Shown here: positions 1-64,000 of the stretch, one piece after another
Layout: each line of letters begins with the position of its first letter
How positions within the stretch are numbered: position 1 is the first letter of the stretch
NCBI GenBank assembly: GCA_963739515.1
Contig: CAVUAO010000003.1
Coordinates: 912,387 to 976,386 of the forward strand
Direction of reading: 5' to 3'
DNA: 64,000 bases
Source: an uncultured Chloroflexia bacterium
GTDB taxonomy: Bacteria > Chloroflexota > Dehalococcoidia > Dehalococcoidales > RBG-16-60-22
The notes under the pieces: generated by a model
Seen by the model: only the letters and a program-made list of their open reading frames with translations
Told to the model about the DNA's origin: nothing
Databases searched by the model: none
Made by a program: the position numbers and the translations under genes

Positions 1-373
1 GGTCGTGCTCGATATTTACTCCGGTAGCGCGACTGTTAAAGCTGTATTCCGCGCCGACCTTTTGCGCCCGCGCCGCCATTTCGGTGTCGAAAGCGGGGCG
101 GTCCAGCACCACGGCCTGGGTTTCCGGGCGGTATAGATGCAGGCGGTTGCCGGAAGGCGAAAAAAGCGTGGCGCTGTTTAGCTTGCGGTAAATACATTTG
201 TCCGGGATTTCCAGGGTGCGGACGCATTCCTCCCCGATGATGCCGGTGCAGGCGGTTTTCAGGCCCGGCCGCGCGTTTTTCTCCAGCACCAGGACTTTAT
301 GGCCTTTTTCCGCGAGGCGGCCGGCCACCCGACTCCCCACCGGACCCCCACCGACGATGATGGCGTCGTACAT
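1..373 (-). CDS. FAD-dependent oxidoreductase, geranylgeranyl-reductase-like (N-terminal part; gene runs off the window start)
   Basis: Own minus-strand translation from ATG at 373: MYDAIIVGGGPVGSRVAGRLAEKGHKVLVLEKNARPGLKTACTGIIG... It has a GxGxxG Rossmann FAD motif. It is absent from the ORF track because it is open-ended. Confidence 0.7.
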   Translation of the reverse strand, partial: MYDAIIVGGGPVGSRVAGRLAEKGHKVLVLEKNARPGLKTACTGIIGEECVRTLEIPDKCIYRKLNSATLFSPSGNRLHLYRPETQAVVLDRPAFDTEMAARAQKVGAEYSFNSRATGVNIEHD

Positions 374-712
374 TTACGCTTCTTCGGTCCCGGATTTGCG
401 CTTGATGAGTCTCCGGGCAAGGTAGACCGCCAGGCCGATAGCGGTTATCACGATGATGGTGATGAGGGCGTTGGTGCCGGTAATTTTTACCTGGAAAATG
501 AGGTTCAGTGCCAGGACGCTGAGGGTCACGGTGGCTATCGATATGCCGATGGACAGGGCAATCCTTTCGACGTTGTTTATCTTGTGGAAAAGGGCCAGTG
601 TCCAAGCGAAACCCGGTACGAAGAAAACGATAATGACCCCCACGATTGCCCGGAGGACGGGGATACTATTGAGAAATGATAAAAAACTGTCCTTGAGCGC
701 CCCCAGGTCCAT
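374..712 (-). CDS. small integral membrane protein, function unknown
   Basis: 112-aa ORF with three hydrophobic helices (VGVIIVFFVPGFAWTLALF, IALSIGISIATVTLSVLALNLIF, ALITIIVITAIGLAVYL). Its stop (374-376) directly abuts the ATG (373) of the downstream reductase gene. Confidence 0.6.
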   Translation of the reverse strand: MDLGALKDSFLSFLNSIPVLRAIVGVIIVFFVPGFAWTLALFHKINNVERIALSIGISIATVTLSVLALNLIFQVKITGTNALITIIVITAIGLAVYLARRLIKRKSGTEEA

Positions 713-834
713 GCCCTAATACTAACCAATTTTCAGTTCGACTTCAACTGCATATACCCTATCACAATCTATGACAGTTCTTGACAAATATTCCCGGTTA
801 GTATTATCATGAATAATGAGCATATGCCCATAAT

Positions 835-1263
835 ATGAGGCAAAAAATGTCTAGACCATTTAAATGTCGGCGAGTGGCTTTTGTTCCGGACGTGACCTAT
901 TTTAAACCGGCGGGTATACCACTGAGATTTTTAGAAGAGGTATCCATGTCGATAGAAGAAGCTGAAGCTTTACGTCTTAAGGACCTGGAAGGATTCAAGC
1001 AGGAGCAAGGGGCTGAAAAGATGAATGTTTCCCGTCCTACTTTCCAGCGTGTCCTGGCATCGGCAAGACAAAAAGTCGCAGATGCCCTTCTTAACGGCAA
1101 AGCTATCAGGATCAATGGCGGCAACTTCGAGATGACATGGCGCCGGTTCCGCTGTCAGCGGGGGCACGAATGGGAATTGGAAACGCCGGTTTCCGTATTA
1201 CCGGAAGCCTGTCCAAGGTGTCATGAGCCGAGCGTTGATCCGGTTGTGTCCGCCAGAAAGTAA
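835..1263 (+). CDS. DUF134/UPF0251-family predicted DNA-binding protein with C-terminal CxxC zinc-ribbon
   Basis: N-terminus KCRRVAFVPDVTYFKPAGIP...LEEVSMSIEEAEALRLKDLEG..QEQGAEKMNVSRPTFQRVL is the DUF134 signature as I recall it. The C-terminus has FRCQRGH...CPRCH. Confidence 0.75.
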   Translation: MRQKMSRPFKCRRVAFVPDVTYFKPAGIPLRFLEEVSMSIEEAEALRLKDLEGFKQEQGAEKMNVSRPTFQRVLASARQKVADALLNGKAIRINGGNFEMTWRRFRCQRGHEWELETPVSVLPEACPRCHEPSVDPVVSARK

Positions 1264-1281
1264 TAAGGGAGAATTAGGCTG

Positions 1282-1608
1282 ATGGAACGTCGGTTACTGT
1301 GTAAGAAGTGCCGGAATGTATTCGACATGCCAATCTCCGATAGCGCTTCACCGGTCGCGGAGATACATTGCCCGTTGTGCTGCGGCACCGATGTCATCGA
1401 AGCTCCTGCCTGGGCGCCTCTAGGCTCCGGCTTTAATATTTTTGAAAATGATACCTGGGAATACCAATGCCAGGAATGCAAGAATACCTTCAAATTACCT
1501 AATCCTAAAAGCCCGGCGGAGGGAAAAAGCCGGATATGCCTGTTCTGCAGCAGTAATCATTTACATTTAATGACTGACAACGGAGCCATACCGCTATATT
1601 GCGGCTGA
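1282..1608 (+). CDS. zinc-ribbon domain protein (two CxxC...CxxC modules)
   Basis: CKKCRNVF...HCPLCCG and CQECKNTF...CLFCSS motifs. It lies between the DUF134 and NifX-like genes on the same strand. Confidence 0.55.
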   Translation: MERRLLCKKCRNVFDMPISDSASPVAEIHCPLCCGTDVIEAPAWAPLGSGFNIFENDTWEYQCQECKNTFKLPNPKSPAEGKSRICLFCSSNHLHLMTDNGAIPLYCG

Positions 1609-1692
1609 TAATTACTACATTGAGGCCGTGAGCCTCATTCAACATAGATTCCCGCATACGCAACCTTAAAAAAATAAAGGAGTGAAACAGTT

Positions 1693-2091
1693 ATGAAAAT
1701 TGCCGCAGTATCTGAAGATGGGGCCACTATCAGCCAGCACTTCGGGCGGGCACCGCTATATGTCGTGGTTACGGTAGAAAATGGAAAGATTGTGAGCAAG
1801 GAAAACAGAGACAAGGCAGGTCACCGCACTTTTGCCGGCGGTCAACATCCTGAAATGGCGCCTGGTGAACGGCACGGGTATGACGCCGGTGCGCAGTCAA
1901 GGCACGCCGCCATGGCCCAGAGTATCGATGATTGCCAAGTGCTCATCGCCGGGGGAATGGGGTCGGGCGCGTATGATAGTCTGAAGAGCCGCGGTATTGA
2001 GACGGTAATCACCGACATCTCAAATATCGATGAGGCTGTCAAGCTCTATCTAGATGGCAAGCTCCCGAATCGCATGGAGCGGTTGCATTAG
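1693..2091 (+). CDS. NifB/NifX-family (dinitrogenase FeMo-cofactor-binding-like) protein
   Basis: MKIAAVSEDGATISQHFGRAPLYVVV...VLIAGGMGSGAYDSLKSRGIETVIT pattern typical of the NifX/NifB C-terminal domain family. An AAGGAG RBS lies upstream. Confidence 0.75.
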   Translation: MKIAAVSEDGATISQHFGRAPLYVVVTVENGKIVSKENRDKAGHRTFAGGQHPEMAPGERHGYDAGAQSRHAAMAQSIDDCQVLIAGGMGSGAYDSLKSRGIETVITDISNIDEAVKLYLDGKLPNRMERLH

Positions 2092-2139
2092 GCTGAATTG
2101 GTCTTAAGGGATCAACCAAACACCGAAAGGTCATTAACT

Positions 2140-4605
2140 TTACTCGAAAACCCCCTTCTGCCTCAGCCTGTCCACCTCGCTCTGATTCATGCCCAGGATT
2201 TCCGTGCAGATGCGGTCGGTGTGCTCTCCAAGTAAAACGGGACGCTGCACCGCCGCTTCCACCGCGGAAAGCTTTATCGGGGCGGGGTGGTAATAGCGCA
2301 GCTTGCCCATGTAGGGGTGCTCCATCTCACGGTAAAAATGATAGTAGTTCATCTGCGGGTCTTCGTTGATGTCCTTGGCGCTGGCGACAACTCCCGCCCC
2401 CACCCCGACCTGTTGGAGCATTTCCTCCACCGCCTCCGGCGGGTAATTTGACGTCCACTTTTCCACCAACTTATCCAGCTCGTCGCTGTATTTAACGCGG
2501 TCGGCCGCCTTGGCGTATTTTTTGTCCTGCGTCCACTTCGGGTTGCCGATGACCTTCACCAGGCTTTGCCACTCTGCGTCGTTCGTCACCGCGATAGCTG
2601 CCCACCTGTCCTCGCCTTTACAGCGGTAGATGCCGTAGGGCGCGGCAGAATCGCTCCTATTGCCTTTCGACTGAAACTCGCGGTGATTGACCTGGTAGTC
2701 GAGGATAAGCGGCGTCATATAGTTGAGGCCCGTCTCTATCTGGGAATGGTCGATGTACTGTCCCTTGCCGGTGCGCCGCTTGTAATCGAGCGCCGCCATT
2801 ATCGATAGCGTCGCGTACATCGGCGAAAGCTGGTCGGTGTAATAGGTCGATGGCGGCACCGGGGCTCTATCCGCCCACCCGACGATGTTGTCCATCATCG
2901 TGACGGCCGTCAGGATACTGCCGAAGCCGGGCTGGTCCGCCATCGGCCCGGTGTGCCCATAGCCGCAGGTGCGGAACATGATGATTTCCGGATTTACTTT
3001 CTTCAGCCCCTCGTAGTCGAGTCCCAGCCGGTCCATGACTCCGGCCGGGAACCCCTCCGCCACCACGTCCGCCCACGCTACGAGCTTTTTAAAAATGTCG
3101 ATGGCTTCCGCGTGTTTGAAGTTGAGGGCAATGTCCATCTCCGGGGCGGTGTGCGTTATCGAAAAGAAGGCGCTGCGTTCCAGCCCCACCGGTTCCCCCG
3201 GCTGGTTCGTGGGGGCGAACGGGGCGAAAAGCCTGACCGGGTCGGGCCTCGTCGACGTTTCCACGCGGATGGTGGTCGCCCCGTAGTGGCTGAGATAGTT
3301 GCAGGTATACACGCCCACTCCCGCCCAGCAGAGCTGGATAAGCTTTACCCCCTCGAAGGGCTTTTTATTGTCGATGGTTTTCGGCTTTTCCGCCGACTTT
3401 TTCCAGGAGTCGAGGGTTTTCAGGATTTCGTCGTTGTGCTCGCCGATGCGCGGCGCCCGTGTGCGTGGCCCGACGTATCCCTGCGTGGTCGTGACCGCCC
3501 CACCCGGGTATTTAAGCTTGCCTATCCCGGGGCAATCGATTTCTTTCCAGAATTTCCTGGCGGCGAGTTGAGGGTGCTTAAGGACGTCCTCGGCGTTGTT
3601 GCAGGGCCCGAGCTGGAAGCGGTTTTCTACCGCGAGCTTGAGGAGCTCGTCTTTGGTGTGGTTCATGAAGAATTTGCCGAGTGAGTCCATGAGCTTTTCC
3701 GCCTGTTGGCGCGTCATGTGTTCCCAGCTTTTCTTTTCCCAGTCCCAGCCTTCCAGGAACCCAATATCGATGCCGTCTTTCTTGAGGTATTCCATCATGC
3801 TCAGGTTGTTTTTGGCGGCGGTAGGATTCAGGAGGAGGTTGAGGGCGATATAGCCGTCTTTGCAGGGCCATAGTAATGTGTTGTAGAAGGTCGAGCCGTC
3901 TTTGAGGGCGACCGATGCCCGCGCCCGGCCGTGCCTGGTCGGGACTTGACCGAAGAGGGCGTAGGGTCCTTCCATTTCCGCCGAGCAGACGATGTCGAGG
4001 GCTTGTTGCGTGATGGCGTCGACGTGCTGTCCCTGGCCGGTACGCGCGCGGTGCGCCAGGGCAATCAGCGTGCCGGCGGCGCCGTTCATGGCGCCGAGGC
4101 TGTGGGTGTGCTGGTAGCTGACGGTGAGGGGCGGGCGGTCGTCGTAGCCGGCCGTGTAGACCATCCCGCCGAGCGCCCGCACGACGATGTCCGGGTCTTT
4201 ATAGTCTTTATACGGCCCTTCCTGCCCGAAGCCGGTGATAGAGGTCAGGACGATGCCGGGGTTGATTTTAGATAGGTCTTTATAGCCGAGCCCGAGCTTA
4301 TCCAGATAGCCGGGTGGATACGACTCTATGACGGCGTCGGCGGTCTTGACGAGCTTGAGAAATAGCTCTTTACCCGGTGGCGTGGTGATGTCCAGCGTGA
4401 CGCTTTTCTTATTGGCGTTGAAGGCGAGCCAGGTGAGGTTCTTCTCGGGGTCGACTTTGTCCCCGGGAAAGAGTCCTCTAAAGCGGGCAGGGTCGCCGCC
4501 GGGCGGCTCTATCTTTATCACCTCCGCCCCCCAGTCGGATAGCGCCCGCCCGCACATAAACGCCTTTTCCGTCGTAAGGTCTAGTATGCGGTAGCAGCTC
4601 AGCAT
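2140..4605 (-). CDS. fused double family-III CoA-transferase (two CaiB/BaiF-type modules in one polypeptide)
   Basis: Module 1: YRILDLTTEKAFMCGRALSDWGAEVIKIEPPGGD. Module 2: VKLIQLCWAGVGVYTCNYLSHYGATTIRVET. Start moved to ATG 4605 (MLSCYRILDL), which has GGAGG 5 nt upstream. The track start at 4638 lies inside a REP-like repeat. Confidence 0.85.
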   Translation of the reverse strand: MLSCYRILDLTTEKAFMCGRALSDWGAEVIKIEPPGGDPARFRGLFPGDKVDPEKNLTWLAFNANKKSVTLDITTPPGKELFLKLVKTADAVIESYPPGYLDKLGLGYKDLSKINPGIVLTSITGFGQEGPYKDYKDPDIVVRALGGMVYTAGYDDRPPLTVSYQHTHSLGAMNGAAGTLIALAHRARTGQGQHVDAITQQALDIVCSAEMEGPYALFGQVPTRHGRARASVALKDGSTFYNTLLWPCKDGYIALNLLLNPTAAKNNLSMMEYLKKDGIDIGFLEGWDWEKKSWEHMTRQQAEKLMDSLGKFFMNHTKDELLKLAVENRFQLGPCNNAEDVLKHPQLAARKFWKEIDCPGIGKLKYPGGAVTTTQGYVGPRTRAPRIGEHNDEILKTLDSWKKSAEKPKTIDNKKPFEGVKLIQLCWAGVGVYTCNYLSHYGATTIRVETSTRPDPVRLFAPFAPTNQPGEPVGLERSAFFSITHTAPEMDIALNFKHAEAIDIFKKLVAWADVVAEGFPAGVMDRLGLDYEGLKKVNPEIIMFRTCGYGHTGPMADQPGFGSILTAVTMMDNIVGWADRAPVPPSTYYTDQLSPMYATLSIMAALDYKRRTGKGQYIDHSQIETGLNYMTPLILDYQVNHREFQSKGNRSDSAAPYGIYRCKGEDRWAAIAVTNDAEWQSLVKVIGNPKWTQDKKYAKAADRVKYSDELDKLVEKWTSNYPPEAVEEMLQQVGVGAGVVASAKDINEDPQMNYYHFYREMEHPYMGKLRYYHPAPIKLSAVEAAVQRPVLLGEHTDRICTEILGMNQSEVDRLRQKGVFE

Positions 4606-4623
4606 AAGCCCCTCCGTTGGACT

Positions 4624-4730
4624 GTCATTGCGAGCCATCCTTCCAAAGAAGGAGGCGCGGCAATCTCTATGTCATCCTGAACGTAGAGAAGGATCCGTTT
4701 TCTCCGTCATTCCAGCGCAGGCTGGAATCC
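4624..4730. repeat. cluster of three REP-like imperfect palindromic units
   Basis: GTCATTGCGAGC..(nested hairpin CCTTCCAAAGAAGG)..GGCAATC; TGTCATCCTGAACGTAGAGAAGGATCC; GTCATTCCAGCGCAGGCTGGAATCC. Related units occur inverted at 31491-31573. Confidence 0.8.
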
Positions 4731-4900
4731 ACAAAAGGGGATTTTATATCCAGATAATTATAGTATGAAGAAGAGAGAGGGGGCAAATGGGAGAGCAGAC
4801 CGTGCGCTCCCCGTGACAAAATCCCATTCCCTTTCTCCCCATTTTACGGTACACTTTTATTAGTGAGCCACGTTCGCTCACCCTGAGCCTGTCGAAGGGT

Positions 4901-5067
4901 TTACATAAATTAAAAAACGAATAAACGGTATTTATAGCTAACTTACCATAACTCTAAAAACGAATCCCCCGGAAAATGAAGCTGGTTTGACATAATCTAA
5001 AAACGAATCCTGAAGCTATTCACTCGTGAAAACCCCCAAAAAAAATTTTAAAAAACGAATAACGAAT
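4901..5067 (+). repeat. array of 42-43-bp-periodic repeats with conserved core TTAnCATAAnTnTAAAAACGAAT (3 full units plus terminal AAAAACGAAT-AACGAAT doublet)
   Basis: AAAAACGAAT at 4913, 4956, 4999 and 5051, plus a half copy at 5061-5067. Spacings are 43, 43 and 52 bp. An inverted partner array lies at 31081-31264. Confidence 0.8.
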
Positions 5068-5072
5068 CCCGT

Positions 5073-5101
5073 TTGACATCTGCGCTCCTCTCCCCTATCA
5101 T
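5073..5101 (+). promoter_or_regulatory. sigma70-type promoter of tRNA-Pro
   Basis: TTGACA (5073-5078), 17-nt spacer, TATCAT (5096-5101). It ends 12 nt upstream of the tRNA 5' end. Confidence 0.6.
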
Positions 5102-5113
5102 TGATGTGTCCGC

Positions 5114-5189
5114 CGGGGCGTAGCGCAGCCTGGTCTAGCGCGTCTGAATGGGGTTCAGAAGGTCGGCAGTTCAAATCTGCCCGCCCCGA
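5114..5189 (+). tRNA. tRNA-Pro (anticodon GGG)
   Basis: Manual fold: acceptor CGGGGCG/CGCCCCG, D arm GCGCAGCCTGGTCTAGCGC, anticodon stem TCTGA/TCAGA with loop ATGGGGT, T arm GGCAG-TTCAAAT-CTGCC. CCA is not encoded. Confidence 0.85.
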
Positions 5190-5190
5190 C
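5148..5190 (+). repeat. attL-like direct repeat (3' half of tRNA-Pro)
   Basis: ATGGGGTTCAGAAGGTCGGCAGTTCAAATCTGCCCGCCCCGAC, identical at 17206-17248. Confidence 0.9.
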
Positions 5191-5305
5191 TCTAGCTTCA
5201 AAGAAAGCACCCGCGACCTTCTAATACCTCAAGAAGCCAAAGCTGGGTTGAATCTGTTGACGACCTTCTGTATAATTGAAATAAGGGCGGGTCCGCAAAT
5301 GAAAC

Positions 5306-5692
5306 ATGGTTATTTCCACGCGCCCGATGGCACCCACGGGGCCTTCTCTTAAGTCCCTGATCAACGGCTTCGTGCTCACGAAGCAAACCGACGGCAAAAG
5401 CCCGCGCACGGTAGAATTCTACGGCGAAAACCTCAAGCGTTTCCTTTGGTATTCCCAACAAAAAGCTTGGCCTGATGATATCCGTATGTTCAATGAATGG
5501 GACATTCGGGAGTTTCTAGGCTATGTTGCCAATGAGACTAACAGGTGGGGATTGGCAGGAAATGGATCAGAGCCAGCGCAACGTAAAGTGTCCCATACTA
5601 CAGTCCATCACTATTACGTTGTCCTGGCGAACTTCTTCGGCTGGGTTGTTCGTGAAGGTTTCCTGACTGAAAACCCGACCTCCAAATGTTGA
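5306..5692 (+). pseudogene. tyrosine recombinase/integrase, N-terminal SAM-like core-binding domain only (catalytic domain missing)
   Basis: The 128-aa ORF ...FVLTKQTDGKSPRTVEFYGENLKRFLWY...HTTVHHYYVVLANFFGWVVREGFLTENP resembles the integrase N-domain. It stops where the catalytic domain should begin. Confidence 0.6.
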
Positions 5693-5733
5693 ATCATTTT
5701 ATTACAGACAAAAGTACGCATGGAAGGGCAAAC

Positions 5734-5759
5734 ATCCCGATGTTTGTCCAGTGGTAGTT
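5734..5759 (+). repeat. 26-bp imperfect direct repeat, copy 1 (reads IPMFVQW-stop)
   Basis: ATCCCGATGTTTGTCCAGTGGTAGTT is 23/26 identical to 10760-10785. Confidence 0.75.
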
Positions 5760-5839
5760 TAAATTCAGGATAAAAAACAGGGGGGAGCGTTTCCGCTTAC
5801 CCTTTTTACTTAGGATTCTTCTAATTCTCTGACATTCAG

Positions 5840-6751
5840 CTAGAGTATACCTCTTAATCTCGGGTCCAGCGCATCTCTTAAGCCATCGCCGACCATGTTG
5901 AAGCCAAAGACGACCAGCATGATGCATATTCCAGGCGCAAATGATAGTATCGGGCTAGTCAGGATGAACTTATAGCCGTCACTGATCATGCTGCCCCAAG
6001 CAGCTTCCGGCGGCTGTATGCCTACGCCCAGGAAGCTAAGGCCGGCTTCGGCCAAAATCGTAGTACCCAGGCCAATTGTCGTAACGACGAGAATAGAGGG
6101 AAAGGCGTTGGGGAATACATGTCTCAACATCATCCTCAGGTCGCCTGCCCCCAACGAACGTGCTGCGGTCACATAATCATTCTGCATTATTGTCATGGCC
6201 TGGCCGCACATCATCCGGCATTGCACCGGTATCATACCGATGCCAAGGGCGATAATCACATTCTTAAGTCCGGCACCGAGAGCTGAAGCAATTACCATGG
6301 CAATTAGTAACATTGGAATTGCCATTAAAGTATCGGTAAATCTCATGATAATTTGGAAGACAAACCCACCAAAGTAGGCCGCCATTAGTCCCAGAGCCTC
6401 TCCGATGATGGCCGAAGCGCCGATCGCGCCGATCGCTACCATTAGCGAGACCCGCGAACCATAGATTACCCGGCTTAACGTATCTCTCCCGACTGAATCT
6501 GTGCCCAAAAGGTGTTCGCGGCTCGGTTGCTGCAGGACTTGAGTCATGTCCATTTTGTTGGGCTGGTAAGGAGCTAGCCACGGGGCAAAAATCGCCACCA
6601 GGATTAGGGCAACGATGATGATAAAGCCAATGAGGGCAAGCTTGCGTCCAAAAAAGACCCCCACTATACGCCTGAATTCACCGCGATGGGGAGGAGCCTC
6701 TTCCAAGCCGTTTGAAATTGCGCTGCCTAAAGTTTTTGAGTTTTTATTCAT
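5840..6751 (-). CDS. ABC transporter permease, DppC/OppC-type
   Basis: LIGFIIIVALILVAIFAPWLAPYQP...LLGTDSVGRDTLSRVIYGSRVSL, typical of peptide/nickel permease subunit C. Confidence 0.85.
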   Translation of the reverse strand: MNKNSKTLGSAISNGLEEAPPHRGEFRRIVGVFFGRKLALIGFIIIVALILVAIFAPWLAPYQPNKMDMTQVLQQPSREHLLGTDSVGRDTLSRVIYGSRVSLMVAIGAIGASAIIGEALGLMAAYFGGFVFQIIMRFTDTLMAIPMLLIAMVIASALGAGLKNVIIALGIGMIPVQCRMMCGQAMTIMQNDYVTAARSLGAGDLRMMLRHVFPNAFPSILVVTTIGLGTTILAEAGLSFLGVGIQPPEAAWGSMISDGYKFILTSPILSFAPGICIMLVVFGFNMVGDGLRDALDPRLRGIL

Positions 6752-6760
6752 ATGACTTTT

Positions 6761-7723
6761 TTAGCCGTACCTAATCCTGGGATCAAACCATCCATAAGAG
6801 ATGTCTACGATCAGGTTCGACAATACTACGACCATTGCAATAATCAGGACACCAGCCTGAACAACCTGGTAGTCATGCTGAAAAACCGATTGGGTCAACA
6901 ATCTGCCCATTCCCGGAATATTAAATACCGTTTCGATAAGTACAGCGCCACCAAAGATCAGGCTGACCTGGACGCCCAGTATCGTTATCACCGGAATCAA
7001 AGCATTCTTAATTGTATGTCTAAATACGATAACACGCTCTTTTAACCCTTTAGCCCAAGCCGTTCGGATATAGTCCTGTTGGACGACTTCCAGCACACTC
7101 GACCGGGTCTGGCGAGTGAGAGAAGCAATTGAAAAAAGGGACTCACAGAACACCGGCATGATGACCCGGCGTATGCTTTGCCCGAAGTCGGTGAACGGGG
7201 AAACAAAACCGCCAGTAGGCAGCCAGTGGAACTCGAGTGAGAAGACATATATCAACAATATGCCTATCCAGAAGGAAGGTATAGTAATACCGATGTTAGC
7301 CAGCACAGTGACAAAGCTGTCAATCCACTTTCCACGCCGGACCGCGCAAATTACGCCAAATAAAATACCCAGGGTGGAACTAAAGATAAGAGCGAGTATG
7401 CCTATATAGAGAGTGATCGGCATGCGTTCTCTAATTAGGGTGCTTACTTCTGTGGTGTAAAAAACAGACTTACCGAGGTCGCCGTGAAATACGCCCCCGA
7501 TCCAATCCACATACTGCAGCGGGAGAGTTTTATCCAAGCCAAATTCGTGCCGCAGTTCATTAAGCTGCTCCAGCGTCAACTGTCCTGAACTCATCTGAGA
7601 TTGTGATATAAAAAGGGTAAGCGGATCACCGGGCAACAGACGCATGATTAGAAAAACGAGAACCGTCACCAGGAAAAGAACCAGAATTCCCATCAACAGA
7701 CGGCGTACGATATAGGCAACCAA
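6761..7723 (-). CDS. ABC transporter permease, DppB/OppB-type
   Basis: MVAYIVRRLLMGILVLFLVTVLVFLIMRLLPGDPL N-terminus is typical of subunit B permeases. Confidence 0.85.
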   Translation of the reverse strand: MVAYIVRRLLMGILVLFLVTVLVFLIMRLLPGDPLTLFISQSQMSSGQLTLEQLNELRHEFGLDKTLPLQYVDWIGGVFHGDLGKSVFYTTEVSTLIRERMPITLYIGILALIFSSTLGILFGVICAVRRGKWIDSFVTVLANIGITIPSFWIGILLIYVFSLEFHWLPTGGFVSPFTDFGQSIRRVIMPVFCESLFSIASLTRQTRSSVLEVVQQDYIRTAWAKGLKERVIVFRHTIKNALIPVITILGVQVSLIFGGAVLIETVFNIPGMGRLLTQSVFQHDYQVVQAGVLIIAMVVVLSNLIVDISYGWFDPRIRYG

Positions 7724-7829
7724 AGCGATTCTCCACCGAATAACAAAATCCGGGATATACAGGGGCAGAGTGGCTAAACTGCTATCGAACAGCCACTCTG
7801 CCCTACCTGATCATTTCAATAACGGTTGA

Positions 7830-9377
7830 CTATTTTGGCTTTATCCAAACGTTCGCCGGTTCCCAGTAGCCACCGATGCCGTACTTGTAGAAACCAGTAT
7901 CCATAACTGTCCCATCGGTCATACTGCGGGGAGAATCACCAATGTAAGTGATGATCAGGGACTGATCGTAAAGCTGTTTCTGTGCTGCCTGCATCTGGGC
8001 CATGCGCTTGTTCAAGTCCGGCTGGGCAACTATGGCGGTCATCGCATCCTTCCAACCAGATGGCCAGACCATGCTGGGGTAAGTGAAGATCGGGCTGTTA
8101 TAAAGACCCAGCCAACCTGTAAATGTATCCATGTTGGGGAATCCGGGTACCAGCAGGCCTTCCCAACCATTTTGGGTCAAACCCGTAAACCGTGGTACAT
8201 CGGCCATATCCAGGGTAGTTTTAATGCCGACTGCATCGAGGTAACTCTGGATGGCGACCAGCTGGTCTTTGCGCACTCTGACATCTGAGGTGATCTTGGT
8301 AGTAAAGCCATTGGGATAGCCGGCATCTGACAGTAACTGTCTGGCCTTGACAGGGTCATACTTAATCTGGGGCTGGCCCTGAACGAACCAGGGGTCTTTG
8401 CTGACGCCGTGCTGATAAATCGGGTTCATGGTCCCCTGACCGATACCCTGGGCCATACCCTCCCGGTCAATCGCGTATTCGACCGCCTGCCTCACCTGCA
8501 GTTTTGAAAACGGAGAATCTGCGTTTTTGCTATCAAGGAAGATGCTGAAGATGAAAAACAGTTCATTGAATATTATACCCGTGTATCCTTCCTTTTGCAT
8601 AGCTATGTAATCGGAAGGATCAACGTTCTCCACCCAATTGACTTCTCCCGCTTTCAGTGACAAAAGGGATGTCGGGACGTCCGCATTGTTGCGAAATTCG
8701 ATTGAATTTACATAGGGTTTGCCCTTTTGCCAGTAGCCGTCCCATTTATTATATTTGATATACTGGTCACGCTGCCAGCTATCAAAAGTAAAGGGGCCGG
8801 TCCCCACCAGATGGACTTTAGCCGCGGTGTCAGCCGTCGCAGGTTTGGCCAAAGCGGTGGGGGAAACCATCTGGCCAAGGGTAGAACTGGCCAACAGAGG
8901 GAGAAGACGCGCATCATATTGTTTCATATTCAAGCGAAGCGTGGTAGCGTTAACCACGTCATAGGAGTCTACACCCTGCAAAACATCTGAACCGGATACC
9001 TTGGCATTCACACAGGCTTCCAGGTTGTATTTTACGGCCGCGGCGTCAAAATCTGTCCCGTCCTGGAACTTGATTCCCGAGTTAAGGTGGAAAGTGATCG
9101 TTTTACCATCCGCGGAGACATCCACCGATTTAGCCAGCCAGGGCGCCGGGGCCCCCTTGGCATCCATAATGATAAGGGGTTCCGCAACGGGTGATATAAG
9201 GGGATTATACCAGCTGAAAGATGGCATATCAGACGGGGCGCCCAGGACGGCTATGCCCGTATTGCGGACATAAATAAGCTTGCCTCCAGTGGTGGCAGCT
9301 TTACCGCATCCGAGTAATGATGTGAATGATATGACTAGTACCAGGGATAGGATAAGCAAATAATACCCTTTTTTCAT
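7830..9377 (-). CDS. ABC transporter substrate-binding lipoprotein, family 5 (peptide/nickel type)
   Basis: 515 aa with a lipobox signal (LLGCG). Its size and its position upstream of the two permeases fit this call. Confidence 0.8.
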   Translation of the reverse strand: MKKGYYLLILSLVLVISFTSLLGCGKAATTGGKLIYVRNTGIAVLGAPSDMPSFSWYNPLISPVAEPLIIMDAKGAPAPWLAKSVDVSADGKTITFHLNSGIKFQDGTDFDAAAVKYNLEACVNAKVSGSDVLQGVDSYDVVNATTLRLNMKQYDARLLPLLASSTLGQMVSPTALAKPATADTAAKVHLVGTGPFTFDSWQRDQYIKYNKWDGYWQKGKPYVNSIEFRNNADVPTSLLSLKAGEVNWVENVDPSDYIAMQKEGYTGIIFNELFFIFSIFLDSKNADSPFSKLQVRQAVEYAIDREGMAQGIGQGTMNPIYQHGVSKDPWFVQGQPQIKYDPVKARQLLSDAGYPNGFTTKITSDVRVRKDQLVAIQSYLDAVGIKTTLDMADVPRFTGLTQNGWEGLLVPGFPNMDTFTGWLGLYNSPIFTYPSMVWPSGWKDAMTAIVAQPDLNKRMAQMQAAQKQLYDQSLIITYIGDSPRSMTDGTVMDTGFYKYGIGGYWEPANVWIKPK

Positions 9378-9981
9378 GACTCCTCCTTTTTAAACGTTAT
9401 TTTCCATGATCTGGCCTTATTTTCAAGAGCAACGGAGCGCTGCTCATAAATCTCACTGGCACGTTGATAGATGATGATATCATCCATCATATCAAGGCTT
9501 AACCATTCGATGATAGTTGTGCAAATTCTTTGGCCATAGTTTCCAGAGTCAAGTAAGGAACAACCGAAAATTCAGGGAGAAATTTAATATAAATTTAATT
9601 TGCGCACTCTTATAATAAAAAACATAATCGATAGGGCTAAATAAATTATACACCAAGTTGTCAATAGGTAGATTAAACTAGGCCAGCCATTTTCGCCATC
9701 TAGCCTTCAGGGTATAAACGCCAGTTGTTCGAATGGGAGCTGGTTTCTGTCCTTGGAAGATGCCTGAGAGAAGGTAGAAGAATGACGGCAACACTACAAC
9801 CGGGAACGACCTGTTGGATATTAGGCAATGTATTTCCGTTTGAATTTGCAGCTACAAGTGATAAAATAGGTATAACAGTCTACCAATAAATGGACCTAAG
9901 ATAGGAGCAAGTCCAGATTTCTTGGATATCATAAAAATCTGATCACGTCCGGTGATAAACACTGGCAAAAGGGGTTTAAAA

Positions 9982-10485
9982 ATGAACTACACAAAATATG
10001 GGAGGTATTTTAAAACATACGAGGCAAAACCGGAGGAGATAGAACGCGGGCGTACCGGTATTGTACGTGTGGATCACAATGCCTTTGAAGGATGTAATTT
10101 CTACTGGGTCCACTGGAATCTTCCCCGAGCTGCTGGCCGCTCCGCTGATACTTCCGGCGTAGGACATCCACCCCATATACACAAGGATGCCGAAATCCTG
10201 ATGCTTATTGGCACAAACCCGGATGATCCGACTGATCTGGGGGCGGAGGTAGAATTACAAATGGGTCCGGAGAGGGAAAAACACACGATAACTAAGTCTA
10301 CAGCGGTCTATATCCCCCCGAATCTCATACACTGCCCATACATCATAAAAAGAACGGATAGACCGTGGATATTTATTGAAGTGAATCAAGGGCCTGTTCA
10401 TACTGAAAAATTATTCCCGCAGATATTAACAGAAGAAGAAAAAAAATCCGTAGACTGGTCCAGGTGGAAAGAAGAAGGTTATTAA
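9982..10485 (+). CDS. cupin-like protein of unknown function (paralogue family copy 1)
   Basis: MNYTKYGRYF...HPPHIHKDAEILMLIGTNPDDPTDLGAEVELQMG...AVYIPPNLIHCP. Paralogous to 17275-17733 and to both halves of 62287-63306. Start set at the ATG after AAAAGGGG. Confidence 0.65.
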   Translation: MNYTKYGRYFKTYEAKPEEIERGRTGIVRVDHNAFEGCNFYWVHWNLPRAAGRSADTSGVGHPPHIHKDAEILMLIGTNPDDPTDLGAEVELQMGPEREKHTITKSTAVYIPPNLIHCPYIIKRTDRPWIFIEVNQGPVHTEKLFPQILTEEEKKSVDWSRWKEEGY

Positions 10486-10759
10486 TTAAGAGTCGCATGG
10501 AACCCTTTATTTTAAATTAAGCTAAATCCTCGTTGACAATCAGAAAGTAGCTACGAGTGAATCCGTCTTTCTTTGCCACATTTTGGGGGCCTAACATGGT
10601 GAATGAGGAGAAGTAAGGGGTATTTTTAGATAAAACGTGGGTAGGTGGATTCCATTCCTACCCCATCTCCACCATAACTAAGCTATTTATAGCTTCATCA
10701 ACACCTTGCTACAGCATACCCTTTTCCCTCGATATAGCTATACCTACGACGGAACAGTG

Positions 10760-10785
10760 ATACCCATGTTTGTGCAGTGGTAGTT
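10760..10785 (+). repeat. 26-bp imperfect direct repeat, copy 2 (reads IPMFVQW-stop)
   Basis: ATACCCATGTTTGTGCAGTGGTAGTT. The three differences from copy 1 are all synonymous third-codon positions. Confidence 0.75.
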
Positions 10786-10988
10786 ATTGTTGAACGGATA
10801 ACACAGGGAGAGAGCTGCTGCTCCCGTTCCTAATATAACAATATGACGAACTGTGTACCTCGTCATAATGCCCTGAGGAAACCACGAGTTGACTACCTAA
10901 GCGACCAGGGGGTAGTATAGCAGTAAACGTGACTAGTAGGATGAACTGGAGAGTAATGGTGGAGAAATAGAGCAAAAGGAAAGACCAA

Positions 10989-13663
10989 ATGCCGCAAGTA
11001 GTCATAGAGAACCCCATCTTAAATTCCCCATTCAAAGAACCCACTAAACATTTCAAGTTTTCCGATGAAGGTATCACGGACGAAGTAGTTGAATCTAGGC
11101 GCATAAGTTCCTACTTCGTGCCAATTGCCAAACCTAGGAAAAAAGCCGGCGGGAAACAGCTTGTACTTGATACCGGACTCAGGACAGAGTAGAAGAAAAC
11201 AAGTTCATCAATCGCATCAGAGAAAAAGTGTCCATATGGCGCAAAGGGAATTATGCCGGCATTACCAACACCACCCGTCAATTGCTAGAATACTGGACTA
11301 ATCCGGACAGGGAACGCAAACTATTCTTTTGCCAGATAGAAGCTGTGGAGACCGCCGTTTATCTGGCTGAAGTTGCCAATAAATATGGCGATAACTGGAT
11401 AGAAAACAGCATCAGGGACTTTAATGAAGCTAATAACCCTGGTCTATACCGTGTTGCTTTCAAAATGGCAACCGGTAGTGGCAAAACCGTGGTTATGGCG
11501 ATGCTTATCGCCTGGCAAGTATTAAATAAAATCGTCAATCCTCAGGATGCCAGATTCACCGAAGCTTTCCTCATTGTCACACCCGGCATTACTATTCGTG
11601 ACCGTTTGAGAGTCCTCTATCCAAATGACCCGCAAAACTACTACCAGCAGAGAGATATTGTCTCGTTATCGCAAATGGCAGAGCTAGGCAGAGCCAAGAT
11701 TATCATCACCAACTTTCATACCTTCAAACTGAGAGAGCTGGTTAAAGCCGGGAAGCTGACCAAGAATATCCTGTCTAACGGCCAGTCAAATTCCCTTACC
11801 GAAACGCCAGACCAGATGGTAAGGAGAGTATGCCGAGAATTAGGCAGTAAGAAAAACATCATGGTGATTAACGATGAAGCCCATCACTGCTATCGCCATA
11901 AAGTAGAGGCGGAAGAAATAAAGTTGACTGGTGATGACCGCAGAGAAGCAGAGAAGCGTGAGGAAGAAGCCCGCGTCTGGATTTCCGGGCTGGAAGCAGT
12001 CAAAAGGAAAAATGGTATAAAAGCTATCTAAGACCTGTCAGCTACTCCCTTCTTTTCACGTGGCTCAGGATATTCTGAAGGAACGCTATTCCCCTGGGTA
12101 GTCTCCGACTTCTCACTGATTGACGCCATAGAGTGAGGTATTGTTAAAGTGCCGCGTGTCCCGGTCGCTGACGATTCCATGCAAGGAGAAATGCCCACCT
12201 ACCGTGATATTTGGTTACGTATTCGTGACCACTTGCCTAAAAAGGGCAGAGGCACGAAAGATGAAAGCGCCACCGGCGACCCCAAACCACTAAAAGAGCT
12301 TGAAGGCGCCCTGCTTAGCTTGTACGGTAACTATGAAAAGTACTACCGCCAATGGGAGCAAAACACTGAAGCAAGAGCTAGCGGGGCTACACCACCAGTG
12401 TTTATTGTTGTTTGTAATAACACCAATGTCTCTAAGCTGATCTATGACTGGATTTCAGGCTATGAGAAAACCCTGCCGGATGGTAATTCGGTTGTCGTAC
12501 CCGGCAATTTAGGCATCTTCAGCAATGGCGACTCTTATGGCCAATGGCTACCCATTCCTAATACCATTCTCATTGACAGTGCGCAGCTCGAATCCGGCGA
12601 AGCCATGAGTAAAGAATTCAAGAAAATGGCTGAGGTTGCCATTGAGGAATTCAAGAGTGATTACAGAAAGAGATTCCCCGGACGTGGTACCGAGAAGCTA
12701 ACTGATGAAGACCTCTTGCGGGAAGTTATGAACACCGTCGGCAAAGCCGGGAAATTAGGCGAAAACGTCAGGTGCGTGGTGTCCGTGTCCATGCTGACCG
12801 AGGGATGGGATGCTCAAACTGTGACCCACATTATGGGAGTCCGCGCTTTTGGCACTCAGTTGCTTTGCGAGCCGGTGGTGGGACGCGCCTTGCGCCGCAG
12901 GAGCTATGAACCCGGTGATAATGGCATGTTTGATACTGAATATGCCGAGGTTTATGGCGTCCCGTTCTCCTTCATTCCCTGCTCAGGTACGGACAATGAC
13001 ATCAAACCGCCACGCCCCATCACCCGTGTCCGGGCGCTGGATGATAGAATTGCCTGTGAAATTACGTTCCCGCGTATCATCGGTTATAAATATGACTTGC
13101 CGCCTGAAAAACTAGAAGCCGTCTTCACTGAAGATTCCCTACCGTTTAACGTGCTTGTGGCAATATCTGATACAGCTATCATTCACAGGTCTTCTCAATC
13201 GCATTTCGATAATGTTTGCAAAGCCGACCTTATACCGGATAAAATAGACGAGATTATTAAGGACTACCAAAAAGAAAAGGGCTTCCTCAGTCTATCTTTT
13301 CGACCATTTATATTAAGTGATAACACCAGGGAAGAAATATGCCGATTCCTCATTAAATCTCACTCGCCACTTGTCTCTCAGATTCTAAGAACTACCGCAC
13401 CTGTTCCGCTAGCACAGCTCAAAAAGCAGCCGCATAAGCATGTATATTTTCATTGCAGCAAGTGCAGCAGTACAAAGCTCAATATTCTGTGGGGAAAATA
13501 CGGTTATTATTTCAAATGTAATGATTGTAAAGAGAATACACCAATCAAACAGATATGCCCGAAGTGCAATATCAAGATGAAGCTGCGAAAAGAAAAAAGT
13601 AGGTTCTACACTGAGTGCACTTCATGTGGGGAAACCAACTTGTTCTATACGAACCCTAATTGA
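10989..13663 (+). pseudogene. type III restriction enzyme Res (DEAD/DEAH helicase) subunit, disrupted
   Basis: Three ORF fragments. One frameshift occurs near 11190-11228. There are in-frame TAA (12029-12031) and TGA (12134-12136) stops. Motifs: [26 protein letters not shown]. The AT-rich 3' part encodes unrelated CxxC zinc ribbons. Confidence 0.75.
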
Positions 13664-13777
13664 AAAAATCTTCATTCCACTTGATTGCAAGTTGAAATGG
13701 GAAATCACGGATAAGACATCTTCAGAGGTCATTAGACGGCTAATACATCAAAGATCAAGACTGACATCGAGCCTACA

Positions 13778-14179
13778 GTGAGAGACTGGCTGAAGAGGGA
13801 GATTGGTGACAACACATTGGAAGAGAGGCCTGTGTCATTTCCTTCCGGTGGTACCTACATGTTCGATGCTGTGTCCCAGGACCGACAGATCGTTGGTGCC
13901 ATCCTATGCAATCGTCCCAGAACTAGGACAGGCCGTGAGAACACCGACGGAGTCAGGAAGGCTTTGGCAGAGGTCGAACACATGAAATTGCTCCCAAACA
14001 ACGTTAGTAAAATCATGGTTTTCACGGATCCCGAGTTCTCCAATTTAGTCCAACGCAGAGCAAGCCGTTTCGGTACTGCCAATATTAGGTTTCTCGTTTG
14101 CCATTTACCCCCAGACAAAGAGATACTCCTAAAACGAATACTAGATGAGGCCAGCAAGGAACAGCGTGCAGCTGAGTGA
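13778..14179 (+). CDS. hypothetical protein
   Basis: 133-aa ORF with a non-ATG start and no recognisable motifs. It is listed only because of ORF length and strand continuity. Confidence 0.3.
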   Translation: MRDWLKREIGDNTLEERPVSFPSGGTYMFDAVSQDRQIVGAILCNRPRTRTGRENTDGVRKALAEVEHMKLLPNNVSKIMVFTDPEFSNLVQRRASRFGTANIRFLVCHLPPDKEILLKRILDEASKEQRAAE

Positions 14180-14412
14180 GTTGTAGACAAGGTCGATAAT
14201 ATGTCGGTTAACTCAAGGTTGGAGACTCACCCTGGGAGCTACTGGGGCGGGTTGTCAACTTTGGACATCTCGTCCGGCATCGTAATTATAAGAGTTGTCG
14301 ACAAAAGCGGCACACATTAGGGCGAAGCGTGACGCGTGCCACAAATCGTGCGGCCGCTCTTCTTTAGCCCTTGTTTGACCAAGCAGTCTTCGAACTTGCC
14401 GTTTGTTCCCGA

Positions 14413-15177
14413 TTAGACACGCTTCTTGTGCGCTTCAATCAAGTATCGCTTTGCGGTAAAGGCAAGGCCTTTACCGCTTTCCACCTTACGTTGCAGGCGA
14501 AGCAGATATTTGCTGTGGGTTTCTACCGTGAATCCTGGAACGCCCCACGGAATTGCTTTTAAGTAGTAGACCAGCGAACCGACGTCGGAAAAAGTCATTT
14601 TCCCCGACCATTCTCGCAAATCCTGAATAGTTAGCCCCACTGCTTCTAGCTGGGGTACATAGAATTCCGGAGTGGCATTAGGCCATGGTGGTTTACTATC
14701 GAAGAAAGTGACCATGTCATGGCCCGAGAGCGTGTGGACTTGTTCAGTGAGGAAAACGCCGCCGCGGGCTAGTATTCTGCCCACTTCACTCGGGTTTAGT
14801 CCGGAATGACAGTTTAGGACAAGTTCAAACTCACCATCGCCAAGAGGCATCAGGTGATTGGTAGAGAGAGCAACGTCGACGACCTTCACTCCGAGTGGTT
14901 TCAGGCGGTCCATCGCTAGTTTGAAGTTAGGCGGATAGCCCTCCGTCACGGTCACTTTCTCCGGCCAGTCGGCTTTCATTTCCAGCAACAGCTCGCCACC
15001 GCCGGTCCCCATATCAAGCATCGAGGAACAAAGGTGCATCAATTCAACGGCTCTCGATTTGTAGGACCAGGGGAGAGACTCGATACCCATCTTGCCATCA
15101 AGATAGGAAAAATCCCATCCTGAGAAGGGTTTTTGTTCCTCTTCTTTCCACTGTCTAATCAACTCGTTCGAATTCAC
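14413..15177 (-). CDS. class I SAM-dependent methyltransferase
   Basis: Motif I MLDMGTGGGELLL and overall Rossmann-type pattern. It looks like a small-molecule methyltransferase, not a type III Mod. Confidence 0.7.
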   Translation of the reverse strand: MNSNELIRQWKEEEQKPFSGWDFSYLDGKMGIESLPWSYKSRAVELMHLCSSMLDMGTGGGELLLEMKADWPEKVTVTEGYPPNFKLAMDRLKPLGVKVVDVALSTNHLMPLGDGEFELVLNCHSGLNPSEVGRILARGGVFLTEQVHTLSGHDMVTFFDSKPPWPNATPEFYVPQLEAVGLTIQDLREWSGKMTFSDVGSLVYYLKAIPWGVPGFTVETHSKYLLRLQRKVESGKGLAFTAKRYLIEAHKKRV

Positions 15178-15310
15178 AGCAAACGTGCAGTACCTTTGCA
15201 GAAAATCACTTTATATTAACACGGCTGGGAATCAGGTAACAATACTGACCTGACCCCCTAAAACGATACCGGTTATAGTCTCGTAAAATTGGTAACAATT
15301 GTCCAAATTG

Positions 15311-16903
15311 TTAATATGGTACTACGGGTACTAATAGATAAGAGTCGTACTTGCCGCCTGTATAGATCGAATGCGTCCCTCGGTTCACCGAGGCGTTGAA
15401 CCCGAAGGGGACATTGACAATTTCTCCTCCTCCATATATTCCTGATATGACCAGTCTCAACGTCTCGCTTTTACGGAACAGTGTACTTGAGGGCAATATT
15501 GGTACTTCGCATGACACAACTACACCGGGTTTCACTTTTTCCCCGGGGTCAATTACGCCCTTTGGATAGGGCTCCCATTGAGTTGACTTTTTTTTATCCA
15601 GTTCCCTATGGGAAAGTCGTAACCAGCCAAATGCTACCGGATATCTTCCCAACATCAACCAGGCGTCAAAAAATACTTCGTTATCGTTATGATCGAGCTT
15701 CCTCAACGTAACAAAAAGATCCATGTCTTCTGCTTCCTCGGGGGAAACCCAGAGCTTCAGGCTCATATACCCGGTCAACTCGGTATCTTGTTCGAACTTA
15801 TAATCAAATACGGCCTTGCTGCTGGCGGAGTCATAACTGGCCTTGCTATGTTTACCATCGCTGTCGAATTTCAACCTGTTGTCAGTTGCATCGAGGTACA
15901 GCTTTTTGTATTTGGTTCCTGGGATTGGGAAATCGCCTACATGCCGGACTGTATACCTGTCAAGGGTTTCCCGCGTTTCCAGTCGAACTCGCGGTATGTC
16001 CAGTATCCTGTCGTCAATACCTTTCAGGAAATGATCGAAGAACAGCTTCCTAATTGTTTGTGCCTCAGCAGTATAAAATTCCGCCCATTCTTGCCGGCCA
16101 TGGGTATAAAGCCACTTCTGCCTGGAAGAGATTTTCCGGAACGCCCGAAATGACCCCCTGGTGTGAGTCCCGTGACTCGACCAAGCAGCACAAATAAGTG
16201 TCGGGGCGATAATGTCGGCCAGAAAATCATCCTCCTCTTTTTCAACCGGTGCTGGCGGGTCCTCTTTTTCTGGCGGAGGCCATGCCGGATTATGGGTAAG
16301 CCCGTGGCGGCCTATCAGCTTTCCCCATTCTGTGTCGGGTATGCCGCCCCGAAACATGTTGTCACGGTGATAATCGGTCATGGCTTCCCAGGGAATAAAG
16401 GCTTTCAGGTGCGGTGGGTTTAGGGCCGCGGCACGCCATTGCGAGAATCCGAGAATAGAAACTCCGCTCATCCCAACCTTTCCATTACTCCACTCCTGTG
16501 TGCCGGCCCATTCAATCGCATCATACATGTCCCGAGCCCATAGACCCTGGAATAGTACAGCGTGCTCTCCCACCAAACCATCCAGCTCCGCAGTCCGAAT
16601 TTGCCCCGGTGACCTGTAGAATCCTCTCGGGTCAACGATAATCAACGCATACTCGTGGTTAACCCAGAAAGCCGGGTCTTCAGCCTCAAATGTAGCTGAC
16701 CCTGTGACGGTTGGGCTATATGGCTCATATGCCATCCCCCACCCGTTCGAGGTTGGTGACCAAAGACCATCTTTGGCAAAAGCTGTAAAAGCCAAAATAA
16801 CCGGAAATTTCCCGAGCTTCTCAGGACGGGAAATGTTGGCAGATAGTTTCAAGCCATCGCGCATAGGTATGGGTACATCTTTTTCAATTTTTATTCCTAT
16901 CAT
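15311..16903 (-). CDS. CocE/NonD-family (X-Pro dipeptidyl-peptidase S15-like) serine hydrolase
   Basis: Nucleophile elbow GMSGVSILGFSQW and a roughly 530-aa length. Start set at ATG 16903 (MIGIKIEKDVPIPMRDG), which has AAAGGAGG upstream. Confidence 0.75.
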   Translation of the reverse strand: MIGIKIEKDVPIPMRDGLKLSANISRPEKLGKFPVILAFTAFAKDGLWSPTSNGWGMAYEPYSPTVTGSATFEAEDPAFWVNHEYALIIVDPRGFYRSPGQIRTAELDGLVGEHAVLFQGLWARDMYDAIEWAGTQEWSNGKVGMSGVSILGFSQWRAAALNPPHLKAFIPWEAMTDYHRDNMFRGGIPDTEWGKLIGRHGLTHNPAWPPPEKEDPPAPVEKEEDDFLADIIAPTLICAAWSSHGTHTRGSFRAFRKISSRQKWLYTHGRQEWAEFYTAEAQTIRKLFFDHFLKGIDDRILDIPRVRLETRETLDRYTVRHVGDFPIPGTKYKKLYLDATDNRLKFDSDGKHSKASYDSASSKAVFDYKFEQDTELTGYMSLKLWVSPEEAEDMDLFVTLRKLDHNDNEVFFDAWLMLGRYPVAFGWLRLSHRELDKKKSTQWEPYPKGVIDPGEKVKPGVVVSCEVPILPSSTLFRKSETLRLVISGIYGGGEIVNVPFGFNASVNRGTHSIYTGGKYDSYLLVPVVPY

Positions 16904-17129
16904 TTTTCGCCTCCTTTTTGATGGGACCCTTTTTCTGCTTCTCCCCAAATTAAACAACCAAAATGATAGTTTTCCTTAACTCCAATGTCAATATTTTAAC
17001 GAGAGATTTTTATTTTAAGTCAGTCGCTCGAGAGGGATTACCGACATTCCACGCTATTGTATTTCGATCATCTTTATAGACACAACCTAGTCACATTAGC
17101 TTGAATTGTGTAATTATTCTCACCGTCAG

Positions 17130-17158
17130 TTGACTTAGTGGGTTCTTTTTCTTATAAT
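17130..17158 (+). promoter_or_regulatory. near-consensus sigma70 promoter
   Basis: TTGACT (17130-17135), 17-nt spacer, TATAAT (17153-17158). It points toward attR and the cupin-like gene. Confidence 0.6.
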
Positions 17159-17170
17159 CATTCCAGAAAA

Positions 17171-17195
17171 GGAGGCAGGCGGCCTCCGCCTTTTT
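17171..17195. terminator. hairpin with T-run (terminator-like on both strands)
   Basis: GGAGGC-AGGCG-GCCTCC followed by GCCTTTTT. On the other strand it is also followed by a T-rich run. Confidence 0.45.
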
Positions 17196-17205
17196 CACGG
17201 GCTAC

Positions 17206-17248
17206 ATGGGGTTCAGAAGGTCGGCAGTTCAAATCTGCCCGCCCCGAC
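17206..17248 (+). repeat. attR-like direct repeat (orphan 3' half of tRNA-Pro)
   Basis: 43/43 identity with 5148-5190. No 5' half of a tRNA precedes it. Confidence 0.9.
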
Positions 17249-17274
17249 CATTTAAAAAAGGAAAGACGATAAAA

Positions 17275-17733
17275 ATGGCTAAAACGAAATATGGCAAGTA
17301 TTTCTTAAAAGAACCCTGGGGCATCATTCACCCGGGCACTCCTCCGGATGCCCCCGTATACATCGGGATTGGGCAGAGGGCTCCCGTAAAAGGATGGGAC
17401 GAGCCTCTTACCCAGGTCCTGCGCCCCATTTATCGACCCTATAAAATGATACCTGAAGGGCACCGGCATACCGTTGCCGAAATTCTGTATTTTATTGGCG
17501 GCGACCCCATGAATTTTAAAGAGTTCGGCGCTGAGGTCGAGTTCACGATTGGCGAGGGAGAAGAAGCGGAAACACACATCATCACCCACACGACCTGGGT
17601 GTATGTCCCGGGGAATCTCCTGCATTGTCCTCTCAATTTTAAGAGGGTAGATAAACCGATTATGTTCGGCCATATTATGTTTGCCCCCTCTTTTGATTCG
17701 ACCATCATCGGCAGAAATTTCACGAAACCATAA
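17275..17733 (+). CDS. cupin-like protein of unknown function (paralogue family copy 2)
   Basis: MAKTKYGKYF...HRHTVAEILYFIGGDPMNFKEFGAEVEFTIG...WVYVPGNLLHCP aligns with 9982-10485. The track start at 17206 lies in the tRNA fragment and was rejected. Confidence 0.7.
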   Translation: MAKTKYGKYFLKEPWGIIHPGTPPDAPVYIGIGQRAPVKGWDEPLTQVLRPIYRPYKMIPEGHRHTVAEILYFIGGDPMNFKEFGAEVEFTIGEGEEAETHIITHTTWVYVPGNLLHCPLNFKRVDKPIMFGHIMFAPSFDSTIIGRNFTKP

Positions 17734-18062
17734 TACGTGACAAATCCAGAGGCTTCTGTCCGCTCCGGCTTTCGCTTCAATAAAGCCAGGTCATCGCTTC
17801 TTTTATCTCTTATTGCGTAGGCGTATCGCCCGCTTTCACGACTATTGCTGCGCAATCCGTTGATTCCCAGGTGTTTCAATCTTCAAAACAATGGACTTTT
17901 ATATCATTATCCCCCTAACTTGCAGATAATCGACTAATTCATTACGCACATCTCTTGACTTTTACGCTCCTATTTGGTAATTTATTAATGGAAAGTTGGC
18001 TGTAGACCAATCGTTCTTTCCATTCAAAACATCGGCATTTAGCATAAGGAGGAATATCGCTG

Positions 18063-18824
18063 ATGAGATGGGGCATGGTCATCAACCTGGCAAAATGCAC
18101 CCGCTGTCACGCCTGTGTCGCCGCCTGCCGTATTGAGCATTTCCTCCCCCTGGGCATGACCTGGCCGCGCCTTATCGCTTATGAAACCGATGTCCCCGGG
18201 CAGGAGCTCACCACGCTCCCCGTCCGCTGTAATCAGTGTAAAGAGGCCCCCTGCGTCGAGGTGTGCCCCGCCGAAGCCACCAAGAAACGCCCTGACGGTA
18301 TCGTCTACGTCGATAATAACAAATGCGTCGGCTGCCGCTACTGCGTGGTCGCCTGCCCCTACCAGAACCGCACTTTCTTCTCGCGCGATAAAGACCCCGG
18401 TTTCTTCCCGGGTTACGAACGGACGCGCTTTGAAAAAGTCGGCCGCAAGCTCTATCCCCATGTTGCCGGGACGACCGAAAAGTGCGATTTCTGCCTGGAA
18501 AGAATCGACGCGGGCATGGCTAAGGGACTGGTCCCCGGCAAAGACCGCGAGGCGACGCCGGCCTGTGTCAACACCTGCCAGGCCAGGGCTTTGACCTTCG
18601 GCGACCTGGACGACCCCAATTCTGAAGTGTCGCAGTTGATTAAAGAGAAAAACGCTTTTCAGCTTCATCCCGAGTATGGCACCGAACCTTCAGTCTACTA
18701 TATCGACGGCAAGATAGGCAACGCACCTTCCAATGTCGCCCCGCGGGAGGCACAGACCGCTTCGCACATGCAGCACCTCAGCACTATGGATGCCAGGGCG
18801 AAGCAGATTTTCGGGAAAAAGTAA
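18063..18824 (+). CDS. 4Fe-4S ferredoxin-type electron-transfer subunit of a molybdopterin oxidoreductase (DmsB/PsrB/NrfC family)
   Basis: MRWGMVINLAKCTRCHACVAAC, CNQCKEAPCVEVCP, CVGCRYCVVACP and CDFC cluster motifs. Confidence 0.85.
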   Translation: MRWGMVINLAKCTRCHACVAACRIEHFLPLGMTWPRLIAYETDVPGQELTTLPVRCNQCKEAPCVEVCPAEATKKRPDGIVYVDNNKCVGCRYCVVACPYQNRTFFSRDKDPGFFPGYERTRFEKVGRKLYPHVAGTTEKCDFCLERIDAGMAKGLVPGKDREATPACVNTCQARALTFGDLDDPNSEVSQLIKEKNAFQLHPEYGTEPSVYYIDGKIGNAPSNVAPREAQTASHMQHLSTMDARAKQIFGKK

Positions 18825-18836
18825 GGAGAGACGCAA

Positions 18837-19784
18837 ATGTCCCGGATGGCGACCCGCCAGTGGATGATCACCCACGAGTGGATGGTCAAGCCGATGCACC
18901 AGCGAGAGTGGATTGAAAGACGCGGCATCATGATCTGGATTGCCGAGACTTTCACCAGCTTGGGCTCGGGTTTATATCTCGTCTCTCTCTTCGTCAATAG
19001 CTGGTGGGGGCTGCTCGTGGGGTGGCTGATTATCATGTTCCTGAAGTTGCCCCTCCACCTGGCTTACTTCGGCAAGCCCTGGCGGTTCTATAGAACATTG
19101 CCGCCTTTTTCCAACGCCTGGAAGACGTCGTGGTTTGCCCGCGGCATTCTATTTTCCGTCTTTTTCGGCACTTTTGCCTTCATTCAACTGGTGTTCGGCC
19201 AGCCCGACCTGGCGAGACTGATGGGGCATTCGATTGCTGACCCGATTTATTATACCTTCGGCGTGCTGGCGGGTATCTTTGCCCTGGGGGTCGGCATTTA
19301 CGGCGGCTTCATCATGAATTACATTAAGGGGATTCCCTTCTGGAACCAGGGATTATTGCCCGTGGTGATTATACTGGCGGGGGTCGCCGATGGCTTCGGT
19401 CTGGCGATGGGGATTGGCCTGGCCGGGGGCGACGCCAGCGTAGCGTGGGCCGAGACCGGCAGTCGCTACCTGCTGTTAATTAACATGCTTTTAATCGTCA
19501 CTTATCTGATCAGCGCCGGATACACCTCGGCAGTGGCCAAGCTTTCCATCCGGGAGCTTCTCAAGGGGCCGTCGGCATATATGTTCTGGGGCGGACTGGT
19601 AATTCTCGGGTTGGCCGTACCGGCCGGGATTTCCGTGGTGAGTCTCTTCAGCACCGGGGAGGTCTCAAGCATTCTGTTGATTATCGCCATCGCTTCGCAT
19701 TCGCTGGGGGCCTTTGCCCTTAAATATTGCCTGTTAAAAGTGGGCATCTATCGGCCTTTATTGCCGAGAGTTGCCGCTTATTAA
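18837..19784 (+). CDS. NrfD/PsrC/DmsC-like integral membrane subunit
   Basis: 315 aa with about 8 hydrophobic helices. It sits between the Fe-S and catalytic subunits. Confidence 0.65.
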   Translation: MSRMATRQWMITHEWMVKPMHQREWIERRGIMIWIAETFTSLGSGLYLVSLFVNSWWGLLVGWLIIMFLKLPLHLAYFGKPWRFYRTLPPFSNAWKTSWFARGILFSVFFGTFAFIQLVFGQPDLARLMGHSIADPIYYTFGVLAGIFALGVGIYGGFIMNYIKGIPFWNQGLLPVVIILAGVADGFGLAMGIGLAGGDASVAWAETGSRYLLLINMLLIVTYLISAGYTSAVAKLSIRELLKGPSAYMFWGGLVILGLAVPAGISVVSLFSTGEVSSILLIIAIASHSLGAFALKYCLLKVGIYRPLLPRVAAY

Positions 19785-19815
19785 TGAATCATTAGCTTTC
19801 AATCTGGAGTTGTCA

Positions 19816-22014
19816 ATGACGGAAAAGAAAATTATAAAAACGACCTGTAAAAGCTGTCACGGAGGCTGTGGCGTCCTGGTCGAAGTGACCGACGGAGTAG
19901 TCACTCATATCGAAGGGAACCCGGATTCGACCACCCGCGGTACGATGTGCGCCAAGGGCTTATCCAGCATCCAGCATATCGATAACCCTTATCGCATCAC
20001 CCATCCTTATAAGAGGGCGGGCGAAAAAGGCGAAGGCAAATGGAAACAGATTAGCTGGGACGAAGCGCTGGACACGATTGCCGCCAAGATAAAAGAAGCC
20101 ACCGAAAAATACGGCGCGCATACCGTGGCCACTTCCCAGGGGACGGGTCGGGGCTATAACCGCTATACCCACCGCTTTTCCCGCTCGATGGGCTCCGCTA
20201 ACGTCATCTCGCCGGGCTATATCTGCCACAGTCCGCGCATCGGACTTTACGGCCTGATTACCGGCTACGGCCGGCTTTATTGCGACTATCACGGGTGGGG
20301 TGGGGTATTCCCCAAGACGCAGATTTCCTGGGCCAAGCAGCTCGAAATCAGCAGCGCCGATTCCGAGATGTGCTACTGGTACATGAAATCGCTGGACTAT
20401 GTTAAAAACCTCATCGTTATCGACCCGCGAGCCACCGCTTATACGTCACGGGCGACGCTCTGGCTGCAGCCACGGCCGGGCACGGATGCCGCCCTGGCGT
20501 TAGGTATGATAAACGTGATTATGCAGGAAGGCCTCTGGGACAAAGAATTCGTCGAGAACTGGACCTACGGCTTTGATAAACTTAAAGAGCGGGCAGCGGA
20601 ATACCCGGTGGAAAAAGTCGCTGAAATAACCTGGGTGCCGAAGGAAAAAATTATTCAGGCGGCCAGGCTTTTCGCCGTGGACACTCCCGGGTGCATCCAG
20701 ATTGGCAGCTCCCTGGAGCGGCAGGCCAACTGCGGCCAGACCCTGAGGGCGATTATCGACCTGCTGGGCATCACCGGCAATATCGAAAGGCCGGGCAGCA
20801 TGGTGAGCTGGGTGCTGCCGGAGACCGGCCTCATCGAGGATGTCTTCAATGAAATCCCGATTACCGATGAGATGAGGTCACATATCTACGGCGGCGATAG
20901 ATTCAAGATGGGTGCGGCGCGCACCTGTAATCCCGATACCATCGTGCGGATGTTTAATAATGGGGAGAAACCCATCCGCGTCTGGATAAGCGTCGGCGGC
21001 CAGCAAATCGTCCACATGGCCTCTACCAATCAGGTGGTGGAGGCCCTGAAAAAGGTCGATTTCATGGTGCAGCTCGACCAGTTCTGGGGCCCGATGGCGG
21101 AAATGTCGGATATCGTCCTACCCGCGGCGCACTGGCTGGAAATCGACGATATTTACGATATGCACCCGCGCTGGTTTATCGAGGCCCACGTTAAATGCGT
21201 CGACCCGCCCGGCGAGGCCAAGTCCGACGCCTGGATTTTTAACGAAATCGGGCGGCGGGCCGCTCCCAAGTACTGGTTCAAAGACGTCCCGACCCTGCTC
21301 GATTACGAGTTGAGAAAAGCCCCGCTTTCCTGGAAGGAGTTCAGCGAGAAAATCATTTCCGGATGCTTCGGGCCCGACCAGGTCTATTATAAATACAAGA
21401 CCGACTACTGGCGTAAGGGGGGCGGTTTCCCCTCACCAACCGGCAAGATGGAGCTTTACTCCACGGTGCTGGAAAACCTGGGGTACGACCCGCTGCCTTA
21501 CTTCGAGGAGCCCGGCGAGAGCCCCGTTTCCACTCCCGAGCTGGCCAAGGAATATCCGCTGGTGCTTACCTCCGGCTTCCGCTCGCCGTTCTATTTTCTG
21601 GCGCAATACCGCAATATCCCCTGGCTGCGCAGCTTCATGGAATATCCCGCGATGCAGATAAACCCGGAAACGGCCAAAAAGCTGGGTATCGAAGATGGCG
21701 ATTTCGTCTGGATAGAGTCGCCGCGCGGCCGCATTATCCAGAAAGCCAGGTTGTTCCCGGGCATCGACCCGAGGGTCGTGGCGGCTACGGCCAACTGGTT
21801 TTACCCGGAGGCGCCGGCTCAGGGTTTCCGTGGCGTGTTTATCTCCAATCCCAACGTCCTGACCGACAATAACCACCAGGACCCCATGTACGGCTCACCG
21901 GACCTGACCTGCCTGCTGTGCAAGGTCTACAAGTGCACTCCGGAGGAGCTGAAGGACCCGCAGTATGCGGGGATTTTCACCAAGGAGCATGGGGGCAAGC
22001 CGTGGGCACGGTAA
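19816..22014 (+). CDS. molybdopterin (bis-MGD) oxidoreductase catalytic subunit, no Tat signal
   Basis: MTEKKIIKTTCKSCHGGCGVLVEV...MCAKG is the N-terminal CxxCxxxC...C Fe-S motif of MopB enzymes. Start set at ATG 19816 after GGAG. No twin-arginine leader is present in either candidate N-terminus. Confidence 0.85.
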   Translation: MTEKKIIKTTCKSCHGGCGVLVEVTDGVVTHIEGNPDSTTRGTMCAKGLSSIQHIDNPYRITHPYKRAGEKGEGKWKQISWDEALDTIAAKIKEATEKYGAHTVATSQGTGRGYNRYTHRFSRSMGSANVISPGYICHSPRIGLYGLITGYGRLYCDYHGWGGVFPKTQISWAKQLEISSADSEMCYWYMKSLDYVKNLIVIDPRATAYTSRATLWLQPRPGTDAALALGMINVIMQEGLWDKEFVENWTYGFDKLKERAAEYPVEKVAEITWVPKEKIIQAARLFAVDTPGCIQIGSSLERQANCGQTLRAIIDLLGITGNIERPGSMVSWVLPETGLIEDVFNEIPITDEMRSHIYGGDRFKMGAARTCNPDTIVRMFNNGEKPIRVWISVGGQQIVHMASTNQVVEALKKVDFMVQLDQFWGPMAEMSDIVLPAAHWLEIDDIYDMHPRWFIEAHVKCVDPPGEAKSDAWIFNEIGRRAAPKYWFKDVPTLLDYELRKAPLSWKEFSEKIISGCFGPDQVYYKYKTDYWRKGGGFPSPTGKMELYSTVLENLGYDPLPYFEEPGESPVSTPELAKEYPLVLTSGFRSPFYFLAQYRNIPWLRSFMEYPAMQINPETAKKLGIEDGDFVWIESPRGRIIQKARLFPGIDPRVVAATANWFYPEAPAQGFRGVFISNPNVLTDNNHQDPMYGSPDLTCLLCKVYKCTPEELKDPQYAGIFTKEHGGKPWAR

Positions 22015-23123
22015 ACAACCCCGAAATCATCTTCGACAGCACGAAGTTGGAGAACGTCGGGGCGCCGAAAAAAAAGACGTTGCCTGGTTACTACTTTCCC
22101 CTGATTATGGCGATTATTCTCGCCGAAGCGGTTATTCTGGGACTCATCCTGTTCAATAACTTTCCCCTCCACGCGTTCGAAGTCTATCCCTTCGCTAAGT
22201 ATGCTCCGTTCGTCAGCGCCAGCGACCTCACCCGGCTATCGGTGACCATCACCAAATGGATTTTCTTCCTGCTGACCGCGGGCGTCCTGATACCGACGAC
22301 TCTTATCATCATCCTGGAAGTTACCCGCCGCGTATTTATTTCCCGCAAAGGTGAAGTCAATGCCTGGGACGACGAGTTTTCCTGGCTGGATAAACTTGAC
22401 CGCGTGCCGAAGGTCCCCGCCGACGTAAAAGAGCGGGTGCAGGGCAATTACATCACCCGTTTCGATATCCACCAGCGCATCCAGCATTACCTTTTGATGA
22501 GCTCGTTTATCGTCCTGGCGGTAACCGGGATGTTAAGGGGGTTTCCTGACTGGCCGACTTTTCAGTGGTTTACCGGTATTTTCGGCGGTACCGATGTCTT
22601 GCGCCTGGTCCATGACGTCGCCGCCTTCGTCATGATTGCCGATGGCATTTATCACCTCGGTTATATCGGTTACGGATTTTTCGTCAAGCATAAATTTCCT
22701 TCGGCGATGATGCCCCGCCTGAAAGACCTGAAAGATATGATTCACACTTTCCTCTGGATATTCGGTTTACACAAGCACGAGCCGGCGTACGACCATTTCC
22801 AGTACGGCCAGAAAATTGACTACTGGGCGATATTCTGGGGCATGCCGGTGATGGTCATCACGGGCATTATCATGATGTTCCCCGTATTTTTCAGCCAGTG
22901 GGTCGGCGGTCAGTGGTTCGGGGTCTTAGCGGCCGCCCACCGCGATGAGGCGGTCCTGGCCATCGGCTTTATCCTCATCGTGCACATGTATTACGGCCAC
23001 CTCCAGACCACCGCCTTCCCCGTGAATACCGTGATGTTCACCGGCAAAATGCTGAAATCAAAATACAGGCAGTGGTTCGGCCGGGAGTACACGCAGATAA
23101 CGGACGAAAAAGAACAGGGATAA
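22002..23123 (+). CDS. membrane cytochrome-b-like subunit (FdnI/PhsC-like) with two extra N-terminal helices
   Basis: HQRIQHYLLMSSFIVLAVTG, VHDVAAF, IYHLGY and IVHMYYGH candidate haem-ligand histidines lie in TM helices. The start is uncertain; GTG 22002 overlaps the upstream stop. Confidence 0.6.
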   Translation: MGTVNNPEIIFDSTKLENVGAPKKKTLPGYYFPLIMAIILAEAVILGLILFNNFPLHAFEVYPFAKYAPFVSASDLTRLSVTITKWIFFLLTAGVLIPTTLIIILEVTRRVFISRKGEVNAWDDEFSWLDKLDRVPKVPADVKERVQGNYITRFDIHQRIQHYLLMSSFIVLAVTGMLRGFPDWPTFQWFTGIFGGTDVLRLVHDVAAFVMIADGIYHLGYIGYGFFVKHKFPSAMMPRLKDLKDMIHTFLWIFGLHKHEPAYDHFQYGQKIDYWAIFWGMPVMVITGIIMMFPVFFSQWVGGQWFGVLAAAHRDEAVLAIGFILIVHMYYGHLQTTAFPVNTVMFTGKMLKSKYRQWFGREYTQITDEKEQG

Positions 23124-23129
23124 CTATTC

Positions 23130-24068
23130 TTGATGTCGAGTATCACACACCGGTGGATGGGGCAGGGGAACACCGTCAAGCCGGACTATAACGTCTCCGA
23201 CCGCCTGGCGGGAGTGCTTGATATCACCCGGCCCATCCTTTCCGTCATGGGCGCTCTGGGCGTCGGGGCTGGAGCCGCCTTGGCCTACGGGGGCTTTCCG
23301 GCGTGGAACAAGTGCCTTATCGGCGTCATCGCCGCCCTGCTGGCTTTTGCCGGCATCCATGCTTTTAATGATTTCGTCGACCAGCGCCGGGACGTGGTCT
23401 GCTGGCCGGGCCGGCCGATACCCAGTAAACGGCTCACGCCGCGGCAGGGCCTGCTCCTGGCGGTGGTTTCTTTCGCCGGCGCCCTGGTTATTGTCTGGTT
23501 CGTCTTCAACACCGTGTGCTTCACTGTCTCCGCGGTGGCGGTCGGGTTAAGCTGCCTTTATTCCGGTTATTTGAGAGACCGGGTCGGCTATCTTATCCTT
23601 CCCCCCATCCAGGGACTGGGACTGGTCTGCGGTTGGACGGCCTTCGCACCGGCTACGCTGTTCAGTGCCTGGGCGCCCTGGGTCTTATGGGCGTTTTCCG
23701 CCACCTGGCAGGCCGGACACATCATGGTCTATTCTCCTTTACATCCTATCCGGCGGGTCAAAGGTGTTAAGCTTACGCAGGTGCCGGCTTTGTTCAAGAG
23801 GACTTCTCCGCAGACGGCAGCCGCGCTGGGTTTTGGATTTTTATGCCTGGCTGCCGTAGCAGGCATCTACCTGGGCTTCTATTTCCACCTGGGTCTCCTT
23901 TATTTATTGCCGACCGCCTTGATGGCCGTCCTAGCTTTAGTCTTTAGCTTCAAGTTTATGCGCGACTCGGAAAATTTCGCTAGGGGCATTAAGGCTTTTT
24001 ACTTCGCCACCTATTTCATGCTGGGGGCCCGTCTCTTGATACTGCTCAGCGTTTTCCTGTTCTATTAG
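23130..24068 (+). CDS. UbiA-family aromatic prenyltransferase
   Basis: NDFVDQRRD Asp-rich motif and about 8-9 TM helices. Confidence 0.8.
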   Translation: MMSSITHRWMGQGNTVKPDYNVSDRLAGVLDITRPILSVMGALGVGAGAALAYGGFPAWNKCLIGVIAALLAFAGIHAFNDFVDQRRDVVCWPGRPIPSKRLTPRQGLLLAVVSFAGALVIVWFVFNTVCFTVSAVAVGLSCLYSGYLRDRVGYLILPPIQGLGLVCGWTAFAPATLFSAWAPWVLWAFSATWQAGHIMVYSPLHPIRRVKGVKLTQVPALFKRTSPQTAAALGFGFLCLAAVAGIYLGFYFHLGLLYLLPTALMAVLALVFSFKFMRDSENFARGIKAFYFATYFMLGARLLILLSVFLFY

Positions 24069-24077
24069 GAGAATATT

Positions 24078-24752
24078 TTGGCACTGCGTGTCCCTCTCAA
24101 TGAAGAACAGTTTGCGGATACCGAATCCGCCCAATTTTACGATGAACATGCCCGGCGCTTCATGGGGTCGGTCTACCGCAGGTTTGCCGCGAGGGTGGCC
24201 GGCATCAGTCCCCCGGGAAAGCGGGTGCTGGACCTCGGTACCGGCAGCGGCCGCCTGGCAATCGCGCTGGCGAAAGACCACCCCGACTGGCAGATTACCG
24301 GCATCGATATTTCGGCAGAAATGCTGAAGCTGGCCGGGCAGAACGCCGCCAAAGACGGTTTAACCCATAAAATTGATTTTCGGCAGGCACCGGCGGCGGC
24401 GCTGCCCTTCCCCGACGGCTATTTTGCCCTGGTGGTCAGCAACAACTCGCTGCACCTCTGGGCGGAGCCCCTCAAGGTATTTGGAGAAATCGAGAGGGTG
24501 ACCTCGCCGGGGGGCTACTGTCTGATAAGGGACAATTTAAGAATCACCGTTCTTCATCTATTCATTAACTTGGCAGGTTGGGCGATGGGCATGAACGCCG
24601 CGCAGCGTCGACTCTGGATGCAGGCAATCCGTTCGTCTTATACCGGCGGAGAAGCCAGGGCAATTTTAAAGGAATCGGCCCTCAAAGACGCCCGCGTTAT
24701 GACCACGCGTTATTTTGAGTTGAGTATCGAGTGGCGAAAGTCACCGGACTAG
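24078..24752 (+). CDS. class I SAM-dependent methyltransferase (UbiE/COQ5-like)
   Basis: Motif I VLDLGTGSGRLAIALAK. It lies immediately downstream of the UbiA gene. TTG start as given in the track. Confidence 0.7.
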   Translation: MALRVPLNEEQFADTESAQFYDEHARRFMGSVYRRFAARVAGISPPGKRVLDLGTGSGRLAIALAKDHPDWQITGIDISAEMLKLAGQNAAKDGLTHKIDFRQAPAAALPFPDGYFALVVSNNSLHLWAEPLKVFGEIERVTSPGGYCLIRDNLRITVLHLFINLAGWAMGMNAAQRRLWMQAIRSSYTGGEARAILKESALKDARVMTTRYFELSIEWRKSPD

Positions 24753-24758
24753 AGAATA

Positions 24759-25703
24759 TTACCAGTCCGGCGGGCCCGGCGTGGTCTGCCGCTCGTAGAG
24801 TGGATTATAAGCTAATGTCCCCATCTTTTTGATAATATCGCGACGTTTCTCGTTCGGGGGCTCGTCCGGGATAGCCCGGATAAGCGCTTCATTACGGGCG
24901 ATATAGCCTTCCCTGAACTCGGGATGGGTGTGGATAAAGAGGTCGTTACGCCTGATGCCCCGCACCACCCGCTCGCCGGTTTCCACGGGGTCCATGAACA
25001 CGGAAAAATCGAACATCGGCCGCCGCATCGGCTGACCGTCTTTGGGGGGAGGGGGCGGTTGGGGCGGCCAGGTCTGCCCCTCGTTCCGGAGATGGGCGGG
25101 GCGGTTAGCGAAAGTGGATGGGCCCAGGTTAGTCATGGTCGGTCCGGGGATAAGCACCGAGGCCCCCACGTTAGTTCCCTGCAGGTCCCCCGCCAGCGTT
25201 TCCATCATGCCGGTGATGGCGTATTTGGTCATGTTGTATATAATGCAGCCGTTGACCGCGAAAAAGCCGGCTGTGGAAGAGGTGGCGACCACGTGGCCGC
25301 CTTCCCCGTGCTTTAAAATACGCGGGAGGATTATCACGAGTCCGTTGGCGACGCCGGTGATATTGACGCCGATGCTGAAATCCCAGTCCTTGAAGGTCAT
25401 GTTCCACGCCGGCCCGCCGGAAGCCACACCGGCGTTATTGACCAGCACGTGTATCTTCTTAAAAACAGCTTCCGCTTCGTCCGCGGCTTTGGTGTAGGCA
25501 GCGCGGTCGGTCACGTCCAGCTTAATCGGGTGGACGGACTGGCCGGTCTTTTTAAAAAAAGCCATCGTTTCGTCCAGGGCATCCTGGCGCGAGTCCGCGA
25601 TAACGACCTTCATGCCGTATTTGGCGCAGGCTTTGGCAATGCCCAGCCCGATGCCGCTGGCGCCGCCGGTAATAAAAGCTGTTTTTCCTTCAATATTCTC
25701 CAT
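24759..25703 (-). CDS. short-chain dehydrogenase/reductase with long C-terminal extension (paralogue 1)
   Basis: TAFITGGASGIGLGIA, NNAG and YNMTK motifs. The proline-rich stretch PPQPPPPPKDGQP is followed by a conserved tail ending PGPPDW. Confidence 0.85.
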   Translation of the reverse strand: MENIEGKTAFITGGASGIGLGIAKACAKYGMKVVIADSRQDALDETMAFFKKTGQSVHPIKLDVTDRAAYTKAADEAEAVFKKIHVLVNNAGVASGGPAWNMTFKDWDFSIGVNITGVANGLVIILPRILKHGEGGHVVATSSTAGFFAVNGCIIYNMTKYAITGMMETLAGDLQGTNVGASVLIPGPTMTNLGPSTFANRPAHLRNEGQTWPPQPPPPPKDGQPMRRPMFDFSVFMDPVETGERVVRGIRRNDLFIHTHPEFREGYIARNEALIRAIPDEPPNEKRRDIIKKMGTLAYNPLYERQTTPGPPDW

Positions 25704-25734
25704 GGTGCGTTTTTCTTACCTTTCTAGACTTGTT

Positions 25735-26691
25735 TTACCAGTCGGGCGGGCCTACCTTTTGCTGTTTATCATAAATGTCATTATAGATAATCGTCCCGAA
25801 AGTCTTGATGACCTCCCACCTTTTTTCATTCCGGGGTTCTTCCGGGATGGCCCGGATAATGGCCTCGTGACGCGCGATGTAGCCTTCCCGCCACTCGGGG
25901 TGGGTGTGGATGTAGAGGTCATTGTTCCGGATGCCCCGCACCACCCGCTCGCCGGTCTCGTCCGGGTTCATGAACACCTGCCTGACCTCCTCGATCGGCC
26001 GTCGCGGCCGGTCTCTCATGCCCGGCGGTGGATTGGCGGGCATTTTCGGCGGCCAGGTGTCTCCCGGGTTTCTCAGGTGGGCGGGGCGGTTCTCAAAGGA
26101 TGACTGGCCCAGATTGGAAACCGTCGGCCCGGGGAACAGTATCGAGACCCCGATGTTCTTGTCCTGGAGCTCGGTAGCGAGGCATTCCATCATGCCGATG
26201 ACCGCGTACTTGCCCGTGCAGTAGATGGTAAAGCCGAGCGAGCCCATCAGGCCGCACGTCGAGGAGGTGGTGACGACGTGGCCGCCTTCGCCGTGCTTAA
26301 TAATGCGCGGCACAATCGTCATGATGCCGTTCACCACGCCGCCGACGTTAACGCTCAGGCTGTAGTCCCAGTCCTTATAGTCCAGGTTATCAATCGTGCC
26401 GCCGGGCGTGCCTACGCCGGCGTTATTGACCAGCACGTGTATCTTCCCGAACATTTTCTCCGCTTCATCGGCGGCTTTGACGTATGCCTCGCGGTCGGTC
26501 ACGTTCAGCTTTAAAGGTCGGACTGACTTCTCCTTGCCTTTGAAATAAGCCATCGCTTCATCGAGGGCGTTCTGCCGCGCATCGACGATAATCACTTTCA
26601 TGCCCTGCCTGGCGCACGCCTTGGCGATGCCCAGCCCGATGCCGCTGGCGCCGCCCGTGATAAAAGCCACTTTGCCTTTTAAGTCCTTCAT
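25735..26691 (-). CDS. short-chain dehydrogenase/reductase with long C-terminal extension (paralogue 2)
   Basis: VAFITGGASGIGLGIA, NNAG and YCTGK motifs. It has the same tail ending VGPPDW and is a tandem paralogue of 24759-25703. Confidence 0.85.
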   Translation of the reverse strand: MKDLKGKVAFITGGASGIGLGIAKACARQGMKVIIVDARQNALDEAMAYFKGKEKSVRPLKLNVTDREAYVKAADEAEKMFGKIHVLVNNAGVGTPGGTIDNLDYKDWDYSLSVNVGGVVNGIMTIVPRIIKHGEGGHVVTTSSTCGLMGSLGFTIYCTGKYAVIGMMECLATELQDKNIGVSILFPGPTVSNLGQSSFENRPAHLRNPGDTWPPKMPANPPPGMRDRPRRPIEEVRQVFMNPDETGERVVRGIRNNDLYIHTHPEWREGYIARHEAIIRAIPEEPRNEKRWEVIKTFGTIIYNDIYDKQQKVGPPDW

Positions 26692-26719
26692 GCGTCTCCC
26701 TCTTCTCTATGTATTATCG

Positions 26720-28411
26720 CTAATGGCCGATGCCGCAGGAGCCGTCTTTACAGACGATCGCTTCCGGCATGCGCAGCGGCTTCGCATCGAGTTTGATGCC
26801 GGCTTTGGGTATCCAGGGGTCGATGGGGACGGACTGGAAATAAGCGAAATCGGTCGTGACCCACATGGGGTTCATTTCACCGCCGACGACGATAAAGTTG
26901 ACTCCCTCCGGCCGCTTGAAACGGAAATTCGCCTCGTTCACGAGCCACTCGCTGAGCTTGAGCGGGTCATCCCAGCCTTCCCTTTTCAGGCTCTTGGCGA
27001 CGAGGGGGTCGATAACGAAGGTAAACGAGCCGCCGAAAGGACCGCCGATATTTTTCATTACTTCCAGCATCCGCTGGAGCGGGCCGGTGTTGAAGCCGAG
27101 GACGTTCCAGCCCCGGAAAAGGCTCACGACGTTTTCGCCCGCCTTGAAGCCCTTGCGCACGTGGAAAGGCGGCCAGACGCTGTTCTCTTCGTTCTCGGCG
27201 AAGCACATGTTGTTGTAGTTGATGGTCGTTCCGGTGCTGGCGGTGAACGTTGCCCCCGGCCGGACGTCCCCGAAGTTAATGCTCATCAGCGTCCAGGCCC
27301 GGCCGATAACGGCATTGGCGTAGTTGATGGGGCTCAGGGCGCCCAGTCCGCCGTTCATGCCGATGATATTGCGGATGGGGCCGTTCACCACCATCATGCT
27401 CGCAAAGGAGGTAGTCGAGCTGGGCATGGAAGGTCGCCCCGAGGCGCCTAATGCCAGGAGAACCGGGAGGTGCTCCGGCCGGCAGCCGGCCATGACGGCG
27501 ATAGCGGCGACCCTTTCCACCGTATACTGGAGTCGCTCTTCGTGAGTGGTTACGGACATCATGCCGACGTACTCATCGGGTTTGCGGTCGGTGCCGGTGA
27601 GCATCTCGGCCACGCGCTCTTCGGTGGGCAGGATGATCGGCAGGCCGTCCGTCCAGCCTTTTTCCAGGAAAAGCCGGTGCAGGCTAGCTTCGGTATCCGG
27701 CTCGAGGAGGCGCGGTCGGGTCGGTCGCTTTACCGGTTTGTAGTTCTTCTCCTCGACCGTCAGTGGCTGGGTGAGGGCAAAAAGAACCTCATCCATGAGG
27801 GGCGCGCCGGAAACGGGGTCGTTGCCCTCGACATAGCCGTAAAGTATTTCCTTGGGAATAAAGCCGACGGGGTAGGGAGGGAAGCTCCAGCGCAGGTTCA
27901 TGCCGTGGCTGCGTCCGTCCCGCTGGACATAGTCCGCGAAGCGCGCGGTGACGATGGGGGCCGTCGGCACGCCGTAATCGCTTTCCATGGTCCGGGCGAA
28001 CTCGGCGATACTCGCCGAACAGCCGTCTCAGCCGCCCACGCCGAAGACAACGGCGTCACCGTTTTTCTTGATTTCCGCCCAGAGCTCGGGTTCGTCGGTG
28101 AACATGCTGGACTTCTTGTGGCGCAGCACCGTCTTGATGTCCGGCCGGTGGCGGGCAAACCAGCCCTCGACCTCTTCCATGAACTCTTTACCGCCGGCGA
28201 ACCCCGTGTTAACCAGGTAAACGGTCTTGCCTTGCAGTTTATCGAGGCGCGGCGCCATCTTCAGGGCGCCCAATGCCTCGGCGGTGTCCCTCGGCTGGTA
28301 TGTCGGGTCATGAATCGCGAACATCGGCGAATCGGCATCGAGACGCCGCCCGAAAATGCCGGTGGGCTGACCGCCCGGGTCGAGCACCGCTATTTTTCCG
28401 TTCTTTTTCAT
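26720..28411 (-). CDS. candidate selenoprotein: UxxC redox domain fused to an uncharacterised ~350-aa domain, read through TGA 28028-28030
   Basis: Track ORFs 28028-28411 and 26720-27988 share strand and frame and are separated by a single TGA. The junction reads ...VVFGVGG-U-DGCSASIAEFARTMESDYGVPT. There is no SD before ATG 27988. A SECIS-like hairpin lies 9 nt after the TGA. Confidence 0.6.
28002..28018 (-). promoter_or_regulatory. SECIS-like stem-loop downstream of in-frame UGA
   Basis: The mRNA has UCGGCGA-GUA-UCGCCGA, a perfect 7-bp stem. It can be extended by G-U pairs and GGC/GCC. The apical loop starts with G, 16 nt after the UGA. Confidence 0.5.
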
Positions 28412-28598
28412 ATCTTTCCCCTTTCGATATGTCGTAATATACCGTATTTCTCATATCATAAGATAAAATAAGTGCCCAGTTCAAGTTGATATTACCAAAG
28501 TTTTTGGCCCGACTTGCGCGGCAGGCTCGATTAACTCTAATATATTTATGGGTGCGTTAATTCACCGTAAAAAGAGCCAACAGGAAGGATTTGCGCGC

Positions 28599-29810
28599 AT
28601 GAATACGGGAGCACTTGACGGCTTAAAGGTCCTGGAGTTCAGCGATTTTATTTCCGGGCCATATGGCGGCAAAATGCTGGCCGACCTTGGTGCCGGGGTC
28701 ATCAAGATAGAGAAGCCCGTCTCCGGCGATAAAGCCAGGCAATGGGGGCCTTTCCCGGGGAATATACCGCACCCGGAGAAGAGCGGCCTCTTTCTCTTTT
28801 TGAACGCGAACAAGCGGGGGATTACCCTGAACGTTGCCGGCGGGCCGGGACGGGAGATATTCCGTCGACTGGCCGGTTGGGCGGACGTGCTTATCGAAAG
28901 TCAGCCGCGCCGGGAAATGGCAAAAATAGGGTTAACCTACCCGACTTTGAAAAAGTTGAACCCTTCTCTGATTATGACCTCCATATCCCCGTTCGGGGAG
29001 ACGGGTCCCTATAAAGACTATAAAGGCTCCGACCTGATTAACTCCCATATGAGCAGCGAGGCATTCGGCAACCCGACGGAGGGTGTGAATGACCTGGAGC
29101 GTTATTACCCGCTGCGGGGGCCGATGCAGGCCGCCGATTTCATGACCGGCCTGACCGCGGCGGTGTGCACCATGTCCGCGATAGTAGGGCGGCGAAAAAA
29201 TAAGGTCGGCCGGCATATCGACATCTCCGCCCAGGAAGCGCTGGCCTCGGTGGAACGGCAGGAACTCGCCTTCTGCCTGTGCGAGGGGCTTTGCCCCACC
29301 CGGCAGGTGGGCCGGAAGCGCGTCGGCGGGTTTTTATACCAGTGTAAAGACGGCTACGTCTGCATCTGGATCGGGCCGCACTGGCAGAAACTCGTGACGA
29401 TGATGGGCAAACCGGACTGGACGGAGGCCGAGCTCTTCAAGAATCCGGCCCTGCGCTCCGAGCACCAGCAGGACTGTAATAAGCTTATCGAGCTGTGGAC
29501 GATGCAATACACAATGGATGAAATCGATCGTCTCGGCATGGAATTCGATGTGCCTCTAGCGCCGGTGCGTACCGTGAAAGAGGTCGCCAACGACGTGCAG
29601 CTAGCCTACCGCAACTATTTTGCCGAGATCGACCACCCGGTGGCCGGGCGGCTCAAATACCCCGGCGCGCCTTACAAGCTGTCGGCGACGCCCTGGGAGG
29701 TCAAGCGCCCCGCCCCGCTGCTGGGCGAGCATAATGACGAAGTGTATGGCCAGATTCTTGGATACAGTCGGAAGGATATAGCAGGACTTAAACAGGCGGG
29801 CATAATATAA
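28599..29810 (+). CDS. family III CoA-transferase subunit (CaiB/BaiF/BbsE-F-like)
   Basis: LKVLEFSDFISGPYGGKMLADLGAGVIKIEKP. Start set at ATG 28599 (MNTGALDG) after AGGAAGGA. Confidence 0.85.
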   Translation: MNTGALDGLKVLEFSDFISGPYGGKMLADLGAGVIKIEKPVSGDKARQWGPFPGNIPHPEKSGLFLFLNANKRGITLNVAGGPGREIFRRLAGWADVLIESQPRREMAKIGLTYPTLKKLNPSLIMTSISPFGETGPYKDYKGSDLINSHMSSEAFGNPTEGVNDLERYYPLRGPMQAADFMTGLTAAVCTMSAIVGRRKNKVGRHIDISAQEALASVERQELAFCLCEGLCPTRQVGRKRVGGFLYQCKDGYVCIWIGPHWQKLVTMMGKPDWTEAELFKNPALRSEHQQDCNKLIELWTMQYTMDEIDRLGMEFDVPLAPVRTVKEVANDVQLAYRNYFAEIDHPVAGRLKYPGAPYKLSATPWEVKRPAPLLGEHNDEVYGQILGYSRKDIAGLKQAGII

Positions 29811-29834
29811 AGGGAAAAATCGGAGAGAATTATC

Positions 29835-31055
29835 ATGCATAAATTACCTCTGGCGGGTATCAGGATTACGGATTTCGGGCAGATGTGGGCCGGGCCTCAC
29901 CTTTCGCAGTGGCTGGCGGTCATGGGGGCGGAAGTCATTAAAGTGGAAACCCACCTGAGGATAGATTTTATGAGGATGATCGGCATTCCGCCGGGACTGA
30001 GGAGGGACGATTTCAACGCGGGGACGGCTTTCGCTTCGCTGAACTACGGTAAAAAGAGCGTTACCCTGAACATGAACGAGCCGAGGGCGCAGGAGCTTGC
30101 CAAAAAAATGGTAAAAATAAGCGACGTTGTCACGGAGAATTTCGGCGGGAATATTCTCGAGCGTTGGGGGCTGGGTTACGAGGAGATGAAAAAAATAAAG
30201 CCGGATATTATCTACTATGCCGGCTCGGGCTACGGGCGGAGCGGGCCTCATCAGTCGCGGCCGTCTTACGCGGAAATCGTGGAGGCATACGACGGCTCGA
30301 CGTATCTGAATGGCTACCCCGGCGGCGGGCCGGCGACGGTCGGGGTGTCCCCCTGGACGGACGCCACCCAGGCGATGCACGGCGCCTTTGCGATTATGGC
30401 GGCGCTATATCATCGCGACCTGACCGGGGAGGGACAATATATCGACGCCGCCATGATTGAGGGGAGCAGCAACTTCCTCGGCGAGGTGGTGATGGGCTAC
30501 GCGATGAACGGCGCCCTGGGAGAGCGGATGGGCAATCGAGATAAGTTCATGGCGCCGCACGGCTGCTATCGCTGCCAGGGAAACGACGCGTGGGTCGCCA
30601 TCGCGGTGGACGGCGAGGCGGCCTGGCAGGCTTTCGTCAAAGCCATCGGCAGCCCGGAATGGACTCAAAGAAAAGAGTTCAAAAACGAGGTAAGTCGACG
30701 GCAAAACCAGGATGAGCTTGACCGGCTCGTGGAAGAATGGACGCGCGAACATCACCAGTATGAGGTCATGGAGCTGCTGCAAAAAGCGGGGGTGGCGGCC
30801 GGGGCTTCGCTGAATATCAAAGACCTCGTCAGCGACCCGCAGCTCAAGGCGCGGCAGTTCTTTGTCGAGACGGAACACCCGGTGCTGGGGAACATCACCC
30901 TGGCGGGTCTGCCCTGGAGGCCGGAAGGCCGGCAAAAAGGCAATTATACCTGCCCGCCGCTGCTCGGGGAGCATAACGACTATGTCTTCGGGGAGCTGCT
31001 GGGCTTGAGCGCTGAAGAAATCGCCAGTCTTAAAGAAGCGAAGGTAATTTACTAG
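29835..31055 (+). CDS. family III CoA-transferase subunit (second, divergent partner)
   Basis: IRITDFGQMWAGPHLSQWLAVMGAEVIKVET. It starts 25 nt after the first subunit. Confidence 0.85.
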   Translation: MHKLPLAGIRITDFGQMWAGPHLSQWLAVMGAEVIKVETHLRIDFMRMIGIPPGLRRDDFNAGTAFASLNYGKKSVTLNMNEPRAQELAKKMVKISDVVTENFGGNILERWGLGYEEMKKIKPDIIYYAGSGYGRSGPHQSRPSYAEIVEAYDGSTYLNGYPGGGPATVGVSPWTDATQAMHGAFAIMAALYHRDLTGEGQYIDAAMIEGSSNFLGEVVMGYAMNGALGERMGNRDKFMAPHGCYRCQGNDAWVAIAVDGEAAWQAFVKAIGSPEWTQRKEFKNEVSRRQNQDELDRLVEEWTREHHQYEVMELLQKAGVAAGASLNIKDLVSDPQLKARQFFVETEHPVLGNITLAGLPWRPEGRQKGNYTCPPLLGEHNDYVFGELLGLSAEEIASLKEAKVIY

Positions 31056-31080
31056 CGGCGGGCGATTTCTTTGCTTAGAC

Positions 31081-31264
31081 ATTCGTTTATTCGTTTTTTA
31101 AATATTTTATTTTTCGATTTCGTAGCTAATTTACGAGATTTTGTAGCTGGTATTCGTTTTTATTATATGTTAAGTTAGCTTCAAAAGACGGGGTATTCGT
31201 TTTTCGATTTATGTTAAACCCAGCTATGAAATCCAGGTATTCGTTTTTTAATTTATGGTAAGTT
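31081..31264 (-). repeat. inverted partner array of 43-44-bp-periodic repeats (core AAAAACGAAT on the minus strand)
   Basis: ATTCGTTTTT at 31089, 31152, 31195 and 31239, plus a half copy at 31081-31087. Spacings are 63, 43 and 44 bp. Units align with the 4901-5067 array when reverse-complemented. Confidence 0.8.
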
Positions 31265-31347
31265 AATTTTTTATTTAGTGTTTTCGCGTAACAGTATATA
31301 AGAAGCGGAGGAGAATAGATAGATAGAGGATTTTGTCCGGGGAGTTT

Positions 31348-31375
31348 AAGAGGGGTTACAACCCCTCTTTTTTTA
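31348..31375 (+). terminator. rho-independent terminator-like hairpin
   Basis: AAGAGGGG-TTACAA-CCCCTCTT followed by a T-run. Confidence 0.6.
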
Positions 31376-31376
31376 T

Positions 31377-31432
31377 CCCCTCTCCAGCCATATATTATAT
31401 CGGTTTAAGTAATATTTAGGGCTGGAGAGGGG
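31377..31432. repeat. 13-bp inverted repeat with 30-nt AT-rich loop
   Basis: CCCCTCTCCAGCC (31377-31389) and GGCTGGAGAGGGG (31420-31432). Confidence 0.75.
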
Positions 31433-31490
31433 ATTAAGGGGTGAGGTTGAAAAATGACCTATGTGCTCAAAGATGCGGCGGGCATGCAGT

Positions 31491-31573
31491 GATTCTCACG
31501 TCGTCCTTCCAAAGGAAGGACTCCTCAGAATGACAAAGAAGGGAACGGATTCTTCGCTGCGCTCAGAATGACA
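31491..31573. repeat. two REP-like palindromic units (inverted relatives of 4624-4730)
   Basis: Reverse complements read GTCATTCTGAGGAG-TCCTTCCTTTGGAAGGA-CGACGTGAGAATC and TGTCATTCTGAGCGCAGCGAAGAATCC. Confidence 0.8.
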
Positions 31574-31592
31574 GGATGGAAACAACGGCGTT

Positions 31593-32444
31593 CTAAATCA
31601 TGTCCCGGGCAATCAGGGCGGCGCCGATAGCTCCTGCCAGCATGGGGTCGAACTCGCTGGTGAGGGCCGTCATCTTCATCTCTCTTTCGATGCGTTTCAC
31701 GATGCCGGGATTCTTCGCCAGGCCGCCGGTGAAGGCGATTTCCTTTTCCGGCAATATCCGGCCGATAGTGCCGTGAAGCCTCCAGGCGATGGTGAAAAGG
31801 TAGGCCGCCAGCACCTGGCTCTCCGTGTAGCCCTCCCGGAACAGCCCCATAGCCTCGGTATTGGCGAAGGCGTAGCAGGTGGTGCTCACCGGTTCCGGGT
31901 CTTTTTCCACCGTCAGCGACCTGGCGCCCATCTCCTGGATCGGCACCTGCATGAGGTCGGCCATGGTCTCGATGCTGCGTCCAAAGCCGTCGGCGCATTT
32001 ATCGTTCATCTGGAAGTCGCGTATCCTGTCCCAGCCGTACAGGCGGATAACTTTGCAGGTCTGCGCGCCCAGGTCGACCACCGTCCTGATAGAAGGCCCG
32101 AACATCAAGCGGGCGCCCCGCGCGTGGCAGCTGATTTCGTCGACGGTTTTACCGGCGAAAGAGATATTGCGGCTGCCCCAGCCGGTGCCCGCGATAGACT
32201 TAATGTCTTTGAGCTTCATCCCGGACTTCCCCAGCGCCCGCCTCACCGCTTCATCGGCGTTTTTGCTGTAGTCCGGCCCGTTACGGAGGCTGGCATAGCC
32301 GAACAATTTGTCATCACATAAGATGGCCGCTTGAGTGCTGTTGCTGCCCACGTCCACACCCGCGGTAATGTTTTTACATTTCTTCCAGTCGATATCCGTA
32401 GCCGTCCCGGCGGACTCCGGCCATTGCCAATATTCCTCTGTCAT
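31593..32444 (-). CDS. BadF/BadG/BcrA/BcrD-type ATPase subunit (BcrA/BzdQ-like)
   Basis: ITAGVDVGSNSTQAAIL...DLGAQTCKVI...NDKCADGFGRSIE acetate/sugar-kinase-fold ATPase with the Fe-S bridging Cys context. Confidence 0.8.
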   Translation of the reverse strand: MTEEYWQWPESAGTATDIDWKKCKNITAGVDVGSNSTQAAILCDDKLFGYASLRNGPDYSKNADEAVRRALGKSGMKLKDIKSIAGTGWGSRNISFAGKTVDEISCHARGARLMFGPSIRTVVDLGAQTCKVIRLYGWDRIRDFQMNDKCADGFGRSIETMADLMQVPIQEMGARSLTVEKDPEPVSTTCYAFANTEAMGLFREGYTESQVLAAYLFTIAWRLHGTIGRILPEKEIAFTGGLAKNPGIVKRIEREMKMTALTSEFDPMLAGAIGAALIARDMI

Positions 32445-32475
32445 TTGTTTGCCTCCAGCAGTAGTTCTTCGAACC

Positions 32476-33267
32476 TTAGCCCGCCGCTATCCCTTCGACT
32501 TCGCTCAGGGCAAGCAGGGCGGCGCCCAGCGCCCCGGCGTACTCCGCCTGCTCGGGAACCAGGAAAGCCACCCCCGACCGTTTCTTCAACGCATTGACCA
32601 CCGCCTGGTTCCGGCACAAGCCGCCGACCAGCACCGTGGCGTTTTTATCGGGATTAAATTTATCGTGGAGAATCGAGTTAAGCCGGACGGCTACCGCTTC
32701 GGCTACCGCCCGGGCGATATCTCCCCGGGGGACATTGCGGTTCAAAAGCCCGATGGCGTCCATCTCGGCGAAAACGCTGCAGCCGTCATTGACCAGCACC
32801 TCGCCGTTGCCGGAGACGCGGCCCATCTCTTCCAGCGTCATCCCCAGCGTCCGCGCCATGGACTTAAGCAGGATGCCCAGTCCGGCGGCGCATTTCTGGT
32901 TCATGACCACTTCCGTGATTTTGTCCTGCGGCCCCAGGGCCACGACGCGCACCTGGTCGGCGCCGGCGTCCATGACGCAGGTGGCTTCAGGATACAGGAA
33001 CCGGGCCGCCCGGGCGTCCGCCACAGGTTCAACAACGCGGTCGCGGGCAAAGCTGACGTCGGCCTTGCCCTGCCCGGTCGCGACGATATTATCGATATCG
33101 GAGGGAGTCAGTTTGGCCGCCGCCAGCGCCTTCTTCCAGGCCTGCTCGGCGGACTTCGCCCGGTTCGCCCCTCCCGATAATGCCGTCCCCCGGCCGACGA
33201 CTTTACCGTCCTTCAAAATCACCGCTTTAACGTTTTCTATCCCTACATCTATGCCGGCCGTGATCAT
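32476..33267 (-). CDS. BadF/BadG/BcrA/BcrD-type ATPase subunit (BcrD/BzdP/HgdC-like)
   Basis: MITAGIDVGIENVKAVIL...DAGADQVRVV...NQKCAAGLGILLK. Confidence 0.8.
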   Translation of the reverse strand: MITAGIDVGIENVKAVILKDGKVVGRGTALSGGANRAKSAEQAWKKALAAAKLTPSDIDNIVATGQGKADVSFARDRVVEPVADARAARFLYPEATCVMDAGADQVRVVALGPQDKITEVVMNQKCAAGLGILLKSMARTLGMTLEEMGRVSGNGEVLVNDGCSVFAEMDAIGLLNRNVPRGDIARAVAEAVAVRLNSILHDKFNPDKNATVLVGGLCRNQAVVNALKKRSGVAFLVPEQAEYAGALGAALLALSEVEGIAAG

Positions 33268-33276
33268 ATCAGCCTC

Positions 33277-34602
33277 CTAGTCCTCAAGTTTCCTCAAGCC
33301 CTGGCTCTCCATCCAGACATCGAGCTGGTCCAGCAGGCGGTTTTCATCGAGGTCGGTGCGGTCGCCGGGCTGGGAACCTTCGTAATGCAGGACGCGCACG
33401 CCCATCTTGCTCAAGCGCAAGCCCTGCTCCTTGCGGGTCACCGTGCAGCCCACGCCGCAGCGCCATAAAGGCAGGATAGCCCCGTCCACTTTATAGGCTT
33501 TGGCGAAGTCGTCAAGCGCCCAGGGACGGATGACCTCGTCATCCTTGAATCGGTGGCCCCGCGCTTCAGTACCGATCATCATGCGGATGGCATCTTCCCT
33601 TGTCTTGATAGGTCGATTGTCTACCGCCCTCCCCCCGAAACCGCCGCCGCGGAAACGCGGACCCCAGGTGCCGTCCTTTTTAAGCTCGAAAGGACCGGCC
33701 ATCATGTGACTGTACTGCGAGCCGACACAGACCGCCCCGTATTTCTCCATATAGCGGTAGTATTTCAGGAAGTGCCAGGGCGGCGGGTGGGTCTCCATCC
33801 AGCGGTACCTTTCATTGCCCACCGCGGCGATGTTATTCTGCACGCGCCACTCCACCTCGTCCCGCAACGCTTTCCAGATAGCCACCGTTTCGCCGGGGTC
33901 GCCCTTGGTGAGACCGCCGAGCGTGTAAAAGGAGTAGAGGTCCTTCTGGCTCAAGGGGGAGGGGATGTGCTGCATGAAACGGGAGACATCCTGCGCGTAC
34001 GGCGCAATGCCCCCGCTGATTTTCACGCTGTTGATGAACCTTTCGTCGTCGAACTTTTGCCCGAAAATCCTTTCGATTTCGGAGATGATATATAGAGTCG
34101 TATAGACCTTGTCCTCGATCATCGCTTTTTCACGGTCGACGTCCTGCGGGCCGGTGTAAAGAGCGTAGTTCTCCTGGAAGCGGGGGATAGGGGAATAGTC
34201 CATGGGCGCCTGGCCGCGTTTGGTATGCTGGTCGCACGGGTCCGAGAAAGGAATGACCAGGTCGCGGAACGGGAAAGGACTGCCGTCCTGCTGGTGCCCC
34301 AGGTACATGGCGCCCCAGCAGTTGAGCTGATAACCGCAGACTTCCCGCCCCCACCCCACGATCTCGCTATAGTACCGGGCGATGCGGGCAAACTCATCGC
34401 TCTTATTCGCCATCATCGCGCCCACGGGGTTATCCTCGATGACGCGCAGTGCTGGAAAGCCGATGCTCCACCCGACGTTGCCCTGTGCCAGCAGCACTTT
34501 TTCCGAGGAAGCGCTATCAATAGATTTCTGCCACTTCGCTCTCATTTCCTTGGCTTTGTTCCAGACTTCCAGGGGCCTGGTTTCCCATTTTGTTTTAGCC
34601 AT
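33277..34602 (-). CDS. benzoyl-CoA reductase / 2-hydroxyacyl-CoA dehydratase family catalytic subunit (BcrB/BzdO-like)
   Basis: 441 aa, starting MAKTKWETRPLEVWNKAKEMRAKW. Its size and its position second in a four-gene C-B-ATPase-ATPase arrangement fit this call. Confidence 0.7.
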   Translation of the reverse strand: MAKTKWETRPLEVWNKAKEMRAKWQKSIDSASSEKVLLAQGNVGWSIGFPALRVIEDNPVGAMMANKSDEFARIARYYSEIVGWGREVCGYQLNCWGAMYLGHQQDGSPFPFRDLVIPFSDPCDQHTKRGQAPMDYSPIPRFQENYALYTGPQDVDREKAMIEDKVYTTLYIISEIERIFGQKFDDERFINSVKISGGIAPYAQDVSRFMQHIPSPLSQKDLYSFYTLGGLTKGDPGETVAIWKALRDEVEWRVQNNIAAVGNERYRWMETHPPPWHFLKYYRYMEKYGAVCVGSQYSHMMAGPFELKKDGTWGPRFRGGGFGGRAVDNRPIKTREDAIRMMIGTEARGHRFKDDEVIRPWALDDFAKAYKVDGAILPLWRCGVGCTVTRKEQGLRLSKMGVRVLHYEGSQPGDRTDLDENRLLDQLDVWMESQGLRKLED

Positions 34603-34614
34603 AAGTGCCTCCGT

Positions 34615-35745
34615 TTATTTCAGCACCAGCTCCGGTTTCAGCATATTGATAAAGGCCTCCAGGCGCAGGCGGGTTTCTTCATACGGAAGGGTGGTATCGC
34701 GTTCAAAGTAATGGAAAGGGATGTTGCGCTCCCGGAGGATTTTCCAGATGAGCGTATTGTCCGAACCGTGAGGGTGGCAGTAAATCTGCTTGGCGATAAT
34801 GACGCCGTGAGCCTGGTAATCCTCATAAAGCTGGTAAATGTGGGCGGGACGCCGCCGCCAGTTATTGTCTTTCAGGGCGCAGTGGGGGCGGCCCAGGTAA
34901 CGCAGGGAAATAGCCATGAGGCGGTCGGGCTGGGGGATGACCTCGTTCCAGAAGTAGCAGCTGCCCGTGCAGACCTCGTCGATGACGACGTTTGCCCCCA
35001 GCTCTTCAACGAGTTTCTCCAGCGCTACGTCGGACGTGGGACTCCCGATAAGCATCAGGCGGACACCGGTATCGCGCCGGGGCTTCCGCGCCGCCAGTCC
35101 GGCGATAACATCTTTCAAAAGCTCGTTCATCTCGGCCTTGTCCATCACCTGGCTGGCCAGGACCATCTCCATCGCTTCCGAACCGAGGAGGACGGGACTA
35201 TCCGCCCGGCGCAGCTCGTAGACCTGGCGCATCAGGCGGCGGTTTTCGTTATAGATTTCTATGGCGCGGTCGAGGTCAGCGTCCGTAATAGGCTTGCCCG
35301 TCCATTTTTCCACCGCTTTTTTAAAGACATCCAGCTCCGAACGCATCAAATCCTTGGAAGTTTTCCCGTCAACGTAATCGGGGACGAAGACATAATGGTT
35401 AAATAACTCCGGCTGGCTGTTCAAAGTGGTCTGGAAGGCGTTGAGCATCCATTGACAGCCCTCGGCATTAATCAGTCCGTCGATATAATCGTAATGACCT
35501 TTAAGGAACTGGTTGAGGATATCACGCGAGCAGGCGCAGTTGCCGTACATCTGGCGGTCGGTGGCGTCATCCGGTTCATGCCGGCTCAAAAGGCGCACCG
35601 GTAGGGCGCCGGCGGCATAGACGATTTCCTCGGGCATGTAGGGCTCGTAATAGCCCAGGACTTTGCCGCCGGTCCGTTTTTTCCAGTCGCGCGCGTACTC
35701 ATGGCGGCCCTGTAAAATTTCGTGAAATCTTTCCAATTTCTTCAC
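34615..35745 (-). CDS. benzoyl-CoA reductase / 2-hydroxyacyl-CoA dehydratase family catalytic subunit (BcrC/BzdN/HgdB-like)
   Basis: ...WKKRTGGKVLGYYEPYMPEEIVYAAGALPVRL is typical of this family. The start is uncertain: the GTG at 35745 overlaps GGAGG, and the TTG at 35736 is better spaced. Confidence 0.75.
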   Translation of the reverse strand: MKKLERFHEILQGRHEYARDWKKRTGGKVLGYYEPYMPEEIVYAAGALPVRLLSRHEPDDATDRQMYGNCACSRDILNQFLKGHYDYIDGLINAEGCQWMLNAFQTTLNSQPELFNHYVFVPDYVDGKTSKDLMRSELDVFKKAVEKWTGKPITDADLDRAIEIYNENRRLMRQVYELRRADSPVLLGSEAMEMVLASQVMDKAEMNELLKDVIAGLAARKPRRDTGVRLMLIGSPTSDVALEKLVEELGANVVIDEVCTGSCYFWNEVIPQPDRLMAISLRYLGRPHCALKDNNWRRRPAHIYQLYEDYQAHGVIIAKQIYCHPHGSDNTLIWKILRERNIPFHYFERDTTLPYEETRLRLEAFINMLKPELVLK

Positions 35746-35949
35746 CTCCGTCAGGTGCGTAACGAATTAAACTCAGCTTTGCGCAGGAAAACAAGGATAT
35801 CCTGTGGGATATCTCATTTATAGCACATACGAGATGATTTTTCAAAAGAGCAGCCAAAAGGACAGAATTTACCTGAGAGTCCGTATGACGAAAAACGATT
35901 TTTATGCTAACCTTAAATTAAGGCGACCATCACATCGAGGAGGTGGACC

Positions 35950-36732
35950 ATGCCAAGAGCATTCTGGAAAGGCGTCATCAGCTTCGGACTGGTAGCCATA
36001 CCGGTCAAAATGTACGTGGGGACCGAGACCCAAGTGCTGAATTTTCATCTGCTGCATAAAAGTTGTCTCACCCGGCCCAGACAGGTACTGCACTGCGAGA
36101 GGGACAACGAATACTTCGGGATTAAAGACACGGTGCGGGGCTATGAGGTCGCTAAAGACCAATACGTCGTCCTGAACGAAAAAGATTTCGACAAAGTGCC
36201 GGTCAAGACCACTCACGCCATCGACATTCTCGGCTTCGTCGACGAGAAAGAAATCGACCCGCTTTACTATTACGGCGTCCATTACCTCGAGCCGGAGGAG
36301 GTCGGCGTCAAGCCGTTCAATCTTTTAAAGGAAGCGCTGGTAAAAACGGGACGGGTCGGCATCGGGAAGGTCACTTTCCAGCGGAAGGAACATCTCAGCT
36401 GCCTGAGGCCCCTGGAGGACATTATCCTGCTCCACACGATGCGCTATCAAAACGAGATAATTTCCCGGAAAGAGCTCACCGTCCCGAAAACCAAAGCGGC
36501 CGAAGCCGAGCTCAACATGGCCGTCTCGTTGGTCAAAGCCATGGCCAGGAGCTTTAAGCCGGAAGAGTATAAAGACGAATATCGGGAAGCCCTGAAAAAG
36601 GTCGTGGATGCCAAGGTAAAAGGCGAAAAGATAGTCGCGCCTCCCGCGCCCAAAGCGGAAGTCGGCGACCTCATGGCGGCGCTGCGCGCCAGCATCAATG
36701 CCGCCAAAAAGGAACCGGTCGGTGTGAGGTAA
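35950..36732 (+). CDS. ku: Ku DNA-end-binding protein (NHEJ)
   Basis: MPRAFWKGVISFGLVAIPVKMY canonical bacterial Ku N-terminus. A GGAGG RBS is present. Confidence 0.9.
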   Translation: MPRAFWKGVISFGLVAIPVKMYVGTETQVLNFHLLHKSCLTRPRQVLHCERDNEYFGIKDTVRGYEVAKDQYVVLNEKDFDKVPVKTTHAIDILGFVDEKEIDPLYYYGVHYLEPEEVGVKPFNLLKEALVKTGRVGIGKVTFQRKEHLSCLRPLEDIILLHTMRYQNEIISRKELTVPKTKAAEAELNMAVSLVKAMARSFKPEEYKDEYREALKKVVDAKVKGEKIVAPPAPKAEVGDLMAALRASINAAKKEPVGVR

Positions 36733-36799
36733 GTCACGGCAGGATTTCCGATTTTCAGACTATAATTGCAATCGAGTCTTTAAATTATAGCAATAAATT

Positions 36800-37402
36800 A
36801 TGGGCAGCGAACTCGAAAAGTACCGGGAGAAACGCGATTTCCAGCGCACCCCGGAGCCGCCTCCCGAAAAGGGGGCGAAGCTGGGGCCGCTGACGTTTGT
36901 CGTCCAGAAACACCGCGCGCGGAACCTCCACTATGATTTCCGTCTCGAGCTCGATGGCGTTTTAAAATCCTGGTCGGTGCCCAAGGGACCGTCTTTAAAT
37001 CCCGCAGATAAACACCTGGCCGTCATGGTGGAAGACCATCCGCTGGAATACGCCTCCTTCGAGGGGAATATCCCCAAAGGCGAATACGGCGCGGGTGAAG
37101 TCATCGTCTGGGACAGCGGCACCTATTCTCCCGACGAGGGCGGCCAATTTCTTTTCAGCGACCGGCCCGCCGCCGAAAAACAGATGAGGAGCGGCCTGGA
37201 AAAAGGCAAGCTCTCGTTCTTCCTGAGGGGCCACAAGCTCAGAGGCTCCTGGACGCTGGTGAAAATGCAAAAGAGGCCCAACGACTGGCTCCTGATGAAG
37301 CACCTTGACGATTATGCCAGCCCCGACAGGGACATCCTGGAAGAAGAACAGTCCGTGATTTCGGGTCGCAAGGTGGAAGATGTCCGCGAAAAAGGTGCCT
37401 GA
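36800..37402 (+). CDS. ligD: LigD 3'-phosphoesterase (PE) domain as a stand-alone ORF
   Basis: FVVQKHRARNLHYDFRLELDGVLKSWSVPKGPS signature. Confidence 0.85.
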   Translation: MGSELEKYREKRDFQRTPEPPPEKGAKLGPLTFVVQKHRARNLHYDFRLELDGVLKSWSVPKGPSLNPADKHLAVMVEDHPLEYASFEGNIPKGEYGAGEVIVWDSGTYSPDEGGQFLFSDRPAAEKQMRSGLEKGKLSFFLRGHKLRGSWTLVKMQKRPNDWLLMKHLDDYASPDRDILEEEQSVISGRKVEDVREKGA

Positions 37403-39512
37403 AAAAAAGGCGGTCGCGCCGCTCAACCCTAAAGAAATCGAAGGCGCGCGCGCCGCCGGCTTCCCGGCGACCATATCTCCCATGCTAGCCAGCCTGGCCA
37501 AAGGGCCGTTTTCCCATCCCGAGTGGATTTTCGAGCCCAAGCTGGACGGCTACCGCATTATCGCCCTGATACGCGACGGCAAGGTAATACTGCAGTCGCG
37601 CCGGGGCAATAACGTCACCCGGCAATACAACGCGCTGCTGCCCGACCTCGCCCGGCAGCCGGCTTCGGAGCTCATCCTCGATGGCGAGATCATCGCCATG
37701 GACGAAAAGGGGAAGCAATGCTTCCAGTGCCTGCAGAACTATTTGAGGTCGGCGGGCAGGGAAAGCAACAACGCCAGCCAATATCCCCTGGTCTATTACG
37801 TTTTCGATATCTTATACCTGGACGGCTATGACCTGCGCGGCGCGGCATTGAAATCCCGCAAAGCGCTGCTGAGCGCCATCCTGAGACCGGGCAGTCAGGT
37901 AAGGCTGATCGACTATTTTGAAAAGGACGGCGAGACCGTCTATAAAGGTGCCGTGTGGAGCGGCTTGGAAGGGGTGGTCGCCAAAAAATTCGATAGCATC
38001 TACCAGTCGGGGAAGCGTTCTCTCGACTGGCTTAAAGTCAAAGCCATGCTCAGCGATGAGTTCGTCATCGGGGGGTATAGCACGGCGGCCGGCGGCCGGG
38101 CGGCGACTTTCAGCTCTCTTTTGCTCGGCTATTACGACGAGGGCAAACTCGTCTATGCCGGGCATGTCGGCACCGGGTTCGACGAGAAATCTTTGACCGA
38201 GTTAAAAAAGAAGCTGGACGCTTTGCGCACCGGGCGCAGCCCATTCGCCGAAGCGCCGCGCTCCAATGTCCCCACCACCTGGGTCAAGCCGGAACTGGTC
38301 GCCGAGGTCAAGTTCTCCGAATGGACGGGTGACGGCCGGCTCCGCATTCCCGTGTTCCTGCGGCTGCGGGAGGACAAAGCGCCGGGTGAAATACACCGGA
38401 CGAAGGCGGTTGCCATGAAGACAACATCAAAGGAGGTGGCGAAAGTTAACGTCCCTGACGACCCGCCTCCACCGACTAAAAACAGTATGGCCGATGGTGT
38501 TCTCAAGCAGTTGCAGAACCCGGAAAATTCTTTCGATATCGAGGTCGAAGGCAGCCGGGTAAGCGTGGGCCATCTGGACAAGGTACTCTGGCCGGCCCGG
38601 GGCGGGCGGGCGGGTCTAACCAAGCGCGATTTGCTCACGTACTTGGCGAGGGTATCGCCGTACTTTCTGCCGCAGATGAAAGACCGCCCGATAACGCTCA
38701 GCCGGTATCCTGATGGCATCAAGGGGGAACATTTCTGGCAGAGGCACTGGGAATACGCCGCGCCCGACTTCGTCAAACAGGTGAAAATCAAGGAGGAGAA
38801 AGGTTCGCGGGGCGAATATCTTCTCTGCGATAATCTCGCCACGCTCATCTGGCTGGGACAGGAGGCGAACCTCGAGTTTCATACCTGGTTTTCCCGGATA
38901 AACGCGGCGCCGGATATGGCGAAAGGTAAAAGCACGGACGAAATTCTCGACTACCCCGACTTCATTATCTTCGACCTCGACCCCTATATTTATTCCGGGA
39001 AGGAAGCCAAAGGCGAAGAGCCCGAGCTGAACCGCAAGGGGTTCGACAAGACCAGCGAGGTGGCGCTGCGACTCAAAGAAATATTCGATGGGTTGGACCT
39101 CAAAGCTTTCGTGAAGACCACCGGCAAGACGGGCATTCACATCTATGTCCCCATCAAGCGCCGGCTGGACTATAAAGCGGTGCGCTCGGCCGCCAAGACC
39201 ATCGGCGAATACCTCGTGCAAAAGTATCCCAAAGAGATAACCACGGAGTGGGCGCAGGAAAAACGCAAAGGAAAAATATTTATCGATTACAACCAGAACG
39301 TCCGCAGCAAGACGCTGGCCTGCGTTTATTCCCCCCGCCCCAACCCGGATGCCGCCGTATCCGCGCCGCTGCGGTGGGAAGAGCTGGGCAAGGTATATCC
39401 TACCGATTTCACCATGGTCACGCTGCCGGAAAGACTTAAAAAGACCGGCGACCTGTGGGCGGACATTCTTGCCGCCAAGCGCGACCTGAGCAAGCTGTCC
39501 GGATTAGCGTAA
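37380..39512 (+). CDS. ligD: LigD ATP-dependent DNA ligase plus polymerase/primase domains
   Basis: SPMLASL...FEPKLDGYR (adenylation Lys). The C-terminal Pol domain has LDKVLWP...TKRDLLTYL...DRPITLSRYPDGI. It overlaps the PE ORF by 23 nt in another frame. Confidence 0.85.
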   Translation: MSAKKVPEKKAVAPLNPKEIEGARAAGFPATISPMLASLAKGPFSHPEWIFEPKLDGYRIIALIRDGKVILQSRRGNNVTRQYNALLPDLARQPASELILDGEIIAMDEKGKQCFQCLQNYLRSAGRESNNASQYPLVYYVFDILYLDGYDLRGAALKSRKALLSAILRPGSQVRLIDYFEKDGETVYKGAVWSGLEGVVAKKFDSIYQSGKRSLDWLKVKAMLSDEFVIGGYSTAAGGRAATFSSLLLGYYDEGKLVYAGHVGTGFDEKSLTELKKKLDALRTGRSPFAEAPRSNVPTTWVKPELVAEVKFSEWTGDGRLRIPVFLRLREDKAPGEIHRTKAVAMKTTSKEVAKVNVPDDPPPPTKNSMADGVLKQLQNPENSFDIEVEGSRVSVGHLDKVLWPARGGRAGLTKRDLLTYLARVSPYFLPQMKDRPITLSRYPDGIKGEHFWQRHWEYAAPDFVKQVKIKEEKGSRGEYLLCDNLATLIWLGQEANLEFHTWFSRINAAPDMAKGKSTDEILDYPDFIIFDLDPYIYSGKEAKGEEPELNRKGFDKTSEVALRLKEIFDGLDLKAFVKTTGKTGIHIYVPIKRRLDYKAVRSAAKTIGEYLVQKYPKEITTEWAQEKRKGKIFIDYNQNVRSKTLACVYSPRPNPDAAVSAPLRWEELGKVYPTDFTMVTLPERLKKTGDLWADILAAKRDLSKLSGLA

Positions 39513-39618
39513 ATTCGTCTTTCCATCCCTTTGATATACCCTAACTTGACACAGGTACAAGGGTATTGTAAATTCTCTATGTCGACCGATTAATCATAAA
39601 AAAATACAGGAGGAATAC

Positions 39619-40386
39619 ATGGCACCAGCACTAAAAGGCAAGGTAGCGATAATTACCGGGGCCAGCCGTGGGCTGGGTAAAGCTTTCGCCTTAAAATTCG
39701 CCGAGGAAGGGGCCAGGCTCTTTTTAACGACCACCGACCTGGAAAGGGCGCAGAGCACCGTCAAAGAGGTAAAAGCAAAAGGCGCGGAGGTCGGGATTGT
39801 CCAGGCGGATATCTCCGTAGAAAAGGATTGCCAGAAAATCGCCGACGAGGCGATGAAAAAGTTCGGCAAGGTGGACATCCTGGTCAATAACGCCGCCATC
39901 TGGTACGGCCTCAATATTACCCCCTGGGACCAGTTGAAGGTCGAAGACTGGGAGCGGATTTACCGGGTGAACGTCATCGGCACGTGGCAGGTCTGTAAAG
40001 CCATCGCGCCGCTGATGGTCAAAGCCGGCAAAGGCAAGATTGTCAATATCGCTTCCAACGTGGCGCAGGTCCCGGCGGCGATGTTTTATCTGCCATATGC
40101 CTGCAGCAAGGGTGCGCTTTACACGTTCACCCATGCCCTGGCCCGGGCCCTGGCGGCCAACGGCATCAACGTCAACGCCATCGCCCCCGGATTTACCGCC
40201 TCCGAGGCGAGCCTTGCCCAGCAGGGCAGCGATAAAACGTTTGAGTTTGCCGTCAGCGGACAGTCCATGAACCGGCGCGGGCAGCCGGCGGACATGGTCG
40301 GCGCCGCGGTGTTCCTGGCTTCAGACGCGTCCGACTTCATTACCGGCCAGGTGTATTACGTCGATGGCGGCACCATCATGCTTTAG
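39619..40386 (+). CDS. short-chain dehydrogenase/reductase (FabG-like)
   Basis: KGKVAIITGASRGLGKAFA, NNAA and YACSK motifs. Confidence 0.85.
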   Translation: MAPALKGKVAIITGASRGLGKAFALKFAEEGARLFLTTTDLERAQSTVKEVKAKGAEVGIVQADISVEKDCQKIADEAMKKFGKVDILVNNAAIWYGLNITPWDQLKVEDWERIYRVNVIGTWQVCKAIAPLMVKAGKGKIVNIASNVAQVPAAMFYLPYACSKGALYTFTHALARALAANGINVNAIAPGFTASEASLAQQGSDKTFEFAVSGQSMNRRGQPADMVGAAVFLASDASDFITGQVYYVDGGTIML

Positions 40387-40408
40387 TCGGAAATCCCGAG
40401 GAAAATAG

Positions 40409-40436
40409 AGAGGGGGGCTTAAGCCCCCCTCTTTTT
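40409..40436. terminator. bidirectional terminator-like perfect palindrome
   Basis: AGAGGGGGGCTT/AAGCCCCCCTCT followed by TTTTT. It lies between convergent genes. Confidence 0.65.
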
Positions 40437-40458
40437 ATGTCTTTTAGTAAAATTCTGT

Positions 40459-41799
40459 TTATTTGTAGACGCCGTATTCCTTGGTGGCATCGATGAAAGT
40501 CTTCACGTTAGCCGGCGGCACGTTTTCGATGGTGGCGCCGCTCATCATGATATAGCCGCCGCCCCTGGCGCAATCGTTGACAAGTTTCTTCACGGCCGTC
40601 TTGACGTCCTCCGTGGTGCCTACCGCCAGCGTGGAAATGGGCATATTCCCACCGATACAGGACACATCGCCGAGGAGCTTCTTGACTCTCACCATATCCG
40701 TAGCGTCGAACCCCCAGAAAATCTTGCCCTTCGGTGAGGTTTTAATGACATCCAGTCGCGAGTTATAGCCGCCTTCCGCCCAGGGGAACGGGATGCAGCC
40801 TTCCGCAATGAGCCCTTCCATGGTGGCCAGTAACGAAGGCCAGTAAAATTTCTTGAACTGCGCGTCGGACATAAAGCCGTCGGCCCCTTTATGCAGAGGG
40901 ATGAACACGACCGGACAGCCGTTCAATTTGGCATTGGAAACGCCCATTTTTACCATTATCGGCGTAAACTGGTCCAGGGCGCGCAGGAGCTTGTTCGGCT
41001 GGCGGTACATATCCAAAATGATACCCCTGGTGCCACGCAGCGTATCGCCAATGGTATCGAAAGGCGCTTTGGTCCCGCCGCCGAAGAAAGCCGGGAAACC
41101 CAGCGAGGTCATTTTCGCGCCGTAAGCGCCTACTGTGCCGATCCACTTTAAAGCCTCGTTGCCGGCTTCCATCATCGCTTTCAATGCTTCCTGTACCGGC
41201 GGCAGACCGAAGGGCACGAAAGCCGCGCCGGTGAAACCGCCGTACATTTCGTTCATATTCGTAAACGGCGAAAGCGCCTGCAGCCCTTCGAGCTTACCCA
41301 TGATACGCGGCAGCCATCGGGTCAAGAAATAGTAGGTAGGGTCATCAATCAGGTCATCGTACTCGTTGGCTTTCATGTATTCGCCCTCTTTAGCCTGGTA
41401 AGAAGCCTCTTTAGCCACGCCGTGGCCGGGCCAGGCGTAAAGTTTGTAATCGATGATATCGTGAAGCCTGCCCGGTGGAGAGATAGTAACGCTGCTATGG
41501 GCATCAGGCTGCAGGTCCAGGATATACTTGGTAAAGGCTTTGTCCAGCTTATCATAGTCGTACATCACGTCGTAAGGGGTATACCCTGAATAGTACGCGG
41601 CGAAGAACCCGAACATCGGGAAAATCGGCACTCTATCCGGCTTCTTCAGGTGCATGGCGTCCAGTATCCTTTGCACCCGGCTCTTATAGGCTTTTTCCGC
41701 CTCGGGGGTGTTATACTTGGCTCCTGGGGGCGAAAGCCACTTGCCGACCAGGTCATCGTTTTTTTCCGCCGGTGTCATTTCTTCCCAAGTCTTTGCCAT
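40459..41799 (-). CDS. uroporphyrinogen-decarboxylase (URO-D) family protein, MtaA/CmuA-like
   Basis: PDRVPIFPMFGFFAAYYSGYTPYDVMYDYDKL plus C-terminal GGYIMMSGATIEN. This is a family-level call only. Confidence 0.55.
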   Translation of the reverse strand: MAKTWEEMTPAEKNDDLVGKWLSPPGAKYNTPEAEKAYKSRVQRILDAMHLKKPDRVPIFPMFGFFAAYYSGYTPYDVMYDYDKLDKAFTKYILDLQPDAHSSVTISPPGRLHDIIDYKLYAWPGHGVAKEASYQAKEGEYMKANEYDDLIDDPTYYFLTRWLPRIMGKLEGLQALSPFTNMNEMYGGFTGAAFVPFGLPPVQEALKAMMEAGNEALKWIGTVGAYGAKMTSLGFPAFFGGGTKAPFDTIGDTLRGTRGIILDMYRQPNKLLRALDQFTPIMVKMGVSNAKLNGCPVVFIPLHKGADGFMSDAQFKKFYWPSLLATMEGLIAEGCIPFPWAEGGYNSRLDVIKTSPKGKIFWGFDATDMVRVKKLLGDVSCIGGNMPISTLAVGTTEDVKTAVKKLVNDCARGGGYIMMSGATIENVPPANVKTFIDATKEYGVYK

Positions 41800-41996
41800 T
41801 GTTTGACCTCCTTACAATATCTCCGTTTTTCTCTTGCAGGGGACGCTGGTATAGTATGTATTTCACCCAATATTAACCATTTGCAGGGAAAAATTCAAGG
41901 TCAGATACGACAAAGGATAAAACTGATAAGGTATTAAAAAGGAACGCCGGCAATTACGTACGGATTCTCAAGTAACCGGCATATTGCATTATAAAG

Positions 41997-42018
41997 TTCT
42001 CTATGATATCATAGAGAA
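41997..42018. promoter_or_regulatory. 22-bp perfect palindrome, candidate LysR operator
   Basis: TTCTCTATGATATCATAGAGAA lies in the divergent intergenic region, 48 nt upstream of the LysR gene. Confidence 0.5.
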
Positions 42019-42065
42019 ACTCTGTTGGGCGGCCGGTATCTTGAGATACCGCCGGGTGCGCGATT

Positions 42066-43001
42066 ATGACGCCGTCAAAGCTGGACCTTCACAGCCTCAT
42101 TGTCTTTTACTACGTCGCCAGCGAGGAGAGCCTCACCTCCGCCGCCGCTAAACTTTTTCTTACACAGCCCACCGTCACTTACCATATACGCTCCCTCGAA
42201 AAGAACATCGGGCTAAAGCTGCTGGATATCAGGAAACAGAAGGTAGTACTGACTAAAGCCGGGGCCGGGCTATTCCGCTACGTAGGAGAAATTTACCAGC
42301 AGGTGACCAGCGCCGAAAAGTTCCTGGAGAACCTTAAAGAGGCGAGCCTGCGCGTGGGTATTGCCACCACCTTCAGCCCCTGCCTGACGTCCGCGGTATG
42401 CGCCTTTGAAAAGCTTTTTCCCCGCGCCAGGCTGGTTATCCGGAGCGGCGCGTCTTTTGAAATCGCCGACGACGTCCTCAATTATAATATCGACCTGGGA
42501 ATCGTCGTCAGCGCGGACTACGATAAATTAAAGCTAAAGTGTATTCCTGTCTCGTCCCGGGAGAAACTGGTGCTGGTGGCTTCACCGTCCAGTCCGGTCG
42601 CCCGCAAGCAGCGCCTGGAGTTCGTGAACCTGTGCGGTTATCCTTTAGTGCTGGGACCGGAGACATCCGCCACGCGGAGGATTATCCTGAGAAAGCTTAT
42701 GACGGGGGGGTGCCACACGCCCACCCCCATTATCGTGGAAGTCAATAGCTGCGAATGGGGCATCCGTCTCGTGGAAAACGGGGAGGGGGTGGGCCTGTAC
42801 CACATCCGGAGCGTGGAAAAATCCATCGCCGAGGGACGACTTAAAGTGTTGCCGATTTCCGACGAGATATTGGTGGGGGCAGATGCCCTGCTCCGTTCCG
42901 ATGCTCCCGAGCACACGATGGCAGAGAGGTTTATTTCGCTGGCTCAAGAGGCATTCGGCGCCCACGGTGAAAAAACGCCGGCGCATATTGCCGACAAGTA
43001 G
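42066..43001 (+). CDS. LysR-family transcriptional regulator
   Basis: LHSLIVFYYVASEESLTSAAAKLFLTQPTVTYHIRSLEKNIGLKLL HTH domain. About 310 aa. Confidence 0.9.
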   Translation: MTPSKLDLHSLIVFYYVASEESLTSAAAKLFLTQPTVTYHIRSLEKNIGLKLLDIRKQKVVLTKAGAGLFRYVGEIYQQVTSAEKFLENLKEASLRVGIATTFSPCLTSAVCAFEKLFPRARLVIRSGASFEIADDVLNYNIDLGIVVSADYDKLKLKCIPVSSREKLVLVASPSSPVARKQRLEFVNLCGYPLVLGPETSATRRIILRKLMTGGCHTPTPIIVEVNSCEWGIRLVENGEGVGLYHIRSVEKSIAEGRLKVLPISDEILVGADALLRSDAPEHTMAERFISLAQEAFGAHGEKTPAHIADK

Positions 43002-43003
43002 AG

Positions 43004-43612
43004 TTACCGCGCCAGCTTCATCGCCTCCTTGATGTCCTCCGCCACCATTTTTCTCTTGGATTTTTCAATGAGGAAGTTCTTGCCCGCCGGCGTATAGGAC
43101 GGCAGGACTCTTTTGTCTCTGGCATAGTAGGGCTGCCCCCTGATTTTGTACGTCGAGCCGGCCGGGACCACCCTCTTGCCCGTCTGTTTCTTCCAGATAT
43201 CGTTCATCATCTTGATGGCAACATCCCCCATGAGCATAAAGACTTTAACACCAGAGAACAGGGTAATTTCCTCTTCCAGGATTTTAGAGCAGTTTTTCAG
43301 GGTCTCCGGCGCAATCGCATATTGAGTTTTGCCGCACTTTATCGCGGTGGTGATGTAGACGCCCAGGTCGAGGATATCCTGCATCGAGCTTACTTCAGCT
43401 CCGGCATCACGGAAAGCCTGGAGGGTGGTCTGTAGATAAAAAGGGTTGCCGGCGGCGTAAAAATAGTCCGGTTTATCGTTCGGCGGGGCTTCCGTGATCA
43501 TCAAGATTTTTATTTTCGCGGCGTCGATTTCCGCGGGCGGCAGCAGATAACTGTTTTTATCGACATCCGCGCAGCGGAAACCCACGCACTTTATTTTATC
43601 GGTGATTTTCAT
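43004..43612 (-). CDS. uracil-DNA-glycosylase-superfamily-like protein (tentative)
   Basis: ILMITEAPP resembles the UDG family 4/5 motif A, and the size and alpha/beta pattern fit. There is no clear motif B His. Confidence 0.4.
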   Translation of the reverse strand: MKITDKIKCVGFRCADVDKNSYLLPPAEIDAAKIKILMITEAPPNDKPDYFYAAGNPFYLQTTLQAFRDAGAEVSSMQDILDLGVYITTAIKCGKTQYAIAPETLKNCSKILEEEITLFSGVKVFMLMGDVAIKMMNDIWKKQTGKRVVPAGSTYKIRGQPYYARDKRVLPSYTPAGKNFLIEKSKRKMVAEDIKEAMKLAR

Positions 43613-43624
43613 TTTTGCTTCACG

Positions 43625-44950
43625 CTATTTTTTATGTTTCGTCGGGTCGGAAAGCTTGCCCGGCCCGAAGGAAGAGTAGTCCAGGTCGTAAAACTGGCGG
43701 CAGGCCGCAAAATATCCCAGATGGCTCCCGCCCATGACCAGCTTGGCTACGGGGGCATCGCGGTAAAACTTCTCATAGTGGTTCTCCCGGATATAGCCGT
43801 AGCAGCCCATGAGCTCCATGCCCTTGAGAATCATTTCGGCGGCGGTGCGGGTAATATAGGAATGGACCGCGTGCCCCTTAGCCACCATGCTGGTGGTCGT
43901 CCAATCGCCGTAGATTTCCGGATGGTCGTACTGGTGCGCCAGTTCCAGGAAAGAACCCCTGGCCAGCGTGATAAACGAGGCTATCTCGCCGATAATCATC
44001 GCCGCATCGAGGTGCTGGTTAATGAGCCTTCCCCCGGCCACCCTCTGCCCCGTGTAGTCAAGGAGCACGTCGAAGGCGCCCTGGAGGATGCCGACCATGT
44101 GGCCCGAGTTAAGGGGAAATGGGGGGGCCGAAGCGGTTTCAAAGATTTTCCAGGCCACGGGGCCGGCCAGTCCCCATGCTTTGGGTACCCTGACGTTGTC
44201 AAAATAGGTCGAGGTGTTCCTGTCAGCCATCATGCCGGCTTTAACCTCGAACTTGCCGTGGGAAACGCCGGGCCAGGGCTCGGGGACGTAAACCAGGGCA
44301 AAAGCGTCTTTGCCCAGCCGGGGGTCCATGTTGCAAATCACGCAGTTGAGGTCGGCCACGCCGGCGTTGGAAGCCCAGAACTTGTTGCCGTTGATGACCC
44401 AATCATCGCCTTCGAGCTTCGCCCTTACCCTGACGGTCTTGCCTTCGTTGGTGAGGTTCTCGATATCGGCGGCGGACTCCGGCTCGCTCATATTAAAGCA
44501 GGCGGCACGGAGCTCATCACCCAGAAACAGGGGCGAAAACTCGTCGAGCACCGCTTTGCCCCAGGCCTTGGCTTCGGGGGTGGGGGCCATAAGGTAAGCC
44601 AGGGTAGCCGGCGTCCAGCCCCAGTCGGTGACGGCGCTGTGCATGCTGATACCGTAATCGCCGCGGCCGATCTGTTCCTGTTTCAGGGCGCCCGAGACGA
44701 TGGAAAGCAGCTCGTTGCCGCCGTATTCTTTCGGTATCATGTTCTTCTGGCAACCGAGGTCCACCTGTAGTTTCTTCAGGATGGGGGTAATGATTTCTTC
44801 ATGCGTGACATCGTCGTCGATTTTATCACGGACGGGAATAATCTCCCTATCGGTAAAGTCCGACATGACCTTTTGCAGCATGCGCTGCTCTTCGTTGACG
44901 AAACACTCCGGGTACTGTAATTTATACCATTGGCTGCTCTGGTCTAACAT
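43625..44950 (-). CDS. acyl-CoA dehydrogenase family protein
   Basis: 441 aa. The overall ACAD pattern is present (N-terminal helical, middle beta with WASNAG-type segment FWASNAGVAD, C-terminal helical). Confidence 0.75.
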   Translation of the reverse strand: MLDQSSQWYKLQYPECFVNEEQRMLQKVMSDFTDREIIPVRDKIDDDVTHEEIITPILKKLQVDLGCQKNMIPKEYGGNELLSIVSGALKQEQIGRGDYGISMHSAVTDWGWTPATLAYLMAPTPEAKAWGKAVLDEFSPLFLGDELRAACFNMSEPESAADIENLTNEGKTVRVRAKLEGDDWVINGNKFWASNAGVADLNCVICNMDPRLGKDAFALVYVPEPWPGVSHGKFEVKAGMMADRNTSTYFDNVRVPKAWGLAGPVAWKIFETASAPPFPLNSGHMVGILQGAFDVLLDYTGQRVAGGRLINQHLDAAMIIGEIASFITLARGSFLELAHQYDHPEIYGDWTTTSMVAKGHAVHSYITRTAAEMILKGMELMGCYGYIRENHYEKFYRDAPVAKLVMGGSHLGYFAACRQFYDLDYSSFGPGKLSDPTKHKK

Positions 44951-45050
44951 TTTGTTGCCCTCCTCTTAATTATTGATACCGGCAGGTCATATGTTCCCAC
45001 ATGATATATTTTTCCCGGCGCTAACGTCAAACCCGCTTGAGTCAAAAGAC

Positions 45051-45079
45051 TTGATTTTACACGTTTTATTCTCTAAAAT
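45051..45079 (+). promoter_or_regulatory. sigma70-type promoter of tRNA-Val
   Basis: TTGATT (45051-45056), 17-nt spacer, TAAAAT (45074-45079). Confidence 0.55.
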
Positions 45080-45098
45080 CTATAGACGGTCAATATCC

Positions 45099-45175
45099 GG
45101 GCGGTTAGCTCAGCTGGTTAGAGCGTCAGTATCACACACTGAAGGCCACAGGTTCGAGTCCTGTACCGCCCACCA
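45099..45175 (+). tRNA. tRNA-Val (anticodon CAC), CCA encoded
   Basis: Manual fold: acceptor GGGCGGT/ACCGCCC, anticodon stem TCAGT/ACTGA with loop ATCACAC, T arm CACAGGTTCGAGTCCTGT. Confidence 0.85.
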
Positions 45176-45288
45176 TATTGTACAGTAGGCAGAACTCCCA
45201 GTCCTTCTTCTTTAGCTCTGTTTTTCCTGCACTAGATATATAATGAGTTTAATAACGCGCTTTGCCCAAGTCATAAAGGAGGTGTGCC

Positions 45289-45657
45289 ATGGTTGACAGC
45301 AGTGGACTTTCGGAAGAGGAAGAATTCCGTGGAGCTCAAATCCAAATCTTAGGCACTAATCCGAGGACTCCAGAGAAAGGAAGAATATTCGTCTGGACCA
45401 AAATGGGTTGGTTCGAGCGTTTGGAGGGACCGTCAAGAAATGTAGCTTTTACTCCTGTAGCCGACTCGGAAGAAGAATTGCGCAAATTGATTTCGCGGGA
45501 TAACCCCCAGGCAGTTTTATATGAACTGGGTGATAAGAATAGAAAAAAGGTCTCTGAGGAATTCATAGAGCAATCCCGATCCTATCCGGATTCTCCTGAA
45601 GATTCGATCGAAGAGCCCGATGAGGATGATCAAGAATACCATCAACACGGCTTATGA
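45289..45657 (+). CDS. acidic hypothetical protein
   Basis: 122-aa ORF with a GGAGG RBS. Its stop overlaps the next start (ATGA). No recognisable motifs. Confidence 0.45.
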   Translation: MVDSSGLSEEEEFRGAQIQILGTNPRTPEKGRIFVWTKMGWFERLEGPSRNVAFTPVADSEEELRKLISRDNPQAVLYELGDKNRKKVSEEFIEQSRSYPDSPEDSIEEPDEDDQEYHQHGL

Positions 45658-45941
45658 TATGGGACGTAACCGGCGTTTCGCCTCATCGGTGGCCAGCCCG
45701 GCCGAAGGTGCCCGCAGGAGCCGCGGAACTGGCGAGTCTGGCCGGGGGACTACCCGAGTGGCTGGACAGGATGATGAAGACAGCCGAGCGGGGGGAGATA
45801 CAGGTACGCGCCGATGTGTCCGGCGTGGAACAACATATTCACCGCCTGGAACGGATAGTAAACAGGACCATCATAGTTATTATCGGTGCCGCTCTTCTTA
45901 TCGGGTTGGCGCTGTTCTTTGTGGGTTTACGGCTGGGGTAA
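45654..45941 (+). CDS. small membrane-anchored protein homologous to the C-terminal tail of ABC1/UbiB kinases (possible gene fragment)
   Basis: GLPEWLDRMMKTAERGEIQVRADVSGVEQHIHRLERIVNRTIIVIIGAALLIGLALFF aligns with GLPRRIIRIIRSVERGELRIRSEVLGLETHMEHLERIVKLLVIGLIGAAVILGAALAF of 63334-63969. Confidence 0.45.
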   Translation: MIWDVTGVSPHRWPARPKVPAGAAELASLAGGLPEWLDRMMKTAERGEIQVRADVSGVEQHIHRLERIVNRTIIVIIGAALLIGLALFFVGLRLG

Positions 45942-46046
45942 CCAGGAAATTCGCGCAAGAATAATTGAGCAGACTCATGCTATTATTATTATCGTCCGAC
46001 TAAACGGAGAGGTTCCTGTTCTCCCGCAAAAGACCAGGAGGGGAAA

Positions 46047-46682
46047 ATGATAAGATTACTAAAAAAACTGTTGACTTTTATAATCTATGGCTTAGTTTTC
46101 TGGCTTCCGGTTATATTGGTGGTCTACATAGCGGTTTTTCTTATTAACAATGCTGAAAAGATCGGGAAAATGATTCTGGGCGTGGCCGTGCCTGATAAGT
46201 ATTTATATTACGGTCTCGGTATTGCCCTTTGCGTACTGATTATATTTTTATCCGGGATGTTATTGAAATTGACCAGAGTCGGGAAAGTGCTTTCTAAGAT
46301 TCCGGTTATAGGACTCTTTTTTGCCCAGGGCGAAATAATGACGATTAACAGACTGAGTCATATGCAGCCCTGCCTTTTCTTATATTCACCAACCTGTATT
46401 TCTTATGGCTGGATACTCTCCGAGGAAAAGGTCAAACTAAGTAAAGATAACGCCGTTTTCCCCATAATAAACGTGTATTTCGCCAACGTGCCAACCTTTA
46501 TTACCGGACAGGTTTTCGCGGTAAGGAAAGACACGGTCATGAAACTCGCTAATTCTTCATCCGAGGTAATTAACCTTCTGCTTTATGCCTTCCGCAGCCC
46601 GGCGGCCCTCGAATATATTCCATGGGAAGATGAATCTCAAGAAGAATTTAGAGAAAGATCAAAATTATTCGGGCTGAAGTAG
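46047..46682 (+). CDS. membrane protein (DUF502-like, tentative)
   Basis: 211 aa with two N-terminal TM helices followed by a soluble domain. Confidence 0.5.
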   Translation: MIRLLKKLLTFIIYGLVFWLPVILVVYIAVFLINNAEKIGKMILGVAVPDKYLYYGLGIALCVLIIFLSGMLLKLTRVGKVLSKIPVIGLFFAQGEIMTINRLSHMQPCLFLYSPTCISYGWILSEEKVKLSKDNAVFPIINVYFANVPTFITGQVFAVRKDTVMKLANSSSEVINLLLYAFRSPAALEYIPWEDESQEEFRERSKLFGLK

Positions 46683-46837
46683 CACTCAGAGAAATTGTCC
46701 CCGGCCTGTCCCGAAAGAAAATAATATTAAGTGGTGGCAAATCAAATAAAGCGCTTATTACATCGGACAAAAGACCGTCTGCTAAAAATTCCTGCTGTGC
46801 AGTTGATATACCGCACCGCAGAGAAAAAGGAGGCAAC

Positions 46838-46993
46838 ATGTTCCTATTATTAGTTCTTGGTATTATTCTCTTGATCTTGTGGGCACTGGGAATGTTCGTC
46901 TGGACTCTGGGCGCTCTTATCCATATCGCGCTGGTTATCGCCGTCATTTTAATCATCATCTGGCTGATAAGAGCAGTGTTCAGGAGAGGTTAG
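46838..46993 (+). CDS. lmo0937-family small membrane protein (51 aa)
   Basis: Own translation: MFLLLVLGIILLILWALGMFVWTLGALIHIALVIAVILIIIWLIRAVFRRG. AAAGGAGG lies 6 nt upstream. It is below the size cut-off of the ORF track. Confidence 0.65.
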   Translation: MFLLLVLGIILLILWALGMFVWTLGALIHIALVIAVILIIIWLIRAVFRRG

Positions 46994-47183
46994 GAGATTC
47001 CGGCCTTTAAGCAAGACTCCGCGTCCGGGATAGAAAATTATGAGTGCCTCGGGCAAATCTTTGCGTGGTGCGTTTTGCTTTTAGTAATTTGTTGTTGACG
47101 TTGTCATGCCTTTGAATTAAGATAGCAGTACTGCTAATTATTCGTTCGTTATTGTTATTACGTTTGAACGTGGAAAATTGTAG

Positions 47184-48185
47184 ATGAAAAGTACGCATTC
47201 TCAACGTCCGATTGAACGTAATATTGCCATGGAGTTAGTGCGCGTCACCGAAGCGGCCGCTATGGCGGCCGCTCGCTATCTGGGCAGGGGCGATAAAAAA
47301 CTGGTAGACGAGGCAGCGGTAGCGGCCATGCGCTATACTTTAGGCTTCATCCGGATGGACGGAATCGTGGTCATCGGTGAGGGGGAAAAAGACGAAGCTC
47401 CCATGTTATATATCGGGGAGCGTATTGGCGACGGCTCCGATTTACAGGTGGATATTGCCGTCGATCCCATTGACGGGACGACCTCGGTTGCCAGAGGTCT
47501 CCCCGGGGCTATCTCGGTGGTAGCGCTTTCGGCTAAGGGCACGATAAACTGCCCCCGGCAATTTGTTTATATGAACAAAATCGTCACCGGACCGGAAGCC
47601 AAAGACTACATAGATATCAATGCATCGGTAGCGGAAAACTTGAAGAACATAGCCAGCGCCAAGAAGAAAAGGGTGTCAGAGTTAACGGTAGTAGTCTTAG
47701 ACAGGCCGCGTCACGAACAGTTGTTATCGGATATCAGAAGTGCCGGCGCCAGGGTCAAATTGATTTCTGACGGGGATGTTTCCGCGAGTATCGAAGCCGC
47801 TCTGCCTGAAAAAGAGGTTGATGCCCTTATGGGCATCGGAGGCACCCCGGAAGGGGTCCTCTCCGCCGCGGCGATACACTGTATCGGGGGCGGCATTCAA
47901 TGTAAAGCCTGGCCCCGTGATGACGCCGAAATAAAGGCCGCTATCGCCGCAGGAATCGATGTTGATAAGGTCTATAAGACGCAGGACTTAATAGATAGTG
48001 ATGACGTGTTTTTTGCCGCTACCGGCGTTAGCAGCGGCGAACTATTGAAGGGGGTACGGTACTTTAGCGGCGGGGTACAGACTCAGTCTATCGCGATGCG
48101 CTGCCGTTCTGGTACCGTCCGCTGGATAGATGCCTGGCACAACTTTGACCGACTTGATAAATTGAGCTTTTTTAAGCTACATTGA
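47184..48185 (+). CDS. glpX: class II fructose-1,6-bisphosphatase
   Basis: ELVRVTEAAAMAAARYLGRGDK...DIAVDPIDGTT...GIGGTPEGV motifs. Confidence 0.9.
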   Translation: MKSTHSQRPIERNIAMELVRVTEAAAMAAARYLGRGDKKLVDEAAVAAMRYTLGFIRMDGIVVIGEGEKDEAPMLYIGERIGDGSDLQVDIAVDPIDGTTSVARGLPGAISVVALSAKGTINCPRQFVYMNKIVTGPEAKDYIDINASVAENLKNIASAKKKRVSELTVVVLDRPRHEQLLSDIRSAGARVKLISDGDVSASIEAALPEKEVDALMGIGGTPEGVLSAAAIHCIGGGIQCKAWPRDDAEIKAAIAAGIDVDKVYKTQDLIDSDDVFFAATGVSSGELLKGVRYFSGGVQTQSIAMRCRSGTVRWIDAWHNFDRLDKLSFFKLH

Positions 48186-48206
48186 AAAAGGCGTTACTTC
48201 ACCCCA

Positions 48207-49478
48207 TCAGTCCGGCCCTATAACCATGCCTTCGGGAACGACAACTATGCCTTTATCCGATATGGTGCAGCCTTTCCTCGCATCCTCCTCCAGGTCATAC
48301 CCGATTGATACGCCAGACTTGATTCTCACCCCGATGTCGACGATGGCTCGCTTAATCTTGGCACCGGGTTCTATATTGACATCATCAAATATTATCGATT
48401 CCTCGACTGACGCATCTCTCTCCGCGATTACGCCCGGAGACAGAATAGATTTCCACACCGTGCCGCCGCTAATGATACAGCCATCCGACACCATAGAATC
48501 CGATGCCTTTCCTCCGAAGATAAACTTGCTCGGAGGCAGCGACCTCTCATAAGCCCTGAAAGGCCACTTCTCACCGTAGAGATTGAGAGGGGGGTCCACA
48601 CTTACCAGGTCCATACTCGCTTCATAATACGAATCAATGGAGCCGATATCCTTCCAGTAAGAAGAATCGCGCGTCTTCTCAACCAGAACCTTATGCCTGG
48701 TACCGTCCTTCACCTCAACCACGAAATCCTCAATCTTGTTCTCCTTTTCGTACTCGTAGGTGAAGATATTAAGGCCTCGGCTGATTGCCTTGGGAATAAT
48801 ACCCTTACCGAAGTCGTCGTCTGGTTCTTGTAGGACTTCTCTCAGGGTACCAACTCTAAATACATAAACCCCCATGGAACCAAGGACGTGTTCCGGAGCC
48901 CCGGCAGTTGTCTCTGGCTGTGGAGGTTTTTCATGGAACCCGACCACCCTGTGGTCATGGTCTTCTTCAAGCACTCCCAGCCTTCCCGCCGCCTCTTCCG
49001 GCCTTACCCTGATAGCCGATATAGTGAGATCCGCTTTCTTCATCTCGTGATAGTCTACTATCTGACGATAGTTCATCTTATAGATATGGTCACCAGAGAG
49101 AATCAGGACAGGATCGCTAGCCCTTCCCTTGACCAGATCAAGATTTTGCCGTATGGCGTCTGCCGTGCCGCGGTACCAATCTGTACCTACCTTCCGCTGC
49201 GCCGGCACGCAGTAGATGTAGTCCCCCAACCTTGAACCCGAGATGCCCCAGCCATTCTGGATATGTTTATGCAATGAGTCTGACAGGTACTGGGTGAGAA
49301 TGGAAATCTGGCGGATACCCGAGTTGATGCAGTTGCTCAGCGTGAAATCGATGATCAGGTATTTGCCTCCGAAAGGAACCGCCGCTTTTGATCGCCCTCT
49401 CGTTAAGGGCTGCAGCCTTTCACCAGCTCCGCCTGCCATTACAATTACTTGGACATTGTTCACTGTTATACCCCGCAA
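48207..49478 (-). CDS. glgC: glucose-1-phosphate adenylyltransferase
   Basis: VIVMAGGAGERLQPLTRGRSKAAVPFGGKYLIIDFTLSNCINSG plus a C-terminal left-handed beta-helix. Confidence 0.9.
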   Translation of the reverse strand: MRGITVNNVQVIVMAGGAGERLQPLTRGRSKAAVPFGGKYLIIDFTLSNCINSGIRQISILTQYLSDSLHKHIQNGWGISGSRLGDYIYCVPAQRKVGTDWYRGTADAIRQNLDLVKGRASDPVLILSGDHIYKMNYRQIVDYHEMKKADLTISAIRVRPEEAAGRLGVLEEDHDHRVVGFHEKPPQPETTAGAPEHVLGSMGVYVFRVGTLREVLQEPDDDFGKGIIPKAISRGLNIFTYEYEKENKIEDFVVEVKDGTRHKVLVEKTRDSSYWKDIGSIDSYYEASMDLVSVDPPLNLYGEKWPFRAYERSLPPSKFIFGGKASDSMVSDGCIISGGTVWKSILSPGVIAERDASVEESIIFDDVNIEPGAKIKRAIVDIGVRIKSGVSIGYDLEEDARKGCTISDKGIVVVPEGMVIGPD

Positions 49479-49664
49479 CGTCCTTTATTCACTCATTATA
49501 TCAAACTCGAGGGCATTGGCAAGTCGTTCCTCTTTTGCGATATCCTTTGATTCAAACACCTAATCCTATGGCGATGATATCTGTTACTCTAACTCGAAAG
49601 GTGGTACAATCCCTGAGAGAAAGTCAACTAGAAATAGAATTACACAATTTATGGGAGCATCAAT

Positions 49665-49994
49665 ATGAATATCTATATCGGTAATTTGGCGCCTGAGGTG
49701 ACGGAAGAGGAACTTAAACAGGAATTCACGGCCTTTGGGAAAGTTACGTCTGTAAATATCATAAAAGATAAGTACAGTGGCCAATCAAGGGGATTTGGAT
49801 TTATTGAGATGCCCTCAATGACTGAAGGCCAGGCCGCGATTAATAGCCTCAAAGGGAAAACGCTAAAGGACCGGACGCTTGAGGTTAGTGAGGCCCGCCC
49901 TCGCTCCGAGAGAGGCTCCTACCGCGACCAGAGGAGCGGCTCTTATGGGGGCAGGAGTAGTAGTTTCGGTGGCGGCGGCAAACAGCCAGGATAA
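49665..49994 (+). CDS. RNA-binding protein with RRM domain and Gly/Ser/Arg-rich tail
   Basis: RNP-2 IYIGNL and RNP-1 RGFGFIEM motifs. Confidence 0.9.
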   Translation: MNIYIGNLAPEVTEEELKQEFTAFGKVTSVNIIKDKYSGQSRGFGFIEMPSMTEGQAAINSLKGKTLKDRTLEVSEARPRSERGSYRDQRSGSYGGRSSSFGGGGKQPG

Positions 49995-50144
49995 CCTTCT
50001 ACCATTGGAAATTCGAATGGCCAGACTAAATAGGCGAAACATGCGATCCAAAAATGTATGTAGCCAGTCACCTGTTATGTATGTTTCTGCAACAAAGTGA
50101 TTTGCGGCCGGTTCTATAATTATCCAATTTTGGGAGGAAGAATA

Positions 50145-50447
50145 ATGGGAGATCAAAAAGAACAACCACAAAAAGATGACAAGCGCTCGGGAAAACGAGC
50201 TGCAGAGGAAGCTGAGCGTATCACTAAAGAGCAGTTAAGAAAGAGAGCTTATTTAGTTAAAGAAGAGACGATTGAAAAAGCTTCGAAAGCAAGAAAAACC
50301 AGGCAGATGGAAAAGCAGACTGCCGAGGAAATTAGGCAATCAGATAAAGACCAAACGAGAAAGAAAATCTACTTTGCTAAGGAGCAGGCGCTAGCCGAGG
50401 CTCAGGAGGCGAGGAAGCTTAAGGCTAAAAATCAACCACCACGGTAA
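50145..50447 (+). CDS. Lys/Glu-rich hypothetical protein with internal duplication
   Basis: A GGGAGG RBS precedes ATG 50145. KEQLRKRAYLVKEETIEKASKARK and KDQTRKKIYFAKEQALAEAQEARK are repeats. Confidence 0.45.
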   Translation: MGDQKEQPQKDDKRSGKRAAEEAERITKEQLRKRAYLVKEETIEKASKARKTRQMEKQTAEEIRQSDKDQTRKKIYFAKEQALAEAQEARKLKAKNQPPR

Positions 50448-50606
50448 GCGAGAAACCGAGAATTCTCTCGTTTCACATTGGAAGGCTCAGGCTCAAAGAG
50501 TTATGGGCATATTGGGCTCTGAAGTCAGGCACCTAGGGATTATCTTGAGTTTGCCGAATTTCTAGCGAGGCTCTGGCACTAATATATAAATATTTTACAA
50601 ATACTA

Positions 50607-50635
50607 TTGATTTTCTTAGAGATACTTGGTATTAT
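50607..50635 (+). promoter_or_regulatory. sigma70-type promoter upstream of the response regulator
   Basis: TTGATT, 17-nt spacer, TATTAT. Confidence 0.5.
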
Positions 50636-50682
50636 TGTACAAATGAACCAATGTACCTGAATATCTCGAAACTGAATACAAG

Positions 50683-51165
50683 ATGATTATACAAAAAGAC
50701 ATTCATATCAGAATCCCGCAGGAGCTGTATACCAAGTTAAAGGTAAAATGCGCCTATGGTGGCACTTCTATGCAAGACTACATCATTAAATTAATAACCT
50801 TGGGTATAGAAAATCTTTCCGGCAAAAAAAGGTCCGTCCTGATAGTGGATGATGAAAAAATCATGCGCGAGTCTCTAAGGGACTGGCTTAAGGATGGTTA
50901 TGAGGTAACCACGGCTGAAACCGGCGAAGAAGCTATTGAACTGGTAAAAAACCATGATTTTGACGCTTTTGTTCTGGATGTAAGATTAACAGGGAAAAGC
51001 GGTATTGACGTACTGAAAGAAGTTAAACAGATAAAACCGCAAATCAATTCCATTATTATGACCGCTTATCCCTCGGTGGAATTAGCGGTCGAAGCGATGA
51101 AAGCGGGCGCCACAGAATATATCGTGAAACCTTTTTCTCCAAATCAGCTGGAAAAGCTTATCTGA
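50683..51165 (+). CDS. response regulator: N-terminal ribbon-helix-helix-like domain plus C-terminal receiver domain
   Basis: IHIRIPQELYTKLKVKCAYGGTSMQDYIIKLI fits an RHH pattern. REC motifs are VLIVDDE, DAFVLDVRL and YIVKPF. Confidence 0.75.
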   Translation: MIIQKDIHIRIPQELYTKLKVKCAYGGTSMQDYIIKLITLGIENLSGKKRSVLIVDDEKIMRESLRDWLKDGYEVTTAETGEEAIELVKNHDFDAFVLDVRLTGKSGIDVLKEVKQIKPQINSIIMTAYPSVELAVEAMKAGATEYIVKPFSPNQLEKLI

Positions 51166-51371
51166 CGAGTCAATTAAATGTCAATAATAATTAGCCATGA
51201 GAAAAGATAGGAACACAGATGTGCCAGATATTAAGCAAAAGGCAACTTAATAGCAGGTGAGATGTTTAAATACACTCACCTTTATTATATGTATTGTCAA
51301 AACCACTTTGAATGCGGCACCGGAGCGCCGTTATAACTTTTTTCGTTTCTAGCTTTTAAGGAGGCAGATGC

Positions 51372-54300
51372 ATGGAGCCGAAAATAGGTGTGTATATTTG
51401 CGATTGTGGTTCTAATATTGGAGGCATGGTAGACGTCCCCAAGGTAGTGGATTTTATCAAAGGTCTCCCAACAGTCACCGTTGCCCGCGAATACAAGTTC
51501 ATGTGTTCCAGTCCGGGGCAAGAACTGATTGCGGATGATATCAAAGAGCTCGGCTTGAACCGGGTGGTCGTAGCCTCCTGTTCCCCACAAATGCACGAGC
51601 CTACTTTCCGTCGTTTGATGAAAAAAGCGGGACTTAACCCCTACCTGTTTGAAATGGCGAATATCCGTGAACATGCCTCCTGGGTGACCGACAAACCGGA
51701 GGATGCCACGGAAAAAGCTAAGGCACTGGTTAACGCCGCGGTAAGGCGGGTATATTACCAGGAACCGCTCGAAACGAAGGAAGTACCAATCAACCCCAAC
51801 ACGCTGGTAGTCGGTGGCGGTGTTGCCGGAATCCAGGCTGCCATAGAGATTGCCGACTCCGGAAACAAGGTATATCTGGTGGAAAGAGAGCCGAGTATTG
51901 GCGGTCACATGATTCAACTGGATAAGACCTTCCCCACCCTGGATTGTTCTGCCTGTATCCTCACCCCGAAAATGACGCTGGCAGGTTCGCATCCGTTTAT
52001 TGAACTGATGAGTTATAGCGAAGTGACTGAAGTATCCGGTTTTATCGGGAATTTTACCGTCAAAATACGTAAGAAGCCAAGGTACATTGATGTTAAAGAA
52101 TGCAACGGCTGCGCGGACTGTGAAAAGGTATGCCCGGTAACAGTGCCGTCCGAATTTAACATGAAATTAGGCACCAGGAAAGCCGCCTACCGCCCCTTTG
52201 CGCAGGCTGTCCCGAGTGCCTTCGTCATTGAAAAGCTCGGAAAATCACCGTGTTCGGTAACCTGCCCGGCCGGCGTTAACGCCCACGGATATGTAGCACT
52301 GATTTCTCAGGGTAAATTCAAAGAGGCCATGGAAGTGCTACGCCGGACCATGCCTTTCGCCGGAGTCTGTGGTAGAGTCTGTACCCATCCCTGTGAAACC
52401 GAGTGCGAGCGGGGTAAAGTCGACCAGCCGATAGCTATCAGAGCGCTGAAACGTTTCATGGCCGATTATGAACTTAAACACGGACGTGAGAAGGCTGCAC
52501 CGATAGAAAAGACCAAACAAGATAAGGTGGCAGTCATCGGTTCAGGCCCCGCCGGCATGGCCTGTGCCTATGATCTGGCTAAAGCCGGTTATCCCGTGAC
52601 TATCTTTGAAGCGGCCAGTAAAGCCGGAGGCATGTTACGCTACGGAATTCCCGAATACCGCCTGCCCAAAGATATACTGGACAATGAAATTAATTATGTA
52701 AAAGAGCTGGGAGTAGAGATTAAGACTAAATCCGCGGTAACGAACCTGGATGAAATCCTTGGTAAGGGTTATAAGGCGGTATTCCTGGCGAATGGCGCCT
52801 GGGTCAGTCAGAAAATGAATATCCCCGGCGAAGATGCCAAAGGAGTACTTCATGCCATCGATTTCTTAAAAAAGGTGAGCGAGGGCATGAAAGTAGAACT
52901 CGGCAATAAAGTCGCTGTAGTAGGCGGCGGCAATGCGGCCGTTGATGCGGCCCGTACCGCCGTGCGTCTGGGCGCCAAAGAAGTAAGCGTCATCTACCGG
53001 CGGTCCCGCGCTGAAATGCCGGCCATCCCCAGTGAAGTCGATGAAATGGAGCAGGAAGGCGTTAAAATCCGCTATTTGACCACGCCCACCGAGGTCATAG
53101 CCAGGGACGGAAAACTGGTCAAAATAATGTGCATGAAGATGGAACTCGGTGAGCCGGATGCCTCCGGCCGCCGGCGCCCGGTGCCGGTAAAAGGGTCCGA
53201 ATTTGAGCTGGATATAGATACCATGATTCTGGCCACCGGTCAGGCGGTAGATAAATCCGGATTGCTGGGAAAGATTGACTTTTCTGAGTCCGGCACCGTT
53301 AAGGCCGACCCCATTACTTTTCAGACCAGTTTCAAGGGGGTATTTGCCGGCGGCGATGTGGTTTCCGGTCCGGCCACCGTCATTGAAGCGGTGGCCGCCG
53401 GTAAAGAAGCCGCCATCTCCATCGAGAGATACCTGCAGGGCATCGACCTGAAGGAGGGAAGGCCGGCGGTAAGAGAACGCGTCAAGGACATACCCAAGCA
53501 AGGAGTGGCGAAGAAACTAAGGGCCGTCATGCCGCTGGTATCCGCGGCCGAAAGGATTAAGACCTTTAATGAGGTGGAGGCAGGATTCGACGAAAAGATG
53601 GCTGTAGAAGAGGCGAACCGCTGCCTGAACTGCGCTGTTTGTTCCGAGTGTCTACTGTGTGTCACGGCCTGTGAGCGTAACGCCGTACACCATGAACAAA
53701 AAGAGGAAATCGTCGAGGTCAATGTCGGTAACATCATACTCGCTACAGGCTACAGGGAGTTCGACCCCTCCGTCATGCAAAAATACGGCTACGGGCGCCT
53801 GGATAACGTCATTACCGGTCTGGAGTTTGAGCGGATAGTCAATTCCGCTGGCCCCACCGGTGGCAAGATATTGCTGAAGAATGGTGAAGAACCGAAGAGC
53901 ATCGCTATTGTGCACTGCGTCGGCAGCCGGGACATCAATCACCACGAATACTGCTCGTCAGTCTGCTGTATGTACTCGCTGAAGTTTTCTCACCTGCTGA
54001 GGGAGCATTTACCCAGGGCCGAGGTCTACGAGTTTTATATCGATATCAGGGCACCCCGTAAAGGTTTTGAGGAATTTTACAACCGAATTTTAAAAGAAGG
54101 AACGATTCTATATCGGGGCCGTCCCGGAGAAATCACCGACGTAGCGGAAACACCCTACGAAAGGGGCAAACTAATCGTCAAGTTTGAGAATAGCCTTATT
54201 GGCGAAAGAGAACGCCTGCCCGTTGACATGGTTATTCTCAGCGCTGCCCTGGAGCCTCAAAAAGACGCCCATGAAGTCGCCAGGATATTCAATATCAGTT

Positions 54301-54716
54301 GTGGCGCCGGCGACTTTTTCATCGAAAGACATCCCAAGCTCGACCCGGTGGCGACGATGACCGAAGGTGTGTTCATTGCCGGTTGTTGTGAAAGTCCCAA
54401 GGATATCCGGGACAGTGTGGCCCAGGCTTCTGCCGCGGCGGCGAGGATTCTCGCTCTAATCAGTAAGGGGGTAGTGGAAACGGAAGCTACTATCGCGGAG
54501 GTAAACGAAGAACAATGCTCCGGCTGCCGGATTTGTAATTTACTTTGCCCCTATGGCGCTATCACCTATATTGAAGATAAAAAGGTGTCCAGGATCAACA
54601 GCGCCATCTGCAAAGGCTGCGGAGCTTGTGTGGCCGCCTGCCCGAGCTCTGCCATCAAACACAAACACTACACTTCAGAAGAAATTATGGCACAGATTGA
54701 AGGTATTCTCGTGTAA
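51372..54716 (+). CDS. hdrA: giant HdrA-type flavoprotein with an inserted GltD/NfnB-like NAD(P)H-binding module (HdrL-like)
   Basis: HdrA N-terminus: IGVYICDCGSNIGGMVD, FAD motif LVVGGGVAGIQAA. Insert: CPAGVNAHGY...CGRVCTHPCETECERG, VAVIGSGPAGMACAYDL, VAVVGGGNAAVDAART. HdrA C-terminus has two CxxCxxCxxxCP motifs. Confidence 0.8.
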   Translation: MEPKIGVYICDCGSNIGGMVDVPKVVDFIKGLPTVTVAREYKFMCSSPGQELIADDIKELGLNRVVVASCSPQMHEPTFRRLMKKAGLNPYLFEMANIREHASWVTDKPEDATEKAKALVNAAVRRVYYQEPLETKEVPINPNTLVVGGGVAGIQAAIEIADSGNKVYLVEREPSIGGHMIQLDKTFPTLDCSACILTPKMTLAGSHPFIELMSYSEVTEVSGFIGNFTVKIRKKPRYIDVKECNGCADCEKVCPVTVPSEFNMKLGTRKAAYRPFAQAVPSAFVIEKLGKSPCSVTCPAGVNAHGYVALISQGKFKEAMEVLRRTMPFAGVCGRVCTHPCETECERGKVDQPIAIRALKRFMADYELKHGREKAAPIEKTKQDKVAVIGSGPAGMACAYDLAKAGYPVTIFEAASKAGGMLRYGIPEYRLPKDILDNEINYVKELGVEIKTKSAVTNLDEILGKGYKAVFLANGAWVSQKMNIPGEDAKGVLHAIDFLKKVSEGMKVELGNKVAVVGGGNAAVDAARTAVRLGAKEVSVIYRRSRAEMPAIPSEVDEMEQEGVKIRYLTTPTEVIARDGKLVKIMCMKMELGEPDASGRRRPVPVKGSEFELDIDTMILATGQAVDKSGLLGKIDFSESGTVKADPITFQTSFKGVFAGGDVVSGPATVIEAVAAGKEAAISIERYLQGIDLKEGRPAVRERVKDIPKQGVAKKLRAVMPLVSAAERIKTFNEVEAGFDEKMAVEEANRCLNCAVCSECLLCVTACERNAVHHEQKEEIVEVNVGNIILATGYREFDPSVMQKYGYGRLDNVITGLEFERIVNSAGPTGGKILLKNGEEPKSIAIVHCVGSRDINHHEYCSSVCCMYSLKFSHLLREHLPRAEVYEFYIDIRAPRKGFEEFYNRILKEGTILYRGRPGEITDVAETPYERGKLIVKFENSLIGERERLPVDMVILSAALEPQKDAHEVARIFNISCGAGDFFIERHPKLDPVATMTEGVFIAGCCESPKDIRDSVAQASAAAARILALISKGVVETEATIAEVNEEQCSGCRICNLLCPYGAITYIEDKKVSRINSAICKGCGACVAACPSSAIKHKHYTSEEIMAQIEGILV

Positions 54717-54749
54717 ATTTAGCTACATGAGACTGTGAAGGGGGACAAT

Positions 54750-55328
54750 ATGGAAACAACAACAATAAGGGAAGCCAAGACATTCGTGGATGAAGTGGCT
54801 GCCGAGCCTGGCGGAGAGAAGATAAATGAATGTATCCAGTGCGGGGTATGCAGTGGTTCCTGCCCGACCGTAGAATGGTGGGAATACCCGCCAAGAAAGA
54901 TAATCGCCATGATTCGAGCCGGCAAGAGGGACAAAGTGCTTTCCAGCACATCCGCTTTTAACTGCGTCACCTGCTACTCGTGCACAGTACGCTGCCCCAG
55001 GGGCATTAAACCTTCCCAGCTAATACACGCCGTCGAAGCCATTGCCGAGCGTGAGGGATATAAACCGAAGACCCCGACTTTAATCCTGCACCGGGGATTG
55101 CGCGACGGCATGAAACGGGGACGTCTCTGGGAGTTCAGCCTAGCGATGAGCTTTTACATCAAGACAAATTTATTTGAAGGAATGCGGATGTTGCCCGTAG
55201 CCTGGGACCTATTTTCTCGCGGGCTTATGCCGATTTTCCCCCCTAAAAGAAGTAAGAAGGGTAGCGTGGAGGTTACGGCCATCATGAAAGCGGTTACATT
55301 GATGCAAAAGAGCGGAGGTGTAAAGTGA
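54750..55328 (+). CDS. hdrC: heterodisulfide reductase subunit C-like
   Basis: CIQCGVCSGSCP and CVTCYSCTVRCP. Start set at ATG 54750 after AAGGGGG. Confidence 0.8.
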   Translation: METTTIREAKTFVDEVAAEPGGEKINECIQCGVCSGSCPTVEWWEYPPRKIIAMIRAGKRDKVLSSTSAFNCVTCYSCTVRCPRGIKPSQLIHAVEAIAEREGYKPKTPTLILHRGLRDGMKRGRLWEFSLAMSFYIKTNLFEGMRMLPVAWDLFSRGLMPIFPPKRSKKGSVEVTAIMKAVTLMQKSGGVK

Positions 55329-56218
55329 GACAATATACTTATTTCCCCGGCTGTGCCATGGCGAGCACCGGAAAGCCCATTCAGGCGTCCGTAGATGCGG
55401 TTTGTCGGGTCCTGGATATTGAACTCAAAGAACTGGAGGACTGGACATGTTGCGGTTGCCCCGGCGAATCCATAAATGAGCTATCGGCGACCGCCGTTGC
55501 TACCCGCAACCTGGCTCTCGCTGAAAAATTTAAACTAGACATGGTGGTCCCCTGCAGTTGCTGTTACCGCAACCTGCTGGCCGCGCACGTAACGTACACC
55601 CAGGACCCGAGAATTAGAGACCAGGTGAAAAAAGCTCTGGCGGTAACAAATCTGGAATATAAAGGAACGCTGCGCATTAGAAACCTGGTAGACGTTTTTA
55701 TCAATGACATCGGCCTTGATGTCATTGCGTCAAAGGTGCAGAAGAAACTAACCGGTATGAAAGTTGCCAATTACTATGGCTGCCACCAGTCACGGCCCTA
55801 CGGCCCGGACGATTTCGAGTTCCCCGTATGGCAGGACCAGATAACGGAAGCCCTCGGAGCCGAGGCGGTCTTCTTCCCGCTAAAGGCGCAGTGCTGCGGC
55901 GGCACACAGCTGTTCAGTAACATTAATATGATTCATAAATTAGTGTATAACATACTTGATAGCGTTGAGCTTCACGGCGGACAGTGTATTTCCAGCACGC
56001 TTTGTCCGCTGTGTTTTACCAACCTGGATGCCAATCAGGGCCACATTAAAAATCGTGATGGGAAGAAATTTAACATGCCTATCATGGCGCTGACGCAAAT
56101 GATGGGAATCGCTTTTGGACTGAAACCAAAAGAAGTCGGGCTCGATAAGAATATCTCCCCGGCTCTCAAGGTGCTTGGACCGTATTTGAAGGTAACGGCG
56201 CAGGAGGTATTGAAATGA
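55325..56218 (+). CDS. hdrB: heterodisulfide reductase subunit B-like (two CCG domains)
   Basis: YTYFPGCAM...WTCCGCPG and YYGCHQ...AQCCGG. It overlaps its neighbours by 4 nt. Confidence 0.85.
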   Translation: MRQYTYFPGCAMASTGKPIQASVDAVCRVLDIELKELEDWTCCGCPGESINELSATAVATRNLALAEKFKLDMVVPCSCCYRNLLAAHVTYTQDPRIRDQVKKALAVTNLEYKGTLRIRNLVDVFINDIGLDVIASKVQKKLTGMKVANYYGCHQSRPYGPDDFEFPVWQDQITEALGAEAVFFPLKAQCCGGTQLFSNINMIHKLVYNILDSVELHGGQCISSTLCPLCFTNLDANQGHIKNRDGKKFNMPIMALTQMMGIAFGLKPKEVGLDKNISPALKVLGPYLKVTAQEVLK

Positions 56219-56646
56219 GTTGGGAACCTAAGATCGTGGGTTTTTTATGTAACTGGTGCTCCTATCGCGGCGCCGACCTGGCGGGTACATCAAGAATTCA
56301 TTTCGCTCCTAATGTAAAGGTAATCAGAGTCCCCTGCAGCACCAGGGTAGAACCGACGTTTGTGATCAAAGCCTTTCAGTCCGGCGCCGATGGCGTGCTT
56401 ATTCTGGGCTGTCACCCGGGAGACTGCCACTATATTGAAGGCAACTATAAGACCATGCGGCGTATGCCACTATTGAAGAAAATGCTGGCACAGTTCGGCG
56501 TCGAAGATCAAAGAGTCCGCCTGGACTGGGTATCGGCTTCCGAGGGAGAAAAATACGCTTCCATTATCAACGAGATGACGGAGGCAGTCCGGGCGCTGGG
56601 CCCGTTCCAGCCGAATAACGGGGAGGGACAGCATGGCGAAAATTAA
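56215..56646 (+). CDS. mvhD: methyl-viologen-reducing hydrogenase delta subunit
   Basis: PKIVGFLCNWCSYRGADLAG...VIRVPCSTRV...LILGCHPGDCHY. Confidence 0.9.
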   Translation: MSWEPKIVGFLCNWCSYRGADLAGTSRIHFAPNVKVIRVPCSTRVEPTFVIKAFQSGADGVLILGCHPGDCHYIEGNYKTMRRMPLLKKMLAQFGVEDQRVRLDWVSASEGEKYASIINEMTEAVRALGPFQPNNGEGQHGEN

Positions 56647-57592
56647 ACTGGCATTATACTGGGCGTCAAGTTGCGGCGGCTGTGAAATCGCTCAACTCCA
56701 GATCGGGGAGAAGCTTTTAAAATTAATCGAGGTGGCCGATATTGTTTTCTGGCCGGTCGCTATCGATGTGAAATACAAAGATGTAGAGGCCATGCCGGAG
56801 GGCAGCATCGATGTCTGCCTGTTTAACGGCGCCATCCGGACATCGGAACAGGAACACATGGCGAAGATGCTGCGCGGCAAGTCTAAAATATTAATTTCTT
56901 ACGGCGCATGCGCCAACCTGGGAGGAATTCCAGGGTTGGCAAACCTGTATAATCGAGATATGATTTTCAATCGTGCCTACCTGGAAACCCAATCCACGGA
57001 TAACGAAAATAAGATATTGCCGCAGACCAGCTATCAGGTCCCCGAAGGAACGCTATCCCTCCCTGAATTTTTTGATACCGTGCGCAGCCTGCCTCAAACA
57101 GTAGACGTGGATTTCTTTATCCCCGGTTGCCCCCCGGAAGAAAAGACCACCTGGCTGGCTCTGGAGGCGCTGATTGAAAACAAACTGCCGCCAAAAGGCA
57201 CGGTGATTTCTCACAATGTCAAGGCTGTTTGTGATGACTGCCCCCGTATCAAGAAAGAAAAAAAGATAAAAAAATTCTATCGTCCTTTCCAAATTATCCC
57301 GGAGCGGGAGCCCTGTTTGCTGGAACAGGGAATCCTGTGCGCCGGGGTAGCTACGGCGGGTGGCTGCGGCGCTCCGTGTCCTCAAGCCAACATGCCCTGC
57401 ACCGGGTGCTACGGGCCGGTAAAGGGGGTTACCGACCAGGGGGTTCATTTCCTGAGTGCCGTTGCCTCCATTGTCGATTCTACCGACCCTGAAGAAATTG
57501 CCAGGATAATGGACGATATTGCTGACCCGGCCGGCACATTTTATAGATACTCTATGCCGGAATCGTTATTAAGGAGATCAAGAATAAAATGA
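56633..57592 (+). CDS. mvhG: [NiFe] hydrogenase small subunit, group 3c (F420-non-reducing)
   Basis: KLALYWASSCGGCEIA plus distal ferredoxin-like Cys clusters. Confidence 0.85.
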   Translation: MAKIKLALYWASSCGGCEIAQLQIGEKLLKLIEVADIVFWPVAIDVKYKDVEAMPEGSIDVCLFNGAIRTSEQEHMAKMLRGKSKILISYGACANLGGIPGLANLYNRDMIFNRAYLETQSTDNENKILPQTSYQVPEGTLSLPEFFDTVRSLPQTVDVDFFIPGCPPEEKTTWLALEALIENKLPPKGTVISHNVKAVCDDCPRIKKEKKIKKFYRPFQIIPEREPCLLEQGILCAGVATAGGCGAPCPQANMPCTGCYGPVKGVTDQGVHFLSAVASIVDSTDPEEIARIMDDIADPAGTFYRYSMPESLLRRSRIK

Positions 57593-59052
57593 AAAGAATA
57601 ACGATAGACCCGATAACCCGACTCGAGGGTCATGGGAAAATTGAGATATTCCTCAATGATAAAGGTGAGGTAGCCAACTCCTACTTTCAGGTACCGGAGT
57701 TGAGGGGATTTGAGAAGTTCACCGAAGGGCGGATGGCCGATGACATGCCTCAAATCACCCAGAGGATATGCGGTGTCTGCCCGGAGGCGCATCACCTCGC
57801 TTCCACCAAGGCACTGGATGCCCTGTATCATGTCGACCCGCCGGAACCGGCGAAAAAGCTCCGCGAGCTTCTCTACAGCGCTTTTTATGTCACCGACCAC
57901 ACCACTCATTTTTACATCCTGGGTGGCCCGGACTTCATCATGGGGCCCGATGCACCGGTGGCAGAACGTAATATTATCGGCGTCATCGGCAAGGTCGGCC
58001 TGGAACTGGGTGGAGCCGTCATCAGGACCCGCATGCGTAATCACCACATTATCCAGATGATTGGCGGCCGGGGCGTGCACCCCGTCTTCGGCCTGCCCGG
58101 CGGTGTCAGCCGGGGAATAAATGAAGAGGAAAGAAAAGAAATCGAGGAAATCGCTAAAGAGTCCGTAGAATTTGCCAAGTTATCTCTGAAGGTCTTCGAT
58201 GATATCGTTTTGAAAAACAAGGCTTATGTGGATATGATTCTGAGCGACGATTATACCCATAAGACCTACTATATGGGACTGGTTGATGCCAATAATAAGG
58301 TCAACTTTTATGACGGTAAGGTTAGAGTAGTAGACCCCACCGGTAAAGAATTCGTCAAATATTCTCCCGGGGAGTATCTTGACCACATTGCCGAGCATGT
58401 CGAGCCGTGGTCATATATCAAATTCCCCTTCCTCAAGAAAATCGGTTGGAAAGGTTTCGTAGATGGCAAAGACAGCGGTGTCTTTCGTGTGGCTCCTCTG
58501 GCCCGGCTTAACGCCGCCGATGGCATGGCGACGCCGCTGGCGCAGGAATATTATGAGAAGTATTTCTCCACACTAGGAGGCAAACCGGTCCATCACACCC
58601 TGGCCATGCACTGGGCACGCCTTATTGAACTTGTTTACGCGGCCGAACGTTTACTCGAGCTGAGCCGTGACTCTGATATCACCAGTCCCAATATCCGCAC
58701 TATTCCTACCAGGACACCCGATGAGGGTGTGGGCATTATTGAGGCCCCTCGCGGTACCCTGACACATCACTACATCACCGACGAAAGGGGCGTGATCAAA
58801 AAGACTAACTTGATCGTGGCTACTCTCAATAACTCAGCCGCCGTTAATATGTCGGTAGATAAAGCCGCCCGGTCTCTCATAAAGCCCGGCAAGGAGATTA
58901 CGGAAGGTCTCCTCAATCGAATCGAGATGGCGTGGCGCCCCTATGACCTTTGTCTGGCTTGTGCCACCCACGATTTAAATAGTCGTTCACCGGTAACAAT
59001 ATGTATCTATGACAGCCAGAAAAATTTGGTTAAAAAGCTGGGCGGAGATTAA
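57589..59052 (+). CDS. mvhA: [NiFe] hydrogenase large subunit, group 3c
   Basis: RLEGHG and RICGVCPEAH N-terminal motifs. The C-terminal motif is DLCLACATH followed by a cleavable extension. Confidence 0.9.
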   Translation: MKRITIDPITRLEGHGKIEIFLNDKGEVANSYFQVPELRGFEKFTEGRMADDMPQITQRICGVCPEAHHLASTKALDALYHVDPPEPAKKLRELLYSAFYVTDHTTHFYILGGPDFIMGPDAPVAERNIIGVIGKVGLELGGAVIRTRMRNHHIIQMIGGRGVHPVFGLPGGVSRGINEEERKEIEEIAKESVEFAKLSLKVFDDIVLKNKAYVDMILSDDYTHKTYYMGLVDANNKVNFYDGKVRVVDPTGKEFVKYSPGEYLDHIAEHVEPWSYIKFPFLKKIGWKGFVDGKDSGVFRVAPLARLNAADGMATPLAQEYYEKYFSTLGGKPVHHTLAMHWARLIELVYAAERLLELSRDSDITSPNIRTIPTRTPDEGVGIIEAPRGTLTHHYITDERGVIKKTNLIVATLNNSAAVNMSVDKAARSLIKPGKEITEGLLNRIEMAWRPYDLCLACATHDLNSRSPVTICIYDSQKNLVKKLGGD

Positions 59053-59118
59053 AAAATTACGACGAGTTTATCAGCAATTGTTGATAGTCTATAATTAAAA
59101 ATCAACCGGGTTAGAGGT

Positions 59119-60327
59119 TTGGTTTGTGTGGTTGCGAATATACTTCGTCGTTGCCTGAAAATAGTTACGAGCCGGCATTTCTGGGTAGTCGTTACACTAT
59201 TTGCCGTGGGTATTATTCTTCACTACCCGCAGCAAATACTCGCAATAAGCTCACCATCTCTCTTTTCTTTTCTTGGTCTTAGCCGCCACGCCGTAGAGCG
59301 TATTTTCCTGCTATTGCCAATCGGCTATGCCAGCTACTATTTGGGTACCAGGGCGGGACTGGTTAGTGTGGCGGTAGCCGCCGCCGTGATGCTGCCCCGT
59401 GTCTTCCTGATATCCGAATATTTACCTGATGCTTTATTTGAGACTATCGAAGTCATTGTTATCGGCTTTCTGATAAATCTGTGTTTCGTCTACTATAGAA
59501 AAGAAGGAAAACAAAAGCAACAGATGCTCTCGAATCTTGAGGAATCTAACAGGCAGCTGGAGTCGCACTCCAGGGCACTGGAAATAAGCCACCAGCAGCT
59601 TAAAGAAAGCCAGGAGCAGGTAATTCAGGCGGAAAAGCTGACATCCCTGGGGCAACTGGCGGCATCTATCGCCCATGAGGTCAATAACCCTCTTTCAGGT
59701 ACACTCGTTTATACCCAATTGCTGGCCAGGAAAGTTAAAAGAGGCGAAATCGATGACGAGGTCACTCTCGATTATTTATCCAAAATGGAATCTGAACTCA
59801 TCCGTAGTACCAAGCTAATCCAGAATCTTCTTAATTTTGCGCGTCAGTCTCCACCGGAATTCCAGCAGGTTAACCTCAACTCTGTTGTCAACCATGCTTT
59901 CGAACTGGTATCGCATTCAGCAAATAAGCAGAAAATACGGATATCCAATGAACTTGACCCTTCCTTGCCCGATTTGATGGCTGATGCCAATCAGCTTCAG
60001 CAGGTCTGCATCAATCTAATGCTCAATGCAATTCAGGCTATGCCTCAGGGAGGTAGATTGACGCTCCGTACCTATGTTCAAGACAAACAAGTTAAATTAG
60101 AGGTTCAGGATACCGGCATAGGAATTCCTCCGGAAAATATGAGCAAGCTTTTCACTCCCTTCTTTACTACCAAGCCGGAGGTAAAGGGCGTGGGGCTGGG
60201 CCTGGCGGTAGCCTATGGGATTGTACAACGCCATAAGGGTAAGATAGAAGTACAAAGTAAAATAGGAGAAGGTACTACCTTCACTTTCAGCCTGCCGTTG
60301 CTTCCTGACTCTGTCGGGATTCAGTAG
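59119..60327 (+). CDS. membrane sensor histidine kinase
   Basis: About 4 TM helices, then H-box SIAHEVNNPL, N box LMLNAIQA, G1 DTGIGI, G2 GVGLGLAV. The start codon is uncertain (TTG in the track). Confidence 0.85.
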   Translation: MVCVVANILRRCLKIVTSRHFWVVVTLFAVGIILHYPQQILAISSPSLFSFLGLSRHAVERIFLLLPIGYASYYLGTRAGLVSVAVAAAVMLPRVFLISEYLPDALFETIEVIVIGFLINLCFVYYRKEGKQKQQMLSNLEESNRQLESHSRALEISHQQLKESQEQVIQAEKLTSLGQLAASIAHEVNNPLSGTLVYTQLLARKVKRGEIDDEVTLDYLSKMESELIRSTKLIQNLLNFARQSPPEFQQVNLNSVVNHAFELVSHSANKQKIRISNELDPSLPDLMADANQLQQVCINLMLNAIQAMPQGGRLTLRTYVQDKQVKLEVQDTGIGIPPENMSKLFTPFFTTKPEVKGVGLGLAVAYGIVQRHKGKIEVQSKIGEGTTFTFSLPLLPDSVGIQ

Positions 60328-60348
60328 AATGTTAGCGCCGGAAAGCGT

Positions 60349-60378
60349 TTGACAATAACCAACATCGCATTGTATACT
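60349..60378 (+). promoter_or_regulatory. sigma70-type promoter of the MFS leader
   Basis: TTGACA (60349-60354), 18-nt spacer, TATACT (60373-60378). Confidence 0.6.
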
Positions 60379-60384
60379 TCACTA

Positions 60385-60544
60385 TTGTTTTCGAGACAAG
60401 AGGAGAACAGTGAAGATAACGAGCCAGAAAAGAATAATTCGCTTCGCGGGAGTAAATGGCACTCCCTATTGGGCTCGGTATATCTTTGTTTCGGAGAGAA
60501 CTACCGAATGATATAGACCATACCATATCAGGAACCGGATAGCC
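60385..60544 (+). promoter_or_regulatory. structured 5' leader (candidate riboswitch or attenuator)
   Basis: Long-range helix GGGCTCGG (60471-60478) / CCGAGCCC (60543-60550) encloses the nested helices TATATC/GATATA and TTCGG/CCGAA. Its 3' strand overlaps the terminator 5' strand. A possible 33-codon GTG ORF spans 60410-60511. Confidence 0.45.
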
Positions 60545-60579
60545 GAGCCCAGGAACAAAATCCTGGGCTCTTGTTTTTT
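60545..60579 (+). terminator. rho-independent terminator inside the leader
   Basis: GAGCCCAGGA-ACAAAA-TCCTGGGCTC followed by TTGTTTTTT. It ends 53 nt upstream of the MFS start. Confidence 0.7.
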
Positions 60580-60631
60580 ACGGCCTGATAAAACCAGGTC
60601 TGTTTATTAAATGACCGAGTGAGATAACTAA

Positions 60632-61858
60632 ATGCAATTAAATAAATCAGGGAATAAAACCGGACTTCATGGCCACCAGCCTGGAATGTGGGCTGTCATG
60701 GGTATCCAGGCTATCAGGTCCACGGGTTTTTCTATTTCCTTTACCTATTTACCGCTATATATGTACCAGCAGCGTCATATCTCGATGACTCTAGTAGGAT
60801 CGATTATTTTCATCTCCGGCATTGTATCCGGGTTCGCCCAGATTACAGGAGGCATGCTGGCCGACCGGTTCGGCCACCGCAAGATGTTCATCATATTTCA
60901 GCTGGCAGAAACTTTACTGTTTGCCTTGCTGGCTGTCCTAATCGGTACCAATGGCGCAGTATGGAGCATCTTCTTAACGTCGTTCATGGTTACGGTAATA
61001 GGCGGCATGTCCGCTCCGGCTATTTCGGCTATTGTCACCGATGTCTCACAAAAAAACCTTCTCGCCCAGTCTTATGGTCTTATGGCAATTGGAGGAAACC
61101 TGGGGTGGGCTATCGGCCCCTTAGCCGGAGGATATCTTCAGGGTTTTACTTCCTATGCCTGGGTCTTCGGGATTGGCGCATTGATTACCTCTCTTTCTTT
61201 GATTGGCACACCTTACCTGCCCCGGGACATAATAAGAAAGCCCGAAGAGCTTTTACCCAAGAAGAACCCGAAAAGATTTTTGTTTGACTCAACCCTGCTC
61301 ATTTTCTGTGGAATATGTACACTTTTCTACCTGGAAATAGCCCAATGGGGCAGTACTCTTTCCGTGTTCACCGTGGACCGGCTCGGGTTTTCACCGGAAC
61401 AATACGGCTTGTTGATGACATTAAGCGGGGTGTTGATCATTATCTTCCAGTACCCGGTGTCGCAGCGGATTGAATGGTTGGGTTCCCGCCGGGCCCTGTT
61501 TTTGGGGAGTTTTTTGTACGGCGCGGGCTTTTTATCGCTCGGCTGGGTTAATTCTATTATCCCGGCCGCCGGCTCGATAGTTATCCTGGTCATGGGGGAG
61601 ATGCTGTTTGTCCCTACGTCATACGCCGTCATCGGTAAGATTTCTCGACCCGATAATAGAGCTAAAAATATGGGGCTGCTCGGTTTATGCGCAACGATTG
61701 GCAGTTCCTTCGGGCCCTTGCTGGGCGGATTTTTATTGGACAAGTTCCCCGCCAGTCCTCCCCTGTTGTGGGGACCTATCGCTCTGCCGGCTTTTCTTGC
61801 CGCTATGAGCTTTATGCTGTGGCGGGGATACTCAAAAACCGAGGTAACCGGCGAGTAA
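60632..61858 (+). CDS. MFS transporter
   Basis: 408 aa with about 12 TM helices and a GGMLADRFGHRK loop 2-3 motif. Confidence 0.85.
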   Translation: MQLNKSGNKTGLHGHQPGMWAVMGIQAIRSTGFSISFTYLPLYMYQQRHISMTLVGSIIFISGIVSGFAQITGGMLADRFGHRKMFIIFQLAETLLFALLAVLIGTNGAVWSIFLTSFMVTVIGGMSAPAISAIVTDVSQKNLLAQSYGLMAIGGNLGWAIGPLAGGYLQGFTSYAWVFGIGALITSLSLIGTPYLPRDIIRKPEELLPKKNPKRFLFDSTLLIFCGICTLFYLEIAQWGSTLSVFTVDRLGFSPEQYGLLMTLSGVLIIIFQYPVSQRIEWLGSRRALFLGSFLYGAGFLSLGWVNSIIPAAGSIVILVMGEMLFVPTSYAVIGKISRPDNRAKNMGLLGLCATIGSSFGPLLGGFLLDKFPASPPLLWGPIALPAFLAAMSFMLWRGYSKTEVTGE

Positions 61859-61908
61859 AATTACTGATGAATGGAAGGGATATAGGAGATGAGCATGGAA
61901 ACACTTAA

Positions 61909-62082
61909 GCTTACTTACCGGAGTACTGGGGCTACTACTGGCGAGTGGTTAGCCGGCATAAAATTCCGGGCATCTTTAAATGGGATGAAGACCTGGTAAA
62001 TCTCATCGAGAAACGGTGTCAACTGCCGGAAGGAGCTTCTATTCTCGACCCTGGATGCGGCAGAAGTAACGGGTACTTATGA
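61909..62082 (+). pseudogene. remnant of a class I SAM-dependent methyltransferase N-terminus
   Basis: Own translation: ...WDEDLVNLIEKRCQLPEGASILDPGCGRSNGYL-stop. It contains a degenerate motif I (ILDxGCG) then terminates. No start codon or RBS is evident. Confidence 0.35.
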
Positions 62083-62286
62083 GTTTTCCCAATCTCATCA
62101 TACCTTCCTCAACAGATAGCTATCATTCCCTGCTATGCCTTATTTTCTTTCAATAGATGAAAAAAATTATTTGGCTTAATAATAATAGACACGCAGGACA
62201 AACGAAAGGATGGCTAAATTCCGGAAACAGGTGCTATAATAGTTCGAAATATCTCGCCGGTATCAGAATTGGAGGTGCTTGCGTCA

Positions 62287-63306
62287 ATGGGTAAATACGA
62301 TAAGTATATCTGCACGACGCTCCAGAAAAGGCACATGCTCCCCGGTCCCACCCCGGAACAGCGGGACAGGCTCGCCGCCGAGGGCAAACGCGTCAGCATG
62401 GAACACGTCCTCTGGATTGACGCGGACGTTATCCCCGGCGCTTATTACGGCGAGTCCACCTGGATATGGCCCGGCGATTATCCCCACCAGGTATCCTGGC
62501 AGGAGCTGGTAAAGCAGGGGATGCCGGCCCCTGGCATGTACCCTCACGTCCACGATTTCCCCGAACTCCTTTCCTGGTGGGGCACCGACCCCGACCATCC
62601 CGAGGACACCAACTCGATGGCGATGCTCATGGGCGATGAAGTCATCCCCTTGGAAAGGAGCTGGCTGGCTTATATCCCCGCCAACTTGCCGCATATGCCC
62701 ACCCGCGCCGCCGGCACTAAAGTAACCAGGAAGCCCGTCTGCCACTGGGTTTCCGGCCCGGGCGGCGTTTATACCCGGGAACACAGTGAAAAAGAAGCAA
62801 AGCCGGAGGAGAAGAAAAAGGCCCCCCCGAAAGCCACAACGAAGGAAACCGGCGAATTGAAATACGCCCGGTACATGGTCTACGGCACCAGGCCGGGCCA
62901 GCCAAGGCGGGATTTCATGCTGCCCTGCGACCCCCAATACGTGCGTCCCATGGCCTGCATCGACCAGACGGTTATCCCCGATGCCGAGTTCGGCTGTGAG
63001 ACCCTATGGCTGTTGCCCGGCGAAAAATCCAAAGCGGGCTGCCCGATGATGAAAGCCCATAAAGAACCACACGGCACTTCCATCGTTTTCGCCGCCATGA
63101 ACTATCCCGATATTACCGACCTTTGCGCGGAGGTCGAGCTGTATATCGGCGGCGAGAAGCACCTTATCCATAAGGGCTTCGGGGCTTATATCCCGCCCGG
63201 CGTGGAGCAGGGGCCGATGACAATCCGCAACGTCACCAGGCAGATATTCTACATGATGTCCTACCCGATGGGCGCCGGTATCGAAAGATACCGCGGGGGG
63301 AGATGA
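62287..63306 (+). CDS. tandem (two-domain) cupin-like protein, same family as 9982-10485 and 17275-17733
   Basis: Domain 1: YPHVHDFPELLSWWGTDPDHPED...AYIPANLPHMP. Domain 2: KEPHGTSIVFAAMNYPDITDLCAEVELYIGG...AYIPPGVEQGP. Start set at ATG 62287 after GGAGG. Confidence 0.7.
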   Translation: MGKYDKYICTTLQKRHMLPGPTPEQRDRLAAEGKRVSMEHVLWIDADVIPGAYYGESTWIWPGDYPHQVSWQELVKQGMPAPGMYPHVHDFPELLSWWGTDPDHPEDTNSMAMLMGDEVIPLERSWLAYIPANLPHMPTRAAGTKVTRKPVCHWVSGPGGVYTREHSEKEAKPEEKKKAPPKATTKETGELKYARYMVYGTRPGQPRRDFMLPCDPQYVRPMACIDQTVIPDAEFGCETLWLLPGEKSKAGCPMMKAHKEPHGTSIVFAAMNYPDITDLCAEVELYIGGEKHLIHKGFGAYIPPGVEQGPMTIRNVTRQIFYMMSYPMGAGIERYRGGR

Positions 63307-63333
63307 AGACCGGGGGGGAGCTAATTTATAGAC

Positions 63334-64000
63334 CTAAAGCTTGGTAGCCAGGAAAGCGAGAGCCGCGCCGAGGATGACCGCGGCCCCGATGAGCCCGATT
63401 ACCAGCAGCTTGACGATTCGCTCCAGGTGCTCCATATGAGTCTCCAGGCCGAGGACCTCGGAGCGGATGCGCAGTTCGCCGCGCTCTACCGACCTGATAA
63501 TCCGTATGATGCGCCGGGGCAGTCCGGCGCTGAAAATCGCTAAATTGCCCAGCGCCTCCGGGAACCGGTGGACGGTAGCGGAAAGCGAGTACCTCTTGGT
63601 GTAAATCTGCTCGACATGGGGCTGCAGCTCCTGGAAGAAATCAAAATTCGGGTCGAGCCCCTTTCCCAGGGCCTGCGCCATCGCCATCGTTTTCAGCAGC
63701 AGGAAAGTGTTGGCGGGAAACTGGACCCCGTTGCGGCGCGCGACCGAGAACAGCTCTCCGAGGTTCGTCGCCAGGTAAAACTCCGCTTCCTGCGGGTAAT
63801 GGCCCATCACGTGCTTGAGGTCGGCCCTCAGGCTCTCTCTCTGACCCAGCGGGGCGATTGCCCCCATGTCGATGATAGTTTCCATCAGCACATCGACATC
63901 CCGGTCGAGGATAGCTTTAACCGCGCTGGCGAGCTGGTCCCGGATTTCATCATCGATAAACCCCACCATGCCGAAATCAATCAGGCCGAGGTTCCCGTTA
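63334..64000 (-). CDS. ABC1/UbiB-family atypical kinase (C-terminal part; gene continues beyond the window end)
   Basis: Upstream of the track Met the frame stays open: ...GNLGLIDFGMVGFIDDEIRDQL is a typical ABC1 motif. The C-terminus is a TM anchor. Confidence 0.75.
   Translation of the reverse strand, partial: NGNLGLIDFGMVGFIDDEIRDQLASAVKAILDRDVDVLMETIIDMGAIAPLGQRESLRADLKHVMGHYPQEAEFYLATNLGELFSVARRNGVQFPANTFLLLKTMAMAQALGKGLDPNFDFFQELQPHVEQIYTKRYSLSATVHRFPEALGNLAIFSAGLPRRIIRIIRSVERGELRIRSEVLGLETHMEHLERIVKLLVIGLIGAAVILGAALAFLATKL

Follow-up and report, generated by a model that had tools for sequence, protein, structure and literature searches.

A Bzd-like reductase gene set joined to a BbsEF-like CoA-transferase pair and a UGSC selenoprotein–SDR unit in a Dehalococcoidia-type bacterium

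Results and Discussion

The locus comprises nine genes in three transcription units (Table 1) within a 64-kb window, by which we mean the whole stretch of DNA analysed. All nine were confirmed from ORFs and Pfam at the positions, on the strands and in the N-O-P-Q order proposed in a sequence-only reading of this DNA, and that three-unit layout is further borne out by negligible Pfam E-values and by recurrence in other genomes. The start of CoAT_A at 28599, taken from the same reading, is favoured over the first ATG of the ORF (28548) by the orthologue in locus L005. The UGSC–SDR and CoA-transferase units diverge across an intergenic region that may serve as their common control region; it holds a single promoter-like match at 28484–28455 (minus strand), and promoter-like matches there are in no clear excess over shuffles. 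The convergent gap with the terminator-like hairpin holds no notable small ORF. As the earlier reading stated, genes for a ferredoxin, an enoyl-CoA hydratase and a ring hydrolase are all missing from the annotated nine-gene module. The annotated ORFs elsewhere in the window likewise include no enoyl-CoA hydratase or ring hydrolase, while several Fe-S proteins are encoded there; the hydratase, dehydrogenase and hydrolase required after ring reduction were found in neither the module nor the window.

Table 1. Coordinates of genes and features at the locus, numbered within the window
Feature	Position	Strand	Size	Match or evidence
SDR1	24759..25703	-	314 aa	adh_short, 154 bits (Pfam)
SDR2	25735..26691	-	318 aa	adh_short, 164 bits (Pfam)
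UGSC-family selenoprotein	26720..28411	-		PF24696 UGSC on N-terminal 127 aa, 37 bits (cut-off 25)
SECIS-like hairpin	27993..28025	-		core UUCGGCGA-GUA-UCGCCGA[A/G]; begins 8-13 nt past UGA
In-frame TGA (selenocysteine)	28028..28030	-		TGA in window, L001, L003, L004, L005, L036, L039
Divergent intergenic region, UGSC-SDR unit / CoA-transferase unit	28412..28598	.	187 bp	gene coordinates
CoAT_A, family-III CoA-transferase	28599..29810	+		PF02515, 310 bits
CoAT_B, family-III CoA-transferase	29835..31055	+		PF02515, 354 bits
Terminator-like hairpin and T-run, convergent gap (CoAT_B / Q-like)	31348..31369	+
Q-like ATPase subunit (BcrAD_BadFG)	31593..32444	-		PF01869, 141 bits
P-like ATPase subunit (BcrAD_BadFG)	32476..33267	-		PF01869, 133 bits
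O-like catalytic subunit (predicted)	33277..34602	-		PF06050, 66 bits
N-like subunit	34615..35745	-		PF06050, 235 bits

The UGSC gene is a single 564-codon reading frame whose sole interruption is the in-frame TGA, and the protein sequence is conserved on both flanks of this codon in orthologues. RNAalifold analysis of seven orthologues gives 13 pairs in the SECIS-like hairpin, with pair-preserving substitutions (UA>UG, GC>GU) and one compensatory pair (CG<>AU); single-sequence folding of the hairpin by itself was not significant. The UxxC protein, previously a selenoprotein candidate, is thus supported by a TGA and a hairpin conserved in all seven orthologues, and we assign it from these signals as a real selenoprotein of the known UGSC family. 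This family (PF24696, NF041046) is published and uncharacterised (PMC2398784, PMC13188914), and the protein shares with it the Pfam match, a U-x-x-C after a β-strand, fusion to a conserved unknown domain as seen before in ocean metagenomes, and a ~550-aa architecture common to thousands of homologues, of which the full-length ones (Cys or Sec) carry the name “UGSC family (seleno)protein”. In this fusion, an N-terminal α/β UGSC domain with the motif GVGG-U-DGC is followed by a conserved domain of ~420 aa, for which we found no Pfam model, no PDB sequence match and, when the AF2 model (pLDDT 85) of a homologue with 47% identity was compared, no convincing PDB fold match. Unlike described members, the protein carries UDGC rather than UGSC or USTC, and its subfamily partners Lig-type SDRs rather than a thioredoxin-reductase-like flavoprotein. 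Such a flavoprotein adjoins the C/U-STC sister subfamily, which fits a redox-cycling dithiol or selenol–thiol centre.

SDR1 and SDR2 are paralogues (64% identical) and are placed by similarity among the NAD-type classical SDRs of the LigO/LigL/LigD (Cα-dehydrogenase) subfamily. The best solved relatives of SDR1 are LigO (4YA6, 219 bits), LigL (4YAE, 190) and LigD (4Y98, 152), with 216, 193 and 170 bits, respectively, for SDR2 (PDB codes assigned per PMC4858972). SDR1 has the motifs TGGASGIG, Asp37 and S..YxxxK, and the NAD and S-Y-K motifs are intact in both proteins. The C-terminal extension noted earlier is real and also present in Lig-type SDRs; the proline-rich stretch assigned to it (WPPQPPPPPK) is instead internal, at about residue 200 and N-terminal to the extension. 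The pair therefore resembles LigD/L/N/O of Sphingobium sp. SYK-6 (PMC4858972) in architecture, in NAD-type motifs and in the side-by-side arrangement of paralogues. The β-aryl-ether pathway of SYK-6, with its GST etherases LigE/F/P and lyase LigG, also pairs its SDRs with a protein bearing a thiol/selenol redox centre. In contrast to SYK-6, the present organism is an anaerobe, the SDR1/2 substrate is a prediction, no GST-family etherase or lyase occurs among the annotated ORFs of the window, and the SDR partner is a UGSC selenoprotein without a recognised fold.

CoAT_A and CoAT_B (29% mutual identity) are a BbsEF-like pair of one Asp-bearing and one Asp-less subunit. As in BbsEF (9FN0), two different family-III subunits are encoded adjacently and only one fills the catalytic Asp column: CoAT_A carries Asp in GSD, conserved among orthologues, whereas CoAT_B has SYAE, and 9fn0_B (GYG) lacks Asp as well. 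The matches are reciprocal, CoAT_A finding benzylsuccinate CoA-transferase chain 9fn0_A (168 bits) and CoAT_B 9fn0_B (221 bits) as best solved relatives. Identity is, however, merely 33–34%, no NCBIfam equivalog is reached, and the bbs β-oxidation partners (BbsG, H, CD, AB) are absent from the locus.

The system nearest to the four-subunit enzyme is the class I benzoyl-CoA reductase BzdNOPQ of CIB (8S02, 8S1T, 8S2R; PMC11971306), which likewise has four genes in N-O-P-Q order, two PF06050 subunits and two different BcrAD ATPases and is the top match for N, O and Q. N-like scores 279 bits (40% identity) against BzdN 8s02_B and 117 bits against HadC, O-like 172 bits (32% identity) against BzdO 8s02_A and 42 bits against HadB, and Bzd-type matches of NOPQ lie far above HAD, Mbd or DCCP. 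P-like and Q-like share 32% mutual identity and are two different ATPases. The earlier assignment to the BCR/Bzd type rather than the 2-hydroxyacyl-CoA dehydratase type is upheld by these scores, by the two ATPases and by five of six cluster cysteines (see below). NOPQ nevertheless appears not to be a BzdNOPQ orthologue. N-like, O-like and Q-like reach 288, 175 and 286 bits against the NCBIfam BzdN, BzdO and BzdQ models (cut-offs 454, 449 and 380), P-like matches the acyl-CoA dehydratase activase domain at 158 bits, and the maximum identities to 80 canonical bzd loci are 40/33/38/47% for N/O/P/Q. These low scores and identities, together with differing active-site motifs, place NOPQ in a separate, populous clade outside the characterised ones rather than inside one of them, in keeping with the sequence-only reading. 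The neighbours also differ, the locus having SDRs, a selenoprotein and, in place of a ligase, a CoA-transferase, with neither a bzdM-type ferredoxin nor dch/had/oah found in the 64 kb. One MAG carries three paralogous NOPQ sets (L012, L014, L022), which points to substrate diversification.

O-like, the predicted catalytic subunit with the substrate and [4Fe-4S] site, retains the equivalents of BzdO Cys95, Cys128, His131, Trp46, Tyr97 and Tyr298. In BzdO, Tyr97 and Tyr298 bind the thioester and Trp46 packs against the ring. The conserved proton donor Glu65 is replaced by Asn inside EDNP (TGEP in BzdO), and the third cluster Cys is shifted to GVGC (versus GCEG); none of 38 clade members deviates from EDNP and GVGC, and none of the 80 canonical loci from LTGEP and GCEGLS. 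N-like, predicted to be the electron-transfer-cluster subunit, keeps five of the six published [8Fe-9S] double-cubane ligands (Cys73/100/263/293/327), with Glu for Cys36, and has additional Cys at 75' and 267'. Q-like has two cluster cysteines, in KCADG and TCYAFA, and P-like has Cys in KCAAG and GCSVFA. The two distinct ATPases, the five [8Fe-9S] ligands and the retained Tyr97/Tyr298/Trp46 argue for a reductase rather than a dehydratase, whereas Glu65 to Asn and the exchange of one [8Fe-9S] ligand for Glu leave Birch-type dearomatisation not assured.

Close relatives share the neighbourhood, the check suggested earlier: the full gene set occurs in six related loci, one of them rearranged, and although its proteins have diverged by 10–30%, no fewer than five GTDB species and one metagenome contig retain it. 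The rearranged locus, L003, has its UGSC+SDR block relocated upstream of N, still within the cluster. The CoA-transferase pair adjoins NOPQ in 9 of 11 informative close loci and UGSC+SDR is present in 6 of 9 (L003 included); none of the 80 canonical bzd loci has CoA-transferase, UGSC or SDR partners. The module is nonetheless composite, two separable units joined in the host lineage. The earlier view of a single module thus holds for the conserved set in close relatives and fails as to unity: the UGSC–SDR unit occurs without the reductase in at least four phyla as an autonomous pair, it is deleted in L011 where NOPQ is intact, close reductase relatives in L008, L040 and L046 have other partners, and the link between UGSC+SDR and NOPQ is confined to one Dehalococcoidales lineage.

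By far the commonest UGSC neighbour is a LigO-like SDR, with 26 ORFs spread over 12 of 22 loci and a spacing of no more than 300 bp in 12, followed by tannase/feruloyl esterase; the SDR+UGSC pairing recurs across phyla, often in multiple tandem copies. Neighbours in the reductase clade include acetone/acetophenone-carboxylase-like genes and URO-D (L008), a xanthine-dehydrogenase-family molybdenum enzyme (L044), ferredoxin, URO-D and MarR (L046) and, in a termite-gut Clostridiales (L037), a DAPG/phloretin-hydrolase family protein, a TRAP transporter, a CoA ligase and a CoA-transferase, an aromatic theme read from Pfam-level names alone. The xanthine-dehydrogenase family includes 4-hydroxybenzoyl-CoA reductase; URO-D-family proteins, like Opp-type ABC transporters, also act in many other roles. 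Peat, soil and aquifer sediment are the sources of close relatives, termite and mouse gut those of remoter clade members, and lignin stimulates uncultured Dehalococcoidia under anaerobic conditions (PMC10116835).

Proposed Function

The sequences show which genes are present, their families and synteny, the conserved residues and the signals for selenocysteine decoding; the substrate class, the order of steps, the electron donor and the chemistry of the selenoprotein are inferred. With roughly even confidence, we propose that the locus consists of two joined units with which a Dehalococcoidia-type bacterium, a strict anaerobe, catabolises an aromatic carboxylic acid of plant origin (lignin- or polyphenol-type). 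The claim that neither substrate nor electron donor is deducible stands for the donor; for the substrate, the recurring neighbours allow the class to be restricted to aromatics of plant origin. In the first unit (CoAT_A/B and N-O-P-Q), the BbsEF-like CoA-transferase would convert the free acid to its CoA thioester at the expense of a CoA donor rather than of ATP, CoAT_A being catalytic through its Asp and CoAT_B its Asp-less partner. The thioester would dock in O-like beside a [4Fe-4S] cluster, the likely ligands of which are the Cys95 and Cys128 equivalents and the clade-invariant GVGC Cys, the His131 equivalent being kept. An external low-potential donor, encoded outside the module, would feed the cluster bridging the P/Q ATPase heterodimer, and ATP hydrolysis would push electrons to the multi-cysteine cluster of N-like and then to the substrate, giving an ATP-coupled two-electron reduction of an aryl-CoA that is probably a benzoyl-CoA analogue and not benzoyl-CoA itself. 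The thn cluster is a precedent, by description only, in that its Bzd-like, ATP-dependent reductase uses an aryl-CoA other than benzoyl-CoA and is grouped with dehydrogenases and other CoA-ester enzymes; the cluster's hydratases, thiolase, acyl-CoA dehydrogenases and nearby ferredoxin and OYE genes are, in contrast, absent here. In the second unit, NAD-dependent SDR1 and SDR2 would interconvert a secondary, probably benzylic, alcohol and a ketone, each possibly serving one stereoisomer, and the U-x-x-C centre of the UGSC selenoprotein may carry out a reductive step on the resulting carbonyl compound. This unit would process a precursor or side chain of the first unit's substrate.

NOPQ could instead be the organism's own benzoyl-CoA reductase, a lineage-diverged BzdNOPQ with the remaining pathway elsewhere in the genome and its neighbours peripheral or unrelated. 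The BzdN/O/Q top family and structure matches and the gene order agree with this, as do the bzdNOPQ and full benzoate pathway reported in Dehalococcoidia (PMC5736913) and the rise of bcr genes on lignin amendment (PMC10116835); we consider it unlikely, because N and O score 36–61% under the NCBIfam equivalog cut-offs at 32–40% identity, the active-site motifs are fixed differently per clade, Cys36 is Glu in N, bzdM and dch/had/oah are missing from the 64 kb and one MAG holds three paralogous sets. Distinctly improbable, in our view, is a 2-hydroxyacyl-CoA-dehydratase-like radical enzyme that relies on a heterodimeric activator and recycles its electron in a non-redox dehydration or elimination; the CoA-transferase would feed it, and the SDRs would make the hydroxy acid from an oxo acid. 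In FldA/HadA systems, a family-III CoA-transferase typically lies adjacent. HadBC/HadI/HadA (3O3M) and FldABC/FldI share with the locus this adjacency and the BCR/HAD superfamily (PF06050 and PF01869); moreover, Glu65 is unconserved at its column, the Firmicutes branch of the NOPQ clade lacks Cys263 and Cys293 and would on that account be HAD-like with a single cluster, and one such locus (L038) adjoins a 2-hydroxyacid dehydrogenase and a LarA-type racemase. Had/Fld systems have, however, a single homodimeric activator and one [4Fe-4S] per subunit, against two distinct ATPase genes and a multi-Cys N-like with two extra Cys here; HadB and HadC score far under BzdO and BzdN, and the SDRs are of the Lig-type benzylic alcohol dehydrogenase kind, not D-2-hydroxyacid dehydrogenases.

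The UGSC–SDR unit could also be a glutathione-independent counterpart of the sphingomonad β-etherase route feeding aromatic acids to the CoA-transferase and NOPQ: the SDRs would oxidise the benzylic Cα alcohol, the selenol would attack the carbon beside the new ketone and expel an aryloxy or other leaving group, and the resolving Cys would form an Se–S bond with release of the ketone. LigO/L/D as nearest solved SDR relatives, the tandem SDR+UGSC pairs, the tannase/feruloyl esterase neighbours and the peat and soil habitats are consistent with such a route, the thioredoxin-reductase-like partner of the sister subfamily would mirror glutathione reductase, and how lignin is cleaved anaerobically is acknowledged to be an open question (PMC10116835). 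The case is nevertheless purely circumstantial, and we rate this route as improbable. The fused UGSC domain lacks a structural relative, Lig-type SDR similarity (~45%) is insufficient to fix the substrate, and not all of the wider family has the redox motif, several members being without it. Chance adjacency of three unrelated transcription units in one lineage would account for the 79 of 80 loci where UGSC+SDR has neither NOPQ nor CoAT beside it, for NOPQ without the other units in L008, L046 and remoter loci, and for the loss in L011. It seems very improbable given the persistence of the full set across diverged species, the L003 rearrangement that leaves every part together, and the divergence of two units across one 187-bp region.

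Conclusions

In our best reading, CoA transfer activates the substrate, the resulting substituted aryl-CoA is reduced at the expense of ATP, and a benzylic-alcohol/selenol redox unit feeds these steps. The reductase lies outside the characterised clades; its partners are less anonymous than the earlier reading supposed, being BbsEF-like, LigO/LigL/LigD-like and of the UGSC family. In this conserved locus a new branch of Bzd-like reductases and a BbsEF-like CoA-transferase stand together with a UGSC selenoprotein/SDR pair, most probably for the anaerobic degradation of aromatic acids of plant origin.

Gene Content and Layout of the Module

The nine genes and three transcription units described in the sequence-only reading were recovered in Pfam searches, with E-values from 1e-9 to 1e-105, and are listed in the table. 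A terminator-like hairpin occupies the convergent gap between the CoA-transferase unit and the four-subunit reductase set (NOPQ), a gap in which no small gene was found. A promoter scan returned 9 sites against 5.8 ± 2.4 in shuffled sequence and was dropped as evidence. By its relatives the window belongs to uncultured Dehalococcoidales/Dehalococcoidia, which come from peat, from soil and from the sediment of aquifers.

Table. Genes of the module, with window positions and basis of assignment
Gene	Position	Strand	Basis
SDR1	24759-25703	-	Pfam
SDR2	25735-26691	-	Pfam
UGSC selenoprotein, 564-codon frame	26720-28411	-	sole interruption TGA 28028-28030; motif GVGG-U-DGC
CoAT_A, family-III CoA-transferase	28599-29810	+	Pfam
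CoAT_B, family-III CoA-transferase	29835-31055	+	Pfam
Q-like ATPase (BcrAD_BadFG)	31593-32444	-	Pfam
P-like ATPase (BcrAD_BadFG)	32476-33267	-	Pfam
O-like PF06050 subunit	33277-34602	-	Pfam
N-like PF06050 subunit	34615-35745	-	Pfam

The flanking genes are unrelated. Upstream and adjoining the module lies a membrane molybdoenzyme set (18063-24752, plus strand) of Fe-S subunit, NrfD, catalytic subunit and cytochrome b, followed by a UbiA prenyltransferase and a methyltransferase, while downstream (35950-39512, plus strand) Ku and a split LigD (phosphoesterase, then ligase-polymerase) form a non-homologous end-joining set. Both were left out of the module, the single parallel being L022 (one of the homologous loci, designated L001-L129, fetched from other genomes), in which NrfD, a Mo subunit and an Fe-S subunit of 55% identity lie at 2157-6500, upstream of a paralogous NOPQ.

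A Separate Clade of Predicted Bzd-Type Reductases

The NOPQ set comprises two PF06050 catalytic subunits and two different BcrAD_BadFG ATPases, 32% identical to each other, in the order N-O-P-Q. 2-Hydroxyacyl-CoA dehydratases (Hgd/Had/Fld/Lcd) also have a family-III CoA-transferase encoded alongside, that of the window being a BbsEF-like heteromer, but they rely on one homodimeric activator and carry a single cubane in the beta subunit, whereas here two distinct ATPase genes are present and the N-like subunit retains the multi-Cys pattern. Comparison with solved structures places the N-like subunit nearest BzdN (279 bits, against 117 for HadC, 104 for MbdN and 66 for DCCP) and the O-like subunit nearest BzdO (172 bits, against 42 for HadB, with no hit to Mbd or DCCP), and the earlier claim of a benzoyl-CoA reductase-type rather than dehydratase-type arrangement thus holds.

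Resemblance to Bzd enzymes stops short of membership. The top NCBIfam models are Bzd-type, yet each score lies below its curated equivalog cut-off (BzdN, 288 bits versus 454; BzdO, 175 versus 449; BzdQ, 286 versus 380); the models for Thauera-type Bcr, HadBC and double-cubane proteins trail far behind. The N-like subunit is 40% identical to BzdN and the O-like subunit 32% to BzdO, and all 38 genome-fetched O homologues are equidistant from BzdO at 29-33% identity, the pattern expected of a sister clade. The best 120 clusters at 90% identity are all at least 63% identical to the N-like subunit. Judged by these distances, the NOPQ clade is populous and phylogenetically separate within the Bzd-like radical enzymes, and the literature offered no usable described function for this Firmicutes/Dehalococcoidia group.

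Residue roles for BzdNO, numbered as in the reference structures, were taken from the crystallographic work (PMC11971306). The O-like subunit retains the equivalents of Cys95, Cys128, His131, Trp46, Tyr97 and Tyr298, but the column of the [4Fe-4S] ligand Cys380 is Gly, with an invariant Cys three residues further on (WRxGVGC) in 38 of 38 clade members. From the acid/base pair at the water-bearing iron His131 is kept, while the Glu65 column is Asn inside an invariant E-D-N-P, where a carboxylate situated one or two positions before it could serve as substitute. Where the clade has E-D-N-P and GVGC, all 80 canonical bzd loci carry invariant LTGEP and NRGCEGLS; this set stems from a genome scan with BzdO whose matches were Betaproteobacteria-type canonical loci only. 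The N-like subunit retains five of the six BzdN [8Fe-9S] ligands (Cys36/73/100/263/293/327), the Cys36 column being Glu across the whole clade, and has two additional Cys at 75' and 267'. The P-like and Q-like ATPases have two Cys each, as expected for a bridging cluster. Measured against the characterized Bzd enzymes, the set thus falls outside their clade by missed cut-offs, 32-40% identity and different fixed active-site motifs. We conclude that NOPQ is a predicted ATP-dependent, low-potential Bzd-type reductase with a modified active site and probably no benzoyl-CoA reductase orthologue; the alterations suggest a different substrate or regiochemistry.

A Firmicutes branch of the clade, from gut and termite, has the gene order Q-N-O-P (L013, L015-L020, L023, L026, L028 and L030). 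Its N subunit has Asp for Cys263 and Asn or Ser for Cys293, both of which the Dehalococcoidales branch keeps as Cys, and this loss suggests a single-cubane, dehydratase-like state within the same clade.

CoA-Transferase and SDR Pairs

CoAT_A and CoAT_B are divergent adjacent PF02515 subunits, and the catalytic Asp is found in only one of them. CoAT_A has GSD in this column (orthologues G(S/G/C)D), as does 9fn0_A, its best solved match, whereas CoAT_B and its orthologues have SYAE and 9fn0_B, the best match of CoAT_B, has GYG; 9fn0_A and 9fn0_B are different chains of benzylsuccinate CoA-transferase. This argues for a pair that, as read from its alignments, is genuinely heteromeric and has a single type of active site. 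It differs from BbsEF in that bbs operon partners are absent around it, and it reaches no NCBIfam equivalog. Elsewhere in the window (2140-4638, minus strand) an 832-aa protein carries two family-III CoA-transferase domains in a single chain (557 bits), a fused two-subunit arrangement, and further separate A/B-type pairs occur in L003, L004 and L035.

The two SDRs, 64% identical to each other, are classical enzymes with TGxxxGIG, an NAD-type Asp, intact S-Y-K and a C-terminal extension. Their best solved relatives are LigO (219 and 216 bits for SDR1 and SDR2), LigL (190 and 193) and LigD (152 and 170), with the next non-Lig structures at no more than 165 bits; the Lig scores clearly exceed those of generic SDRs. 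The lignin beta-aryl-ether pathway uses LigO, LigL and LigD as NAD-dependent dehydrogenases of benzylic (C-alpha) alcohols, which work together with GST-type beta-etherases and a lyase and oxidize arylglycerol-beta-aryl ethers; no GST-family gene was seen among the annotated ORFs of the window. Two further assignments were rejected. A BbsCD-like role does not fit, as the catalytic residues are intact in both SDRs and their solved relatives at E < 1e-25 do not include BbsCD, and an R- versus S-specific division is precluded by the identical ranking LigO > LigL > LigD of both proteins.

The UGSC Selenoprotein and Its Family

The UxxC candidate of the sequence-only reading belongs to a named family: full-length homologues of ~550 aa, with Cys or Sec, carry the name "UGSC family (seleno)protein". 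The N-terminal part is a PF24696 domain with U/C-x-x-C following a beta-strand, here in the variant UDGC. The in-frame TGA and the protein flanks on both sides of it are conserved in all orthologues. Downstream of the UGA a comparative fold reveals a hairpin in which the base changes preserve pairing and one of them is compensatory; the single-sequence fold is no better than shuffles (z = -0.2), and only the comparative fold is informative. Rfam and tRNA scans of the window found no tRNA-Sec or other relevant RNA, and Sec machinery was likewise not seen there. The ~420-aa C-terminal domain matches no Pfam model and nothing in a PDB sequence search; clustered at 50%, it still counts over 3,800 representatives. 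UGSC has been predicted to be a selenoprotein of Trx-like fold, with fusion to an unknown domain noted, and is still uncharacterized (PMC2398784, PMC13188914). AlphaFold gave a confident model (pLDDT 85) for a Cys homologue of 47% identity, yet a search of the PDB with this model gave nothing convincing (best E = 2e-3, TM at most 0.18), the matches being generic flavodoxin- or Rossmann-like folds and covering the N-terminal domain only. L005 has a second UGSC paralogue (9173-10849, minus strand; 34% identical), which separates its main UGSC gene from the CoA-transferase and whose frame is again broken once, after the N-terminal domain.

A scan for the UGSC fusion, at one genome per species, gave 80 loci (L050-L129), and the family proved overwhelmingly selenoproteins, with 103 in-frame TGA codons at the motif. 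Its motif subfamilies (U-D/E-G-C, U-P-G-C and U/C-S-T-C) track different partner genes. For the UDGC and UPGC subfamilies the LigO-like SDR is by far the top neighbor, followed by tannase/feruloyl esterase and then an Opp-type ABC transporter. Such an SDR occurs in 15 of the 80 loci, less than 300 bp away in 12 and often in tandem copies, and the loci combining it with UGSC belong to Chloroflexota, Bacillota, Acidobacteriota and Thermodesulfobacteriota. The C/U-STC subfamily instead adjoins a thioredoxin-reductase-like flavoprotein, which argues that the U/C-x-x-C center alternates between reduced and oxidized states. In the same 80 loci a CoA-transferase was found once and NOPQ never. Acidobacteriota of peat and soil have up to four or five tandem UGSC copies, and in L053, L059, L064 and L067, from Desulfobacteraceae and Acidobacteriaceae MAGs, a tannase/feruloyl esterase (PF07519) lies within 3.5 kb of UGSC and SDR.

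Conservation and Wider Gene Neighborhood

Conservation of the neighborhood was counted in close relatives with enough sequence only. The CoA-transferase pair adjoins NOPQ in nine of 11 such loci, and in six of nine the UGSC-SDR unit is there as well, in L003 relocated upstream of N and still within the cluster; these partners occur in none of the 80 canonical bzd loci. The units are nevertheless separable. In L008 the module partners are replaced by acetone/acetophenone-carboxylase-like genes and URO-D, L040 and L046 are without UGSC-SDR, and L011 retains a deletion remnant (8331-8763) in which the first ~80 UGSC codons are fused to the last ~67 SDR1 codons, with intact NOPQ directly downstream. 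One Dehalococcoidales MAG has three paralogous NOPQ sets (L012, L014 and L022), all with different neighbors: a xanthine-dehydrogenase-type Mo enzyme, a CoA-transferase pair with URO-D, and a membrane molybdoenzyme. The earlier interpretation was thus right in kind, with parts that can now be named more precisely, and what it took for one module consists of two separable units joined in one lineage.

The reported absence of ferredoxin, ring-hydrolyzing and hydratase genes was upheld, as none of the genes that accompany canonical BzdNOPQ (ferredoxin BzdM, dienoyl-CoA hydratase, dehydrogenase and hydrolase) turned up in the annotated ORFs of the 64-kb window. Some 15 kb from the module (51372-59052, plus strand) lie an HdrA-like flavo-iron-sulfur protein of 1114 aa, HdrB/C-like proteins (Fer4_17, CCG) and [NiFe]-hydrogenase small and large subunits. 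This set could be a source of reduced ferredoxin, possibly as an H2-driven bifurcating system that is also a disulfide reductase; that it serves the reductase or the selenoprotein is speculation. An acyl-CoA dehydrogenase at 43625-44950 (minus strand) has cyclohexane-1-carbonyl-CoA dehydrogenase as best NCBIfam match, far below threshold (111 bits versus a cut-off of 650), and a similar gene adjoins UGSC and SDR in L049.

The reductase clade recurs with a molybdoenzyme of the xanthine-dehydrogenase family, to which 4-hydroxybenzoyl-CoA reductase belongs, and also with aryl-ketone-type carboxylase genes, CoA ligases or transferases, TRAP, MFS and Opp transporters, and a DAPG/phloretin-hydrolase-family gene. 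Both the NOPQ clade and UGSC genes repeatedly have URO-D-family proteins of ~420-460 aa in their vicinity (window 40459-41799, minus strand; L007, L008, L009, L011, L014, L038, L040, L046 and L047-L049). In L047 and L048 they stand beside a B12-binding corrinoid protein, one such pair adjoining a UGSC gene, a pairing shared with O-demethylase methyltransferase systems. An Opp-type ABC transporter (SBP_bac_5 and two permeases; 5840-9377, minus strand), possibly an uptake system, likewise recurs near the clade and UGSC genes in L008, L046, L055, L061 and L062. Lignin amendment under anoxia stimulates uncultured Dehalococcoidia, whose route into lignin is unknown (PMC10116835), and a bzd pathway of canonical appearance has been described in Dehalococcoidia (PMC5736913). 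These reports and the recurring neighbors point, short of proof, to plant-derived aromatics as the likeliest class of substrate.

Proposed Function and Its Alternatives

The account we prefer, and to which we give an even chance, combines CoA-transfer activation, ATP-coupled aryl-CoA reduction and a selenol/NAD redox unit. The substrate would be activated ATP-free through CoA transfer, a substituted aryl-CoA would undergo ATP-coupled two-electron reduction at the O-like cluster, and the redox unit would act on a benzylic alcohol or ketone function of the same substrate family. That NOPQ is a plain benzoyl-CoA reductase would agree with its Bzd-type top matches, and is unlikely in view of its place outside the characterized clade. 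A dehydratase-like radical enzyme, for which the companion CoA-transferase and the ligand losses of the Firmicutes branch might speak, appears quite improbable for a set with two distinct ATPases and a multi-Cys N-like subunit. Chance adjacency of the units would fit their separability and the rarity of CoA-transferase and NOPQ at UGSC loci at large, and is highly improbable beside their recurrence in the close relatives.

A bolder alternative, to our minds distinctly doubtful, is that the UDGC-type selenoprotein and the LigO/LigL-like SDRs form a glutathione- and oxygen-independent "etherase" that feeds the new ATP-dependent aryl-CoA reductase clade, to which it would be tied in this lineage via the BbsEF-like CoA-transferase. 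The SDRs would convert a benzylic alcohol to the ketone, and the selenol would then reductively break a bond on the adjacent carbon, for example the beta-aryl ether of lignin fragments, in chemistry likened to that of glycine/proline reductases or LigE/F/G. The close spacing of UGSC and LigO-like SDR genes is in keeping with such a system, and among the 80 UGSC loci the pair stands apart from NOPQ. If it were true, strict anaerobes could take lignin-type dimers all the way to reduced ring products.

The preferred three-part account, too, bears on the oxygen-free processing of lignin-derived aromatics, in which Dehalococcoidia are implicated experimentally. The reductase clade spans Dehalococcoidia of peat, soil and aquifers and Firmicutes of termite and mouse gut, and metagenome surveys now tally it under "benzoyl-CoA reductase" or "2-hydroxyacyl-CoA dehydratase". 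A reductase-to-dehydratase transition has been proposed for the BCR/HAD superfamily, and the two branches of the clade, with double-cubane ligands kept or lost, may capture it. UGSC, which ranks with the most abundant selenoprotein families of aquatic metagenomes and has stayed uncharacterized since its first report, gains a concrete genomic context, one subfamily having an obligatory-looking Lig-type dehydrogenase and another a thioredoxin-reductase-like flavoprotein. These partners make its function directly testable, and the selenoprotein-dehydrogenase pair merits experimental attention in its own right.

Follow-up and report, generated by a model that had tools for sequence, protein, structure and literature searches.

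The window analysed here, a 64-kb stretch of DNA, contains two minus-strand ORFs in one frame, 28411..28028 (127 aa) and 27988..26720 (422 aa), which are divided by the TGA at 28030-28028 plus 39 stop-free nt. This arrangement raises the question of whether the ORFs are separate genes or constitute a single gene in which the UGA is decoded as selenocysteine (Sec), as had been proposed in an earlier, sequence-only reading of the window. Translation bears out the common strand and frame and the open spacer described there. The data presented below indicate that the ORF pair is almost certainly a single 563-codon selenoprotein gene, with UGA codon 128, on the sequence evidence, specifying Sec. 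The features of this gene are as follows.

26720..28411, minus strand: predicted selenoprotein gene, 563 codons plus a TAG stop; ATG at 28411-28409, Sec at codon 128
28028..28030, minus strand: in-frame UGA, predicted U128 of U-D-G-C
28019..28021, minus strand: Cys131 (TGT), presumed resolving Cys of the UxxC motif; all listed sites that carry the TGA have Cys at +3
28002..28018, minus strand: putative bacterial SECIS hairpin, UCGGCGA-GUA-UCGCCGA, its stem beginning 12 nt and its loop 16 nt past the UGA
27845..28315, minus strand: UGSC domain, alpha/beta (residues 33-189); PF24696, E 4.9e-20, 72.8 bits
26792..27724, minus strand: conserved C-terminal domain of unknown function (approximately residues 230-540), delimited by invariant columns
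26735..26752, minus strand: tail Cys554-x4-Cys559 (VCKDGSCGIGH), UDGC orthologue group only
28414..28424, minus strand: Shine-Dalgarno-like AAAGGGGAAAG, purine-rich, 6 nt from the ATG at 28411, read off the sequence
28455..28484, minus strand: weak sigma-70-like promoter candidate, TTGAAC-18-TATGAT (9/12 matches)

Read-through yields ...VVFGVGG-U-DGCSASIAEFARTMESDYGVPTAPIVT..., a product of 563 codons with the motif U128-D-G-C131 and the junction peptide GVGG-U-DGCSASIAEFAR. In tblastn searches, query residues 1-563 aligned as one stretch in many loci, and the 39-nt 'spacer' codes for a conserved DGCSASIAEF(A/S)RT. As is expected of a bacterial selenoprotein, the UGA is therefore situated inside a continuous conserved coding region, both flanks of which are conserved as protein. 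Inspection of the sequence also agrees with the earlier observation that a Shine-Dalgarno sequence is present for the upstream ORF and absent before ATG 27988 (upstream sequence ..GCCCGGACC-ATG). The latter codon, Met142, is not conserved, and in those orthologues that have Leu in its place (TLEN) gene callers pick a later Met, resulting in 393-aa products. Sigma-70-like sites in the region were not more numerous than in shuffles.

It is apparent from the alignment of homologues, which the sequence-only reading had put forward as a check, that the codon corresponding to UGA128 is TGA in 73 of the 75 related loci covering the position; 88 TGA sites are obtained if tandem paralogues are counted. 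The TGA-conserving loci, from Dehalococcoidales, Acidobacteriota, Desulfobacterota, Bacillota, Actinomycetota and Chloroflexia, span at least six phyla, with protein identities down to ~37%. Paralogue motifs at the U128 position are UDGC, UPGC, UEAC, UEGC, USTC, USSC, USYC, UHGC, UIGC and UWGC. Homologues with Cys at the UGA column, a further hallmark of bacterial selenoproteins, were also identified. P0066, from a member of the Desulfobacteraceae, is a single, fused 599-aa protein with CDGC at this site (...GVAG-C-DGCSAS...), and is 62% identical to the query over 99% of the query. Other full-length relatives with Cys are P0373, P0384 and P0392 (all CSTC), P0375 (CPGC) and P0439 (CGSC). Among Dehalococcoidales orthologues amino-acid identity is 76-89%, with strong purifying selection on both halves.

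These results bear directly on the possibility that two separate genes are present, the first ending at TGA 28030-28028 to give a 127-aa UGSC-like fragment and the second encoding a 422-aa protein from ATG 27988. Public gene calls consistently take this form (125-135-aa and 393-423-aa 'hypothetical proteins', e.g. the adjacent WC370_03185 and WC370_03180), and the fact that Sec machinery was not seen in the window is in keeping with it. Two genes would, however, cut the PF24696 domain midway, and protein-level conservation extends through the supposedly intergenic 39 nt. Many orthologues have Leu in place of Met142, a codon that is not preceded by a Shine-Dalgarno sequence in the window. The earlier reading had named homologues that end at the TGA, ahead of an independent downstream gene, as evidence that would count against it; instead, the homologues with Cys at that column are single polypeptides. 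Nor would a mere stop be expected to be fixed as TGA at one column, at 88 sites in several phyla. Two separate genes are accordingly considered very unlikely.

A hairpin downstream of the UGA would be expected if the single gene encodes a selenoprotein. The bSECIS model specifies a loop of 3-9 nt, G[G/U] in the loop, a spacing of 16-37 nt and an MFE of -7.5 or lower (PMC13188914). The 7-bp hairpin with a G-starting loop 16 nt past the UGA that had been noted from the sequence agrees in coordinates and geometry with that found here; its loop is GUA, and a U-G pair (28019/28001) can extend the stem. Folding of the 35 nt that start at the UGA gives the hairpin as the minimum-free-energy structure (-12.3 kcal/mol), but its energy is not better than that of shuffled sequences (z -1.07; 31 of 200 shuffles as good), and a 71-nt window that includes upstream bases folds differently (z -0.66). 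As the single-sequence energy is unremarkable, the case for the hairpin rests instead on comparative covariation.

The core 6 bp are paired in all 41 distinct orthologue sequences, with the register kept, so the loss of the hairpin in orthologous loci that would have spoken against the proposal was not observed. Double changes were found in five of the eight stem pairs, in 13 cells (e.g. GC to AU, CG or UA), a result matched by none of 500 shuffles, and pairing in the orthologues was 91.5%, versus 19-51% in slid controls. The orthologue loop is always G-U-N. In the paralogue classes the register is shifted by 1-2 nt, the loop is a 4-nt GGUC or AGUU, and there are 41 double-change cells. As negative controls, the Cys form retains the outer stem alone, having lost the GU loop, and two Leu forms are without the hairpin. 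Because the stem overlaps conserved Ser-Ala-Ser-Ile-Ala-Glu codons, its conservation is partly protein-driven; covariation at synonymous positions, e.g. UCA...GCU in L006, separates RNA pairing from protein constraint.

The conserved element thus lies within the 16-37 nt downstream of the UGA expected for a SECIS, and a G is found among the first two loop nucleotides. It shares with the fdhF type and the bSECISearch consensus an in-ORF stem-loop right after the UGA, a G-U loop start and an MFE below -7.5 kcal/mol. It differs from that consensus in its very short loop (3 nt), in a spacing (16 nt) that equals the model minimum, and in the 1-2-nt register shift and 4-nt loops of the paralogues; SelB binding is putative in the present case. 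An Rfam scan of the window returned one tRNA and nothing else, with no generic bacterial SECIS match. Domain continuity, the Cys homologue, TGA conservation and hairpin covariation all agree with the original proposal of one selenoprotein gene with a UxxC motif, and the decoding of UGA codon 128 as Sec can be regarded as largely shown by these comparisons.

ARAGORN and motif scans detected no tRNA-Sec, SelA, SelB or SelD in the 64-kb window or in 78 loci; a SelD-like regex match in L037 sits in a stop-containing frame and was rejected. A Dehalogenimonas isolate has selC, selA, selB and selD (PMC4918011), and Dehalococcoidia MAGs, with 46-49 selenoproteins, are listed as some of the richest bacterial genomes in this respect (PMC13326102). 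We infer that the source genome probably decodes Sec. The scan of the window for in-frame TGA codons produced no other credible selenoprotein candidate, and the HdrA, MvhD and NiFe hydrogenase genes in the window, which are selenoproteins elsewhere, have no in-frame TGA.

A UGA read as Trp, Gly or Cys, via a variant code or general suppression, would equally provide the read-through that the comparative data demand, and would be in line with Sec machinery not being seen in the 64 kb. Against this, TGA terminates 9 of the 45 long ORFs in the window, from which it follows that the code is standard, and there is only one credible in-frame TGA in the 64 kb. Relatives without the TGA typically have Cys within CxxC; a covarying G-U-loop hairpin is present at SECIS distance and decays once the TGA is replaced; and six phyla that use standard codes share this TGA. 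Insertion of a standard amino acid is considered very unlikely. Finally, a single base change would suffice to turn TGY into TGA, so that a pseudogene, or a Cys codon (TGC/TGT) misread in sequencing or assembly, might be suspected; this is effectively refuted by the recurrence of the TGA in hundreds of database clusters and in 73 assemblies that are independent of one another, and by the strong purifying selection on both halves. It is therefore highly probable that one gene at this locus encodes a selenoprotein of 563 residues, with UGA128 decoded as Sec and a UGSC domain fused to a C-terminal domain.

The gene product consists of a ~190-residue N-terminal UGSC domain fused to a ~370-residue C-domain. 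The resemblance of its N-terminal part to the UGSC family, which had been noted earlier, was confirmed by an HMM search: the PF24696 match to residues 33-189 runs across the TGA and is above the gathering threshold of 25 bits. With the NF041046 equivalog model, which has a cut-off of 125 bits, the protein scored no more than 48.2 and its fused relatives 32-86 bits, and the literal U-G-S-C motif of that model is replaced here by U-D-G-C. In common with the UGSC family (NF041046/PF24696), the protein has UxxC at the same place, mostly with Sec and with rare Cys homologues, an N-terminal domain above the PF24696 threshold, and an unknown function. It differs from NF041046, a model of 147 positions, in being a two-domain protein of 563 aa, and in that public records consistently give the fused form as two ORFs. 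In RefSeq, a fused form of 560 aa with Cys (WP_358488424.1) is named 'UGSC family (seleno)protein'. The gene is, then, a member of an already named selenoprotein family (Pfam, NCBIfam, RefSeq), within which the fused proteins form a very large subfamily.

In the AF2 model of P0066 (UGSC-domain pLDDT 75-95), a strand at 153-158 is followed by a helix at 164-178; the position of Sec is in the loop between this beta-strand and the following helix, and that of Cys131 is at the helix N-terminus. A thioredoxin fold has been suggested for UGSC proteins (PMC2398784). Foldseek returned weak flavodoxin, CheY and lumazine-synthase-like matches alone (E of 2e-3 or higher) for the UGSC domain, none with a thioredoxin fold.

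The second domain had been described as an unfamiliar region of ~350 aa. Consistent with that description, the C-domain had no Pfam match at E<=10 and no PDB sequence-profile match, and its second AF2 model (pLDDT 79.8, pTM 0.76) had no Foldseek match at E<=1e-3; in a first model, from a shallow alignment, pLDDT of the domain was below 50. Class I fumarate hydratase (TM 0.2) and Toblerone-fold hydrolases were considered as relatives from Foldseek, and the matches were judged not credible. Conserved motifs of the domain are GWTDGLPI-LPTEERV, AVMAG-RPEH, PSSTTSF, VVNGPIR, YNNMC-AENEE, FHV-KG and VVGGE. In P0500, from a cluster of 177 members, the same C-domain is joined to AhpC-TSA/Redoxin instead of UGSC. 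P0500 and P0511 ('redoxin domain-containing protein', Chloroflexota) share with the present protein the ~370-aa C-domain and an N-terminal thiol-redox module; their module, however, is AhpC-TSA/Redoxin with a thioredoxin fold and a single C-P-T-T cysteine, and has neither UGSC nor Sec.

Two genes for short-chain dehydrogenase/reductase-type proteins (SDRs) are situated downstream.

25735..26691, minus strand: SDR 1 (318 aa), adh_short E 4e-48, starting 29 nt past the selenoprotein stop; the best NCBIfam model is PRK06194, under its cut-off
24759..25703, minus strand: SDR 2 (314 aa), paralogous to SDR 1; the apparent operon ends with this gene

The earlier suggestion that the gene shares a transcription unit with these SDRs is upheld by the related loci: 58 SDRs of one cluster were found in 34 of 79 loci, mostly as adjacent, same-strand neighbours of family members. 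The ~315-aa SDR is the sole recurrent neighbour of the fused UGSC family. The further suggestion that the protein is a redox partner of a CoA-ester pathway did not hold. Homologues of the CoA-transferase pair occur in 1 of the 79 related loci, which rules out a conserved association and makes that neighbourhood specific to the 64-kb window; BzdNOPQ-like genes had no qualifying match in any related locus.

With respect to mechanism, GrdB and PrdB, the substrate-specific selenoprotein B components of glycine reductase and D-proline reductase, are UxxC selenoproteins found in anaerobes; their Sec works on a bound small-molecule substrate, and the Se adduct is resolved by a Cys close by. They offer a mechanistic analogy for the possible mode of action of the UGSC fusion. 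Their partners GrdA, GrdE and PrdA are absent from its neighbourhood. A UxxC motif entry for PrdB appears in PMC2398784. The selenoprotein gene is apparently co-transcribed with both ~315-aa SDRs, and the hairpin at 28018-28002 would recruit SelB and Sec-tRNA(Sec). Sec128 and Cys131 may form a selenol/thiol to selenenylsulfide redox couple, and the C-terminal domain may bind a small-molecule substrate, which the U-x-x-C centre would either reduce or attack as a nucleophile. This substrate could be the compound oxidised or reduced by the SDR. Certain full-length relatives have neither Cys nor Sec at the U128 position; the C-domain can thus work where the redox motif is missing, and the mechanism proposed is the weaker for it.

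A bolder interpretation, which we regard as unlikely, is that the fused proteins are a very large and virtually unannotated selenoenzyme family with an undescribed catalytic fold and SDR-coupled bond cleavage. Clustering at 50% identity gives at least 5,051 clusters for the fused family, and tandem arrays of up to six paralogues are present among the Acidobacteriota and Chloroflexia loci examined. In such a scheme, the dedicated SDR would first oxidise a hydroxyl beside the target bond, which would be of the C-O, C-S or C-N type. Attack by the Sec selenolate would follow, with reductive cleavage of that bond, and Cys131 would resolve the Se adduct. If true, the pathway would correspond to LigD/LigE/LigG beta-etherase logic or to glycine/proline-reductase chemistry in an anaerobic, glutathione-independent form, and the family would add to the unusually large selenoproteomes of Dehalococcoidia.

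Irrespective of the chemistry, the single 563-residue selenoprotein gene has consequences for annotation. It is mis-annotated wherever present, being stored over hundreds to thousands of database clusters as a ~127-aa PF24696 fragment and a 393-480-aa 'hypothetical protein'; the selenoproteome counts of Dehalococcoidia, Acidobacteriota and Desulfobacterota could be put right by merging the split records. Since 2005-2008 the UGSC family has ranked with the most abundant selenoproteins of the environment, and a 'UGSC-containing protein' figures in the Sargasso Sea and GOS selenoproteomes (PMC2398784; reviewed in PMC13188914). A 'UGSC/Unknown_1 fusion' in GOS reads (Zhang & Gladyshev 2008, PMC2398784, Fig. 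S1A) is described as joining a UGSC selenoprotein domain to a conserved domain of unknown function, as in the present protein. The motifs WTDGLP, PTEERV and GUDGC do not occur in the accessible text of that paper, and Unknown_1 may or may not be the C-domain of the present gene. These findings do not, of course, overturn anything in current understanding; the conserved SDR pairing, the redoxin swap, the strong paralogue expansion with varied U-x-x-C motifs and a C-domain without a solved relative provide handles for a first biochemical test. In addition to the UxxC motif, the orthologue group has a second cysteine pair: C554 and C559 of the tail, a motif that the consensus of the remoter paralogues lacks, are invariant in nine sequences, including the Cys form P0066.

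Two ORFs were found in the same frame of the minus strand, one of 127 aa (28411..28028) terminated by the TGA at 28030-28028 and one of 422 aa (27988..26720); the 39 nt separating them are stop-free. Reading through the TGA yields a 563-residue product with the junction ...VVFGVGG-U-DGCSASIAEFARTMESDYGVPTAPIVT.... A purine-rich Shine-Dalgarno sequence is situated at 28424-28414, 5' of the ATG at 28411, and inspection of the sequence revealed none comparable ahead of the ATG at 27988. The Pfam UGSC model, PF24696, matches residues 33-189, spanning the TGA (E 4.9e-20; 72.8 bits, cut-off 25), but the NCBIfam equivalog NF041046 scores 48 bits on that region, under its cut-off of 125. The family resemblance noted in the sequence-only reading is supported; judged by these profile scores, the gene belongs to PF24696 and lies outside NF041046.

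For comparison, one genome of each GTDB species was scanned, yielding 78 loci distributed over Dehalococcoidales, Acidobacteriota, Desulfobacterota, Bacillota, Actinomycetota, Chloroflexia and Thermodesulfobacteriota. Of the 75 loci that cover the column, 73 have TGA as the aligned codon, and in the other two (L069 and L077) it encodes Leu. When the fused sequence was used as a database query, one full-length homologue with Cys at this position was recovered, P0066 (599 aa, from a Desulfobacteraceae MAG; 62% identity, 99% coverage; junction ...GVAG-C-DGCSAS...). Together with the PF24696 match across the TGA, these results argue strongly that the two ORFs form a single gene, as the sequence-only reading had proposed; its descriptions of the ORFs, frame, TGA, Shine-Dalgarno sequence and hairpin were all correct when the sequence was re-read, and its detection of the gene was correct and well argued. 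The Met at 27988 is replaced by Leu (TLEN) in many orthologues, and so is not a conserved start; for the same reason, 393-aa gene calls begin at the next Met. Tandem paralogues, to approximately 37% identity, also have TGA at the column, giving 88 TGA sites in total, with the motifs UDGC, UPGC, UEAC, UEGC, USTC, USSC, USYC, UHGC, UIGC and UWGC. A variant genetic code is excluded, as TGA terminates nine of the 45 long ORFs in the window and an in-frame TGA scan identified 28030 as the only credible case within the 64 kb.

The hairpin UCGGCGA-GUA-UCGCCGA (28018-28002) has a loop beginning 16 nt past the UGA, and its geometry fits the published consensus for bacterial SECIS elements (loop of 3-9 nt containing G[G/U], spacing of 16-37 nt, MFE <= -7.5; PMC13188914). 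As a single-sequence energy, its MFE of -12.3 kcal/mol is unremarkable (z -1.07), and a 71-nt segment extending further upstream folds preferentially into another structure. The six core pairs are nevertheless intact in all 41 distinct orthologue sequences, and at five of the eight pairs both partners have changed (13 cells, with GC becoming AU, UA or CG), values reached in 0 of 500 shuffles; sliding the 3' arm as a control reduced pairing from 91.5% to 19-51%. Changes on both arms are synonymous in several cases (e.g. UCA...GCU in locus L006), so protein constraint alone does not explain the conservation. The orthologue loop is invariably G-U-N. In the paralogue classes the register is shifted by 1-2 nt, the loop is GGUC or AGUU, and covariation is heavy (41 double-change cells; 0/500 shuffles). 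As negative controls, the Cys form retains the outer stem alone, with the GU loop lost, and no hairpin was found in the Leu forms. The SECIS-like character claimed for the hairpin is thus upheld by conservation, covariation and geometry, though not by folding energy. On these comparative grounds the hairpin is convincing as a SECIS, and recoding of UGA128 with its aid is strongly supported.

No tRNA-Sec, selA, selB or selD was found within the 64-kb window or in the fetched loci. At the level of the class, Dehalogenimonas alkenigignens encodes selC, selA, selB and selD (PMC4918011), and Dehalococcoidia MAGs are listed among the most selenoprotein-rich bacterial genomes, with 46-49 each (PMC13326102).

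The fused-sequence search also returned hundreds of 'hypothetical proteins' of 393-423 aa, mostly from Dehalococcoidales MAGs, which align solely to the post-TGA part, and the N-terminal ORF as query matched only 125-135-aa PF24696 fragments. It is apparent, therefore, that public annotation systematically splits the gene, as in the adjoining locus tags WC370_03185 and WC370_03180. Of the 8,000 candidates scored at 90% identity, no fewer than 7,845 clusters matched the family; at 50% identity the representative library gave 5,051, of which 841 reach E<=1e-30. Since the Sargasso Sea and GOS analyses, UGSC-containing proteins have been recognised among the abundant selenoproteins of the environment, and the GOS paper names a 'UGSC/Unknown_1' fusion (PMC2398784), whose Unknown_1 part may or may not correspond to the C-terminal domain found here. 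Family models exist in both Pfam and NCBIfam, and a fused Cys form of 560 aa from Pseudonocardia, which scores 51.6 bits on NF041046, is named 'UGSC family (seleno)protein' in RefSeq. The window gene thus adds an unannotated member to a known family; it has a UDGC motif, the fused architecture and a SECIS variant of its own. The value of the finding lies in annotation repair and in the leads to function from an SDR and a redoxin swap, rather than in categorical novelty.

Features discussed below (window positions, strand, description)
26735-26752, minus: tail VCKDGSCGIGH, with C554-x4-C559
26691-25735, minus: SDR 1, ~315 aa, downstream of the selenoprotein gene; paralogue of SDR 2
25703-24759, minus: SDR 2, ~315 aa, downstream of SDR 1; paralogue of SDR 1
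28548-31055, plus: two family III CoA-transferases, divergent from the selenoprotein gene
31593-35745, minus: four-gene BzdNOPQ-like cluster beyond the CoA-transferases (two HGD-D subunits, two BcrAD_BadFG ATPases)
51372-59052, plus: Hdr/Mvh-like electron-bifurcation cluster (1114-aa HdrA-like flavoprotein with extra Fer4 and Pyr_redox, HdrC-like, HdrB-like (CCG), MvhD (FlpD), NiFe hydrogenase small and large subunits)

Across 79 loci a single type of neighbour recurs, an SDR belonging to the cluster that holds the two in the window (58 copies in 34 loci, usually immediately adjacent and on the same strand); in most cases it lies 3' of UDGC-type genes and 5' of UPGC-type genes. The proposed grouping of the gene with the two SDRs is thereby supported, and a link between UGSC-type selenoproteins and an SDR is strongly supported. 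The Bzd-like genes, all under NCBIfam equivalog cut-offs, and the CoA-transferases may represent an ATP-dependent aryl- or alicyclic-CoA reductase system. The suggested connection of the selenoprotein to a CoA-ester pathway was not supported: CoA-transferase homologues occur in just one of the 79 loci, and Bzd-like genes near family members in none at the thresholds used.

In many of these loci there are between two and six paralogues in tandem, as is typical of catabolic enzymes that have diversified in substrate. Acidobacteriota and Chloroflexia MAGs (L057, L074, L034, L027, L053 and L042-L044) contain arrays of three to six copies, tandem or divergent; in L042-L044, checked residue by residue, every copy carries a TGA and a hairpin of its own. 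More than one locus comes from several of the genomes (e.g. CAZPSP01, with L013, L018 and L070), and such arrays may contribute to large selenoproteome counts. Homologues of a URO-D-like protein (40459-41799, minus strand) and of two ~175-aa proteins (9952-10485 and 17206-17733, both on the plus strand) are found near family members in five to six other loci. The 9952-10485 protein, the one searched, had no Pfam match. All three may be additional catabolic genes with a weak association.

The N-terminal domain is modelled confidently (pLDDT 75-95) as alpha/beta, with the Sec/Cys position in a loop that follows a beta-strand and the second Cys where the next helix begins. Its structural matches are weak and flavodoxin/CheY-like only, so the model does not confirm the thioredoxin fold proposed in 2008. 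The C-terminal ~370 residues are strongly conserved (GWTDGLPI-LPTEERV, AVMAG-RPEH, PSSTTSF, VVNGPIR, YNNMC-AENEE, FHV-KG, VVGGE). For this domain, to which the sequence-only reading assigned no function, there was no Pfam match even at E<=10, no relative among PDB sequences and, for a good AF2 model (pLDDT 79.8, pTM 0.76), nothing among PDB structures at E<=1e-3. The cysteine pair of the tail, invariant in the UDGC orthologue group including P0066 and absent in more distant paralogues, could be a second redox-relay arm.

That the UGSC-type U-x-x-C domain is a redox module is strongly supported. Sec128 and Cys131 would alternate between selenol/thiol and selenenylsulfide, acting on a substrate bound by the C-terminal domain, and could supply electrons or act as a nucleophile toward a compound already oxidised or reduced by the SDR. 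In a Chloroflexota cluster of 177 members (P0500/P0511), an AhpC-TSA/Redoxin domain replaces UGSC beside the same C-terminal domain, a Rosetta-stone hint that the latter works with a thiol/selenol redox module; this swap favours the view that the N-terminal domain acts as a thiol/selenol partner. The redoxin module has a single cysteine, in C-P-T-T. Full-length representatives without TGA include CxxC forms and forms without Cys at the position; the latter have Thr, Met, Ser, His or Gly and no CxxC (P0364, P0367, P0381, P0382, P0404, P0422-P0425 and others), the redox motif being gone and both domains kept. These variants caution that the C-terminal domain may have its own activity.

HdrA, MvhD and NiFe hydrogenase-type families are selenoproteins in some organisms; no in-frame TGA was found in any gene of the window's Hdr/Mvh-like cluster (51372-59052). 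The P0066 gene, in locus L079 (1-17800), is surrounded by genes for HdrA-like, FlpD/MvhD, CCG-domain and molybdopterin oxidoreductase proteins and adjoins a DUF1573 protein and an HGD-D gene; these surroundings differ from those in the window, with no adjacent SDR. P0066 opens with a hydrophobic segment that the window protein lacks. A 747-aa molybdopterin oxidoreductase is also encoded in the window, within 18063-23123 (plus), with a 4Fe-4S protein and a membrane subunit ahead of it, as judged by eye, and followed by an overlapping 401-aa cytochrome-b561-like ORF (21918-23123, plus) that a simple longest-ORF gene call drops. These genes look like a respiratory module of the complex-iron-sulfur-molybdoenzyme type.
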